Source: Nemertoderma westbladi
Taxonomy: Eukaryota > Animalia > Xenacoelomorpha
Direction of reading: 5' to 3'
DNA: 64,000 nucleotides
NCBI GenBank assembly: GCA_032718475.1
Contig: JAUCBJ010008006.1
Location: 12,835 to 76,834, forward strand
Positions 1-64,000 of this stretch are shown in pieces; position 1 is the first letter of the stretch; each line of letters opens with the position of its first letter. Below the pieces are notes generated by a model. It searched no databases. It was not told the origin of the DNA and worked only from the letters and a program-made list of their open reading frames with translations. The translations under genes and the position numbers were made by a program.

Positions 1-180
1 GTTCTAGGACACGTTTTTAGAACACAGTTTTAGAACGCAGTTCTAGAACACAGTTTTAGAACGCAGTTCTAGAACGCAGTTCTAGAATGCAATTCTAGAA
101 TACAGTTTTGGGAGGCAGTTCTAGAACGCTGTTTTAGAACAGTTTTAGAACGCAGATCTAGAACACAGTTCTAGAACGCA
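1..180. repeat. Degenerate ~20-bp tandem repeat (GTTCTAGAACACA/GCA core), truncated by the window start
   Basis: Recurring (t)ctagaac / ttttagaac units over the first 180 bp. Confidence 0.85.
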
Positions 181-1217
181 GATGCCTGTTCTGCCGGTAG
201 GCCAAGGATTAAGTCTAACGACATATTTCTAGTCCGGTCCCCCCAGAACTATACTCCCCAGATGAAACTCCAGTACTCATATAGCTACCATTTACGGATG
301 ATTTCCATTTCAGAATTATGGTAAAGACGCAGGTTGTTAAAACAACAATAATAACAGACGACGGAACTGACCAATCTGAAGGCTCAGATGGCGGCGTAGT
401 CATGGATACAAACTAAAATAAATAATGGGAGACGCTAATGGTTTCTACATTTTACACGGATTGTTGAAAACTTTAAGATAACTTCATTAGTTCCCATTAC
501 TTGTTTTACAGTATTATAGAATCTTCAAATATTTTCCAATGAGTTTTAGTTTAGTATTAATGGAATTTGGTCAATGGTGAGCTTTTGTGCTGCGTGTAGG
601 CATGTTGTATATTTTTAGTAACGTATTACATAGCTAATGTTCGATTTAATTGTTTGTCATTGTTGTGGAATGGAACCATTTTTGGAAGGGTTAGTTTATA
701 TTTGCCATAATTCGTTTTATTTAGCAAATAATCCATCTTTAATGTGCGGGAGTAACAAGTATGTTTAGAAAATGTTTTTTGATTTACGTTATCTTAATAA
801 TTCTCTATGAAATTAAATTGAAGGCAATAGCTAGCCTTTTTGCCTTAAATGTGGTGCTTGATTTTAATTATCATTTAATGGTTTGTTATGAATAAATATA
901 GAATTTTACCTAAATATTGTAATAATAATATCTCCAATAATGGCTGTATTTTGCTTTTAATTCCAAACGAATCAACAATATACCATATTCGAAACTTCAC
1001 TTATATTTTAACCAGAAAGACATAAGGAAAAATTCAGCAAGACAAGCAAAATAGGAACCCTAATATTGACCAGGATAAGCTCAGCCAATGACTCTCACCT
1101 TCTCCCACTTCCATGTTTGATTCGTGTAAGCACGAAACTACTCTCCTTGGAGTGGAAATAGTAGTGTACACTTGACGACTTGAGCTCTTAAGTTGCAATG
1201 TGGGGAGCCCCTAAAGG

Positions 1218-4200
1218 TGCAGGTCCCTCCAACCAGCCGGCTGCCATAGAACAATCTCACACACAGAATGATCAGTTGCAGGTCACTCCAACCAGCCGGC
1301 TGCCATAGAACAATCTCACACACAGAATGATCAGTTGCAGGTCCCTCCAACCAGCCGGCTGCCATAGAACAATCTCACACACAGAATGATCAGTTGCAGG
1401 TCCCTCCAACCAGCCGGCTGCCATAGAACAATCTCACACACAGAATGATCAGTTGCAGGTCCCTCCAACCAGCCGGCTGCCATAGAACAATCTCACTCAC
1501 AGAATGATCAGTTGAAGGTCCCTCCAACCATCCGGCTGCCATAGAACAATCTCACACACAGAATGATCAGTTGAAGGTCCCTCCAACCATCCGGCTGCCA
1601 TAGAACAATCTCACACACAGAATGATCAGTTGCAGGTCCCTCCAACCAGCCGGCAGCCATAGAACAATCTCACACACAGAATGATCAGTTGCAGGTCCCT
1701 CCAACCAGCCGGCAGCCATAGAACAATCTCACACACAGAATGATCAGTTGCAGGTCCCTCCAACCAGCCGGCTGCCATAGAACAATCTCACACACAGAAT
1801 GATCAGTTGCAGGTCCCTCCAACCAGCCGGCAGCCATAGAACAATCTCACACACAGAATGATCAGTTGCAGGTCCCTCCAACGAGCCGGCTGCCATAGAA
1901 CAATCTCACACACAGAATGATCAGTTGCAGGTCCCTCCAACCAGCCGGCTGCCATAGAACAATCTCACTCACAGAATGATCAGTTGAAGGTCCCTCCAAC
2001 CATCCGGCTGCCATAGAACAATCTCACACACAGAATGATCAGTTGCAGGTCCCTCCAACCAGCCGGCAGCCATAGAACAATCTCACACACAGAATGATCA
2101 GTTGAAGGTCCCTCCAACCAGCCGGCTGCCATAGAACAATCTCACACACAGAATGATCAGTTGCAGGTCCCTCCAACCAGCCGGCTGCCATAGAACAATC
2201 TCACTCACAGAATGATCAGTTGAAGGTCCCTCCAACCATCCGGCTGCCATAGAACAATCTCACACACAGAATGATCAGTTGAAGGTCCCTCCAACCAGCC
2301 GGCTGCCATAGAACAATCTCACATACAGAATGATCAGTTGCAGGTCCCTCCAACCAGCCGGCTGCCATATAACAATCTCACACACAGAATGATCAGTTGC
2401 AGGTCCCTCCAACCAGCCGGCTGCCATAGAACAATCTCACACACAGAATGATCAGTTGCAGGTCCCTCCAACCAGCTGGCTGCCATAGAACAATCTCACA
2501 CACAGAATGATCAGTTGCAGGTCCCTCCAACCAGCCGGCTGCCATAGAACAATCTCAAACACAGAATGATCAGTTCAGGTCCCTCCAACCAGCCGGCAGC
2601 CATATAACAATCTCACACACAGAATGATCAGTTGCAGGTCCCTCCAACCAGCCGGCTGCCATAGAACAATCTCACACACAGAATGATCAGTTGCACGTCC
2701 CTCCAACCAGCCGGCTGCCATATAACAATCTCACACACAGAATGATCAGTTGCAGGTCCCTCCAACCAGCCGGCTGCCATAGAACAATCTCACACACAGA
2801 ATGATCAGTTGCAGGTCCCTCCAACCAGCTGGCTTACATAGAACAATCTCACACACAGAATGATCAGTTGCAGGTCCCTCCAACCAGCCGGCTGCCATAG
2901 AACAATCTCACACACAGAATGATCAGTTGCAGGTCCCTCCAACCAGCTGGCTGCCATAGAACAATCTCACACACAGAATGATCAGTTGCAGGTCCCTCCA
3001 ACCAGCCGGCTGCCATAGAACAATCTCACACACAGAATGATCAGTTGCAGGTCCCTCCAACCAGCCGGCTGCCATATAACAATCTCACACACAGAATGAT
3101 CAGGTGCAGGTCCCTCCAACCAGCCGGCTGCCATAGAACAATCTCACACACAGAATGATCAGTTGCAGGTCCCTCCAACCAGCCGGCTGCCATAGAACAA
3201 TCTCACACACAGAATGATCAGTTGCAGGTCCCTCCAACCAGCCGGCTGCCATAGAACAATCTCACACACAGAATGATCAGTTGCAGGTCCCTCCAACCAG
3301 CCGGCAGCCATAGAACAATCTCACACACAGAATGATCAGTTGAAGGTCCCTCCAACCAGCCGGCTGCCATAGAACAATCTCACACACAGAATGATCAGTT
3401 GCAGGTCCCTCCAACCAGCCGGCTGCCATAGAACAATCTCACACACAGAATGATCAGTTGCAGGTCCCTCCAACCAGCCGGCTGCCATAGAACAATCTCA
3501 CACACAGAATGATCAGTTGCAGGTCCCTCCAACCAGCCGGCAGCCATAGAACAATCTCACACACAGAATGATCAGTTGCAGGTCCCTCCAACCATCCGGC
3601 TGCCATAGAACAATCTCACACACAGAATGATCAGTTGCAGGTCCCTCCAACCAGCCGGCTGCCATAGAACAATCTCACACACAGAATGATCAGTTGCAGG
3701 TCCCTCCAACCAGCCGGCTGCCATAGAATAATCTCACACACAGAATGATCAGTTGCAGGTCCCTCCAACCATCCGGCTGCCATAGAACAATCTCACACAC
3801 AGAATGATCAGTTGCAGGTCCCTCCAACCAGCCGGCTGCCATAGAATAATCTCACACACAGAATGATCAGTTGAAGGTCCCTCCAACCAGCCGGCTGCCA
3901 TAGAACAATCTCACACACAGAATGATCAGTTGCAGGTCCCTCCAACCAGCCGGCTGCCATAGAATAATCTCACACACAGAATGATCAGTTGAAGGTCCCT
4001 CCAACCAGCCGGCTGCCATAGAACAATCTCACACACAGAATGATCAGTTGCAGGTCCCTCCAACCAGCCGGCTGCCATAGAACAATCTCACTCACAGAAT
4101 GATCAGTTGAAGGTCCCTCCAACCATCCGGCTGCCATAGAACAATCTCACACACAGAATGATCAGTTGCAGGTCCCTCCAACCAGCCGGCTGCCATAGAA

Positions 4201-5017
4201 CAATCTCACACACAGAATGATCAGTTGAAGGTCCCTCCAACCAGCCGGCTGCCATAGAATAATCTCACACACAGAATGATCAGTTGCAGGTCCCTCCAAC
4301 CAGCCGGCTGCCATAGACTAATCTCACACACAGAATGATCAGTTGCAGGTCCCTCCAACCAGCCGGCTGCCATAGAACAATCTCACACACAGAATGATCA
4401 GTTGCAGGTCCCTCCAACCAGCCGGCTGCCATAGAACAATCTCACACACAGAATGATCAGTTGAACGTCCCTCCAACCAGCCGGCTGGCATAGAACAATC
4501 TCACACAGAGACTGATCAGTTGCAGGTTCCTCCAACCAGCCGGCTGCCATAGAACAATCTCACACACAGAATGATCAGTTGCAGGTCCCTCCAACCAGCC
4601 GGCAGCCCTAGAACAATCTCACACACAGAATGATCAGTTGCAGGTCCCTCCAACCAGCCGGCTGCCATAGAACAATCTCACACACAGAATGATCAGTTCA
4701 GGTCCCTCCAACCAGCCGGCTGCCATAGAACAATCTCACACACAGAATGATCAGTTGCAGGTCCCTCCAACCAGCCGGCTGCCATAGAACAATCTTACAC
4801 ACAGAATGATCAGTTGCAGGTCCCTCCAACCAGCCGGCTGCCATAGAACAATCTCACACACAGAATGATCAGTTGCAGGTCCCTCCAACCAGCCGGCAGC
4901 CATAGAACAATCTCACACACAGAATGATCAGTTGAAGGTCCCTCCAACCAGCCGGCTGCCTCACACACAGAATGATCAGTTGCAGGTCCCTCCAACCAGC
5001 CGGCTGCCATAGAACAA
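1218..5017. repeat. 59-bp satellite, ~64 near-identical copies
   Basis: Unit TGCAGGTCCCTCCAACCAGCCGGCTGCCATAGAACAATCTCACACACAGAATGATCAGT repeated head to tail. Confidence 0.98.
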
Positions 5018-5384
5018 GCCTTACTTGTCTCGCCTATAGAGATCAGCGCAACACAAACTCTACCTAATGTAACAATATAAAAAAATCCATATGTTATGCT
5101 ATTGTACTCCCCGCTGCGTGTTCTATAACAACATAATAATAAAGCAATAAATATATAATATACATTTGTTATTGTAATATTTTGGAAGCCCTTGTGAAGT
5201 ACTGATTAAGATTTACCACACGTGTAAGGTTTGGTTGATTGGCTGAGACGACAGCGCAAAATTATACTGATTAGAGCCGCACTACATCCATCGCAGCCTA
5301 GGAGATACAACCCGGTGCGGTCGAACTATGCGAACTGTGGCTGGTGCTGGGATAGATCATAAATCCCGTAGACGACGAGGAATG

Positions 5385-6551
5385 TGTAAAAGCTTTTGCG
5401 GATATACTCAGTCCCCCTCGCCCGCAAGGTACCGTTATAGGTGTTTTAACGGACATAAAAGTCATTCTTCGATATGTGTGCTTTGGTGGACATGGTAAGG
5501 CAAAAAACCCGCAATACGTAAAATACCCTGGCACAGCTTAGCCTTGATGATTCAGATTACGACATCTAACAGCTGGTTGCTGACATGGAAACGGCCATTG
5601 GACACATGGTTCTTTGTTTAGCTTAACAGCCAATCAGAGCGATTTTTTCTGTCGATGTGGAGCTTTTTGGCAGATCATGCTAAGAGTGTTCAGTCTTACT
5701 GCTTTTTCTTGATACTGTTGTGTTGTTTCTATCTAGGCCAGGAACACCGGCTCTAGAGTCAACTCGTTTTCATACTTTAGAAGAAACATTAGTAGGCTTA
5801 AATTATAGAGCGTATAACTGTTATCTTATCTCAATTCATTCTTACATTATCGGTTCAACATACATTATTATACTGCTGTTTACTGTTGTGTTTTGGTTGA
5901 ATATTATTTGGAGAACATATATAAAGAACCCAAATTTCCCAATTTTCTTGATACACTACAGGTTAGAGAGACGGGTTATATATAGTGATTGCGACTTATA
6001 TTATTGTTGTTTGTAGTGAATTTAATGCTATTTGATAAGCACTACATGAGTCCGTTGCTGTTCTCTTTATATATGATAAAATTCATTGACGGTCGGCAAA
6101 TTAGTGAGCAGTATTGTGTGTTACCGGTAGTGTGCATGATTGTGACTGATAACTAAGCATTTCCTAAAGAATGCGCCTCATACGTGAATCATAAGCCTTA
6201 CCGACTTACCGTTGTGATTAGTATAAGTCATATCTCTGTTTACCTAGATAGAGCGCCACGTCCTAAAGGAACTGTTAATATTTCCCGAAAGTGAATAATA
6301 TTAGTCAGAAATTATTTATTAACGATCAATCGAATAATACAGTAAGCTTACACTGCAATAATAATCTAAGCCCTCAGAATCCAGTCTCCCGGGTATATCC
6401 AGCGGGTGAATGGACGCGCACTTGGCTGGCTTCTGCTAATGTTGTGTTTATTGGTATTAAATATTTGTCAACTTCTAAAGTCTATTGATAAACCAAAAGA
6501 CATATAAATTTTGGCAGGTTAAACTGCTAAAGGTCTTCAAAAGCGCGTACA
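5385..6551 (+). repeat. 5' LTR (1167 bp)
   Basis: Starts TGTAAAAGC, ends GCGCGTACA; matches 22515-23681 with three substitutions seen (5780, 6008, 6423); contains a CCAAT box (AGCCAATCAG, ~5628) and TATATAAA (~5918). Confidence 0.97.
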
Positions 6552-6562
6552 ATAACAGTTAT
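6552..6562 (+). promoter_or_regulatory. Non-tRNA primer-binding-site candidate ATAACAGTTAT
   Basis: Directly follows the 5' LTR; lacks the TGG start of a tRNA PBS; exact reverse complement of LTR 5814-5824 (ATAACTGTTAT). Confidence 0.5.
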
Positions 6563-6618
6563 TGTCTTTATTGCAGTAAGCAATAAAGTTGAAAGTACCG
6601 GTCGACCGGTAAACCTGA

Positions 6619-6745
6619 ACCGGTACTTCTGTAGGTCTGTAGGCCCAACTGCCAGAACCGGTACTGCTGTAGGTCCGTAGGTCCAACTGTCAGAACCGGT
6701 ACTTCTGTAGGTCCGTAGGCCCAACTGTCCTAACCGGTACTTCCA
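6619..6745. repeat. ~38-bp tandem repeat (~3.5 copies) in the retroelement leader
   Basis: ACCGGTACTTCTGTAGGTCYGTAGGCCCAACTG repeated. Confidence 0.85.
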
Positions 6746-6960
6746 GTATAAGTACATTAATATTATTCGATTTTGATTATTGTATACCGGTAGGTCTTAG
6801 TATTTAATCAGGGACTGCAGCCCTGGTTTTTTATTGAGACTTTACTTATTTCTGTCAGTTTTATTTCCTAGTAAGTTAATATTGAGCTGAAGACATGTAA
6901 GTCTGCTCAGATTGTTCAGATAATTGTAGGCCGGACTGTTGTCGGATTGTTGTTGGGTTT

Positions 6961-7448
6961 GGAGAGATTACGGCGTGTGTAGAGTTTGTCCGATAGAGTG
7001 CCAGTTAGTAAGTTGGGGCAGCCATAGCTGTAAGGTCAATCCCCTCTTAAAGAATAAGTCGTACTACCGTGTTAGAACGCATACTAACTAACCATTTTGG
7101 AATCTGCACATACTGTAGTTTATTTAGGCTTGACAGTATTCTGCCAGCGTTTTGGCCTGTGTTTGTTTGTGTGGTCTGTTCAGGTACCGTAATAGTTATT
7201 GCTCCGATATTTTGTAGGCTGGATTGTTGTCTAGCTATTATTAGGTCTGAAGAGATTGCTGCGTGTGTAGAGTTTGTCTGATAAAGTGCCAGTTAGTAAG
7301 TTGGGGCAGCCATAGCTGTAAGGTCAATCCCCTCTTAAAGAATAAGTCGTACTACCGTGTTAGAACGCATACTAACTAACCATTTCGGAATCTACACATA
7401 CGGTAGTTTATTTAGGCTTGGTGGTAGTCTGCCAGCGTTTGGTTTGTA
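6961..7448. repeat. Direct duplication (288-bp offset) in the retroelement leader
   Basis: CCAGTTAGTAAGTTGGGGCAGCCATAGCTG...ACTAACCATT block starts at 7001 and again at 7289. Confidence 0.85.
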
Positions 7449-8787
7449 TTTTGTTTGAGTATTCTGTACGGGTAGCGTAATATTTATTATTCAGAGTTTA
7501 TGCGATTATTCGCAACATTCATGTCCCCAAGTTTATTCCTACAGTAATTGTGCTTGTTACACATACCGTTATAGTTAAATTAACCCCGGTACTACACGGG
7601 CTGCTTGGTGTAGGAAAAGACTGGCGACTTTGTGCTTCGGTCACTCCAGCAGATGCCGTGGTTCTTTTAACTGTTCAAGTATATTTAACTACTGATTATT
7701 TGTTGTACCAGTACTTGTACCTAATTTAGGGTTTAGTGTACAGTACTTTCCGAAGGTAATTAGTGTGTAGGCAGTATATTTGTGTTGTAAAGTGGTTAAT
7801 AGGCACGTTGGATCTGGTAGTCCGCGGTAATTAACTTCCAGGTAGGAACACTCCGTGATACATAACGTAGTACCTATAGCGATACGGCTGTAGGTCGTCA
7901 GGCGGTGGTATTTTCCTATCTGGACAGTGCAATATATTTACTACTACTTATTATTTTCAAATACCGTAGTACCCTGTCCGTTGTAATAAACAGAATTCTA
8001 ACCCTACGTTAGACTGGTTTGTAGACTTCCTGTAAAATTACCCTAAAATTTCGTACGTAATATTTTTGTTGTGTTTAATTAGAGAATTAATCTCACCCGT
8101 ATCGTAAGTAATTTGTAGTATTAAGTAACTTAGGTAAATTAGAATAATCTGTTTTAGTGTCCCATAAGTAGCACTTCACTGAGAGCGCACAGCTTCTGTG
8201 TAGTGACTTCCCCAGAAATAATAACATTTATTTCAAATATTGACAAAACCCCTTTTAAACGGGTATATATCTATTATAAATCAACTCAAACGATTTATAA
8301 ATAGTAGGCCTGCCATACAACAACTAGGTCTCAATATCAGTTGGACTACTGCTTAAATAGCGGTAATAAAGTAAGTTAAAGTAACCAAGTAACCCTAAAA
8401 TATTCAGAAATTCAATTATTCTAAAATAATTGACATACCGGTATTTACCATAGGCTTATTATATTTTTTTCTATAAATTTGGGCTGAAATCATACCGGTA
8501 CTCTGTAATTAATTCTAGTTCATAATTATACTTATATATACTATAAGTGTAAGCTGTATACCGGTATTCACGATAGGCCTATTATATATTTATATATATT
8601 TGTGCTAAATTTATATATCGGTACTCTGTGACAAAACTAGTTTACAATACTTATATATATTATAAGTGTATACCGGTATTCTAATATACTGCAATAAATT
8701 ACCGGTACTAGGCCAACGGTCATACTGAATTAATAGACTTGCTTTAACTGTAACTATAGCAGTAGACATTCAACTGTATAGCTAAAC

Positions 8788-11295
8788 ATGTCTGACACCC
8801 AGCAAAACCTGTCAGACAGTCTAATCGATACAACCATCTGTGACACAGATAGGAGTGTGGAGCGATTAAGAAAGGAGTTCAGCTCACCTCCTACTGAAAG
8901 AAAGGTCATCCCTCCAGTAGTAGTATCAGACCCTAAGCTAATCCAACACCGTAGGTCTATCATCGGCACTCGGGCCCAAGTCAAACGGAACCAGGAAGCA
9001 GCTGTCCAACAGCAGCAACATCCTAGTCAAGAAACTTGTTCCCAGCGATCAGATAGCTCCAGTAGTTCGGATACTGTAGAGCTGACCCCCGAACGCGGAT
9101 TGCAGATGGCGGCTACAGCCTACTCGGACCCCCTTCTCACCCTTCCTGCCGCAGTACTAACTACTATATTGATTGCGGTGGAAGAACATCAAGCCGATTG
9201 GGCGAGAAGTATGAGAGCGACCCAAGATAATTATGCGGGATACGCCAGGGAAGAATTGATGTCTATTGTCGAGTCACAACGGAACTTTCCCGGACCCGGA
9301 CTCCCGTTAGATTTGTCCGAAGCTACTTGGGAAGATATACACAGGATGGGAGTGGCTAAAGATACGATGGATCCAGCTGTTTGGAAGAGGTCGGCAGCAG
9401 GATATGTGCAGGGATTCTTCGGCTCCTTAGAGCGATTGGAAGAACAATTGTTTCGACAACCCCAAGGACCTCAAGAGCAGGAAGAGCTGCTTTATCAAGT
9501 ACGTGAAAGAACCCTACGCATTAGACTAATCCTATCAGCCTTTGAGGAAACTTCCAAAAGAAGACAGGACACGTCGCTGCAGGTTGCTGTCAAAACTTGG
9601 TTCCAGCGGGTAGGTCTCAAAGTACAAGAAACGGACCAGTGGAAATCCCAGCTGTCTGAGAGACTAACCTATGAAGAACCAACCGATGCCACCCTTTCTC
9701 AAGTGGAAGGCGAAGAGACCGCAGAGAGACCACGAACGAGAGACGCCATCGACATTTATCTGTCCGACTATCAGCGATTCCTAGGAGACGAAGAGTTGAG
9801 GAGACGGCTGTCTGGACTTTCCCCTAATAGTGAAGGAACCCAGCGTGTGTTAGACTCAATCGATGCTGAAATGTTAGCTGCTAACCAAGCTGAATTTGAT
9901 GAAAAACTCCGCCTCACTAGAGTCCAAGAAGAACAAGTAAAGAAAAAACGGATAGAGGACCGAAAGGCAGCTGCAGTAACAGCGGCAATGGCCGAAGTGG
10001 AAGCAGAAAGAAAGGCAGCGGCGGCAGAAGCAGAAGCAGAAAGAAAAGCAGCAAAGGCAGTGGCAGAAGCAGAACGGAGAGCCTCTGAGGAGACTACCCA
10101 ACTGGAGTTGGAAAATCTGCAAGAGACGCAAGACAACATAAATAAACAGTTAACTGCTAGTCACATGCAGATGATGAGAAGATCTACTCCCAAACGCCAG
10201 GGATATACGTCATCGGAGGAAAGCGAAACCACCGATCCTGAAGGCGGAGGAAATAGATCTCGTCTAAGCAGGCGTAGAAAAACATCTTACCGTCACAAAT
10301 TGCCTGATTTGCCCCCAGTTGTGAGAAGGCAACTAGCTAGCACAGACTTAGGTAGAATAGAACCTACAGACCAAATTATTAAGGTCAAAAAACTCCCTAC
10401 TATAGTTGATGAGCCTGAAATAATTAGGCCTGTCGTTACCAAAGTCACTCCTGTGCTAGAGACCCCTGTACTTCCAGAGCTTAACTCTAAGTTCCCTTTA
10501 CACAGTACTACACTGCCTGTACCCGGTAGAACAGTCCATGAGAATATCCCTGTCCTGGAAGCTGAGAGAGAAATCAAAGATTTGTCTCCCGTCGTCCCGC
10601 GTCAGCCCGCTACAATGTTGGCGACTCCCGCTTCGGCGGTCGAGTGGGTAGAGGAGGGACGGCGGGGGATGAATCTCCTGCTCGGACAGATGCAGGAGAC
10701 TGTCCACCAACTTAAGGGAACAGTAAGGGAAGGTAGGGCAGAATTGCAAGAAGTGCAGCAAAGTATCGCACTAGAACGCGACAAATTAGTCAACATACAA
10801 AAGGGCATACCAATACCCCCAGTAACATTGTGTCAACCTGTTAGGTCTGAAGTATTACATGCGCAAGGTGTGGAGCCTACACGCATCTATACTGCTAGTG
10901 AAGTAGAAACTCCTATAGCAAACCCTATTAAGGGTGATTATAAATCTGTTGTTAATGATATTCCCTATAGACCTGATAATGATCCGAGAAATTTATATAC
11001 TGATAATTCGATATTAAATAACACGATGGCCCAAGAAAGCTTTACGCGTCAGATGGCTAGAACAGAAGCCCGCCAAGCGGTCAAAGTGGGAGAGATCGTC
11101 AAATTCAATGGAGATGAGATGAAATGGTTACCTTTCAATGAATATTACAAAGACAGCATACAGAACTCTGTACTATCTAACGGAGAGAAACTTAGGTTCC
11201 TTGGAAGGACCTCCCAAGTTAATGGCGTTAAAGTTTATTGGACATCCAGAAGGATTAAGACAAGTTTGGGATACATTAAACATCAGGTATGGTAA
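8788..11295 (+). pseudogene. gag: BEL gag N-terminal part: long coiled-coil extension, then start of the DUF1759-like capsid region; frameshift near 11200
   Basis: KFNGDEMKWLPFNEYY...EKLRFL motif typical of BEL gag; continues as SLEGPPKLM in another frame. Confidence 0.85.
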
Positions 11296-13036
11296 CAAGG
11301 ATAACATAGCTAAGTATTTGTATGCAAAATTAGTAGCCCCCCGAAACTTCCTTAGTAGCGGGATTATAGAGTTTTCCGATGAGATTCACGAGATCTGTAG
11401 ACAATTGGACTGGTTAGGTAAGTCTCATGAATATCAGAGTTCCATGGTTATTGGAGCCGTAGTCTCTACTTTACCAAAGGGTGGAGTATGTACACGCTGG
11501 GACAAGAAAGTGTTGTACATGAATGAACAACAACGACGAAGCCCTACCATGGCTGATCTCATGTCCTTCTTAGATGGTGAAGTAAAACTACAACTCATCA
11601 AGCAGTCCAGAGAGAAAACATCGGAAAATAAGGTAAGTGAGAAACCCGCTTCTAGGAGAAGAGTAACACCGGTGTGTTACACTGACGACGGCGAAAGCCA
11701 AGCTTCTCAAGAAGAGGACAGCGGGAAAGACACTGATCGATCTTACTATGTTGGCAAAACCTCAAAAGACGTAAGTAAATACAAAGCTCGAACCAACGAT
11801 AGGAGAGAACAGGTTGCCAAGACCCCTCCTCAGTCCCCTAACAGAATGCACGTAAGAAAGCCCGAACAAAGAACGAGAGTGCATCAGGTTACCCAAGGTA
11901 AAGTGAGTAACATAAAACCTAACTGTGCGCTGTGCGACGGTACCCACCGTTTGAGTGCGTGTGCTGAATTTCTAAAGAAATCCCTTGTAGACAGACGTGC
12001 AGTCGTATGGGATAAGCGGTTATGCTATAATTGCCTCAGACCAGGACACCAACGGCGAACCTGTTACTCCGACGTAAAGTGTGCAAAGTGTAGCGCGAAA
12101 CATCACATCTTGTTACACAGTGAGTTCGACCGAGACAACCCGAGTCAGGTAAGTGAGCCCGAACTACATGTCCAATTCAGTGATGTAAACGACACTGATC
12201 AAGAATCTGAGATGGAAGGATTCTATACTGACGAATTCTCCGACGCTAACGAATCCTGTTATCTAATCAATACCGCAGTGTATCGAGCACTTACTTATGA
12301 AAAGGACACCAACAATGAGTTTCCCCCAACTACTTTTGCCAAACAACCATCTTGGAAAGCTCCAACTTCCAACGTAGGAATCAGAGAATTTCCTGTAGTG
12401 CAGGTAAGAGTTCACGGTCCTAACCACAGTTACATAGTGAACGCACTCCTTGACTCCGGCAGCACAGGAACATTCATCGATCAAGAATTAGCCGAAGATA
12501 TCTTTGCTGGACAACCCAAATTCCGGACTAAATTGAATATGTCAGGAATTATGCAGGTTTGGAAATCTACCCTAACGGCAGATTACTATGTAGGTGTGTT
12601 GTCCACCCCCCAGGATAAATTAGGAGTACAAGGTATAAGGTCGGTAAAAATGGTGGCTATAAAGAACTTCGCTACTACTCAGGCAGACCTTTATAATTGG
12701 GACGAGGATGAGAGTATCCAACATCTTAAGATACCTCGATTCCAGACAGATTATCCTGGAGTGCAAATACTCATCGGCCAAAACGCGCATGAGGCGCTCG
12801 AAACATTGGAGAAACGGCCTGCTCAACCGCAGCCACTGCAAACCTATGCGGTTAGAACTAGAGTAGGTTGGTACTTTACTGGCCCTTCCCGCAGGACTCT
12901 CGAAGAGAGAATGCCACAAGAACGAATATACCAAGTAAACGATTGGGAAGTGGAGAGCAGTGAGGTGGACGAACTAGCTGAGGAAACACCACACAAAGAG
13001 CCAAGCAAATCCAGGAAACAACTACACGTTTTTTAA
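11138..13036 (+). pseudogene. gag-pro: BEL gag C-terminus (three zinc knuckles) and aspartic protease
   Basis: CALCDGTHRLSAC, CYNCLRPGHQRRTC, CAKCSAKHHILLH; protease ALLDSGSTGTFI; frameshift near 13000 into GRYEIGLPF...NNRPLAEKR. Confidence 0.93.
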
Positions 13037-13107
13037 AGGACCAAGGTAGATATGAAATCGGCCTACCATTTCGAAAACGAGAACCTAGATTTATAAATAA
13101 CAGACCC

Positions 13108-15006
13108 TTGGCAGAGAAAAGAATCGCTCAATTACATCGACGCCTGACGGCTAATGCTTCAGCTAAAGAAATGTACCAAGCTCAATTGAAGAAATTTATA
13201 ACAAAGGGATACGCGGAGCGAGTACCGGAAGGAACACCAGTGACTGAGAGAACGTATTACTTAACACATCATTACGTTCCCAAACCCGGTAAACCCCACG
13301 AAGTACGAGTCGTATTCGATGGCTCCGCCCTATATATGGGCCAATCCCTCAATTCCGAGTTGTTACCAGGACCCAACTTACTCCAATCTTTGTTGGGAAT
13401 ACTTTTGAGATTAAGACAATATTCCATCGCGTTCGCCTCCGATATAGAAGGAATGTTCTTACAAGTCAAGGCGCTGGATAGAGATAGAGACAGTCTGAGA
13501 TTTCTGTGGTGGCCTGAAGGAGACCTCAACCAGAAACCGGTAGAGTACTGGATGACCATCCAGGCTTTTGGGATCATATCAAACCCTTCCAACGCCTGCT
13601 CCGTGGTGCGAACCACTGCGAATGACAACCGAGACGCCTTCTCAAAAGAGGTGATAGACAACATCAAACGGAATATATACATGGACGACAATTTAAGGTC
13701 CCTTCCATCAGTAGAAGAAGCCATAGATGTCGCAAAAGGAACGGTAGAGTGTTTGAAAAGAGGTGGATTTTGACTGACGAAATTCACCAGCAACTCCCGT
13801 GAGTTTCTGGAAGCGATACCGGTAGAAGACCGAGGAGCGAAAGACCTAGACTTAATAAAGGACAATCTTCCTGAAACCAAGACGCTTGGCTTGAAGTGGG
13901 ACACTGAAAGAGATATCCTGTTTTTTCAGTTAAAACAGCGAGATAATCCAGTTCGGACCAAAAGGATTTGTTTAAGTATCCTGAGCACTTATTTCGACCC
14001 ATTGGGATTTATAAGCCCAGTTATATTGATTGCTCGGAGTTTAGTACAACAAATGTGGCTTGAAAACCACTCATGGGACGATCCGCTTAAGGGAGAATTG
14101 TTAAAGAAATGGATGAAATGGGAAGATTCTCTACCTGCCATCGAGAACTTTATAATTTCCCGTGCATATTTTGGCCATGTTCTTCCTACGTATTCCTATC
14201 AACTCCATGTGTTTGGAGACGCCAGCGACATGGGAATAGGTATAGTAGCATATCTGCGAGTCGAAACCCCGGATGGAATCAAAGTCGCCTTGGTTACCTC
14301 GAAGGCATTGATTAACAACAAGTTAAAGGTTCCTCGAGCGGAGTTAAAGGCGGCTTTATACGCTACAGCCATCGGCCGGAATGTAACGGAACAAATCGAC
14401 TATCCACTGGAGAAAACGGTTTATTGGACCGACGCTTTACTCGTGTTGGAGTATCTAACCAATGAAGTCTGTCAGTTCAGCGTTTTTGTTACTAACAGGG
14501 TAGCTATTATTCTTAGTCGCACAAAGATAGATCAATGGAGACATTGCCCTGGTACGATTAATCCAGCCGATATCGCCTCCAGGGGAGCAACTCCACAGGA
14601 ACTGATCGATACTCCAGATTGGTTGGGTGGACCCGACTTCCTGAGCAAGGAAGAGGATGAATGGCCTCCTCACCTTACTACGGCGGAGATTAGACAAGCC
14701 AAGGGAGCGGAGACAGTCAAACCTAAAACCCGGGCGAGTAAATCGAAGTTATTTAAACCGACTATCGATCTATCTGTATTACATACTTCCGGGAATGATG
14801 CTTCGGATCCACAATCCCTCAACACAAATAAGTCTGTTGTGGAAATTAGAGATAGAGATTGGAAATCTGGAATACCAGACGTCTCGCAAGGAATCTCACC
14901 CATGCTGCAGAGAGCAATGCATCACTACAGTTCCTGGAATCGGCTCTGTAAAGCCGTATTTAAGACGATGTTTTCATCATCACTACTCCAGGACGAAGAC
15001 CACTAG
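13108..15006 (+). pseudogene. pol: BEL reverse transcriptase and RNase H, interrupted by an in-frame TGA at 13771-13773
   Basis: RVVFDGSA, LLPGPNL, SDIEGMFLQV, YMDD; FDPLG; RNase H LHVFGDAS, PRAELKAA, WTDA, NPADIASRG. Confidence 0.95.
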
Positions 15007-16558
15007 TGATACCGCTCCATTGACATCTGCACAAGTTCATGTTATTAAAAATTTACCCAAATATAAGACATCTGACCGTTTTCTAAAGGAGAAAATTAGT
15101 CACCAGGAGCATGAAGAAACCAATAAGCAGATACTGAGACTCCTGCAATGCTATGAGGATTCCGAAAAGTATTTCCTGTTGTTGAGAAATCCGCAGATGC
15201 GCTTAAGGGATCGATTCTCGAGCACAATGATAGATGGGTTAATACGTGTTGGAGGAAGACTCACCAATGCGCCCTTATCCTTTGACACTAAATTCCCCAT
15301 ACTCATTAGAAATCTTGAAGTACAAATCAAGATGATTGTAGATGTTCACAGTAAACTTTATCATGCTGGTAGAGAACGAGTTCTTAGCGAAATTCGAACT
15401 CGCTATTATTTTGATAAACCCCGTAGAGCTCTGAACCAAGTTCTTAGGAACTGCATACCCTGTAGGAAAGCATTCAGTAGGCCTTTAACACAGCGAGAGG
15501 CAGAATTACCTAGGGAACGAGTAAGCTTCTATGAACCACCTTTTACTAATACTGGTGTAGATTTATTTGGCCCTATTGAAGTATATCGTGCTAGGACTAT
15601 AGTCAAGAGATGGTGTGTCATCTTCGTGTGCATGACTTGTAGAGCCATCCATCTCGATATGGTGAACGATCTATCTACCAACAGCTTCGTCTTAAGTTTA
15701 CGACGACAGATTGCTCGCTTCGGGACGAGTAATACCATGAGATCGGATAAGGGAACGAACTTCATTGGTGCCAACAACGAAATACAGGCTTACGTGAAGG
15801 ACTGGAACCAAAGACAGGTGGACGACCAGCTAAGGATAACAGCGTCTAGCTGGACCTTCAACGCCGCCGACGCCCCTTGGTGGGGAGGAAGTTGGGAGAG
15901 ATTAATTCGAAGTGTCAAAACCGCATTTCACTTTATAGTGCCATGCCGCGCGTATCTCACCGACGAACTTTTGCGGACGTTAATGGAGGAAATAGCTGCC
16001 TATCTCAATGAGAGACCGCTTATGCCAGTCTCATCGAGTCCCGATTCCCTGGAAGCGCTAACACCCGCGCACTTCCTACTGAAGAAACCTGTAGCCATGC
16101 TCCCACGATCGGAGATTGCCGACGGAGACGAATACTGCCGTCGAACTTGGCAACTTATGCAGTTGCTATCCCGTCGTTTCGCTGACCATTTCGAGAAACA
16201 TTATCTGCCCACGCTACAACTTCGAACTAAGTGGTTTGCGCAGCAAGAAAACGTCAGCGCCGGAGATATGGTGCTTATTGTAGATCAAGACCTCCCACGT
16301 AAACGGTGGCAGACAGGTCGTATCATCGAGACTCACATCTCGGATGATGGTTTAGTGCGCTCAGTAGAACTTGTCGTCATGCGGCGTAACTTCAAGAAGC
16401 CAGGCATAATCTTTGAGACGCAACAACTCAATCGCCCAGTTGGTCGTTTATGTTTACTGGAAAGAGACAGAGAACTCTCTGGAAACTATGGAAGGCAAGA
16501 CACTCTTCCCACGACCACCTCCCTAATTCCTCAAACATCTAGGGACTCCCCAACGTGA
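14657..16558 (+). pseudogene. int: BEL integrase (homologous frame starts near 14955 after a frameshift)
   Basis: GLIRVGGRL; HHCC (HSKLYHAG...CIPC); GVDLFGP; SDKGTNF; APWWGGSWERLIRSVK; LNERPL; LTPAHFL. Confidence 0.95.
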
Positions 16559-18182
16559 TACGTCTGGATTGGGTGTATGACTATATTGTTTTATCTATTT
16601 TATTATATTTTTATATGCGAACTTTATTATGTACTTTATTATAATCGTTTTTATTCAATTTTATTTAGTAGAATGTTATTTTAGTGATTATTTAGTAGAT
16701 TAGTGCAATATATTAGTGTTTATTACGTACGTAATTACTTATAATATATATTTAGTGCGACGGCGAGAAATAATTTTTTCTCTTTCCTTACTGTCCGTAT
16801 CATATTATAAATACGTGACTACAGTAAGATGAAATGTCCGTACTTATTAAAGTACAATAAAGCCACTACTATATTCAAGTATTATTGGTAGGCAGAGTAT
16901 CAGGAATGCAAAGTTCAGATCCTCGTGTCTCGGCTAAACCAAGCTCTGGGTAGACCTTGGAAACGACTTGCCTCTTCACACTGACATTGCTTCGTGCGAT
17001 ATTGCTCTTCTACCTTATATTAAATAATACATATAGTAGCGTGATGTCCATATAACAGTAGCGTAAAACGCAAATAAATCTGTTAAACCTTTTGACCATC
17101 TGTAATTCTAGTCGATTAAGATATCGCGGCACCCACCGATATACTTGAAAGACAAATTCTAGAATCAGTGGTTAACGTCCCCAGACAAGCTCTGGAATAA
17201 ATCGGTGCCCATCTTAAATATTAATTTAATATTTAGTAAAATCTGTAAAATTCAGATCCTTTAAATTTCTAGTCAATTAAGATATCGCAGCACTTACCGA
17301 TACTCTTAAAGGACAATTGTCATAGAATTAAGGATCCTATGCCCCCAGACCTGCTCTGGAATCAAATTGTGTCAATTTTAACATCAAATAATAAAATTCA
17401 CGGAAATAAATTTAAATTCATATTTTAAATGAATTTCATAAATTGTCATTTTGTGCAATTTATAACATTCCCAAAATTCCATTAATTAATAGATCATGGG
17501 ACCGGAGATTCATCCTATTGAGTGTATTAGAGTGCGAGAATCTCCAACATATAGTCAATAACCGATAAAATTAATAAAATCATACATAAAGAGGATATTG
17601 ACAATTAAAGAATTATTATTAAATAGCATTCCAGATCTGGATGCATGAGAATTACCCTAATTCTACCGCTAGCATTCCATAATGTCACCATAGCAACACC
17701 CACGCTAGAATTAGAAGCAAGTTAAGAGAACAATAGAAAGCTTGTCCCATTGCATAGCATAGAGAATACATAGCACACTGTTAGTATCCAAGGATACACA
17801 GTAATAACGTGACATTCTGGAAGGCACTGACTAACGGACAAATGGCCTGTATGTGTACAATTGGTGACAGTTGTGTGGAATTTATGCGTTTATAGGTGAA
17901 TGTTACTGCTAAAGTATGTTTACAGTAGCTAGTCGCAATCGTAAAAGTAGCCCAACTCTCCTATAGAAAGAACCTAAGTGGATCCAAGCCTTTGGGACGG
18001 ACAGTGGAGTGACTTGTGCCGGTTATCGTTGTCGTGCTGTTGCTACATGTTGGCGTAAACACCGCGACGACGGTACATCGGCGCTGAGAATCCCACTGTC
18101 CGGGGGCAAAGAGAAGTAGGCAGCGACGCCCGCTCGCCTAAATATAAACTTATTTTGATATTAATAAACTCAGATAGCAGAT

Positions 18183-21100
18183 ATGACGGAGTTGATAGAA
18201 GATGATCTTGGTATTAGGGAGCGATATACCCTACCTTTACAAGCATTTGTGGATAGCTTAATACGCGGTGAAGCCGATCCAACCATTACGGAGGACGATG
18301 GTCGTTATATCGAACCGCCGATGTCCCAAGAGCAACTTGCGCATGAATTGGACTATCGAAAATTCACCACTCGCTATACGAATCGTAATGGTACGTATAT
18401 GGACTTCTTAACTACCGGCCATCCTATCGATTTGCATGATACGGACGGTGTAGATACAGAGAGGGAAATGGTTCTATTTAAATATCATACCCAGCGGAGT
18501 CGTAACGATAAACCGAGAATAGATCACGAAAATTCTATTCGTAATAGACTGGAAAGAGAAAACGTTGAAGAACCGGATAAACGCATCGACTTCAACGAAT
18601 ACCTAGAATTTTTGAGAGAAACCTATCTCAACATCGCCAGTCAGCAGAACCTAGAGACTCGATATCCTCAAGGTATACATCATGACCCTGTGGTAGAACT
18701 CAAACGGCTCTATTTCACTATGATGTATCTTACCGCCGATCGTCCACTACCTGTTATCCCGGATAGTTTTGAACAAATGGAAGAATACTGCAAAACTGGA
18801 GAACGATCACCCGCGTTTCCTCTACAGGACGTACGTCTTTGGTATTATTGTGACGAATGCCCTAGACCCAACCAACAAACTGAAAGACATAAACATCCGC
18901 GGAGACGTTGCGCTAAACACAGCTTTACGCGTTACACTTACGGGAGTTTCGAGCGAAACCTGTTCGACGTACCACCTACGATCGCTCGTCTTAAACGATC
19001 ATTGAATAAACCCATGATCAGAGTTCCGGAATACTCGGTCAGGCCTCCTCATTCCCTAGTGAGACCTCAAACTCTTGATCCTAACAGTATCACTGATCCT
19101 CCCGAACTATATTCCCTGTTCAAAGACTTAGTGTTACCCGAACAATTAATCGGTGGTGCTCCGGTAGTGGGTTCGTTAGACATTCGCCCATCCTACTTAG
19201 CCGGATTGGGACGCGGGCAGCTAATATCGCCCTTTGATCCTTACAATCGTCCAGGATTAAACCCGATGCAACCTGCCACGGAAGTCGAGGAGAGCGTTAT
19301 AAGAAACGCTTTAGACGCCATTCGACAGAAAATCGGAAAGGGAACACAAGATTGTTTAGAGAAACGTAAATTACAACAACAAGTCCAATCGGTGAAGGAG
19401 TTAGCCTTGCCACAGTTCGATAGAGAAATCCAAAACCTCGAGGAAGACATCGAGCTTGGACACACGTATTCTCTACAAGAATTTTTAGATGAACGCTTAC
19501 AGAGACAAGCGGAAGAAAATCTACTCGAGGAGAAACACACGAAACTGGAAGAGAGAGAAGAAGCCGCTTTAGCCCAACCTGAAGCTCAAATCCTCATGAC
19601 GGACCTCTACTCTAAAACCGTTCGTCATCCCTCGATGATTCCACATTTCGGAGACAAGCTCTTTGCGACGATACAACCTCAACCGGTTGATATCAGTACA
19701 GGATCGCAAAATCTTATCGCTGACGCCCCTATGTTACAGCGTCCGCCGATCGAGGCCGCTCGTGTTGACGGTATACTCGTTGAACCTCCGGACAATCGAG
19801 CGGATCTTGTCCGTCGTATGGTACACGATGTCAACATACGCGCTAGACCTTTACAGAACTCGTTTTATGGCATTAAAGACCACCCTTATTACGTTAATCT
19901 GACTCAATATTATATGGTAAAACCAGAAGACCCGACACATAATTTAAAGTTTCTACCACTAATAAATCCTCTAGACATTGTCGAACTCGAACAATTGCAG
20001 AAACATCTGGATCAGTTAGTAAAGGTAAACTCATTTAGAAAACCATATAACATTTCTCGAATCGAGAAAGATATAGAACCTCCTTATAATCTCGATGGAT
20101 TTATTAAAACTCGATTAGTCCATTGGAATCTAGATGTATTATTTGAAGAAGAGAAAATACAAAGATATGGAAATGTGGAGACGTATACCACTCGGCACAT
20201 GAAGTATAGTGATCTCCCTGACGCTAACCAATGCGCCACCTTGTGGCATCCAGTAGGGATGACCCTAGAGAACGCCACCAAGGAGTGGAATGAAACTCTT
20301 AATGTTATTGAGATGTATGGAGTTGTCACCTACGATAATGAAGGTAGCGTTCCGGTCGGAGAACTAGGAACTACGCGCATGATCCACATACGCGGATTAG
20401 CTGGTTCTACCCACGTGTTTACTCGAGCGTGTTCCGACGTGATTGATTATTCTTTTGAAACTCTCACCGAAACACAAAAGAATCTCCGACATGGACAATT
20501 CGAACTCGCGCAGCGTTACGTCATTGACACCGAACGCAAACCGGCCATGGGCATCGATGGATCGATGTTACCCCAGCCCGTACTCGAGATGTTGTTCAAC
20601 GAAAGAATCCTTAAAATCGGCTCAGCTGTTTATGGAGATCTCCAAAACAACTTTCGGAATATGGAGAACATTCCATACCCTTTCGTTGATACTCAGCTGA
20701 TTGCTCCCTGGGCAGAAGGTCGAGGTTTCTTCCGCACCATGTATGCTAATACGTCTAGCAACATCACAAAGGTGCAACGAACTTCCATCGGACATCTTGC
20801 CTTTCAGGAATACGGATGGAATTTCAAAGTCGGAAATCCCATTAACTATCAACAAGTATACGGAGACCATTATTCTCGATTATACTTTGATGGACCATTG
20901 ACCGCACCTGGCGCCGTGTATAGCTTCATGAGTGTTCCACTCCGTCCCTCCTTAGCTATATACACGATCTTTGAAAACACCGCACTTGCCGGTTGGCTAG
21001 CCGATGTGTGCAGTCGTACTATACGCGCCCATCCATTAATACTTGGGACCAAACTCGCTAAGCTAGATGAACATAATAAATTCATCCGCTTCGAATGTTT

Positions 21101-22070
21101 CCGACGATTTTTAACCCCGTTCCGCAACGTGGATAGCCAATTTAAAGACCGCGCTTTGACCAAGCTCAGCCTAAGAAACTCAGCTGCAGAGAAGTTGGAT
21201 AGCGCTGGATTCGCCATTTTCCAAGAGATTTGTATATCGAACTTGCACTCCTCTGTTATACAAAGACCTCGAATCCCCACAGGTTATTCTGTCGTGGAAA
21301 TTCAGACAATAGGTCCACCTGAAGAGACAGACACGCCCACCTCGGCTATGCACTTGGAAGACGAACCAATATGTCTAGAATCTGAGGAGATTCAGCCTAT
21401 CGCGCCCCGGAACAGCGACAACGATTACATCATAGAATGGTATCAAGGTCCACAGTGTCTCACTGCGTACGATTATCGCCATGCCAACTATGTTTCTAGA
21501 CAACGTTGTCGGTTATGCGCATCGAGAGACCATGATACGCCCATGGACACCAACGTCCGCTGTTCCTATTTCCAAGAACAACCGACTATGGAAATTTATT
21601 GCGCATATTGCAGACTCAATAACTTGCATATTTTTGCGGTTTGCCCTCAATTTATGACTCAATGTCACCATTGTCAACTAAAGGGACACGCCAGTTTCGA
21701 TTGCCCTTTTAATCGCGATTTGGAAAGCGTAGATGAAATGATCACACTACGTTACATCAGAGCTTGGGAAGCGAACGCTGATTTACATTGTGATTCGCGC
21801 CATCGCTATTATCCTGGACGCGCTTACGAAGGAGTTTATGCGTTCCATCCTTATCTATTCGCTTCTGTCGAACAGAAATCACGCATATCGAGTTACGAAC
21901 TACTGAAGCGCGTCGGAGAATGTATTTCAACCAAGTTCGTACGTAAATTTCTCAGGAGTGTTAATCCTAGCGACCTTCATTCCTATAACTTAATCAATTA
22001 CATCCGTCAGGATCCGGACTATGGAGACTTATTTGTTAACTCACACCCCGAGTTACAGGAAGTATATTGA
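18183..22070 (+). CDS. Retroelement ORF3 (1295 aa): DEDDy-type (WRN/EXD/Mut-7-like) 3'-5' exonuclease domain, C-terminal CCHC zinc knuckles, N-terminal Cys/His motif and coiled coil
   Basis: ExoI VVTYDNEG (D718, E720); ExoII LPQPVLEMLFNERILKIGSAVYGD (D819); FVDTQLIA; SIGHLA..YGWNFK; ExoIII PLRPSLAIYTIFE (Y927, E931); knuckles CAYCRLNNLHIFAVC and CHHCQLKGHASFDC; no signal peptide or transmembrane segment apparent. Confidence 0.8.
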   Translation: MTELIEDDLGIRERYTLPLQAFVDSLIRGEADPTITEDDGRYIEPPMSQEQLAHELDYRKFTTRYTNRNGTYMDFLTTGHPIDLHDTDGVDTEREMVLFKYHTQRSRNDKPRIDHENSIRNRLERENVEEPDKRIDFNEYLEFLRETYLNIASQQNLETRYPQGIHHDPVVELKRLYFTMMYLTADRPLPVIPDSFEQMEEYCKTGERSPAFPLQDVRLWYYCDECPRPNQQTERHKHPRRRCAKHSFTRYTYGSFERNLFDVPPTIARLKRSLNKPMIRVPEYSVRPPHSLVRPQTLDPNSITDPPELYSLFKDLVLPEQLIGGAPVVGSLDIRPSYLAGLGRGQLISPFDPYNRPGLNPMQPATEVEESVIRNALDAIRQKIGKGTQDCLEKRKLQQQVQSVKELALPQFDREIQNLEEDIELGHTYSLQEFLDERLQRQAEENLLEEKHTKLEEREEAALAQPEAQILMTDLYSKTVRHPSMIPHFGDKLFATIQPQPVDISTGSQNLIADAPMLQRPPIEAARVDGILVEPPDNRADLVRRMVHDVNIRARPLQNSFYGIKDHPYYVNLTQYYMVKPEDPTHNLKFLPLINPLDIVELEQLQKHLDQLVKVNSFRKPYNISRIEKDIEPPYNLDGFIKTRLVHWNLDVLFEEEKIQRYGNVETYTTRHMKYSDLPDANQCATLWHPVGMTLENATKEWNETLNVIEMYGVVTYDNEGSVPVGELGTTRMIHIRGLAGSTHVFTRACSDVIDYSFETLTETQKNLRHGQFELAQRYVIDTERKPAMGIDGSMLPQPVLEMLFNERILKIGSAVYGDLQNNFRNMENIPYPFVDTQLIAPWAEGRGFFRTMYANTSSNITKVQRTSIGHLAFQEYGWNFKVGNPINYQQVYGDHYSRLYFDGPLTAPGAVYSFMSVPLRPSLAIYTIFENTALAGWLADVCSRTIRAHPLILGTKLAKLDEHNKFIRFECFRRFLTPFRNVDSQFKDRALTKLSLRNSAAEKLDSAGFAIFQEICISNLHSSVIQRPRIPTGYSVVEIQTIGPPEETDTPTSAMHLEDEPICLESEEIQPIAPRNSDNDYIIEWYQGPQCLTAYDYRHANYVSRQRCRLCASRDHDTPMDTNVRCSYFQEQPTMEIYCAYCRLNNLHIFAVCPQFMTQCHHCQLKGHASFDCPFNRDLESVDEMITLRYIRAWEANADLHCDSRHRYYPGRAYEGVYAFHPYLFASVEQKSRISSYELLKRVGECISTKFVRKFLRSVNPSDLHSYNLINYIRQDPDYGDLFVNSHPELQEVY

Positions 22071-22505
22071 CGGCCTTACGAATACTGAGCCCGCGAACGC
22101 GAGTTGGAAAGAACCATTAAACCCCGGAGGTTTCTAACTGCCTATGGTCCACCCACGGCTCTCGTTCAGACCACTCGTAAAGGACCCGTAAGAGCGGCTG
22201 TCTTAAAACGAGCTCTCAAAGCCGTTAGACCTCTCTCCCCCGACGTTGATGTCAATCAACCAGGTACTTCGACTGGCGGATACACCGACCATAATCCTAC
22301 ACCCTCTGATGCAATCATATTGCACCCTTCACCCAGGAGTTATAGCCCTCCTTGTAAAGTGGCTCGCCCCAAAGAGAAAAAGACTCTGGCTAGCTTTAAA
22401 AAACTGCGTAAACGCCGTCCGCGCAAGAAAGACTAACTGTTTAGAGTATTTACATATATTAGAAACTGTGATTTTTGTATATTTATAAACTTGAATCCCA
22501 TTTTC

Positions 22506-22514
22506 TGGGAGCGG
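22506..22514 (+). promoter_or_regulatory. Polypurine tract
   Basis: TGGGAGCGG immediately before the TGT of the 3' LTR, resembling the short G-rich PPTs of BEL elements. Confidence 0.8.
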
Positions 22515-23681
22515 TGTAAAAGCTTTTGCGGATATACTCAGTCCCCCTCGCCCGCAAGGTACCGTTATAGGTGTTTTAACGGACATAAAAGTCATTCTTC
22601 GATATGTGTGCTTTGGTGGACATGGTAAGGCAAAAAACCCGCAATACGTAAAATACCCTGGCACAGCTTAGCCTTGATGATTCAGATTACGACATCTAAC
22701 AGCTGGTTGCTGACATGGAAACGGCCATTGGACACATGGTTCTTTGTTTAGCTTAACAGCCAATCAGAGCGATTTTTTCTGTCGATGTGGAGCTTTTTGG
22801 CAGATCATGCTAAGAGTGTTCAGTCTTACTGCTTTTTCTTGATACTGTTGTGTTGTTTCTATCTAGGCCAGGAACACCGGCTCTAGAGTCAACTCGTTTT
22901 CATACTTTAAAAGAAACATTAGTAGGCTTAAATTATAGAGCGTATAACTGTTATCTTATCTCAATTCATTCTTACATTATCGGTTCAACATACATTATTA
23001 TACTGCTGTTTACTGTTGTGTTTTGGTTGAATATTATTTGGAGAACATATATAAAGAACCCAAATTTCCCAATTTTCTTGATACACTACAGGTTAGAGAG
23101 ACGGGTTATATATAGTGATTGCGACTTATATTATTGTGGTTTGTAGTGAATTTAATGCTATTTGATAAGCACTACATGAGTCCGTTGCTGTTCTCTTTAT
23201 ATATGATAAAATTCATTGACGGTCGGCAAATTAGTGAGCAGTATTGTGTGTTACCGGTAGTGTGCATGATTGTGACTGATAACTAAGCATTTCCTAAAGA
23301 ATGCGCCTCATACGTGAATCATAAGCCTTACCGACTTACCGTTGTGATTAGTATAAGTCATATCTCTGTTTACCTAGATAGAGCGCCACGTCCTAAAGGA
23401 ACTGTTAATATTTCCCGAAAGTGAATAATATTAGTCAGAAATTATTTATTAACGATCAATCGAATAATACAGTAAGCTTACACTGCAATAATAATCTAAG
23501 CCCTCAGAATCCAGTCTCCCGGGTATATCCAGCGGGTGAATGGACGCGCACTAGGCTGGCTTCTGCTAATGTTGTGTTTATTGGTATTAAATATTTGTCA
23601 ACTTCTAAAGTCTATTGATAAACCAAAAGACATATAAATTTTGGCAGGTTAAACTGCTAAAGGTCTTCAAAAGCGCGTACA
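22515..23681 (+). repeat. 3' LTR (1167 bp)
   Basis: Near-identical to 5385-6551; followed by the TSD GAATG. Confidence 0.97.
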
Positions 23682-24198
23682 GAATGTTTATGGGGTTGTG
23701 GGAGTAGGAAAGGCGATTTTAAGAATATAATTACGTATTATATGAAAAACAAATGGCAAGAGGTCCGTCGGTAAAAAACTGTTATGTTGTTGGCCGGATA
23801 AACAGCATATTTTTATAATAATATTTAATTATTTATATTGCATCTTTCTGAGTTTTTAGTTTCCAAGAAGAGCAACTGACATTTGTCTAATCATTTAACC
23901 ATTTTTATTACCACCTTAAAAAAACCGCTGTCACAAAAAATTTACACGTTATACCGTAACCTATTGTGACTTTTAAACTAAATCAATACAAGTAAGTTTT
24001 ACTTAAAATCAACACAACACATCCAATTTTATTATCTTGTGAAGAATTATAATGATTGAAAACTTTAACAAAATCCAACGATTATGTATTGTAAAACAGC
24101 ACAATATTTTTTAAAATAAATAAATATAAATAAACAGACCTATAAACATGTACTAAAATATTAAATAAATAAATGGATCACGGCTCCAGTTTGGGTGC

Positions 24199-25797
24199 CT
24201 GCAGATGGAACGCCAGGTGCAGGTCGGATCCATACGAGGAGACACTGGCTGCAGATGGAACGCCAGGTGCAGGTCGGATCCATACGTGGGGACATTGGCT
24301 GCAGATGGAACGCCAGGTGCAGGTCGGATCCATACGAGGGGACACTGGCTGCAGATGGAACGCCAGGTACAGGTTGGATCCATACGAGGGGACACTGGCT
24401 GCAGATGGAACGCCAGGTGCAGGTCGGATCCATACGAGGGGGCACTGGCTGCAGATGGAACGCCAGGTGCAGATGGATCCATGCGAGGGGACACTGGCTG
24501 CAGATGGAACGCCAGGTGCAGGTTGGATCCATACGAGGGGACACTGGCTGCAGATGGAACGCCAGGTGCAGGTTGGATCCATACGAGGGGACACTGGCTG
24601 CAGATGGAACGCCAGGTGCAGGTTGGATCCATACGAGGGGACACTGGCTGCAGATGGAACGCCAGGTGCAGGTCGGATCCATACGTGGGGACATTGGCTG
24701 CAGATGGAACGCCAGGTGCAGGTCGGATCCATACGAGGGGACACTGGCTGCAGATGGAACGCCAGGTGCAGGTTGGATCCATACGAGGGGACACTGGCTG
24801 CAGATGGAACGCCAGGTGCAGGTCGGATCCATACGAGGGGACACTGGCTGCAGATGGAACGCCAGGTGCAGGTTGGATCCATGCGAGGGGACACTGGCTG
24901 CAGATGGAACGCCAGGTGCAGGTTGGATCCATACGAGGGTACATTGGCTGCAGATGGAACGCCAGGTGCAGGTCGGATCCATACGAGGGGACATTGGCTG
25001 CAGATGGAACGCCAGGTGCAGGTCGGATCCATACGAGGGGACATTGGCTGCAGATGGAACGCCAGGTGCAGGTCGGATCCATACGAGGGGACACTGCCTG
25101 CGGATGGAACGCCAGGTGCAGGTCGGATCCATGCGAGGGGACACTGGCTGCAGATGGAACGCCAGGTGCAGGTTGGATCCATACGAGGGTACATTGGCTG
25201 CAGATGGAACGCCAGGTGCAGGTCGGATCCATACGAGGGGACATTGGCTGCAGATGGAACGCCAGGTGCAGGTCGGATCCATACGAGGGGACATTGGCTG
25301 CAGATGGAACGCCAGGTGCAGGTCGGATCCATACGAGGGGACACTGCCTGCGGATGGAACGCCAGGTGCAGGTCGGATCCATGCGTGGGGACATTGGCTG
25401 CAGATGGAACGCCAGGTGCAGGTCGGATCCATACGAGGGGACACTGCCTGCGGATGGAACGCCAGGTGCAGGTCGGATCCATGCGAGGGGACATTGGCTG
25501 CAGATGGAACGCCAGGTGCAGGTCGGATCCATGCGAGGGGACATTGGCTGCAGATGGAACGCCAGGTGCAGGTCGGATCCATGCGTGGGGACACTGGAGC
25601 AGATGGAACGCCAGGTGCAGGTCGGATCCATGCGAGGGGACATTGGGTGCAGATGGAACGCCAGGTGCAGGTCGGATCCATACGAGGGGACATTGGCTGC
25701 AGATGGAACGCCAGGTGCAGGTCGGATCCATACGAGGGGACATTGGCTGCAGATGGAACGCCAGGTGCAGGTCGGATCCATACGAGGGGACACTGGA
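24199..25797. repeat. 50-bp satellite, ~32 copies
   Basis: Unit GCAGATGGAACGCCAGGTGCAGGTCGGATCCATACGAGGGGACACTGGCT. Confidence 0.98.
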
Positions 25798-25989
25798 GCA
25801 AGATGAACAGTGTGAAATTCTTCGGTTGATCCTCCGCAGAGGCGACATGCGCCTGAGGGTGTTGGTCGCCAACAGCTACGTGAGCTGCACAGATTTTAGA
25901 TTTTAAGTTTTTAGATTTTCAGATTTTAAGTTGACTTTATAGGCAACTCTCAGGGAGGAGGCGATACCTCGACTTTTTAGGTGGTCGAA

Positions 25990-26580
25990 GTGTGCGCTAG
26001 AGGAATTTTTTGTTGACAATACCACCCCAAGATAGGAAAAACTCAACAAAACCCAACCGGTTGACCCCTATAAGTTAAATTATTATCGGACTGGGCGAGC
26101 CTCCCCCGCCCCCTTCTGAATTTAATGGCCTTTGTTTTCGTCATGTTTACAGTTAGTTTATTTTCTTCGCAGAGTTTGTCTAGTGCTGCTTCGACGTTTT
26201 AGAGAATTTCCGTAGATGGCTAGGTCGTCGGCATATAGAAGGAGGAAGACTCCCGTAACGACTGCTGCTGGGAGATCTGCAATCATCAAGCTGAGTAAAA
26301 GAGGCGACATTGGATGATACCAACCATTTGGGTAATAGGGTCCACAAGACAACTCCCCACACAGATGCAAATAAAGTTTACGGCAATGAGCGCCCATATG
26401 GCCTTTATAAATTTCTTAATTACTCCGAGATTTTGTAGTTTAACACAGAGAAGGCGTCGGTCCACTGAATCAAAGCTTTGGTGAAGTCAATGAAAATACA
26501 AAACATATGACCACTGGGTGCTGCCAAGGTAGATGACACGGAAGAAAGTAGATATCGCACCGCCATAACAGTTGACCTGC
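25990..26580 (-). pseudogene. Degenerate non-LTR retrotransposon (LINE) reverse-transcriptase fragment
   Basis: Minus-strand FIDFTKA(F)DSVD (~26460-26500), SPLLLSLMIADL, LLYADDLAIY, FSYLGVVL (~26015-26040), with frameshifts. Confidence 0.85.
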
Positions 26581-27083
26581 CATTCATTCATTTCATATCC
26601 GGATTCCACAGGCGGTTTAATTATCAAGATTAATATAGAATTAAAAGATATAAAAAGGCACATCTATCAGCGCTTGCAATTCTAGGGTGGTCATGGATTA
26701 ATAAATAAAATTGACTGATGAAATTTGCCCTACGCAAGTTTTGTAAAATAATCAATTAAAACCTCATGGCGTTCCCAATGAGTATTGTATAGTTCAACAC
26801 TGAGAAAATGTATATCAGTCTAAACGCGTTTTTCAGAGATACTTGTCAGGGATGGCAACATTAATAGCCAGGAATAATTTTCATATTGGGTGAATAATTT
26901 GATGTTCTAATTCCATGGCATGCCGCTAGGTGGTGCTAAATATCTCAATTTCAAGGCTTAATAACTTTTGAAGGAGTTTTTTATTTTTATTTAGTAGTTT
27001 TTAACGATAAATTATACATTATACATATATAATGTACAAAGTGGGGCCTTCGTGCAGAACGTCACATGTAGAATTGCAGACCG

Positions 27084-27341
27084 ATACAGCTTGCCAACAC
27101 ATTGTTACTATCAATAATCAAAAATCAGGGGCTAATAAAACGGCAGCTGGCTTTGAAATTAATACCCCATATCTCAAGAACCGGTGGCCTAGTGGTTGTA
27201 GTCTCGGCTTCCACCTCGAGGTCCCAGGTTCGAATCCGACACCACGCTGATGAGACCCAGTAAGGTCGAAACGCGTACGTGGTTTGGAGAGGTATGAGAT
27301 ATTAATTTCAAGAAAAATTACGCGATTCTTAAATTTGTACA
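27084..27341 (+). mobile_element. tRNA-derived SINE / retrozyme-like unit, copy 1
   Basis: Pol III A box TGGCCTAGTGG (27185-27195), B box GGTTCGAATCC (27227-27237), then a hammerhead; duplicated at +414 bp. Confidence 0.8.
27241..27283 (+). ncRNA. Minimal type I hammerhead ribozyme, copy 1
   Basis: Stem I ACCACG/CGTGGT; core CTGATGA; stem II GACC-CAGTAA-GGTC; GAAA; palindromic mini stem III ACGCGT; cleavage triplet GTA. Confidence 0.9.
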
Positions 27342-27497
27342 CTACCCGGTTAAAAAGTACGCATGTGATGGGATTAGTCCTACAATTGCGCCAATAAAAG
27401 ATAAGTTATTTTCGGTAAAATAAACTTATCATTCGAGGTTAAGACCCCTAGATCCCTTCCTATAATAATAAATGTATAATAACAAACACCTCGAAAA

Positions 27498-27771
27498 ATA
27501 CAGCTTGCCAACACATTGTTACTATCAATAATCAAAAATCAGGGGCTAATAAAATGGCAGCTGGCTTTGAAATTAATACTCCATATCTCAAGAACCTGTG
27601 GCCTAGTGGTAGTAGTCTCGGCTTCCACATCGAGGTCCCAGGTTCGAATCCGACACCACGCTGATGAGACCCAGTAAGGTCGAAACGCGTACGTGGTTTG
27701 GAGAAATATGAGATATTAATTTCAAGAAAAATTACGCGATTCCTGAATTTGTACATTGTTACTATCAATAA
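27498..27771 (+). mobile_element. tRNA-derived SINE / retrozyme-like unit, copy 2
   Basis: Same A box, B box and hammerhead; ACATTGTTACTATCAATAA recurs at 27513 and 27753, giving a 240-bp monomer. Confidence 0.8.
27655..27697 (+). ncRNA. Minimal type I hammerhead ribozyme, copy 2
   Basis: Identical to 27241-27283. Confidence 0.9.
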
Positions 27772-28414
27772 ATCATGTAATTTTGACGCTCTCGGGTATT
27801 TTCAACGAAATTCAGATTACGTTACATATTTGGAATCCTTTCATTTTCCAGCTTTACACTTTTTTCAAACGGTTGTAGCTAAAGAATTATAGCAAAAATC
27901 AAAATCCTGGCTCACCAACTAAGGAGGAGGGAGATTAAACTATCTCTGTTTCAAATTTCATGCAATCTCATTAAGATTTGTAGAAAAAGTTGGGAGGCCC
28001 GGAGATACTATCGCAGGCCCGGAGATACTATCGCAGATTCTCATATCTCAGATACTATCTCATATTTAATATGGAGACACAAGAGTATTGTTAGCACAAT
28101 ACAAAGTAATTACATGTCTGGAGGGAGGCATGACCCCGTGCCTTTGAATAAAAGCCGACCTACAAACGGGCATTTACTTAATGATAATACCCTTCAACGG
28201 CTACAGAAATGAACTACCAATAATAAGAACATTCCATATTATTTGGAGGCAATGGCTGAATAGCCGCGTAAAGTTAAACTGCAACAGAGGTGTATGTAAA
28301 CCGAAAGAAATAGGCCACGGTCACTCACAAATGCCTGAATGAGATGATATGAGTATGACAAGCAGCTTTGAAGTATTGGCTACCCCATAAACTATAGAAA
28401 CTGTATGAGATGGC

Positions 28415-29846
28415 AGAGTATCTCCGGGCCAGCCTTAGTATCTCCGGGCCTGAGATAGTATCTCCGGGCCGGACTTAGTATCTCAGGGCCTGAGATAGTA
28501 TCTCCGGGCCGGACTTAGTATCTCAGGGCCTGAGATAGTATCTCCGGGCCGGACTTAGTATCTCAGGGCCTGAGATAGTATCTCCGGGCCGGACTTAGTA
28601 TCTCCGGGCCGGACTTAGTATCTCCGGGCCGGACTTAGTATCTCAGGGCCTGAGATAGTATCTCCGGGCCGGACTTAGTATCTCCGGGCCTGAGATAGTA
28701 TCTCCGGGCCGGACTTAGTATCTCCGGGCCTGAGATAGTATCTCCGGGCCGGACTTAGTATCTCCGGGCCGGACTTAGTATCTCAGGGCCTGAGATAGTA
28801 TCTCCGGGCCGGACTTAGTATCTCCGGGCCTGAGATAGTATCTCCGGGCCGGACTTAGTATCTCCGGGCCGGACTTAGTATCTCCGGGCCGGACTTAGTA
28901 TCTCCGGGCCGGACTTAGTATCTCAGGGCCTGAGATAGTATCTCCGGGCCGGACTTAGTATCTCAGGGCCTGAGATAGTATTTCCGGGCCGGACTTAGTA
29001 TCTCCGGGCCGGTCTTAGTATCTCCGGGCCGGACTTAGTATCTCAGGGCCTGAGATAGTATCTCCGGGCCGGACTTAGTATCTCCGGGCCTGAGATAGTA
29101 TCTCCGGGCCGGACTTAGTATCTCCGGGCCGGAGTTAGTATCTCCGGGCCGGACTTAGTATCTCAGGGCCTGAGATAGTATCTCCGGGCCGGACTTAGTA
29201 TCTCCGGGCCGGACTTAGTATCTCAGGGCCTGAGATAGTATCTCCGGGCCGGACTTAGTATCTCCGGGCCGGACTTAGTATCTCCGGGCCTGAGATAGTA
29301 TCTCCGGGCCGGACTTTATCTCCGGGCCGGAGTTAGTATCTCCGGGCCGGACTTAGTATCTCCGGGCCGGACTTAGTATCTCCGGGCCGGACTTAGTATC
29401 TCCGGGCCGGACTTAGTATCTCAGGGCCTGGGATAGTATCTCCGGGACGGACTTAGTATCTCCGGGCCGGACTTAGTATCTCCGGGCCTGAGATAGTATC
29501 TCCGGGCCGGACTTAGTATCTCAGGGCCTGAGATAGTATCTCCGGGCCGGACTTAGTATCTCAGGGCCTGAGATAGTATCTCCGGGCCGGACTTAGTATC
29601 TCAGGGCCTGAGATAGTATCTCCGGGCCGGACTTAGTATCTCCGGGCCGGACTTAGTATCTCCGGGCCGGACTTAGTATCTCAGGGCCTGAGATAGTATC
29701 TCCGGGCCGGTCCGGGCCGGACTTAGTATCTCCGGGCCGGACTTATTATCTCCGGGCCGGACTTAGTATCTCAGGGCCTGAGATAGTATCTCCGGGCCGG
29801 ACTTAGTATCTCAGGGCCTGAGATAGTATCTCCGGGCCGGACTTAG
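28415..29846. repeat. 20-bp minisatellite with two interleaved variants, ~70 copies
   Basis: AGTATCTCCGGGCCGGACTT and AGTATCTCAGGGCCTGAGAT; inverted copies at ~27996-28040. Confidence 0.97.
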
Positions 29847-30385
29847 AAAAAAAAGGGGGAACCCATGTCCCTTTAGGGGCTCCGTACACATCACCACCCC
29901 CTAAACTATATTTACATACTTTTGTATAAAGTAGTACTTTATAGTATACTGATCCAAGGGGATTGTTTCAAAAGTAGCGTGTGAGTGAGTGAGCGCAACG
30001 AGGATCTCAATACAGTAAAGAGTAATCACGTGTTCTAGTAGGATTCACGCAAAATCTCACCATTTTGTACACAAACTTAAGTTTGTTAATTAATACAATT
30101 GTTATATCGGACATCAATGAACTTCTGAACTTATATAATATTATATACACAAACAATACAATACAATACTTTAAAACGTAATCTATGTGAACTGTGACAA
30201 TAATGAAAATCAAGAGATGAGTTCTAAAACCGTTATAAATTGGCATTAACTTAACTTAGTTATGTAACAATTAATAAAATGTCTTTTTCCTAACAAAGTT
30301 TCAGGTTTGTTTAGGCTCATTGCCCCTAGAGTTTGTAACAACTGTTAGTAGTCAATACTGCCATAAGCGCGACAAAATAAAACCA

Positions 30386-33300
30386 TCAAATACCAGTGGA
30401 CAGGTCGTTTCTGTGATCAGAAAAATATTTATCTGTTTCTTTGAGTTGTTCTAGTTCATCCTCGTCGTAGTCGGATTCTTCGAGGAGAACGTCTTCCAGT
30501 TGGGTTGAATCGTCCCTTTCTTCGCTAGTTAATTCGTCCCTTTCCTCGGCTCGATTCTCAATAACGATCTCCATTGTGGTGATCCCGTCGTCTGGATCCC
30601 CGACTCCGCTGCTAGTAGCCCCTCTATCCTCCACCTCCGCCAAAGTCTCTTTCAACGACTTGTAGCGATACTTGGCGTCCTTTTTCCGTCGGAGCACTGC
30701 GATCTGGGACGCGGGCACGTTCACGCAGGCCGGCACTAACCACGGGTCCACGTACCCGGTGCTTGTCTTAGTTCCCGTGAGGAAGAAGGTGTTGAGATCG
30801 ACGAGATGCGGAGCGACTACCGGGGAGGAAGGTCGATCGGTGGAGGATAAACTCTTGCGAGCCGTCGACTTGGCGTCCGCGGCGCGGGCGATCTCCCTCT
30901 TCGTCCCGGACGAATTCAACTTATCAGAACTACTTGCGGGGACACGAGGTCTGGCCTTCGCGTCTCCGCTTCCAGGAATCTTTGTCCCACTTATTGGAGT
31001 TTGTTTTTTCGTATCGGGAACCCGACTCTTCTGGTTGCCAATGGATTTATCCACAGAACTTACTGGTTGTTTGGTGCCGGAGATCGGAGTTGTTTTAACG
31101 TTTATTCTTCTGTCAGGGGATTCAACGCGAATACTTTTTTTCGGATCGAGGTTAGACACTCTTTTTTTATCCTTTCCAGTTTCTTTTGAATCTTTGACGC
31201 TTCTAACTTCGGGAGTAATCACCTTTGGCGTATTCCGCTGATCAGACGAAACACTTTTTGAAACGCTCTTCTGCTTAGGAGTAGTTCCTTTTGAAATAAT
31301 TCTAATATCAGAAGCAATAACCTTTGAAGTATTCTTTATATCAGAAACTAATCCTTTAGAATCAGCGACACTTCTTTGCACGGGTAATACCCCCTTCGCA
31401 ACGGTCTTATGAAATGTCGTGGTTTCTTTGGTTGGCGCCTTGTACTCAGTTGTAGCCCCTTTGGGAGTGCCCTTATTGCTACCACTGGAAGATAATCGCT
31501 TACGTTCTGGAGTCAAGTTAATTGCGGAATCCCTTACGCTGTCCTTACGAGCGAGCTGAGACGCGACTGCAGTAGGTTCTTTAATTCGATCGCTAGTCGG
31601 AGAGTCGTGGGTTCGATTAGTGGCGGGGGTTGTCGTGAAACTCGCGATGGGATGAGAGGAATTAGCTGAGGATTTCGTTATGGTCAGTTTAATTGGGGGT
31701 TTCTTGATTCGCCGCCCCCCTAATCTGATATGATCATCCTTCCTTATGGGATTACTTAAAGTCGTATGCAACGCATCGAGAGCATCATCTGATTTGCTTT
31801 TCTGTCGCAAAGATTTCCGGCTTATTAAAAGTTTACCCTTTACACTCTTGTGAAATCGCTCGCAATGTACTAAATGGTTCTCGTAGGACCTCTTGTACCT
31901 GTAGACAAGCCCACAAAACGAGCAAACGTGTTCTGTCATTTCGCCAGCGAATTTTTCTACTTTATTCGAAGTGTCAGTGGCATCTTTTTCGGTGCGAATC
32001 TTATCGGAGATCATGTTGGTGATGTTATCGACAGTCTTTAACGGAAACTTCCGCGGTCGTCCACGGCCCAACAGCCTCTTTACATGCGGCTTACCGAACT
32101 GCCCCAGTTGACGCTGTAGGTTTACTTTAGGAACTTTAGTTAACAACTTCGATTGCGTTATCTCGCCATCTTCACCGGAGCAGTCGTCCACGATCTGCAG
32201 CAACGGGGGGGTCGCCGGTGGCTCTGCGGGTTCTAGGTGGTTGATCCCGGACGATCGAGTACCATACGCCCGTTGCTTAGGCGACGTAGAAGCGGACGAA
32301 CGAGTCGCATGGACGGGTGATGACGTCACGGAATCCCCAGTCGCCCCGGGTGACGTCATAGGCTTGATACACATATTTAATTGATTGCGAATTTTAAATT
32401 TCCAACAAGTTTTCTTGTGATAATCTAAAGTTTCGTTGGAGGAGAACGACGTTCCCTTACATCCGGGACACTGAAAGCAACTCTTCTCGGGGGATCGACG
32501 GTACTTGAGTTTATCCAGCGAGATGGAAACGCCCTTTACGGACGATGACGACGAGAAATCTTTAACCATCCCCTTGGAAACGAACTTGGCGGCGCCGGGC
32601 TGGGGCTCTCCTGGATGGGAGCAGCGGCGGGAATGAGCCGCCAGCCTCGGCTGAGACCGACAGTCAAGGAAACACGTGGGACAGTTGAATCGACGCCGAG
32701 TCGTAACCGGTTTCTTAGATTCTACATCGAGTGAGCTCGGCGTCGTTGTAACGGCGACAGGATCCGACTGGATCCCCTCGGGTTCCCGCCGTTGTTGCGG
32801 TGTACTCGACAGTAGTTGCGACGCCTCCTCGCTTAGCTCTGCCGCCCGGAAAGCGGCGCACTTCTTCCGGTGTCGGTACAAACTCTGACTCGTCCTGTAT
32901 CCCTTACCGCACGCCTTGCATTCCCTCAGGGCCTTAATCGGGCCGACGTTGTTGTTACCAACTTTCGGCCGAACTCCATGGCCCATTCTCACCGAGTGGC
33001 CCTTCAGTGGCCGACCAACTTTCCTTTTAACCCCCAATTCCCCGTCGCCAACCCCACCTCCTTCCCCTTTATCGCCGCGTTTCCCCGTTATGAGCACCTC
33101 GTTGTCATTCTGCGAAGAAGCGCCCCCTTCCATCGCTTGGCTCAGTCGCGCCTTACAGTAATACTGCATGTGCTGAGCGAGTTTATTACGCTTGTTTACC
33201 GCGTAAACCTGATCGCAGAAGCGACAGTGGAGTAGGTTCTCTCCGGACACGATCTGGATTCCCCCCGACTCGAGGGCCTCTCGCATCTGCGATCGCGCCT

Positions 33301-33804
33301 CCTGCTTGGACCTCCGCTGCGTCCACTGGTCCCCGGACGGACATTGAACCGAGGCACTCAGCCGCTTCTGCAGTCGGTCCTTGTCCACCAGTCCAATCTC
33401 TTCGCCATCGTGTTCGGGGTAGATATCCGAAAGAGTTTTGAACGTTGGGATGTTATCGGGCAAGGAGTCTGCGTTGCTATGGAGGCTGGTGTTAGTTATC
33501 GGAGTGGCGTTGTTAGGAAGGCTCGCCTTGTTATGCGACCTCGCATCCAACGACCGCCGTTTACCGGACGACTCTTTAATCTTCTGACGAACTCGTTTCC
33601 GCGACGGTTTTACCGAACTTTCAACCGTTTCGCTCCCGGGACAACTTTTCCCGCATTGACGTCGGAGATGCAGGACCAGCCATTGCGCGTTGAGGAAACA
33701 CTGACCGCACCTGTTGCACCAGACCTTGAGACGACACCCCCGACACAGAGGAATGTTGGGTGATGTTGGTTGCTCCGCAACGGGGACTGGACTAGGGTGG
33801 ATTC
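30386..33804 (-). CDS. Host gene, last coding exon: multiple C2HC/C2H2-like zinc fingers, AT-hooks, basic low-complexity region and acidic tail (chromatin/DNA-binding protein)
   Basis: Acceptor ttttctcacttag|; frame open from 33804 to the stop; fingers CNRC..HLRRQC, CRFC..HMQYYC, CKAC..HRKKC, CPTC..HSRRC, CPGC..HKKTC, CSFC..HLVHC; GRGRPRK and KVGRPLK. Confidence 0.88.
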
Positions 33805-33915
33805 CTAAGTGAGAAAATTAGTATTATTTACTTTTAACCTTCAAACCTACAATTTAGTATGGTAGGCCCTATATAAAATTTCGGATTCATCAGAATCATC
33901 ACATGTTCTCACTTA

Positions 33916-36618
33916 TTGATATCGGTTGATATTCTGTATATCACACCGGTTGATATTCTGTATATCACACTGGTTGATATTCTGTATATCACACTTGTTG
34001 ATATTCTGTATATCACACTTGTTGATATTCTGTATATAACACTGGTCGATATTCTGTATATCACACTGGTTGATATTCTGTATATCACACCGGTTGATAT
34101 TCTATATATAACCCCGGTTGATATTATGTATATCACACCGGTTGATATTCTGTATATCACCCCGGTTGATATGATGTATATCACACCGGCTGATATTCTG
34201 TATATCACACCTGTTGTTATTCTGTATATCACACCTGTTGATATACTGTATATATCACACCGGTTGATATTCTGTATATCACACCGGTTGATATTCTGTA
34301 TGTATATCACACCGGTTGATATTCTGTATATCACCCCGGTTGATATTATGTATGTATATCACACCGGTTGATATTCTGTATATCACCCCGGTTGATATTA
34401 TGTATATCACACCGGTTGATATTCTGTATATCACACCGGTTGATATTCTGTATGTATATCACACCGGTTGATATTCTGTATGTATATCACGCCGGTTGAT
34501 ATTATGTATATCACTCCGGTTGATATTCTGTATGTATATCACACCGGTTGATATTCTGTATATCACACGGGTTGATATTCTGTATGTATATCACACCGGT
34601 TGATATTCTGTATGTATATCACGCCGGTTGATATTATGTATGTCACCGCGGTTGATATTCTGTATATCACACCGGTTGATATTCTATATATAACCCCGGT
34701 TGATATTCTGTATGTATATCACACCGGTTGATATTATGTATGTATATCACACCGGTTGATATTCTGTATGTATATCACACCGGTGGATATTATGTATATC
34801 ACTCCGGTTGATATTCTGTATGTATATCACACCGGTGGATATTATGTATATCACTCCGGTTGATATTCTGTATATCACTCCGGTTGATATTCTGTATGTA
34901 TATCACACCGGTTTATATTCTGTATATCACACCGGTTGATATTCTGTATGTATATCACACCGGTTGATATTCTGTATATCACAGCGGTTGATATTCTGTA
35001 TATAACACCGGTTGATATTCTGTATGTATATCACACCGGTTGATATTCTGTATACCACACCGGTTGATATTCTGTATATGACACCGGTGGATATTCTATA
35101 TATAACCCCGGTTGATATTATGTATGTCACCCCGGTTGATATTCTGTATGTATATCACGCCGGTTGATATTATGGACATCACACACGGTTGATATTCTGT
35201 ATACCACACCGGTTGATATTCTGTATACCACACCGGCTAATATTCTGTATATCACACCGGTTGATATTCTGTATATCACACCGGTTGATATTCTGTATAT
35301 AACACCGGTTGATATTCTGTATGTATATCACACCGGTTGATATTCTGTATACCACACCGGTTGATATTCTGTATATGACACCGGTGGATATTCTATATAT
35401 AACCCCGGTTGATATTATGTATGTCACCCCGGTTGATATTCTGTATGTATACCACACCGGCTAATATTCTGTATATCACACCGGTTGATATTCTGTATAT
35501 CACACCGGTTGATATTCTGTATGTATATCACGCCGGTTGATATTATGGACTTCACACACGGTTGATATTCTGTATACCACACCGGTTGATATTCTGTATA
35601 CCACACCGGTTGATATTCTGTATACCACACCGGCTAATATTCTGTATATCACACCGGTTGATATTCTGTATATCACACCGGTTGATATTCTATATATAAC
35701 CCCGGCTGATATTCTGTATATCACACCTGTTGATATTCTGTATATCACACCTGTTGATATTCTATATATATCACACCGGTTGATATTCTGTATATCACAC
35801 CGGTTGATATTCTGTATGTATATCACCCCGGTTGATATTCTGTATGTATATCACACCGGTTGATATTCTGTATATCACCCCGGTTGATATTATGTATATC
35901 ACACCGGTTGATATTCTGTATGTATATCACGCCGGTTGATATTCTGTATATCACAGCGGTTGATATTCTGTATGTATATCACACCGGTTGATATTCTGTA
36001 TGTATATCACGCCGGTTGATATTATGTATATCACTCCGGTTGATATTCTGTATGTATATCACGCCGGTTGATATTATGTATATCACTCCGGTTGATATTC
36101 TGTATGTATATCACACCGGTTGATATTCTGTATGTATATCACACCGGTTGATATTCTGTATGTATATCACGCCGGTTGATATTATGTATATAACCCCGGT
36201 TGATATTCTGTATGTATATCACACCGGTTGATATTATGTATGTATATCACACCGGTTGATATTCTGTATGTATATCACACCGGTGGATATTATGTATGTA
36301 TATCACACCGGTTGATATTCTGTATATCACACCGGTTGATATTCTGTATGTATATCACGCCGGTTGATATTCTGTATATCACAGCGGTTGATATTCTGTA
36401 TGCATATCACACCGGTTGATATTCTGTATATCACACCGGTTGTATATCACACCGGTTGATATTCTGTATACCACACCAGTTGATATTCTGTATATCACAC
36501 CGGTGGATATTCTATATATAACCCCGGTTGATATTATGTATGTCACCCCGGTTGATATTCTGTATGTATATCACGCCGGTTGATATTCCGTATATCACAC
36601 CGGTTGATATTCTGTATG
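33916..36618. repeat. 24/28-bp intronic minisatellite, left part
   Basis: Unit GATATTCTGTATATCACACCGGTT with a +TGTA variant. Confidence 0.97.
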
Positions 36619-36709
36619 TGGGGCAAGCCACGAAGTTGGCGGAGCCTTAGCGAATTGACACTGTTAGGGGGTGGGTCAATTTATGCAAATAGTTGTCGTC
36701 GTCGTCGTT

Positions 36710-36763
<54 letters not shown>

Positions 36764-37672
36764 GTCGTCGTCGTTACGATTTTGACATGCTAATAACTTT
36801 GTCGGATTTAAAGCTGCCAAGTTGAAAATTTGTAGGTATCAATATGAGCAAAAGTTGAGATTTTTGAGAGACTTTCAGACACCATCAGTGCAATGGTCTC
36901 CCGCTAGAGGGCCACATGTCTAAACATTAAATGCCCTCCCATTTCTTTGCTTTTAATCCGTTTAAGCTGAAACTTGGCAGATATGTATTAGACCATTAGC
37001 TGTGACTTTCAAAGGAGACGAATCCATCTGCAGTTCTCCAGTCTGCCGCTAGAGGGCCAAAGGTCTGAAAGTGAAATCGTTGTCGTCGTTACGATTTTGA
37101 CATGCTAATAACTTTGTCGGATTTAAAGCTGCCAAGTTGAAAATTTGTAGGTATCAATATGAGCTAAAGTTGAGATTTTTGAGAGACTTTCAGATACCAT
37201 CAGTGCAATGGTCTCCCGCTAGAGGGCCACATGTCTAAACATTAAATGCCCTCCCATTTATTTGCTTTTAATCCGTTTAAGCTGAAACTTGGCAGATATG
37301 TATTAGACCATTAGCTGTGACTTTCAAAGGAGGCGAATCCATCTGCAGTTCTCCAGTCTGCCGCTAGAGGGCCAAAGGTCTGAAAGTGAAATCGTTGTCG
37401 TCGTTACGATTTTGACATGCTAATAACTTTGTCGGATTTAAAGCTGCCAAGTTGAAAATTTGTAGGTATCAATATGAGCTAAAGTTGAGATTTTTGAGAG
37501 ACTTTCAGACACCATCAGTGCAATGGTCTCCCGCTAGAGGGCCACATGTCTAAACATTAAATGCCCTCCCATTTCTTTGCTTTTAATCCGTTTAAGCTGA
37601 AACTTGGCAGATATGTATTAGACCATTAGCTGTGACTTTCAAAGGAGGCGAATCCATCTGCAGTTCTTCAGT
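36619..37672. mobile_element. Insertion in the minisatellite: (GTC)n microsatellite plus ~3 tandem 315-bp units; resembles Helentron/DINE-1-type non-autonomous elements
   Basis: (GTC)n at ~36692-36772; GTTACGATTTTGACATGC starts at 36773, 37088 and 37403; the family call is an inference. Confidence 0.55.
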
Positions 37673-38907
37673 CTGTATATCACACCGGTGGATATTATGT
37701 ATATCACACCGGTTGGTATTCTGTATACCACACCGGCTAATATTCTGTATATCACACCGGTTGATATTCTGTATGTATATAACACCGGTTGATATTCTGT
37801 ATATCACACCGGTTAATATTCTGTATATATCACACCGGTTGATATTCTGTATATCACACCGGTGGATATTATGTATATCACACCGGTTGATATTCTGTAT
37901 ATCACACCGGTTGATATTCTGTATGTCACCCCGGTTGATATTCTGTATATCACACCGGTTGATATTCTGTATATCACACCGGTTGATATTCTGTATATCA
38001 CACCGGTTGATATTCTGTATATCACACCGGTTGATATTCTGTATATCACACCGGTTGATATTCTGTATATCACACCGGTTGATATTCTGTATATCACACC
38101 GGTTGATATTCTGTATATCACACCGGTTGATATTCTGTATATCACACCGGTTGATATTCTGTATATCACACCGGTTGATATTCTGTATATCACACCGGTC
38201 GATATTCTGTATATCACACCGGTTGATATTCTGTATATCACACCGGTTGATATTCTGTATATCACACCGGTTGATATTATGTATGTCACCCCGGTTGATA
38301 TTCTGTATATATCACACCGGTTGATATTCTGTATATCACACCGGTTGATATTCTGTATATCACACCGGTTGATATTCTGTATGTATATCACCCCGGTTGA
38401 TATTATGTATATCACACCGGTTGATATTCTGTATACAACACCGGTTGATATTCTGTATATCACACCGGTTGATATTCTGTATATCACCCCGGTTGATATT
38501 CTGTATGTATATCACACCGGTTGATATTCTGTATGTATATCTCCCCGGTTGATATTCTGTATGTATATCACCCCGGTTGATATTATGTATATCACACCGG
38601 TTGATATTCTGTATACCACACCGGTTGATATTCTGTATATCACACCGGTTGATATTCTGTATATCACCCCGGTTGATATTCTGTATGTATATCACACCGG
38701 TTGATATTCTGTATGTATATCACCCCGGTTAATATTATGTATATCACACCGGTTGATATTCTGTATACCACACCGGTTGATATTCTGTATATCACACCGG
38801 TTGATATTCTGTATATCACACCGGTTGATATTCTGTATATCACATCGGTTGATATTCTGTATGTATATCACACCGGTTGATATTCTGTATGTATATCACT
38901 CCGGTTA
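37673..38907. repeat. 24/28-bp intronic minisatellite, right part
   Basis: Same unit as 33916-36618. Confidence 0.97.
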
Positions 38908-39378
38908 TATAGAGTTGCTAAATTCGTATATTTATATGAAATTTGTTTTACTAATAGTACAACTTGCGTTTCTCCCCAATCAGATTCAGATTGTCACATT
39001 ATTTTTCTAAGTTCTAAAAATGTTAGGTATTTAATAAAATGTTCTAGAACATGTTTTTGTATTCCATATAGTTGTTGAAAAAGTTACGGTACTAGATATT
39101 TTTTACATTTCATTTTCTAGAACGTGTTCGCTGTTATATAAAAAAAACTTTTGTATACAAAACAAAGCGATCATGTTGCAAACACCAGCAGCTAGCTATT
39201 GATTAAATTTTGTGATAACAAACGTTCTAGAATAAAAAAAAAAGATGTTCTAGAACATTTCGAAACAATGGCTATGCTAATATATTATGTTAACACCCGT
39301 CGCTGGGCTCCTCTCGGGTCATAACGCCCATAGATTGATATTTTTCGCACAATTATATAAATAGTTGGCAAAGGCTAC

Positions 39379-39454
39379 TGACCGGACTCGTTCACCGGAC
39401 CGGACCGGACCGGACCCGACTCGTTCACCGGACCGGACCGGACCGGACCGGACC
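39379..39454. repeat. (CCGGA)n microsatellite with a short duplication
   Basis: GACTCGTTCACCGGACCGGACCGG twice. Confidence 0.75.
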
Positions 39455-39691
39455 CATTGCCATTTAAAGAAGCAGGTTAGTAAAGGAGCAGGTTACAGAG
39501 GCGTGTTGGGGGAACCAAAACAATAAACGAAAGTTAACACATGTTACAAGATTATGGGTCAGGTTACTTAAGTTGTGGTAATAAAGGTCCGGTCAATAAT
39601 ACACAAGTAAAATATAAATCAAATATAAAGCTTCAATACGGTATTTAGAGGGTCCGGCCAGGAGACACTTCTTAAATAGTTAACCACTTAC

Positions 39692-39788
39692 CACTGCGAT
39701 CGGAGTTATCCGTAGCTGTGCGTGTCACTTGACGGGTTATGTGATGGGCTGCTTGGCGGGTTACTTGATGGGTTGTACGGCGGGTCCC
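39692..39788 (-). CDS. Host gene internal exon, 97 bp, not in the ORF track (GTRRTTHQVTRQAAHH...DRS)
   Basis: aag| acceptor and |GTAAGT donor; phase 0 to phase 1 bridges the flanking exons exactly. Confidence 0.7.
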
Positions 39789-40182
39789 CTTATTTAGCTT
39801 CACACTATTATCAGACATTTCGGCGCAATTAAACAATAATTCCCCCTGAATCTAGAAATAAAATTGTAATCAATAATTATTTATATATTTATTAATATTA
39901 TTACACAATCTGGGGAGGGGGGGCGGTCTAAAACTCCGGAATTTTCTGGGATGCCCCCCACCCCGCTGAATGGCCCTTACAGGGGGCTGTTTGGTTAACA
40001 CCCGCTAATACGGGGCTAAAAATATATTAAATACAGTTCCGCGTAACACCACTGGTTAGTGGACCAGTAAAGTACATTCACGATTTTTAATATTAAAACC
40101 TTAATAAATTTGCGACTACAGGTTAAGTATAATTCAACCTTTCTATAAATACAATAACTATAATAATAACGCTAACGCTAAC

Positions 40183-41236
40183 CTTCTCTTGAATATTTTC
40201 GTTCTCAGTGACCACAGGTTCAATGGCCTCGCGAATAACTTCAGTCTCATCCCCGGCAACCTTTGGTGGGTCATCAGCAACATCAACCGTATTAGAAACC
40301 ACGGCGGCATCCACCACTGTATCGCACACTTCATCATCCACCTCCATTACATCGTCGACTACATCACCAAACTCGTTGCTACGACCTTCAGCAACAGCTG
40401 TGCCCATTACATCGTCAACTACATCACCAAACTCGTCGCTACGACCTTCAGCAACAGCTGTGCCCATTACATCGTCAACTACATCACCAAACTCGTCGCT
40501 ACGACCTTCAGCAACAGCTGTGTCGGTAGCGCCAGGTATAGAATCGTCGGAGGGGGATACAGACCCGTGGGTTTCCGGTTGGAATCGCTCGGATGGTAAC
40601 GTGTCCTGGTCAATGTCCGACTCGTCACGCGTTTCAGAATCATCGTCACGCACCTCGATGTTATCACGCTCACCTTCGGCTTCGAGCGCCTCCAACTCGG
40701 CGTCACACGTTACGTCCTCACACGTGTCACACACATCGTCATCAACACTATTAAGCATATCCAATTCAATGTCACGAACATACATCCCAGTTTCACGATC
40801 ATCCTCCCCACCACTGTCACCCGCATCCTCCCCACCACTGTCACCCGCATCCTCCCCAACACTGTCACCCGCATCCTCCCCAACACTGTCACCCGCATCC
40901 TCCCCAACACTGTCACCCGCCACCTCCCCAACACTGTCACCCGCCTCCTCCCCAACACTGTCACCCGCCTCCTCCCCAACACTGTCACCCACATCCTCCC
41001 CAACACTGTCACCCGCATCCTCTCTGGTTTCACTCACCCCCGACACACTGTCACGAACCTCGACCTCATTACTCCGAACACCGGACGGACTTCTCGCGTG
41101 CAGGTTTTGGTCCGAAGTGGATATGCGATCCGCACGGCCGTCCGAATCGTTGTCAGGGAGACCGTCTGCGGTAACCCGTGGCTCCTCGTGCGGGTCGATT
41201 CCAGACTCCTGACTTTCTACGCTAACCTCAGGCTCC
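40183..41236 (-). CDS. Host gene internal exon, very acidic, with 8-aa (EDAGDSVG) and 20-aa repeats
   Basis: ttttttag| acceptor; AAG|GTTAGC donor; open frame. Confidence 0.8.
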
Positions 41237-41797
41237 CTAAAAAACATCGGGCAAATATATAACACCTAGGATTGTATGAAATTACCACCAACAAGAGCTC
41301 GGTTCAATAAATTTAACCTTCGCAAACTCTCACATAACCAATTCATACAATTTAAAATTGGTACCAGTTAAACATTTCTACCTAGGTTTGGTTGGGTAGG
41401 ACCAAATTAAACCTATTAATACTGGGATGTTTAGACCATTAGCAGCACTAGGGTAGATTCGTCCCACCAATGTATTTTTGTAACAATACATAAACGATTA
41501 GGCCTACCCGGGAGTGCTTTTAATTAAATTGAATTTAACTAAAAAATGCTGTTAATTTGTTCAATAGGCCTACTTGAGGAAAACTACCACGCAGAATGTT
41601 TTAGTTAAGTTCTTTAATTCGATTCAGCGCCATGGAAACCCCCGAAAATTGAAGCAACTTCAAAATTTAGAAGACTTTCAGAAAATATAAAAAAATTCAA
41701 TTTGGGTCCCACGAATGGTTTTTGGTGAAACATAAGGCCAATATCACTACATTTTGAAAGTTCTTCCATTTCATTCGGCACCAATAATTGCACTAAC

Positions 41798-42083
41798 GTG
41801 TTATTCGTTATGAATTGAGTGTCTGTACTATCGGTTACACTGGTAGAGGTAGTATCCGTTGTACCACTGCCACTGGTTACACTGGTAGTATCCGCTGTAC
41901 CATTAGTTACACTGGTAGTATCCGCTGTACCATTAGTTACACTGGTAGTGGTAGAATCCGTTGTACCATGAGTTACACTGGTATTATCTACTGTACCGTT
42001 GGTATCAATATTGTTGGGTATTCTCTTATTCACATTGTCCATATCGCCATCAACCACATCGTCTATCATCTCTTCCAATGTCT
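41798..42083 (-). CDS. Host gene internal exon, Thr-rich 10-aa repeats (TTSVTNGTAD)
   Basis: cgtag| acceptor (phase 1) and AC|GTTAGT donor (phase 2) match the neighbouring exons. Confidence 0.7.
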
Positions 42084-42309
42084 CTACGATTTACAAATAG
42101 AATACCGTATAATACCGGTCAATACAGTAAATACTAAATATAAATAATGTAACACACATATATACTGTTAGTTGCTGAGTTATCCCATTGCAGTATTGTA
42201 TAAGGACTTGCATCTCGATTCTATGAAAATATTCCAGAACATGCAGATTGCAGGTACTGCGTGAATGATGAGCGCTAGGCCTCTACCTTCACTGCTACAC
42301 TGTATTGGT

Positions 42310-43649
42310 AGGGTGGTTCATATTTCAACAATTTTTGAATTTCAGCTGGGTTCATGTTCTAATTTGTTCCAAATTGCATAACAACTCGTTTGATAACTTG
42401 CATCATAGTAGCTGCTTGAGCCGTCGCCCGGTCCCACATAAAATGTAATCGTGGGACTACTTCTTGTCATTGTTAGGTAAAAAGGTATACAAATTTAAAT
42501 TTCTTGCACAATTTGCTACAGAATTGTCGTTGAACCCAAATGAAAATGTTAGTATTAAATTCTTTCACATGTCCACATCCAGTTCCCGCCCTAGCCGCAA
42601 GAGAGTCATATTCCCCATTTTTGTGAAAATCAACTTCTTATTCCTACCACATGGATATTATGCTCATTAGAACCACAATGACCGATTTAGTTGGTGTAGA
42701 CACTTTCAAAATAAGCATAGAGCGAATCGTTTTTGAGATATTGCAGAAAATATGAAGTCCGGCACAAGTCAACATTAGCGCCTTGATGCGATATTGACAA
42801 ATACACTAAAAATGATACTTATAATTATCTCAAGGCATCCACAATTCACACATAACTGCAGTGATCAATTTAGGGGATGTTGGCACTCTAAAAATATGAG
42901 TTGATTGATTAGTTCTCGGGTTATTGTACAAAATGTCTGGACTGAGTCAACTCAATATAAGGTCATTAATTGGTGGACCTAACCTTGATATTTTGTACAA
43001 TAACTCAAAAACTAATCACTCAACTCATATTTTTAGAGTGTCAACATCCCCTAAATTGCTCAGTCAGTGCAGTTATGTGGGAATTGTGGATGCCATGAGA
43101 AAATTAGAATTATAATTTTTAGTGTATTTGTCAATACCACATCAAGGCGCTAATGTTGACTTGTATCGGACTTCGGTTCTACAATATTTCAAAAACTATT
43201 CGATCTATGCTTGTTTTGAAGGTGTCTAGACCAACTACATCGGTCATTGCGGTTCTAATGAGCATAATATCAATATGGTAGGGATACTAGAAGTTGATCA
43301 TCACAATAATGGGGAATATGACTCACTTGCGGCAAGGGCGGGAACTGGATGTGGACATGTGAAAGAATTTAATACTAACATTTTCAGTTGGGTTCAACGA
43401 CAATTCTGTTGTGTAAGAAATTTGAATTTGTACACCTTTTTACCTAACAATGACAAAAACTAGTCCCACGATTACATTTTATTTGGTTCCGGGTGACGGC
43501 TCAAGCAACTACTATGACGCCATGGTGGGTGTAGTTCCCGGAAACTCCAACACATTTTGAAGTTATCAAATGTATTTTGATGCAATTTGGAACAAATTAG
43601 AACATGAACCCAACTGAAATTCAAAAATTTTTGAAATATGAACCACCCC
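42310..43649. mobile_element. Non-autonomous foldback DNA transposon (Mutator/MULE-like), almost entirely palindromic
   Basis: TIR GGGTGGTTCATATTTCAA.../...TTGAAATATGAACCACCC; arms pair inward to ~42965; flanking direct repeat (C)ACTGTATTGGT, 11-12 bp. Confidence 0.88.
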
Positions 43650-43834
43650 ACTGTATTGGTCTATACCTGCTACCGTATATGTGTGTGTATCTGTGCAGTG
43701 CCGGTATAGAAAAAGGGGGTTAATGCAAAATAATAGTGCAAAATCAATGTCTCGTCTCGGCGAATTAAAAATTTGAATTAGTAGGCCTAATACTATGGTA
43801 ATCACACAAGCACTGCATCACAGATACAACCTAC

Positions 43835-44273
43835 CCGTACCGTGAGTAGAACCAATAATATAAGAATCGGAGCGACGTTCCTGCTGGGATTCCACGGCAT
43901 TCATATCCTTTGAAGTTGGTACCGGTACCAGTGCCGGTACGAGTGCCGGTACAGGAATGTAATCATCTGTCGAACTGTCAGAATTTTCGTCGTTAGTAGA
44001 AATTTCTTCATCTTTTCCTTGCAAATTACAGAACTCTAAGTCAGAAACATCATTTATATTGCGGGCAGGTGACGACTGCGGAACGAGTGCGGATTCGGTA
44101 ACCACGTCTGTCATATCTACGTCCGGCGGTAAGTAGGAATACTCTTCATTAGTAATCAATGGGGACTTTAGCAGTTCTTTTTGATTTCGGTTGAGTTCAG
44201 AAAATGTATCTTTAAAGCTATCATCGGAATCACTATTATTATTAACGTTGCCGACATTAAAATCAACATCCAT
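43835..44273 (-). CDS. Host gene probable first coding exon (MDVDFNVGN...)
   Basis: ATG at 44273; phase-1 donor G|GTAGGT (alternative GTACGG 6 nt upstream); the joined five-exon CDS is 5295 nt with an open frame. Confidence 0.7.
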
Positions 44274-45899
44274 AATTTGGTACCGGAATTTGGTACAGTA
44301 TTAGAGCAGTATTATCGATCGGGCAATGTACCTGTCATGTACCGGTACCGTACCGTATAGGCCTATCATCCTATAATACAATTATAATACATGTAGGCCT
44401 ATTGTATAGGCAGATAGATACGGTAGGGTCTAGAGTGTAGAGGCCGCCTCGGTAATCAGGGTAGTCTCGTTTCGGGTGTATACCAGATGACCGGCAACCG
44501 GTATAGCAGAAAATGTCCACCCCCTCAAAATTATCCTCCCGACTGCCCGGTTAAACGTTAGTGTAATTTAATTTTAACCCCCGGTTAGAATTCACTACTA
44601 CCGGTAGGGTCAGAGGGGGGCCTATTTTAACCGGGAATGAAACTACTGTGATTTATTAGTGAAATTTAACCCACCTCATTGTATTCTTACCAGGCAGCCA
44701 GGGGTGGAAAAAATCAACGTTTTTTAAAGAAATAAAATAGATTAGATTTTTTTGCTTAGGGCCTACCGGTTTTTAAAAGGGGTTTTTTTTTTAGGTTTTT
44801 AAAAAAACCTACAGGTAAAGGATTTTTAGGTTTTTTTATTATACAGTCAGACAGTTCTGCAGTTGTAGCTTGTAGGCCTAATAGGCCTAGATCAGTACAC
44901 AGTAGATACGGTATCGGTATAGGCCCCCTATAACTTTTTATAATTTGAACCTATTTCATTTGATTTATGGAGGAAGAGGACCTCCCCTCCCACGCCTCCC
45001 TCTGTCCCTCCAGACAGCCAGACCGCTGCCGCTCTGCCCTCTTCCAGTCTTCACAGATCTGCAGATAATAATCCACCACACAGCCACGCCACACTGTCAC
45101 GTTAGGGTCCTACGAATTACCCAAAAAAACACAATATTACCAAAAAAAAACACAAAAATACACAAAAAAACACAATATTACCCAAAAAAAACTACGGGTA
45201 CCCAAAAAGAATGTTTTTCATAAACAATGTATCTACAATAAGATTTAGGTTAATTGTAAGAAGAGTTTCAGTTTTCAATTTTCACTTTTTTCAAAATATT
45301 ACATTTTGTTCATTTTAAGATTCCTTTAATCTGTTAATGACCTACTGCCACCGGTTTACCGGCAAGCCTACCCAGCCATACTGCCAGACAGCATGCAAAA
45401 TCAGATTTCTTAATTAATGGAAAATTTTCTAACCAAAACAATAAACGATAACCAAAGAACACAGGTTACAGTCTTATTTTTCCAACCCTATAGGATAGGC
45501 CTATAAATTATTTTTGTTTTATTTTCACCCCCAGCAGCCCAGGTTAGAATGATGTCTGCATGTGGCATGGATCGGATCAGTCTAGGCCTACCTACCTACT
45601 CTACTGCAGTACTGGCAGACAGTACTGCCGACTGGACCGCCTTACAGCCTTAGCACAGTACCGGTAGCACGCCATGGCCGTAGGCTAAACACTGTAGGCC
45701 TATAGCTGTAGGCCTCTGGCCTATTGCTGTTGCATTCTTTGCATTGTCCTGTTCTGTCAGTCTGTTCAGCTGTTGTCTGACTGTCTTCCGCTGTACCGGT
45801 ATAGCTTTAGGGCGTAGGCCTATCTGCCTATTGCCGTTGCATTATCATGTCACATGTTGTCTGAGTCTGACAGTGTTCCACATCCACTTACATACCGAA

Positions 45900-46592
45900 A
45901 TTGTCGTTATTAGTTGGAATGGACTGCCCAACTGTCTGATTGCAAGATCGACAGTTGACAGTTTCGAGATCTGACTGCAAGATCGAACTTTAATTGCTAC
46001 GGTACCGGTACCAGTACTGCAGTACAGCAGTATTCAGGTATTACAGTACTGCAGTACAGCTGCAGTATTACAGTATTAATTGTATCTTTAAGTGTATTAC
46101 GTTATGTTCTTTAAGTCTTTAAGTGTAATTACATTGTATCCGATTTTATCGACTGATATGTAACTTTCTGTGTATACTCGTGATACTATATAGACTGTCA
46201 TTTTATTGAATTTGTTTAGTAATTCTAATGTATATTTGTAATTTTTAGTGTATGTATCTGACTTTATCGACTGTTATGTAATTTGCTGTGTATACTCGTG
46301 ATTTTACAGACGTCACTTTAACCCTTTAGCAAGCAAGACATTTTATTAGTAACCATTTTTATAAGAACACTATTTTAATTTAACTGCGTCCTTTTATGTT
46401 TCAATTGTTTTATATATGTTTTTGTCATTGTTTCGTAAACATGGTCGGTATTGGTCGCAATACTTAATTACTTACCGGTACTGTTATAATTACTTTCAGT
46501 TGGACTTTCTTTTGGTGTGTACGGGTTCCATAAGCATTAGCTTTCTTATACCCAAACTATTAAACATTAAACATTAAACATTAAACATTAAT
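45900..46592 (+). mobile_element. Possible 3' remnant of a CR1-like LINE
   Basis: WNGLP motif (~45914), T-rich 3' UTR-like sequence with an internal duplication, (ATTAAAC)n tail at ~46560-46590. Confidence 0.4.
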
Positions 46593-46599
46593 TAGTTCC

Positions 46600-46983
46600 A
46601 GTTAGCTAGTACCGTAGTACATCGACTACATCGACTGTGCTAACCGGGCCACTTAGCGTCCACCCAAAATATGTTAATATTACAATCTGACAATAGGATC
46701 GCCAGAACCTTTCTCCCCAAACACTACCTTTAATCTATTGTGAACAGTTGGGCAGTCCATTCCAACTAATAACGACACTTTATTCGGTATGTCGAGATAC
46801 GTTATCACTACGATACCACTAAGTTGTTTATACTTGTTTGTTTCTATACTTGTCGGCCTCCTTGCGTTGATATTTAAAGCTTGCGTTATCCTTAAAGGAT
46901 CGCATTTCTCCGAGAATCTATATTCTGGTGTGATAGACTCTACCATGCACTGACCTACCATCAATCTCACTACTTCGTCCTTA
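46600..46983 (-). pseudogene. Old BEL/Pao remnant (post-protease region), 3' part
   Basis: VSLLVGMDCP...DPIVRL*ILTYFGWTLSGP matches the BEL LLIG.D...T..GW...GP motif. Confidence 0.7.
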
Positions 46984-46989
46984 TTACTA

Positions 46990-49900
46990 ATAATAATAAT
47001 AATAATAATATATATTTATTTATATAGCGCCAAATTTACATAATATACGTACTCTAAGGCGCTGACAGCACATAGTACACAGTAATTAATAGTTCGTGAC
47101 TGCCATAGCAATAGTTATGAAATAAAAAAATCAACTAAAATAATGTAGTAATTAAAAACCAACAATAAAAACATCATAAAATATAGTAAAAACAAACAAT
47201 AAAAACGATCATCGTAAATATTGTAGCATATAGTAAAAAACAAACAATAAAAAAACGATCAACGCAAGCATTCCAGTGCGGGTTAAATTAAAATGTAATT
47301 AATGGCAGAATAGAATATAATGGCAGTGATAATGAATTAAAATTAATAGTAAAAACAAACAATAAAAACAACTGTTATGGTGGACTTTTTAAGATTTAAA
47401 ATATATTGATGTTAAAAACAATCGTGTATACATCCAGTACTTAAGTTAAAATTAAATTTAAAATTGAAAGTAATTAATTAAAAAATGTCAGTCGTCCATT
47501 AAAACAAATAAATAATGTTTAGTTTAGATTTAACTTCATATGCACAGCGTAATATAGGACACTAGTTTACGTGGTATTCCAGATTGTACAGGTGAGTTTT
47601 TAGACGTTTCTTAAAAATGCCCACATTCGATGATTCGCGTATGGCCGGAGGCAATGCGTTCCATACAGTTGGAGCAGCAATGGAGAACGATCGCCTACCA
47701 TAATGTTCCGTATTGTAGCGAGGGGCCACGAGTAAACCCAGCCCGCTGGATCGCATCTCGCGGATGGGTAGGTACGGAGTTAGTAAGTCGCTTAGATACT
47801 TCGGGGCACAGTTATTTACGCATTTCCAAGTTAGCAAGGCAATTTTAAAGTCTATACGGCGAACTATAGGTAACCAGTGCAATGCTTTTAGGGTTGGAGT
47901 TATATGGTCCCTCTTCTTTACACCACATAGAAGTCGAGCCGCGGAGTTTTGAACGTACTGTAGTTTCTGAATGGATTTTTTTGGCAGACCGTAGTAGAGA
48001 GAATTATTGGCGTCAAGCTTTGATGTTACAAGTGCGTGTATAAGTATTTCCATGTTTTGTTTGTTGACGTATCGCTTTATCTTTGAAAGATTCCTTAAAT
48101 GGAAGAATGCCTCACGAACGGTGATTCCTATTTGCTTGCACATTGTAAGCTGAGAGTCTAATTCGAACCCGATATTGCGAACGTTTGGGCTGCACGATAT
48201 TATGTCGCTCCCAATGGTCAGTACTGGGGGGTCCTGCTGGATGCCGAACCTGGACTGCAATAACAGGACTTTAGTTTTATCGGAATTCATTTTTAAGTAG
48301 TTTTTATCCATCCACTCCAGCACATCCACGAGGCAACTCTCAGTTACTTTTACAGCGCTGTTTAATTCAATTGGCTTGAAAATCAAATATAATTGGGTAT
48401 CATCCGCGTAGAAATGACAATGTAGACCATGCCGCTTTATTACAGCTGATAGTGAACGCGTGTATACCGTAAACAGAATCGGACCCAATACCGAACCCTG
48501 TGGTAGTCCATAGCGGAGGTGCTTTGCGATGGAATATGTATTCCCAATACGCACCTGTTGCGAGCGCTCCGATAGATATGATACGAACCATTTAAGGGCG
48601 ACGCCATCAATGCCAATATCGTGTTTAAGTATCTGCAATAGTTTGCTATGTTCAACCGTGTCGAATGCCGCGCTTAAATCAAGTGTGATAAACAAACACA
48701 CCGAACCATCGTCAATTCCACGAAGTACCGTATCAGCAACAGATAACAAAGCAGTTTCCGTACCGTGTAATGGGCGGTAGGCACTCTGGTAGGGTTCATG
48801 CAGACCGTTCAGATTCATGTGGTGCTTTAACTGCTCTACCACCACCTTCTCAGTTAATTTGGAAATGTACAGTAAGTTCGAAACCGGTCTAAAGTGATTG
48901 AGTATTTCCGGGTCTAATCGCAATTTCTTTAGTATTGGTGTGAGAATTGCTTCTTTGAAACGCGAAGCCACAGTTCCAGTTCGTAAAGATAAGTTAATTA
49001 TCAATGTAATGACCATCAATAGTGGTTTTAAGGACATCTTTAGTATGCTGGTTGGAATCGGGTCACGTGGACTTGATTTTGACTTCGAGTCGCTTATCAG
49101 TTTTTCAACGCCGTCGCTCGTTACGTCACAAAATTTGTGAAGGACCGGTGCCGGAGGCGTCCCGGACGGCGCGGGAGGCACCCCGGGCGGCTTCCCGGAC
49201 GGTGCGGGAGGCGTCCCGGACGGCGCCCCGGATGGCGCAGGAGGTACCCTGGTCGGAGCGAGAGGCGCCCAGGATGACGTGGGAGGCGTCCCTGACGGTC
49301 CTTGAGGCGTCCCGGACGGCGCGGGAGGCGTACCAGATGGCCTGGGAGGCGACCCGCATGGCGTGGGTGTAGGCACCCCGGACGGCGCGGGCAGCACCCC
49401 AGACGGCGAGGGAGGCGTCCCGGATGGCGTGGGAGGCGTCCCGGATGGCCTGGGAGGCGACCCGCATGGCGTGGGTGGAGGCACCCCGGACGGCGCGGGC
49501 AGCACCCCAGACGGCGAGGGAGGCGTCCCGGATGGCGTGGGAGGCGTCCCGGATGGCGTCCCGGATGACGTCCCATTGTGGTTTAGACCATCTCGAATAG
49601 ATTTAATCTTATTATCGAAGTAGTTTACAAATCTGTTAGCTAATTCCAATTCAGAATTATGTCTCGGTAATATAACCTTATTTCCTCTGTGTAAAACTTT
49701 ATTGACGACTTTAAATAGTGTTTTTAGGTCCTCTGAATTGTTCTTGATTATCCCGCTATAATATTGTTCCTTAGCCGTTGAGATGGCCGCCGCTACCTTG
49801 TAACATTGGTTTCTGTATTCCAAGAGGTCAACATGCAGTTTCGTTGTCCGATATTTGCGCTCCAATCGGCGTCTAGTTCTCTTCTCATTGGCTATTGACT

Positions 49901-50780
49901 CGGTATACCATGGTGCCATTGGACGCTCAATTACTGTCTTCGTTACCAATGGTGCATGTCTATCCAGTAGTGATAATAGTGTTTTGTCATAGAGTTCTAC
50001 CAGTTGGTCAACGTCATGCGGTAGTGGGTTTACACATAATGCTGATGTTTCGATATCTGAGATCAAGTTGCCCATGTTTATACGGCTCAGTTTCCTGTGC
50101 GAAATAATCTTTTTTACCGCAATAGGTTTTGGTAGTGATATATCAAAACATATTAAGTAGTGATCCGAGATACCGATGTCACACACCCGTATATCCTTAA
50201 TTATATCGATATCGTCTTTGTGCATCAACACCAAATCTAAAGTGTGTCCTTTGCGGTGTGTTGCCTCATGTAATAATTGTTCCATGCCAAAACAGTTCAC
50301 AACATCTAAGAAACTTGCAGATTCCTTATTTGTTGAATCATCCACCCAGAAGTTAAAATCTCCCATAATAATTAATTTCCCCGTTGCCACCATAAGTTGT
50401 TGCAGTAGATCACTAAATTCCTCAAGGAACATCGATGTATTTAGTTTGTTTACTGTTGAGGGATAAGTACGGTACAGAATTAACAGGCGGAAGTAGGCAC
50501 CAAGGTGCGTTAGTGTCAATTCAATATATTCGAAAGATCGATATGTAGCTCGTACGATCTTGAATGGTTCCATATCCAAACTGCCCTTGTAAGCGCAGCC
50601 AACTCCACCACCTGATGTCCATGTTCTGGGTTCGTGTGCGAATTTAAATCCAGCAGGGCACGTTTCCTCCACGACAGAGTCATCCTCATCCTTGCCTGTC
50701 AGCCATGTCTCCGTAAGAGCAAGTATGTCAATATTCAAGTCGACTATATAATCCTTAATTATTGCAGCCTTATTATTTAT
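46990..50780 (-). mobile_element. 5'-truncated L2-clade (CR1/L2 group) LINE
   Basis: ORF2, ~550-bp 3' UTR ending GCGCTATATAAATAAA...(TAT)n; candidate TSD TTACTA (46984-46989 and 50781-50786). Confidence 0.9.
47562..50738 (-). CDS. LINE ORF2: APE endonuclease and reverse transcriptase, with an in-frame Pro/Ser/Gly-rich repeat insert
   Basis: LTETWL, GGGVG, MGDFN, GHTLDLV, ISDH; FRPVSNL, QSAYR, LDLSAAFDTV, GLPQGSVLGP, FYADDTQLY; L2-type LHWLP and WNALP. Confidence 0.95.
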   Translation of the reverse strand: MNIDILALTETWLTGKDEDDSVVEETCPAGFKFAHEPRTWTSGGGVGCAYKGSLDMEPFKIVRATYRSFEYIELTLTHLGAYFRLLILYRTYPSTVNKLNTSMFLEEFSDLLQQLMVATGKLIIMGDFNFWVDDSTNKESASFLDVVNCFGMEQLLHEATHRKGHTLDLVLMHKDDIDIIKDIRVCDIGISDHYLICFDISLPKPIAVKKIISHRKLSRINMGNLISDIETSALCVNPLPHDVDQLVELYDKTLLSLLDRHAPLVTKTVIERPMAPWYTESIANEKRTRRRLERKYRTTKLHVDLLEYRNQCYKVAAAISTAKEQYYSGIIKNNSEDLKTLFKVVNKVLHRGNKVILPRHNSELELANRFVNYFDNKIKSIRDGLNHNGTSSGTPSGTPPTPSGTPPSPSGVLPAPSGVPPPTPCGSPPRPSGTPPTPSGTPPSPSGVLPAPSGVPTPTPCGSPPRPSGTPPAPSGTPQGPSGTPPTSSWAPLAPTRVPPAPSGAPSGTPPAPSGKPPGVPPAPSGTPPAPVLHKFCDVTSDGVEKLISDSKSKSSPRDPIPTSILKMSLKPLLMVITLIINLSLRTGTVASRFKEAILTPILKKLRLDPEILNHFRPVSNLLYISKLTEKVVVEQLKHHMNLNGLHEPYQSAYRPLHGTETALLSVADTVLRGIDDGSVCLFITLDLSAAFDTVEHSKLLQILKHDIGIDGVALKWFVSYLSERSQQVRIGNTYSIAKHLRYGLPQGSVLGPILFTVYTRSLSAVIKRHGLHCHFYADDTQLYLIFKPIELNSAVKVTESCLVDVLEWMDKNYLKMNSDKTKVLLLQSRFGIQQDPPVLTIGSDIISCSPNVRNIGFELDSQLTMCKQIGITVREAFFHLRNLSKIKRYVNKQNMEILIHALVTSKLDANNSLYYGLPKKSIQKLQYVQNSAARLLCGVKKRDHITPTLKALHWLPIVRRIDFKIALLTWKCVNNCAPKYLSDLLTPYLPIREMRSSGLGLLVAPRYNTEHYGRRSFSIAAPTVWNALPPAIRESSNVGIFKKRLKTHLYNLEYHVN

Positions 50781-50786
50781 TTACTA

Positions 50787-51100
50787 CATAGTTATTGTTG
50801 TTTACAGCCATGTATGTCTCTTGGCCTTGTTATCAATCCTATCCTGTTCACTATTATTTTTTCAGTAATCGTAAACGCAGTGCCGCTTGGGTTTTCTTGC
50901 CATGTGTAAATGCGCCTCCCCCGTGGTGATTTAGCTATCCATTCCGTACAGTTTGCTGTATCATGGATTTCCTTTTCATGTATTTGACACTTTACTCTAG
51001 GATCATATGGGACGTTTAGTTTACCTTTCTTCTGGTCCTCTCCCCGCGGTCGATATTTAAGGTTACTGTTCAAGTTCCTTCCTTGATATCCCAATCTACA
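50787..51100 (-). pseudogene. Old BEL/Pao remnant (gag knuckle/protease region), 5' part
   Basis: KCQIHEKEIHDTANCTEW knuckle-like motif; frame joins 46680-46983 when the LINE is removed. Confidence 0.55.
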
Positions 51101-51509
51101 GTATATCCTTCATTCTGTATACTGTACTTGCGTATGGAAGTGATTGCTGTTGCTCTGGCATTGAACTTACCATGCTATGTTCTACGAGTTGTTTATATTC
51201 ATTTCATGTTTAGTTTAGTTTAGTTTATTTCGCCACACATGTTAAAATACATAAATACAACAAACAATTATACCTGGCATCAACTTATACATACGCTACT
51301 GCGTGTTACACGGGATTGTTGCTAAATAATAATAAACACTGGTTTTACATTACATGGGTTTAGTCTAAAGGCGTTCACTTTTTCTAAACGCTTGTAGCGC
51401 TAAAGATTGATAGTAACAAGCGCGAAATCGTTCAAAGGTCCGCGTCTACTAATTCCTGAACTATCCCCCTTGAATGGATTACTACCAATCTTATTACCAA
51501 AAAATTAAC

Positions 51510-51573
51510 TGGAAAGAGGGATTGAACTCAGTACCTAGAGATCCAAGTCCGACCAACTTCGCCACTGCGCCGC
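51510..51573 (-). mobile_element. tRNA-derived SINE head or tRNA pseudogene fragment
   Basis: Minus strand GGCGCAGTGG (A box) ... GAGTTCAATCC (B box). Confidence 0.55.
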
Positions 51574-53069
51574 ATGAAGCGTTATAAAACTAAAACCTAA
51601 CTGGAAATTAACAACAACAACAGAGTGAGTCTCGCAACGCGGGCCTAAAAAAGTGGTCGGGAAGTGAAGCTCTCTTTGTTTAAAATTTTTAATGTGTTAA
51701 AATTATTATTTTTTAAATAATATAAAAAGATTAGGGGGGGGGGGGGGGGGGGTGTCGTGTCATTAACTTACGACACTATATTCCGTGGTATGGTATAAGA
51801 GTTAGTTTCGTGATAATTTCCGTTGTTTTGTCCAGAGAATACAATTTACACTCACAAAGTGCTACTGTACATTACACCATGGCGTAATAAATATATACCA
51901 AATTACTTAGCAATACGATTTTAAGAGAAGGGCAAATTCTTCGGCTATGTGGGGGCATGCGATGTCAATCCACCCACGTGTAAGAATATAATACTCAACA
52001 CAAAAGTTCACCCATTACGTGCTAATAACCCTGTTAGTCGTTAATAATTACATATTACAATAAACTAGGCTACTTATACAGTAAAAAAGTAATTATATCG
52101 ATAAATTACTTGCTCAGAAAATTACATTGGATATAAGTGGCTTATATTAATTATTACAATCAATTACAATACTCAATAGAGTTCATCGCTGGGGCTTTAA
52201 ATATTTCAGTGACAAAGTACCGGTACTAAATTTACGGATGTCAGTAATTTTAATTTAATTAGACGATACACTCGTACAGTTGGCCTATATAACAATTTAC
52301 AAAACTGTGATAATAAAATATTTCCAATAAATAACAAACGCAGTGAATTAAGTAGTACTGTAAAGTACTTTTACCAGTTTCCACTCTGTAGTTTCCGTCT
52401 TTGTAGTTTTATTCTAAAATAACTGTCGGCCTAACATTACGAAAACGACCAGAGACGTAGCGAGCCCTTCTGGCGCTCAGGGGAATGAAGCTTGCTCTTT
52501 AGTACAGCAACTTGCGCATTGAAGAAGTTTGCACTTAATTTGAAATAAATACATAAACCCATTAAAAAGTTTTTGCAATTTTAGCTTTTACAGACTAGCA
52601 TCGGTTGGTAGGCCTACTATGTACTACCAGTTGCTACAAATAAACAATTAATACTAATTAAACTGTATTATAATATTTATATTATTATAAGTTAAACTTT
52701 ATATCCCCTTATAATGAAACAGTTCGTGCTGACGTTGTGGTTTATGATTTTAGTTCTTCATGTTTCTATGACAATGGGAAATACCCAAACAAACATGATT
52801 CAAGGCAAGTAGCGGTAGCTAATGAGACACTTTTACGGGTAATAAGAAAGGTATTACATGCCCTACTATTATAGATCTTTATTAGGTTATGCTTAGTAAC
52901 CAAACTTGAATGAAAGTTATGGATTTATTAATTGAAGGTACATCCACTATGGTATACGTACAGTTATTTAACAACGGATTAATAACGCATTGGATACACT
53001 GCAATTAAAATATTTGTAGAAAATCGACACATACGTGTTGCTGACTGCTGATATACATACTGCCCTCCT

Positions 53070-53459
53070 AAGGCAAAACCATGTAACTCAAGAAATCGAG
53101 TTTTGAGAAAAATCAACCAAAAGTTAACGAATCTGCACAAAAACATGTAAATGTCTGTGTGAACATTTTCAACACTAAAGTTTAGTCAAATAGTATATTT
53201 AAATAGCTAGAAAGTCTTACAGCTCCAAACTTAAGCTAGCTATTTAAAAAATGTAATTTATTTTGATTTTCGAGTTACATGGACGGAATTACCTTACAAA
53301 TTCTAACCAGTTTACTTACAGTATATTACATCATGTAAATTATATAAATTTCCACAGCTGTTCCTAAGCCAATACAATGTAACTCGCACGAGATACATGG
53401 TGTACGCTTATAGTTACATGGAGTGTCATTATCACATTAGGGTTACATGGTTCTGCCTT
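53070..53459. mobile_element. Possible MITE
   Basis: Inverted termini AAGGCAAAACCATGTAAC / GTTACATGGTTCTGCCTT; no clear TSD. Confidence 0.45.
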
Positions 53460-54372
53460 GGCATGCCTTAACAAATTCATATAACAAAGACACATGACCT
53501 GTACAAAAACAAATGTGATAACTTTCGTTTATTGTTTTGGTTCCTCCAACACGCCTCTGTGACCTGCTCCTTTACTAACCCGCTCCTTTAAATGGCAATG
53601 GGACCTAACGCTCTTTGTGACTTAACGCGACTTTACCTCTTTGTTTTGTACAAAGGGTTTTGGGACTTTGTTTTGTACTCACCCTACTGCGACGACTATT
53701 CTAAATATATTGTGTATTTACAATTCTTTAGGGTCAACCAATGATGTACGAAGAGTTGAGTCGTCAGCTGTGGAAACCAAAGTTAATAGAAGAAACCCTC
53801 AAAGGAGAAGTTATTATTGCGGATTTCTATTCAGTTGTCGTTAACGAAATTATAATTATTTATTACAGTACTCTGCAAACAGTATATACTATGTTACTCC
53901 TTTATTGGCTCTATGAGTTTACTCTCGGATATTAATTTATATTATATGTGTGGAAAACTGGGCGTTTTAGATTTGAGAGATAGTCCTTGATAGATAAGTT
54001 GGCGCCAGTTACCGAGGGAGTGCAGCCAAGTGACGGCTACCAATACAATATTAACAACATACAGTTGTAGGTGAGATATTTCTTTAGGTAGAAAATGTGA
54101 AAAAGTTTATTTGAAGTAAGCAACCACTGAGTTTATTTAATATTGTGAATAATGAGGAAACAGGATTAAAGACTGCTGCTGCAGAGGTTTGCACAAGGCA
54201 CCAGGTTGTCGACTTGAGAGTGAGGAAAAAGTGCCGTGCAGCCTCTTAAATACTTTCTTAGGAAGCGATCTGATTGGCTAGCTACTTAAGGATACTGCTG
54301 AGTGGCCAATTTTTAACTTTTTGATTGGAAAGGCAGTAAGGGACACTCCCGCTAGAGGTGTGTTAGACAAAG

Positions 54373-57300
54373 TGCCTGGAAACACAGTTGTAAGGACAAT
54401 ATCACCTGGAAACACATAGTTGTAAGGATGGAAACACCTAGTTGTAAGGACGGAATCACCCTAAGACACAGTTGTAAGGACGGAAACACCTGGAAACACA
54501 TACACTTGGAAACACATAGTTGTAAGGACTGAAACACCTGGAAACACATAGTTGTTAGGACGGAAACACCTGGAAACACATAGTTGTAAGGACGGAAACA
54601 CATAGTTGTAAGGACGATATCACCTGGAAACACATAGTTGTAAGGATGGAAACACCTAGTTGTAAGGACGGAATCACCCTGAAACACATAGGGCCTAGAT
54701 GTAGGGACGGAATCACCCTGAAACACAGTTGTAAGGACGGAAACACCTGAAAACACATAGTTGTAAGGACGGAAACACCTGGAAACATATAGTTGTAAGG
54801 ACGGAAACACCTGGAAACACATAGTTGTAAGGACAGAAACACCTGGAAACACATAGTTGTAAGGACGAAAACACCTGGAAACACATAGTTGTAAGGACGG
54901 AAACACCTAGTTGTAAAGACGGAAACACGGAAACATATAGTTGTAAGGACGAAAACACCTGGAAACACATAGTTGTAAGGACGGAAACACATAGTTGTAA
55001 GGACGGAATCACATAGTTGTAAGGACGGAAACACCTGGAAACACATAGTTGTAAGGACGGAAACACCTGTAAACCCATAGTTGTAAGGACGGAAACACCT
55101 GGAAACGCATAGTCGTAAGGACGGAAACACCTGGAAACACATAGGGGTAAGGACGGAAACACCTAGTTGTAAAGACGGAAACACCTGGAAACAAATAGTT
55201 GTAAGGACGGAAACACCTGGAAACACATGGTTGTAAGGACGGAAACACCTGGAAACACATAGTTGTAAGGACGGAAACACCTGGAAACACATAGTTGTAA
55301 GGACGGAAACACCTGGAAACACATAGTTGTAAGGACGGAAACACCTGGAAACACATAGTTGTAAGGACGGAAACACCTAGTTGTAAAGACGGAAACACTT
55401 GGAAACAAATAGTTGTAAGGACGGAAACACCTGGAAACACATGGTTGTAAGGACGGAAACACCTGGAAACACATAGTTGTAAGGACGGAAACACCTGGAA
55501 ACACATAATTGTAAGGACGGAAACACCTGGAAACACATAGTTGTAAGGACGAAAACACCTAGTTGTAAGGACGGAAACACATAGTTGTAAGGACGGAAAC
55601 ACCTGGAAACACATAGATGTAAGGACGGAAACACCTGGAAACACATAGTTGTAAGGACGAAACACCTGGAAACACATAGTTGTAAGGACGGAAACACCTG
55701 GAAACACATAGTTGTAAGGACGGAAACACCTGGAAACACATAGTTGTAAGGACGAAAACACCTAGTTGTAAAGACGGAAGCACATAGTTGTAAGGACGGA
55801 AACACATAGTTGTAAGGACGGAAACACATAGTTGTAAGGACGGAATCACCCTGAAACACAGTTGTAAGGACGGAAACACCTGAAAACACATAGTTGTAAG
55901 GACGGAAACACCTGGAAACATATAGTTGTAAGGACGGAAACACCTGGAAACACATAGTTGTAAGGACAGAAACACCTGGAAACACATAGTTGTAAGGACG
56001 AAAACACCTGGAAACACATAGTTGTAAGGACGGAAACACCTAGTTGTAAAGACGGAAACACGGAAACATATAGTTGTAAGGACGAAAACACCTGGAAACA
56101 CATAGTTGTAAGGACGGAAACACATAGTTGTAAGGACGGAATCACATAGTTGTAAGGACGGAAACACCTGGAAACACATAGTTGTAAGGACGGAAACACC
56201 TGTAAACCCATAGTTGTAAGGACGGAAACACCTGGAAACGCATAGTCGTAAGGACGGAAACACCTGGAAACACATAGGGGTAAGGACGGAAACACCTAGT
56301 TGTAAAGACGGAAACACCTGGAAACAAATAGTTGTAAGGACGGAAACACCTGGAAACACATGGTTGTAAGGACGGAAACACCTGGAAACACATAGTTGTA
56401 AGGACGGAAACACCTGGAAACACATAGTTGTAAGGACGGAAACACCTGGAAACACATAGTTGTAAGGACGGAAACACCTGGAAACACATAGTTGTAAGGA
56501 CGGAATCACCCTGAAACACAGTTGTAAGGACGGAAACACCTGAAAACACATAGTTGTAAGGACGGAAACACCTGGAAACATATAGTTGTAAGGACGGAAA
56601 CACCTGGAAACACATAGTTGTAAGGACAGAAACACCTGGAAACACATAGTTGTAAGGACGAAAACACCTGGAAACACATAGTTGTAAGGACGGAAACACC
56701 TAGTTGTAAAGACGGAAACACGGAAACATATAGTTGTAAGGACGAAAACACCTGGAAACACATAGTTGTAAGGACGGAAACACATAGTTGTAAGGACGGA
56801 ATCACATAGTTGTAAGGACGGAAACACCTGGAAACACATAGTTGTAAGGACGGAAACACCTGTAAACCCATAGTTGTAAGGACGGAAACACCTGGAAACG
56901 CATAGTCGTAAGGACGGAAACACCTGGAAACACATAGGGGTAAGGACGGAAACACCTAGTTGTAAAGACGGAAACACCTGGAAACAAATAGTTGTAAGGA
57001 CGGAAACACCTGGAAACACATGGTTGTAAGGACGGAAACACCTGGAAACACATAGTTGTAAGGACGGAAACACCTGGAAACACATAGTTGTAAGGACGGA
57101 AACACCTGGAAACACATAGTTGTAAGGACGGAAACACCTGGAAACACATAGTTGTAAGGACGGAAACACCTAGTTGTAAAGACGGAAACACCTGGAAACA
57201 AATAGTTGTAAGGACGGAAACACCTGGAAACACATAGTTGTAAGGACGGAAACACCTGGAAACACATAGTTGTAAGGACGAAAACACCTAGTTGTAAGGA

Positions 57301-60300
57301 CGGAAACACATAGTTGTAAGGACGGAAACACCTGGAAACACATAGATGTAAGGACGGAAACACCTGGAAACACATAGTTGTAAGGACGAAACACTTGGAA
57401 ACACATAGTTGTAAGGACGGAAACACCTGGAAACACATAGTTGTAAGGACGGAAACACCTGGAAACACATAGTTGTAAGGACGAAAACACCTAGTTGTAA
57501 AGACGGAAGCACATAGTTGTAAGGACGGAAACACATAGTTGTAAGGACGGAAACACATAGTTGTAAGGACGGAAACACCTGGAAACACATAGTTGTAAGG
57601 ACGGAAACACCTGGAAACACATAGTTGTAAGGACGGAAACACCTGGAAACACATAGTTGTAAGGACGAAACACCTGGAAACACATAGTTGTAAGGACGGA
57701 AACTCCTGGAATCACATAGTTGTAAGGACGGAAACACCTGGAAACACATAGTTGTAAGGACGAAAACACCTAGTTGTAAAGACGGAAACACATAGTTGTA
57801 AGGACGGAAACACATAGTTGTAAGGACGGAAACACCTGGAAACACATAGTTGTAAGGACGGAAACACCTGGAAACACATAGTTGTAAGGACGAAAACACC
57901 TATTTGTAAAGACGGAAACACATAGTTGTAAGGACGGAAACACATAGTTGTAAGGACGGAAACACATAGTTGTAAGGACGGAAACACCTGGAAACACATA
58001 GATGTAAGGACGGAAACACCTGGAAACACATAGTTGTAAGGACGAAACACCTGGAAACACATAGTTGTAAGGACGGAAACACCTGGAAACACATAGTTGT
58101 AAGGACGGAAACACCTGGAAACACATGGTTGTAAGGACGGAAACACCTGGAAACACATAGTTGTAAGGACGGAAACACCTGGACACACATAGTTGTAAGG
58201 ACGGAAACACCTGGAAACACATAGTTGTAAGGACGAAAACACCTAGTTGTAAAGACGGAAACACATAGTTGTAAGGACGGAAACACATAGTTGTAAGGAC
58301 GGAAACACATAGTTGTAAAGACGGAAACACATAGTTGTAAGGACGGAAACACATAGTTGTAAGGACGGAAACACATAGTTGTAAGGACGGAAACACCTGG
58401 AAACACATAGATGTAAGGACGGAAACACCTGGAAACACATAGTTGTAAGGACGAAACACCTGGAAACACATAGTTGTAAGGACGGAAACACCTGGAAACA
58501 CATAGTTGTAAGGACGGAAACACCTGGAAACACATAGTTGTAAGGACGAAACACCTGGAAACACATAGATGTAAGGACGGAAACACCTGGAAACACATAG
58601 TTGTAAGGACGAAACACCTGGAAACACATAGTTGTAAGGACGGAAACACCTGGAAACACATAGTTGTAAGGACGGAAACACCTGGAAACACATGGTTGTA
58701 AGGACGGAAACACCTGGAAACACATAGTTGTAAGGACGGAAACACCTGGACACACATAGTTGTAAGGACGGAAACACCTGGAAACACATAGTTGTAAGGA
58801 CGAAAACACCTAGTTGTAAAGACGGAAACACATAGTTGTAAGGACGGAAACACATAGTTGTAAGGACGGAAACACATAGTTGTAAAGACGGAAACACATA
58901 GTTGTAAGGACGGAAACACATAGTTGTAAGGACGGAAACACATAGTTGTAAGGACGGAAACACCTGGAAACACATAGATGTAAGGACGGAAACACCTGGA
59001 AACACATAGTTGTAAGGACGAAACACCTGGAAACACATAGTTGTAAGGACGGAAACACCTGGAAACACATAGTTGTAAGGACGGAAACACCTGGAAACAC
59101 ATAGTTGTAAGGACGAAAACACCTAGTTGTAAAGACGGAAACACATAGTTGTAAGGACGGAAACACATAGTTGTAAGGACGGAAACACATAGTTGTAAGG
59201 ACGGAAACACCTGGAAACACATAGTTGTAAGGACGGAAACACCTGGAAACACATAGTTGTAAGGACGGAAACACCTGGAAACACATAGTTGTAAGGACGA
59301 AACACCTGGAAACACATAGTTGTAAGGACGGAAACACCTGGAAACACATAGTTGTAAGGACGGAAACACCTGGAAACACATAGTTGTAAGGACGAAAACA
59401 CCTAGTTGTAAAGACGGAAACACATAGTTGTAAGGACGGAAACACATAGTTGTAAGGACGGAAACACCTGGAAACACATAGTTGTAAGGACGGAAACACC
59501 TGGAAACACATAGTTGTAAGGACGAAAACACCTAGTTGTAAAGACGGAAACACATCGTTGTAAGGACGGAAACACATAGTTGTAAGGACGGAAACACATA
59601 GTTGTAAGGACGGAAACACCTGGAAACACATAGATGTAAGGACGGAAACACCTGGAAACACATAGTTGTAAGGACGAAACACCTGGAAACACATAGTTGT
59701 AAGGACGGAAACACCTGGAAACACATAGTTGTAAGGACGGAAACACCTGGAAACACATGGTTGTAAGGACGGAAACACCTGGAAACACATAGTTGTAAGG
59801 ACGGAAACACCTGGACACACATAGTTGTAAGGACGGAAACACCTGGAAACACATAGTTGTAAGGACGAAAACACCTAGTTGTAAAGACGGAAACACATAG
59901 TTGTAAGGACGGAAACACATAGTTGTAAGGACGGAAACACATAGTTGTAAGGACGGAAACACCTGGAAACACATAGATGCAAGGACGGAAACACCTGGAA
60001 ACACATAGTTGTAAGGACGAAACACCTGGAAACACATAGTTGTAAGGACGGAAACACCTGGAAACACATAGTTGTAAGGACGGAAACACCTGGAAACACA
60101 TAGTTGTAAGGACGGAAACACCTGGAAACACATAGTTGTAAGGACGGAAACACCTAGTTGTAAAGACGGAAACACGGAAACATATAGTTGTAAGGACGAA
60201 AACACCTGGAAACACATAGTTGTAAGGACGGAAACACCTGTAAACCCATAGTTGTAAGGACGGAAACACCTGGAAACGCATAGGGGTAAGGACGGAAACA

Positions 60301-60801
60301 CCTAGTTGTAAAGAAGGAAACACCTGGAAACAAATAGTTGTAAGGACGGAAACACCTGGAAACACATGGTTGTAAGGACGGAAACACCTGGAAACACATA
60401 GTTGTAAGGACGGAAACACCTGGAAACACATAATTGTAAGGACGGAAACACATAGTTGTAAGGACGGAAACACCTGGAAACACATAGTTGTAAGGACGGA
60501 AACACCTGGAAACGCATAGTTGTAAGGACGGAAACACCTGGAAACACATAGTTGTAAGGACGAAAACACCTAGTTGTAAAGACGGAAACACATAGTTGTA
60601 AGGACGGAAACACCTGGAAACACATAGTTGTAAGGACGGAAACACCTAGTTGTAAAGACGGAAACACGGAAACATATAGTTGTAAGGACGGAAACACCTG
60701 GAAACACATAGTTGTAAGGACGGAAACACCTAGTTGTAAAGACGGAAACACGGAAACATATAGTTGTAAGGACGAAAACACCTGGAAACACATAGTTGTA
60801 A
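54373..60801. repeat. 32/22-bp satellite with higher-order structure
   Basis: Units GTTGTAAGGACGGAAACACCTGGAAACACATA and GTTGTAAGGACGGAAACACATA; blocks recur at 660-bp and 1133-bp offsets. Confidence 0.98.
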
Positions 60802-61533
60802 GGGGAAGATGGGAATGTGGGAAGATGGGAAGGTGGATGGGAATGTGGGAAGGTGTGGGAATGTGGGAAGATGGGAATGTGGGAAGGTGGATGGGAATTT
60901 GGGATGGTGGGTGGGAATGAAGGAAGATGGGAATGCGGGAAGGTGGGTGGGAATTTGGGAAGATGGGAATGCGGGAAGGTGGGTGGGAATTTGGGAAGGT
61001 GGGCGGGAATGTGGGAAAAAGGTTGTGTGGGAAGTTGGGTGGGAATATAGGAAGATGGGAAGGTGGGTGGGAATGTGGAAATGTAGGAAGATGGGAATGT
61101 GGGAAGATGGGAATGTGGGAAGATGGGAATGCGGGAAGGTGGCTGGGAATTTGGGAAGGTGGGCGGGAATGTGGGAAGATGGATGGGAATGTGGGAAGAT
61201 GGGAATGTGGATGGGAATTTGGGAAGGTGGGCGGGAATGTGGGAAGGTGGGTGGGAATGTAGGAAGATGTGAATGTGGAAAGGTGGATGGGAATGTGGGA
61301 AGGTGGGTGGGAATTTGGGAAGGTGGGCGGGAATGTGGGAAGATGGGAATGTGGGAAGGTGGGTGGGAACGTAGGAAGATGGGAATGTGGGAAGGTGGAC
61401 GGGAATGTGGGAAGGTGGGTGGGAATTTGGGAAGGTGGGCGGGAATGTGGGAAGATGGGAATGTGGGAAGGTGGATGGGAATGTGGGAATATGGGTGGGA
61501 ATGTAGGAAGACGGAATGTGGGAAGATGGGAAT
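60802..61533 (+). repeat. G-rich TGGGAATGTGGGAAGG-type array
   Basis: Dense GGG runs on the + strand. Confidence 0.95.
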
Positions 61534-61559
61534 GACGTTATTTTTACCTACCAAAAGAG

Positions 61560-62825
61560 GGAAAGGAGCAGGTTAAATAGGCGGGCTTTTCTAACCTAAA
61601 CAATAAACGATATTGTTACCAATTGAGAGAAATGTGCAGGTTACAAGGACGCTCTTTCTAACCAAAACAATAAACGATGTTGTTACCAATTGAGTGAAAG
61701 GAGCAGGTTACAAGGAGGCTCTTTCTAACCAAAACAATAAACGATGTTGTTACCAATTGAGTGAAAGGAGCAGGTTACAAGGACGCTCTTTCTAACCAAA
61801 ACAATAAACGATGTTGTTACCAATTGAGTGAAAGGAGCAGGTTACAAGGAGGCTCTTTCTAACCAAAACAATAAACGATGTTGTTACCAATTGAGTGAAA
61901 GGAGCAGGTTACAGAGGCGGGCTTCTCTAACCAAAACAATAAACGATATTGTTCCCAATTGAGGGAGAGGAGATGGTTAAATAGGCGGGCTTTTCTAACC
62001 TAAACAATAAACGATATTGTTACCAATTGAGAGAAATGTGCAGGTTACAAGGACGCTCTTTCTAACCAAAACAATAAACGATGTTGTTACCAATTGAGTG
62101 AAAGGAGCAGGTTACAAGGAGGCTCTTTCTAACCAAAACAATAAACGATGTTGTTACCAATTGAGTGAAAGGAGCAGGTTACAGAGGCGGGCTTCTCTAA
62201 CCAAAACAATAAACGATATTGTTCCCAATTGAGGGAGAAGAGCAGGTTACAGTGGCGGGCTTTTCTAACTAAAACAATAAACGATATTGTTACCAATTGA
62301 GTGAAAGGAGCAGGTTACAGGGACGCTCTTTCTAACCAAAACTATAAACGATGTTGTTACCAATTGAGGGAAAGGAGCAGGTTACAGGGATGCTCTTTCT
62401 AACCAAAACAATAAACGATGTTGTTACCAACTGAGGGAAAGGAGCAGGTTACAGGGACGATCTTTCTAACCAAAACAATAAACGATGTTGTTACCAATTG
62501 AGGGAAAGGAGCAGGTTACAGAGGCGGGCTTTTCTAACCAAAACGAAATTGTTACCAATTGAGAGAAAGGAGCAGGTTACAGAGGCGGGCTTTTCTAAAC
62601 GAAACAATAAACTATGTTGTTACCATTTGAAGGAGAGGAGTAGTTTACAGAGGCGGCTTTTCAGTACAAAACAATAAACGTTGTTTTTACCTACCAATTG
62701 AGAGAAAGGAGCAGGTCACAGCAGCGGGCATTTCTAACCAAAACAATAAACGTTGTTGTGTTGTTATCTACCAATTTAAGGAAAGGAGCAGGTTACAGCA
62801 ACGGGCTTTTCTATCCAAACAATAT
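61560..62825. repeat. 67-bp satellite, ~18 copies
   Basis: Unit AAAGGAGCAGGTTACAAGGAGGCTCTTTCTAACCAAAACAATAAACGATGTTGTTACCAATTGAGTG. Confidence 0.95.
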
Positions 62826-62835
62826 ACATTGTTAT

Positions 62836-64000
62836 TCACATCTTCCCACAGTCCCATCAACCTTCCCACCTTCCTACAATCCCATGAACCTTCCCATCTT
62901 CCCACCCAGCCACCATCCCACATTCCCATCCACCTCCCCACATTCCCACCCACCTTCCCACATTCCTATCTTCCTACATTACCATCCACCTTCCCACATT
63001 CTCATCCATCGTACCATCTTCCCACATTCCCATCCACCTTCCCACATTCCCATCTTCCTACAATCCCATCCACTTTCCCACATTCCGATCCACCTTACCA
63101 CATTCCCATCTTGCCACATTCCCATCTTCCTCATTCCCACCCACCTTCCCATCTCCCCCACCTCCCCACATTCCCATCTTCCTACAATCCCATCCACTTT
63201 CCCACATCCCCACCCACCTTCCCATCTTCCCACATTCCCATCCACCTTCCCATCTTCCTACATTCCCATCTTCTCACATTCCCATCCAACTTCCCACATT
63301 CCCATCTTCCTAATTCCCTCCCACCTTTCCACATTCCCATCTTCCCATCCACCTTCCCAAATTCTCATCTTCCCACATTCCCATCTTCCTACATTCTCAC
63401 CCACCTTCCCACATTCCCATCTACCTTCCCACCTTCCTACATTCCCAACCACCTTCCCACATTCCCATCCACCTTCCCACATTCCCATCCACCTTCCCAA
63501 ATTCCAATCCACCTTCCAACATTCCCATCCACCTTCCCACATTCCCATCTTCCTACATTCCCATCCAGCTTCCCACATTCCTCATTCCCACCCACCTTCC
63601 CACATTCCCATCTTCCTACATTCCAATCCACCTTCCTACATTCCCATCTTCCTACATTCCCACCCACCTTCCCACATTTCCATCCACCTCCCCATATTCC
63701 CACATTCCAACCACCTTCCTACATTCTTACCTTCCTACATTCCCATCAACCTTCCCACATTCCCATCTTCCTACATTCCCATCTTCTCACATTCCCATCC
63801 AACTTCCCACATTCCCATCTTCCTAATTCCCTCCCACCTTTCCACATTCCCATCTTCCCATCCACCTTCCCAAATTCTCATCTTCCCACATTCCCATCTT
63901 CCTACATTCTCACCCACCTTCCCACATTCCCATCTACCTTCCCACCTTCCTACATTCCCAACCACCTTCCCACATTCCCATCCACCTTCCCACATTCCCA
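62836..64000 (-). repeat. Inverted copy of the G-rich array (TTCCCACATTCCCATC on +), runs off the window
   Basis: Reverse complement of the 60802-61533 motif. Confidence 0.95.

Follow-up and report, generated by a model that had tools for sequence, protein, structure and literature searches.

The 64,000-nucleotide window analyzed here (contig JAUCBJ010008006.1 of Nemertoderma westbladi) contains on its forward strand a whole BEL/Pao element of 18.3 kb (5385-23681), which belongs to a many-copy family. The 5' LTR (5385..6551) is 1167 bp long and bounded by TG...CA; a short purine tract, weak in character, stands before the 3' LTR (22515..23681). The LTR pair shows three mismatches (99.7% identity), and the same five bases, GAATG, flank the element as a target-site duplication at 5380..5384 and 23682..23686. 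The gag-pol region (8788..16558, forward strand) encodes a long N-terminal Gag extension, DUF1759, three knuckles, protease, RT, RNase H region, integrase and DUF5641, in this order. Pfam matches were obtained for Peptidase_A17 (E=5e-24), DUF5641 (E=1e-20) and Integrase_H2C2 (E=1e-7), the latter two in the integrase frame, which ends at 16558. The match to DUF1759 in Gag (E=4e-5) fell narrowly short of the family cut-off, and the RT piece gave no RVT_1 match in Pfam. Gag-pol shifts frame three times (near 11.2, 13.0 and 14.9-15.0 kb) and has an in-frame stop at 13771-13773; with these four breaks the copy in the window is defective. Neither Rfam matches nor tRNA genes were found, and a scan with a sigma-70 model, which is bacterial and not relevant to a eukaryote, gave chance levels only.

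The original prediction had named this a giant BEL/Pao retrotransposon. The family assignment is borne out by the LTRs, the 5-bp duplication, Peptidase_A17, DUF5641 and the PR-RT-RH-IN order, all of which, with the three Gag knuckles, are common to BEL/Pao elements (Semotivirus/Belpaoviridae, including the few with env). The element differs from these in its length (18.3 kb versus the usual 4.2-10 kb, PMC3118150), in a third ORF that is not env, and in lacking a tRNA-type primer site. The term giant fits only in part: the length is about twice that of the usual BEL element, but stays under the bar of 20-kb internal length given for giant elements in one review (PMC6431247).

The primer-binding-site position (6552..6562) does not begin with TGG, as a tRNA-type site would. 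Its 11 nt, directly after the 5' LTR, have an exact reverse complement on the forward strand at 5814..5824, a candidate self-primer. Such a complement occurred in 33 of 20,000 dinucleotide shuffles of the LTR, and the duplex appears in the unconstrained MFE of 5814-6620. A leader segment (6568..6577) could form a flanking duplex of 10 Watson-Crick pairs with LTR positions 6352-6361; it is weak (equalled in 178 of 5,000 shuffles), and the U5 side has no clear flanking duplex. With its complement inside the LTR, the site is classed as putatively Tf1-like and self-complementary. Tf1 and sushi share the 11-nt site beside the 5' LTR and its complementarity to sequence within the LTR; they are Ty3/gypsy chromoviruses, whereas the present element is BEL/Pao and has no clear flanking 'pretzel' duplexes. 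A better TATA box lies at 5918 and would start transcription downstream of the 5814 primer. The two strongest RNA hairpins of 606 windows both lie on the forward strand. The strongest is located in gag (10579..10675; z -5.6 on the forward and -2.5 on the reverse strand), the second about 80 nt upstream of the start of ORF3 (17998..18102; z -5.6, eight G-U pairs, -60.9 kcal/mol on the forward versus -41 on the reverse strand, no Rfam match).

Between the integrase and the 3' LTR lies ORF3 (18183..22070, forward strand), which is open over 1295 codons without introns; the longest stop-free run in 2,000 shuffles of 16560-22515 was 251 codons. It is preceded by an AT-rich spacer of 1.6 kb, with TATA-like and acceptor-like motifs just upstream of the ATG. 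Beyond the in-frame stops at 22068-22070 and 22086-22088 the frame resumes for 115 more codons and ends at 22436 (chance about 0.004). This continuation (22071..22436, forward strand) closes with 11 K/R in the last 20 aa, a basic tail predicted to serve nuclear localization or RNA binding. Because the frame runs on past two stops to this tail, ORF3 was probably once about 120 codons longer, and the copy in the window is probably truncated. The open frame and position of what had been described as an intact 1295-aa ORF were confirmed; its intactness was not. Residues 1-680 matched no family in Pfam or other family searches, which also detected no LOTUS-type domain there; a stretch at about aa 390-470 appears coiled-coil-like by eye. 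Alignment of this N-terminal part with Gag was not above chance (831 of 1,000 shuffles), and the codon usage of ORF3 differs from that of gag-pol (chi2 79, df 41, p=3e-4). The N-terminus is acidic, the highest 19-residue Kyte-Doolittle mean is 1.21, and neither a signal peptide nor a transmembrane anchor was found. ORF3 is without env features, and the prediction of a non-env ORF in the env position holds.

A DEDDy-like exonuclease domain is predicted at aa 698-949 (20274..21029, forward strand), followed by three Cys/His knuckles at aa 1109-1174 (21507..21704, forward strand). The knuckles lie where they had been placed; their spacings are CX2CX4HX9C, CX2CX5HX4C and CX2CX4HX4C, and only the third is canonical CCHC. 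The sole match to ORF3 among 1.84 billion representatives, a protein designated P0001 (E=2.4e-7, 29% identity), has the same domain order: a DxE, an ExoII Asp, DTQ and also YxxxEN are followed by three knuckles, and the end is basic. The knuckles of the two proteins align with a score of 76.5, reached in none of 1,000 shuffles, and the regions after the knuckles do not align above chance (914 of 1,000 shuffles). Likeness to the element's own Gag knuckles is weak (27 of 1,000 shuffles), Air2 was matched only at E=0.3, and an Atlas zf-CCHC value of 0.77 for the knuckle region serves as a lead only. Out of 424 metagenome candidates, the ORF3/P0001 pattern picked out two loci, which encode WRN-like domains. 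Word-based searches yielded no homolog among 2,715 and 1,423 candidates, and P0001 itself alone among 7,692. No loci related to ORF3, the integrase, L002, A4 or P0001 were found in viral contigs, no related loci in prokaryote genomes, and nothing useful by tblastn in phages and plasmids.

All exonuclease motifs quoted in the original prediction were located: VVTYDNEG at aa 714 (nt 20322), LPQPV...YGD at aa 796, FVDTQ at aa 834, SIGHLA at aa 868, YGWNFK at aa 877 and IYTIFE at aa 926. The key residues on the forward strand are D718 (nt 20334), E720 (20340), D819 (20637), Y927 (20961) and E931 (20973). D718 and E720 form the D-x-E of ExoI; aa 702-721 is the top ExoI-matrix window in ORF3, and both residues are invariant in alignment A7 and lie on strand 714-725 of the structure model. 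A competing ExoI register (aa 753-765), without DxE spacing, was picked by hhalign, by pairwise alignment and when WRN-like bacterial rows were included in MAFFT, and the N-terminal strands of MAFFT alignments A1-A3, A5 and A6 are set in it. The ExoII Asp, D819, stands within K-x-G-x5-D and is aligned across several alignments. At ExoIII the canonical Y-x3-D is replaced by Y927-x3-E931, which makes the class DEDDy-like and not canonical; the last acid is Glu, as had been noted, and is Glu also in P0001. The ExoIII match is weak, ranking second in ORF3 and not among the top four in P0001.

Aa ~698-949 very probably adopt a DEDDy-like fold (DnaQ/RNase D/WRN/Nibbler-type), because language-model neighbors, a weak RNase D profile match and P0001 concur. 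In the ESM Atlas, PF01612 (DNA_pol_A_exo1) was assigned to 24 of 30 matches of aa 680-990 (best 0.93), with 158-167 features in common, below the 170 typical of same-family matches. NCBIfam RNase D TIGR01388 matched across the ExoII region at E=0.0014. Neither of these two results depends on how the alignment was selected. A profile of 139 exonuclease domains, partly circular in that its members were chosen by an ExoII-type motif, scored 11.2 bits for ORF3 and 21.0 for P0001, versus ≤0.0 in 200 ORF3 shuffles. It was derived from 143 pattern loci, four of which were left out for want of a motif-bearing frame, and of the rows retained at least L064 resembles a match by chance. Values of 75% and 93% were obtained with hhalign for ORF3 and P0001, versus ≤2.6% for 60 shuffles. 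The assignment rests on remote evidence, since Pfam placed neither ORF3 nor its nuclease part in a family, PHROGs did not recognize the domain at significance, and in the PDB sequence search neither the domain nor profiles A3 and A4 had a significant match (EXD2, E=1.3).

Single-sequence AlphaFold gave no usable fold (pLDDT 29). Alignment A7, which consists of 35 mostly Pol I-type rows plus P0001 and was selected after trials, was then used to guide a model (pLDDT 56, pTM 0.56) with long insertions within the domain. Against known structures this model, guided as it was by a DEDDy alignment, reached Z up to 11.8 (rmsd 3.2-4.0 over 154-171 residues). The Klenow proofreading domain is the top row (Z 11.8) because Pol I sequences built the model; Egalitarian (Z 9.8) has the highest identity in the list, 18%. 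The AlphaFold and Foldseek comparison proposed with the original prediction placed DEDD nucleases in the top rows, with no match at E≤0.001, and did not point to the absence of such a fold. The pattern had been read as WRN/EXD/Mut-7; a DEDDy-like fold was supported, but not a closer relation to these than to RNase D, Pol I or Egalitarian, the top Z values lying within about 1-2 units. Catalysis by D718, E720 and D819, with Y927 and E931 in the ExoIII position, is judged probable. In Klenow, a Glu at ExoIII may leave part of the activity; the literature search yielded no paper on this, and it carries no weight here. Conservation of the acidic residues is no proof of catalysis: Egalitarian retains its putative catalytic residues although it can dispense with them, and it does not use them in binding stem-loop signals, according to the available text of PMC13186709.

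Diverged copies of ORF3 were found in four of four runs (four studies, two organism labels), with all 30 bins covered and pieces up to about 13% diverged. Among the 12 variant sites listed out of 3,027, three of them within the nuclease domain, eight are synonymous (0.29 expected, p=0.007); gag-pol resembles ORF3, with 13 of 20 listed sites synonymous. The cargo is apparently under purifying selection, as judged from these sites. A joint from 18551 to 21356 that deletes most of ORF3 was seen in three of the four runs. In the window copy, ORF3 with its tail has about as many breaks per kb (two over 4.3 kb) as gag-pol (four over 7.8 kb). ORF3 was not, as the original prediction had considered, confined to a single neutrally evolving copy.

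The closest described parallels are in bdelloid rotifers. DEDDy ORFs in bdelloid gypsy-like elements and Terminons, named in the original prediction, are confirmed by PMC5408684, where the ORF3s of Juno and Vesta have intact invariant residues and a role in 3'-end processing or silencing is proposed. Juno/Vesta (gypsy-like) and Athena/Terminon (Rodriguez et al. 2017, PMC5408684) share with ORF3 the separate post-pol position replacing env, the absence of a transmembrane segment, a DEDDy-like fold (predicted for ORF3) with one Asp-to-Glu change, and a function that is predicted only. The homolog searches with ORF3 brought up none of these bdelloid ORFs. The bdelloid motif is given as DEED and the ORFs are said to be without coiled coils (PMC5408684), whereas the present protein has D-E-D-E, resides in BEL/Pao and, compared by description, has 1295 or more aa, an unassigned 680-aa N-terminal part, a coiled-coil-like stretch, three knuckles and a basic tail. 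Cellular DEDDy proteins (RNase D, Rrp6, WRN, Nibbler/Mut-7, EXD1/EXD2, Pol I proofreading; PF01612) have the predicted fold and the ExoI/ExoII motifs in common with ORF3, which differs in 9-18% identity, the fourth acid Glu, long insertions and the knuckle fusion. The literature search found no paper on an exonuclease ORF in BEL/Pao, and the word exonuclease had no occurrences in the main text of BEL-relevant surveys; Repbase, subscription journals and supplements were outside its scope, and an annotation could exist there. In the searches made, exonuclease cargo was found only in unrelated rotifer retroelements.

The preferred reading, with a probability of about 40%, is that ORF3 works in trans as an RNA 3'-exonuclease directed against small-RNA or nuclear RNA surveillance. 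Of the three roles put forward in the original prediction, the countering of silencing is retained as the likeliest. ORF3 would be an accessory gene of the BEL/Pao family, made as a separate product, as the AT-rich spacer and the TATA-like and acceptor-like motifs suggest. The nuclease would be a metal-dependent 3'-5' exoribonuclease, with the knuckles holding single-stranded RNA; knuckles and basic tail together point to an RNA substrate. Acting in trans, it would trim or destroy the RNAs by which the host silences the element, with unmethylated pre-piRNAs, siRNAs or nuclear RNA-surveillance substrates as presumed targets.

It is also conceivable, but doubtful, that ORF3 is a non-catalytic RNA-binding adaptor of the Egalitarian/EXD1 kind, which would bind the element's own hairpins through its nuclease fold, knuckles and coiled coil for export, transport or packaging and take over the spreading role of env. 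Egalitarian has the fold class predicted for ORF3 and is an RNA-binding protein with extra RNA-binding modules; ORF3 is transposon-encoded, has knuckles and shows no detectable LOTUS-like domains. The Glu at ExoIII in both ORF3 and P0001, the long insertions, the identity to Egalitarian, the latter's residue-independent binding of stem-loops (PMC13186709, available text) and the two long sense-strand hairpins would suit such a role. It is opposed by the retention of D718, E720, D819 and Y927 in P0001 at <30% identity, by a Z for Egalitarian below those of Klenow, RNase D and Nibbler, and by the missing LOTUS-type domain in aa 1-680. Trimming of the element's own RNA, at a self-primer 3' overhang at the primer site or at the 3' end of genomic RNA, is unlikely. 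By analogy the self-complementary site would give primer processing a context, with its exact 11-nt pairing in place of a tRNA-type site; DEDDy enzymes trim structured RNA ends (PMC5408684), and knuckles could carry the protein into the particle. Known self-priming does not require such a step, however, as Tf1 and sushi prime with Gag, PR, RT and IN alone (available text of PMC4600332 and PMC10085805), and the TATA box at 5918 would leave the candidate primer out of the transcript.

A passenger status of ORF3, as a fragment captured from the host or a foreign source and riding along without benefit, is very improbable. Its codon usage indicates a separate origin, and the similar break density and the recurrent deletion joint also favor this reading, but the synonymous excess, the diverged gap-free copies in several studies, the long intronless frame and the same architecture in P0001 speak against it. 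The least credible proposal, with hardly any probability, is that ORF3 proofreads reverse transcription because the genome is oversized, with nidovirus ExoN as the model. No LTR element is known in which RT is coupled to a separate exonuclease. The element is large and the Klenow proofreading domain heads the structural list, but its place there results from the Pol I sequences in the model alignment, the knuckles and basic tail point to RNA binding, and for Burro elements of 25-30 kb no exonuclease is given in the available text of PMC6431247.

Returning to the trans-acting exonuclease, a bolder and rather speculative extension is that ORF3 and P0001 form a new retroelement-borne family, in which an active D-E-D-E exonuclease, Air/nucleocapsid-type knuckles and a nuclear-targeting tail, all in one gene, would mimic the host's Rrp6-plus-knuckle surveillance, suppress piRNA/exosome silencing and may have let the BEL family amplify. 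If true, no earlier case of an animal LTR retrotransposon with an anti-silencing gene based on an enzyme came up in the searches made. The domain at aa 698-949 is small and directly assayable for activity and substrate, and the self-complementary primer site makes priming without a tRNA open to test in BEL/Pao. That a second superfamily has DEDDy cargo, here fused to RNA-binding knuckles and apparently under purifying selection, suggests that one and the same activity has been selected more than once.

The BEL/Pao element lies at positions 5385-23681 of the window, with a GAATG target-site duplication on both sides and two 1167-bp LTRs that show three mismatches between them. Pfam matches to Peptidase_A17, DUF5641 and Integrase_H2C2, together with DUF1759 at a score slightly below its cut-off, mark gag-pol as being of the BEL/Pao type (Belpaoviridae). 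This copy is defective: gag-pol contains three frame changes and one stop. Because the LTRs are near-identical despite the many breaks, the copy suggests recent copying of a damaged template in trans. An N-terminal extension of Gag of about 770 aa (8788-11190) has no Pfam match. Four tandem duplications, of 38 bp (6617-6743), 288 bp (6924-7488), 123 bp (8435-8670) and about 162 bp (17106-17381), lie in the leader (2.2 kb) and the spacer (1.6 kb) and contribute to the size of the element, 18,297 bp as compared with the 4.2-10 kb usual for BEL elements, few of which carry env (PMC3118150, available portion).

Large minisatellite arrays surround the element at 1218-5017, 24199-25796, 28417-29846, 33923-38890 and 54502-64000, with units of 59, 50, 20, 24 and 22-67 bp, respectively. 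The window also has two minus-strand ORFs. One (47562-50573) belongs to a non-LTR retrotransposon with endonuclease and RVT_1, and a Pro/Ser/Gly repeat at about 49150-49570 interrupts it in frame; the other (30386-33286, 966 aa, weak C2H2 zinc-finger matches) is probably a host exon.

ORF3, the third ORF of the element, is open for 1295 codons (18183-22070), as originally predicted; the longest frame in shuffles of the region is 251 codons. Its description as intact holds for this open frame and less well for the protein, since beyond two stops the frame runs on for another 115 codons and ends in a basic tail, with a chance probability of 0.004, and the protein of the family is thus probably about 1420 aa long. 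As a damaged template may recently have been copied in trans, openness in one copy alone is no evidence of selection. Codon usage differs from that of the other coding part of the element (p=3e-4) and suggests that ORF3 was acquired separately from gag-pol; CpG richness (observed/expected 1.29 at 18183-22067, versus 0.70-0.98 in gag-pol) and a preference for CGN arginine codons (71 of 98, versus 100 of 204) point likewise. A Cys/His cluster in the N-terminal part (18849-18926; CDEC at aa 223, more His/Cys to about aa 246) is a possible extra zinc site.

ORF3 is not confined to this copy. Six of the seven sequencing runs listed, which stem from four studies and carry two organism labels, contain parts of it as mostly gap-free pieces with up to about 13% divergence from the window; one piece differs at 107 of 802 nt (run X4) and another, within the nuclease domain, at 42 of 341 nt (run X5). 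The best DNA run carrying the element may be the window's own sample. In four runs, 130,813, 35,129, 1,141 and 767 contigs match the internal region, with 30 of 30 bins covered in each. Among 40 of 3027 variant rows, selected by the variant tool itself and with just three inside the nuclease domain, 8 of 12 in ORF3 are synonymous (0.29 expected, p=0.007), as are 13 of 20 in gag-pol; eight are non-coding. Relatives of the element without ORF3 may exist, because no contig of the four runs covers both pol and ORF3 and the joints listed are 15 of 100. Among these joints, one at 18551-21356, present in three of the four runs, skips 2804 nt, so that the nuclease domain is lost and the knuckles are kept. 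In X4, the RT region and the core of ORF3 show lower depth than the sequences beside them, a hint of a non-autonomous derivative, with the caveat that contig depth is not copy number. ORF3 is a real, family-wide accessory gene.

The motifs and three Cys/His clusters of the original prediction were recovered where it had placed them. Standard searches (Pfam, PDB sequence search, word-based homolog search, PHROGs) gave no significant match to the ORF3 domain. Four lines that are free of our own alignment choice point the same way, towards a DEDDy-like fold. ESM Atlas features of aa 680-990 carry PF01612 on 24 of 30 matches, with a best score of 0.93, to be read against shuffled proteins that score 0.9 in 4-10% of trials and a slightly low shared-feature count. 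The RNase D model TIGR01388 matches the ExoII region (E=0.0014). The sole homolog among 1.84 billion representatives, P0001 (E=2.4e-7), encoded on a contig of 9449 bp, has the same order of DxE motif, ExoII Asp, DTQ, YxxxEN, three knuckles and basic end. Finally, the pattern shared by ORF3 and P0001 was confirmed in two of 424 metagenome candidates, L001 and L002, the latter having PF01612 and matching WRN structures. Both loci (L001:644-1088, L002:3145-3974) are probably fungal genes for WRN-like exonucleases, split and apparently interrupted by introns, with an ExoII motif almost the same as in ORF3.

A profile of 139 loci (of 143 gathered by the ExoII/ExoIII pattern) is a partly circular test; it gave 11.2 bits for ORF3 and 21.0 for P0001 (200 shuffles ≤0.0), and hhalign gave 75% and 93%, respectively (shuffles ≤2.6%). 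A structure model built from A7, a MAFFT alignment of mostly Pol I-type rows plus P0001 chosen after trials, reached pLDDT 56 and pTM 0.56. It aligns with Klenow, diDNase, RNase D, Nibbler, WRN, EXD1, Rrp6 and Egalitarian at Z 11.8-9.8, with no Foldseek match at E≤0.001; the model is compatible with a DEDDy fold, not proof of it, and a ranking of subfamilies is beyond its power. Overall, the proposed DEDDy-like fold is very probably present, in a domain placed at aa 698-949.

For ExoI, a matrix scan ranked aa 702-721 (D718, E720) top in all ORF3 and DVE top in P0001, and MAFFT with Pol I-type rows chose the same register. The rival at aa 753-765, which has no DxE spacing, was chosen by hhalign, in pairwise alignment and by MAFFT when the added rows were WRN-like and bacterial. 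We prefer D718/E720, since this register brings helix, Gly, strand and DxE into line with P0001. ExoIII is the weak point of the assignment. The candidate Y927-x3-E931, with the Glu originally noted at the fourth acidic position, comes second among the ORF3 windows, and in P0001 the corresponding site falls outside the top four. Since Glu replaces the ExoIII Asp, the domain is not classed as canonical DEDDy; it is described instead as DEDDy-like, with the acidic set D-E-D-E, and is joined to zinc knuckles. The knuckles can be compared with Air/ZCCHC and TRAMP, and they match Air2 weakly. ORF3 contains no hydrophobic segment and, by this feature, is not env, in whose place it had been proposed to stand.

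Such cargo is known from another superfamily. The bdelloid gypsy-like elements Juno and Vesta, and Terminons, carry DEDDy ORF3s of untested activity with the motif DEED, as opposed to D-E-D-E here (Rodriguez et al. 2017, PMC5408684; restated in PMC6431247 and PMC6338049; available portions). The available portions of PMC8220671, PMC8556966 and PMC6238403 do not mention exonucleases. No exonuclease ORF in BEL/Pao was found in the main texts of openly accessible papers, and in that literature neither the BEL/Pao host, the nuclease-knuckle fusion nor the altered motif was found.

No tRNA-type primer site follows the 5' LTR. The 11 nt after it (6552-6562) are the exact reverse complement of LTR positions 5814-5824 (33 of 20,000 shuffles), and the duplex is present in the unconstrained fold of 5814-6620. 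A primer site complementary to LTR sequence is shared with Tf1-type elements, whose self-priming is described in PMC4600332 and PMC10085805 (available portions). The good TATA box found at 5918 speaks for a transcript start downstream of 5814. The primer site is near-palindromic, with two small hairpins overlapping it, one at about 6550-6564 and the other at about 6566-6588. The two strongest hairpins of 606 windows, both plus strand with z -5.6 and without Rfam match, lie in the gag coding region (10579-10675) and 80 nt before the ORF3 start (17998-18102); the latter, imperfect, about 45 bp long and with 8 G-U pairs, might act in translation, as a localisation signal or as a precursor of small RNAs.

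Exonuclease catalysis by ORF3 is predicted with moderate confidence. A non-catalytic RNA adaptor is a doubtful reading. Its model is Egalitarian, which can do without its putative catalytic residues (PMC13186709, available portion). That ORF3 trims the primer or 3' end of the element itself is unlikely, a reading weakened by the self-priming of Tf1-type elements, which have no such gene. It is improbable that ORF3 is a passenger, and highly improbable that it serves proofreading, a reading drawn from analogy with ExoN. The position of ORF3, its motifs, its spread in the family and the architecture shared with P0001 are observed, and the fold is predicted. We infer catalysis, RNA substrate, localisation and target for the preferred reading, to which we give a probability of about 0.4: ORF3 would be expressed as a separate product that acts in trans as a 3'-5' exoribonuclease, its knuckles and basic tail would bind RNA, and it may trim or degrade host silencing RNAs or surveillance substrates.
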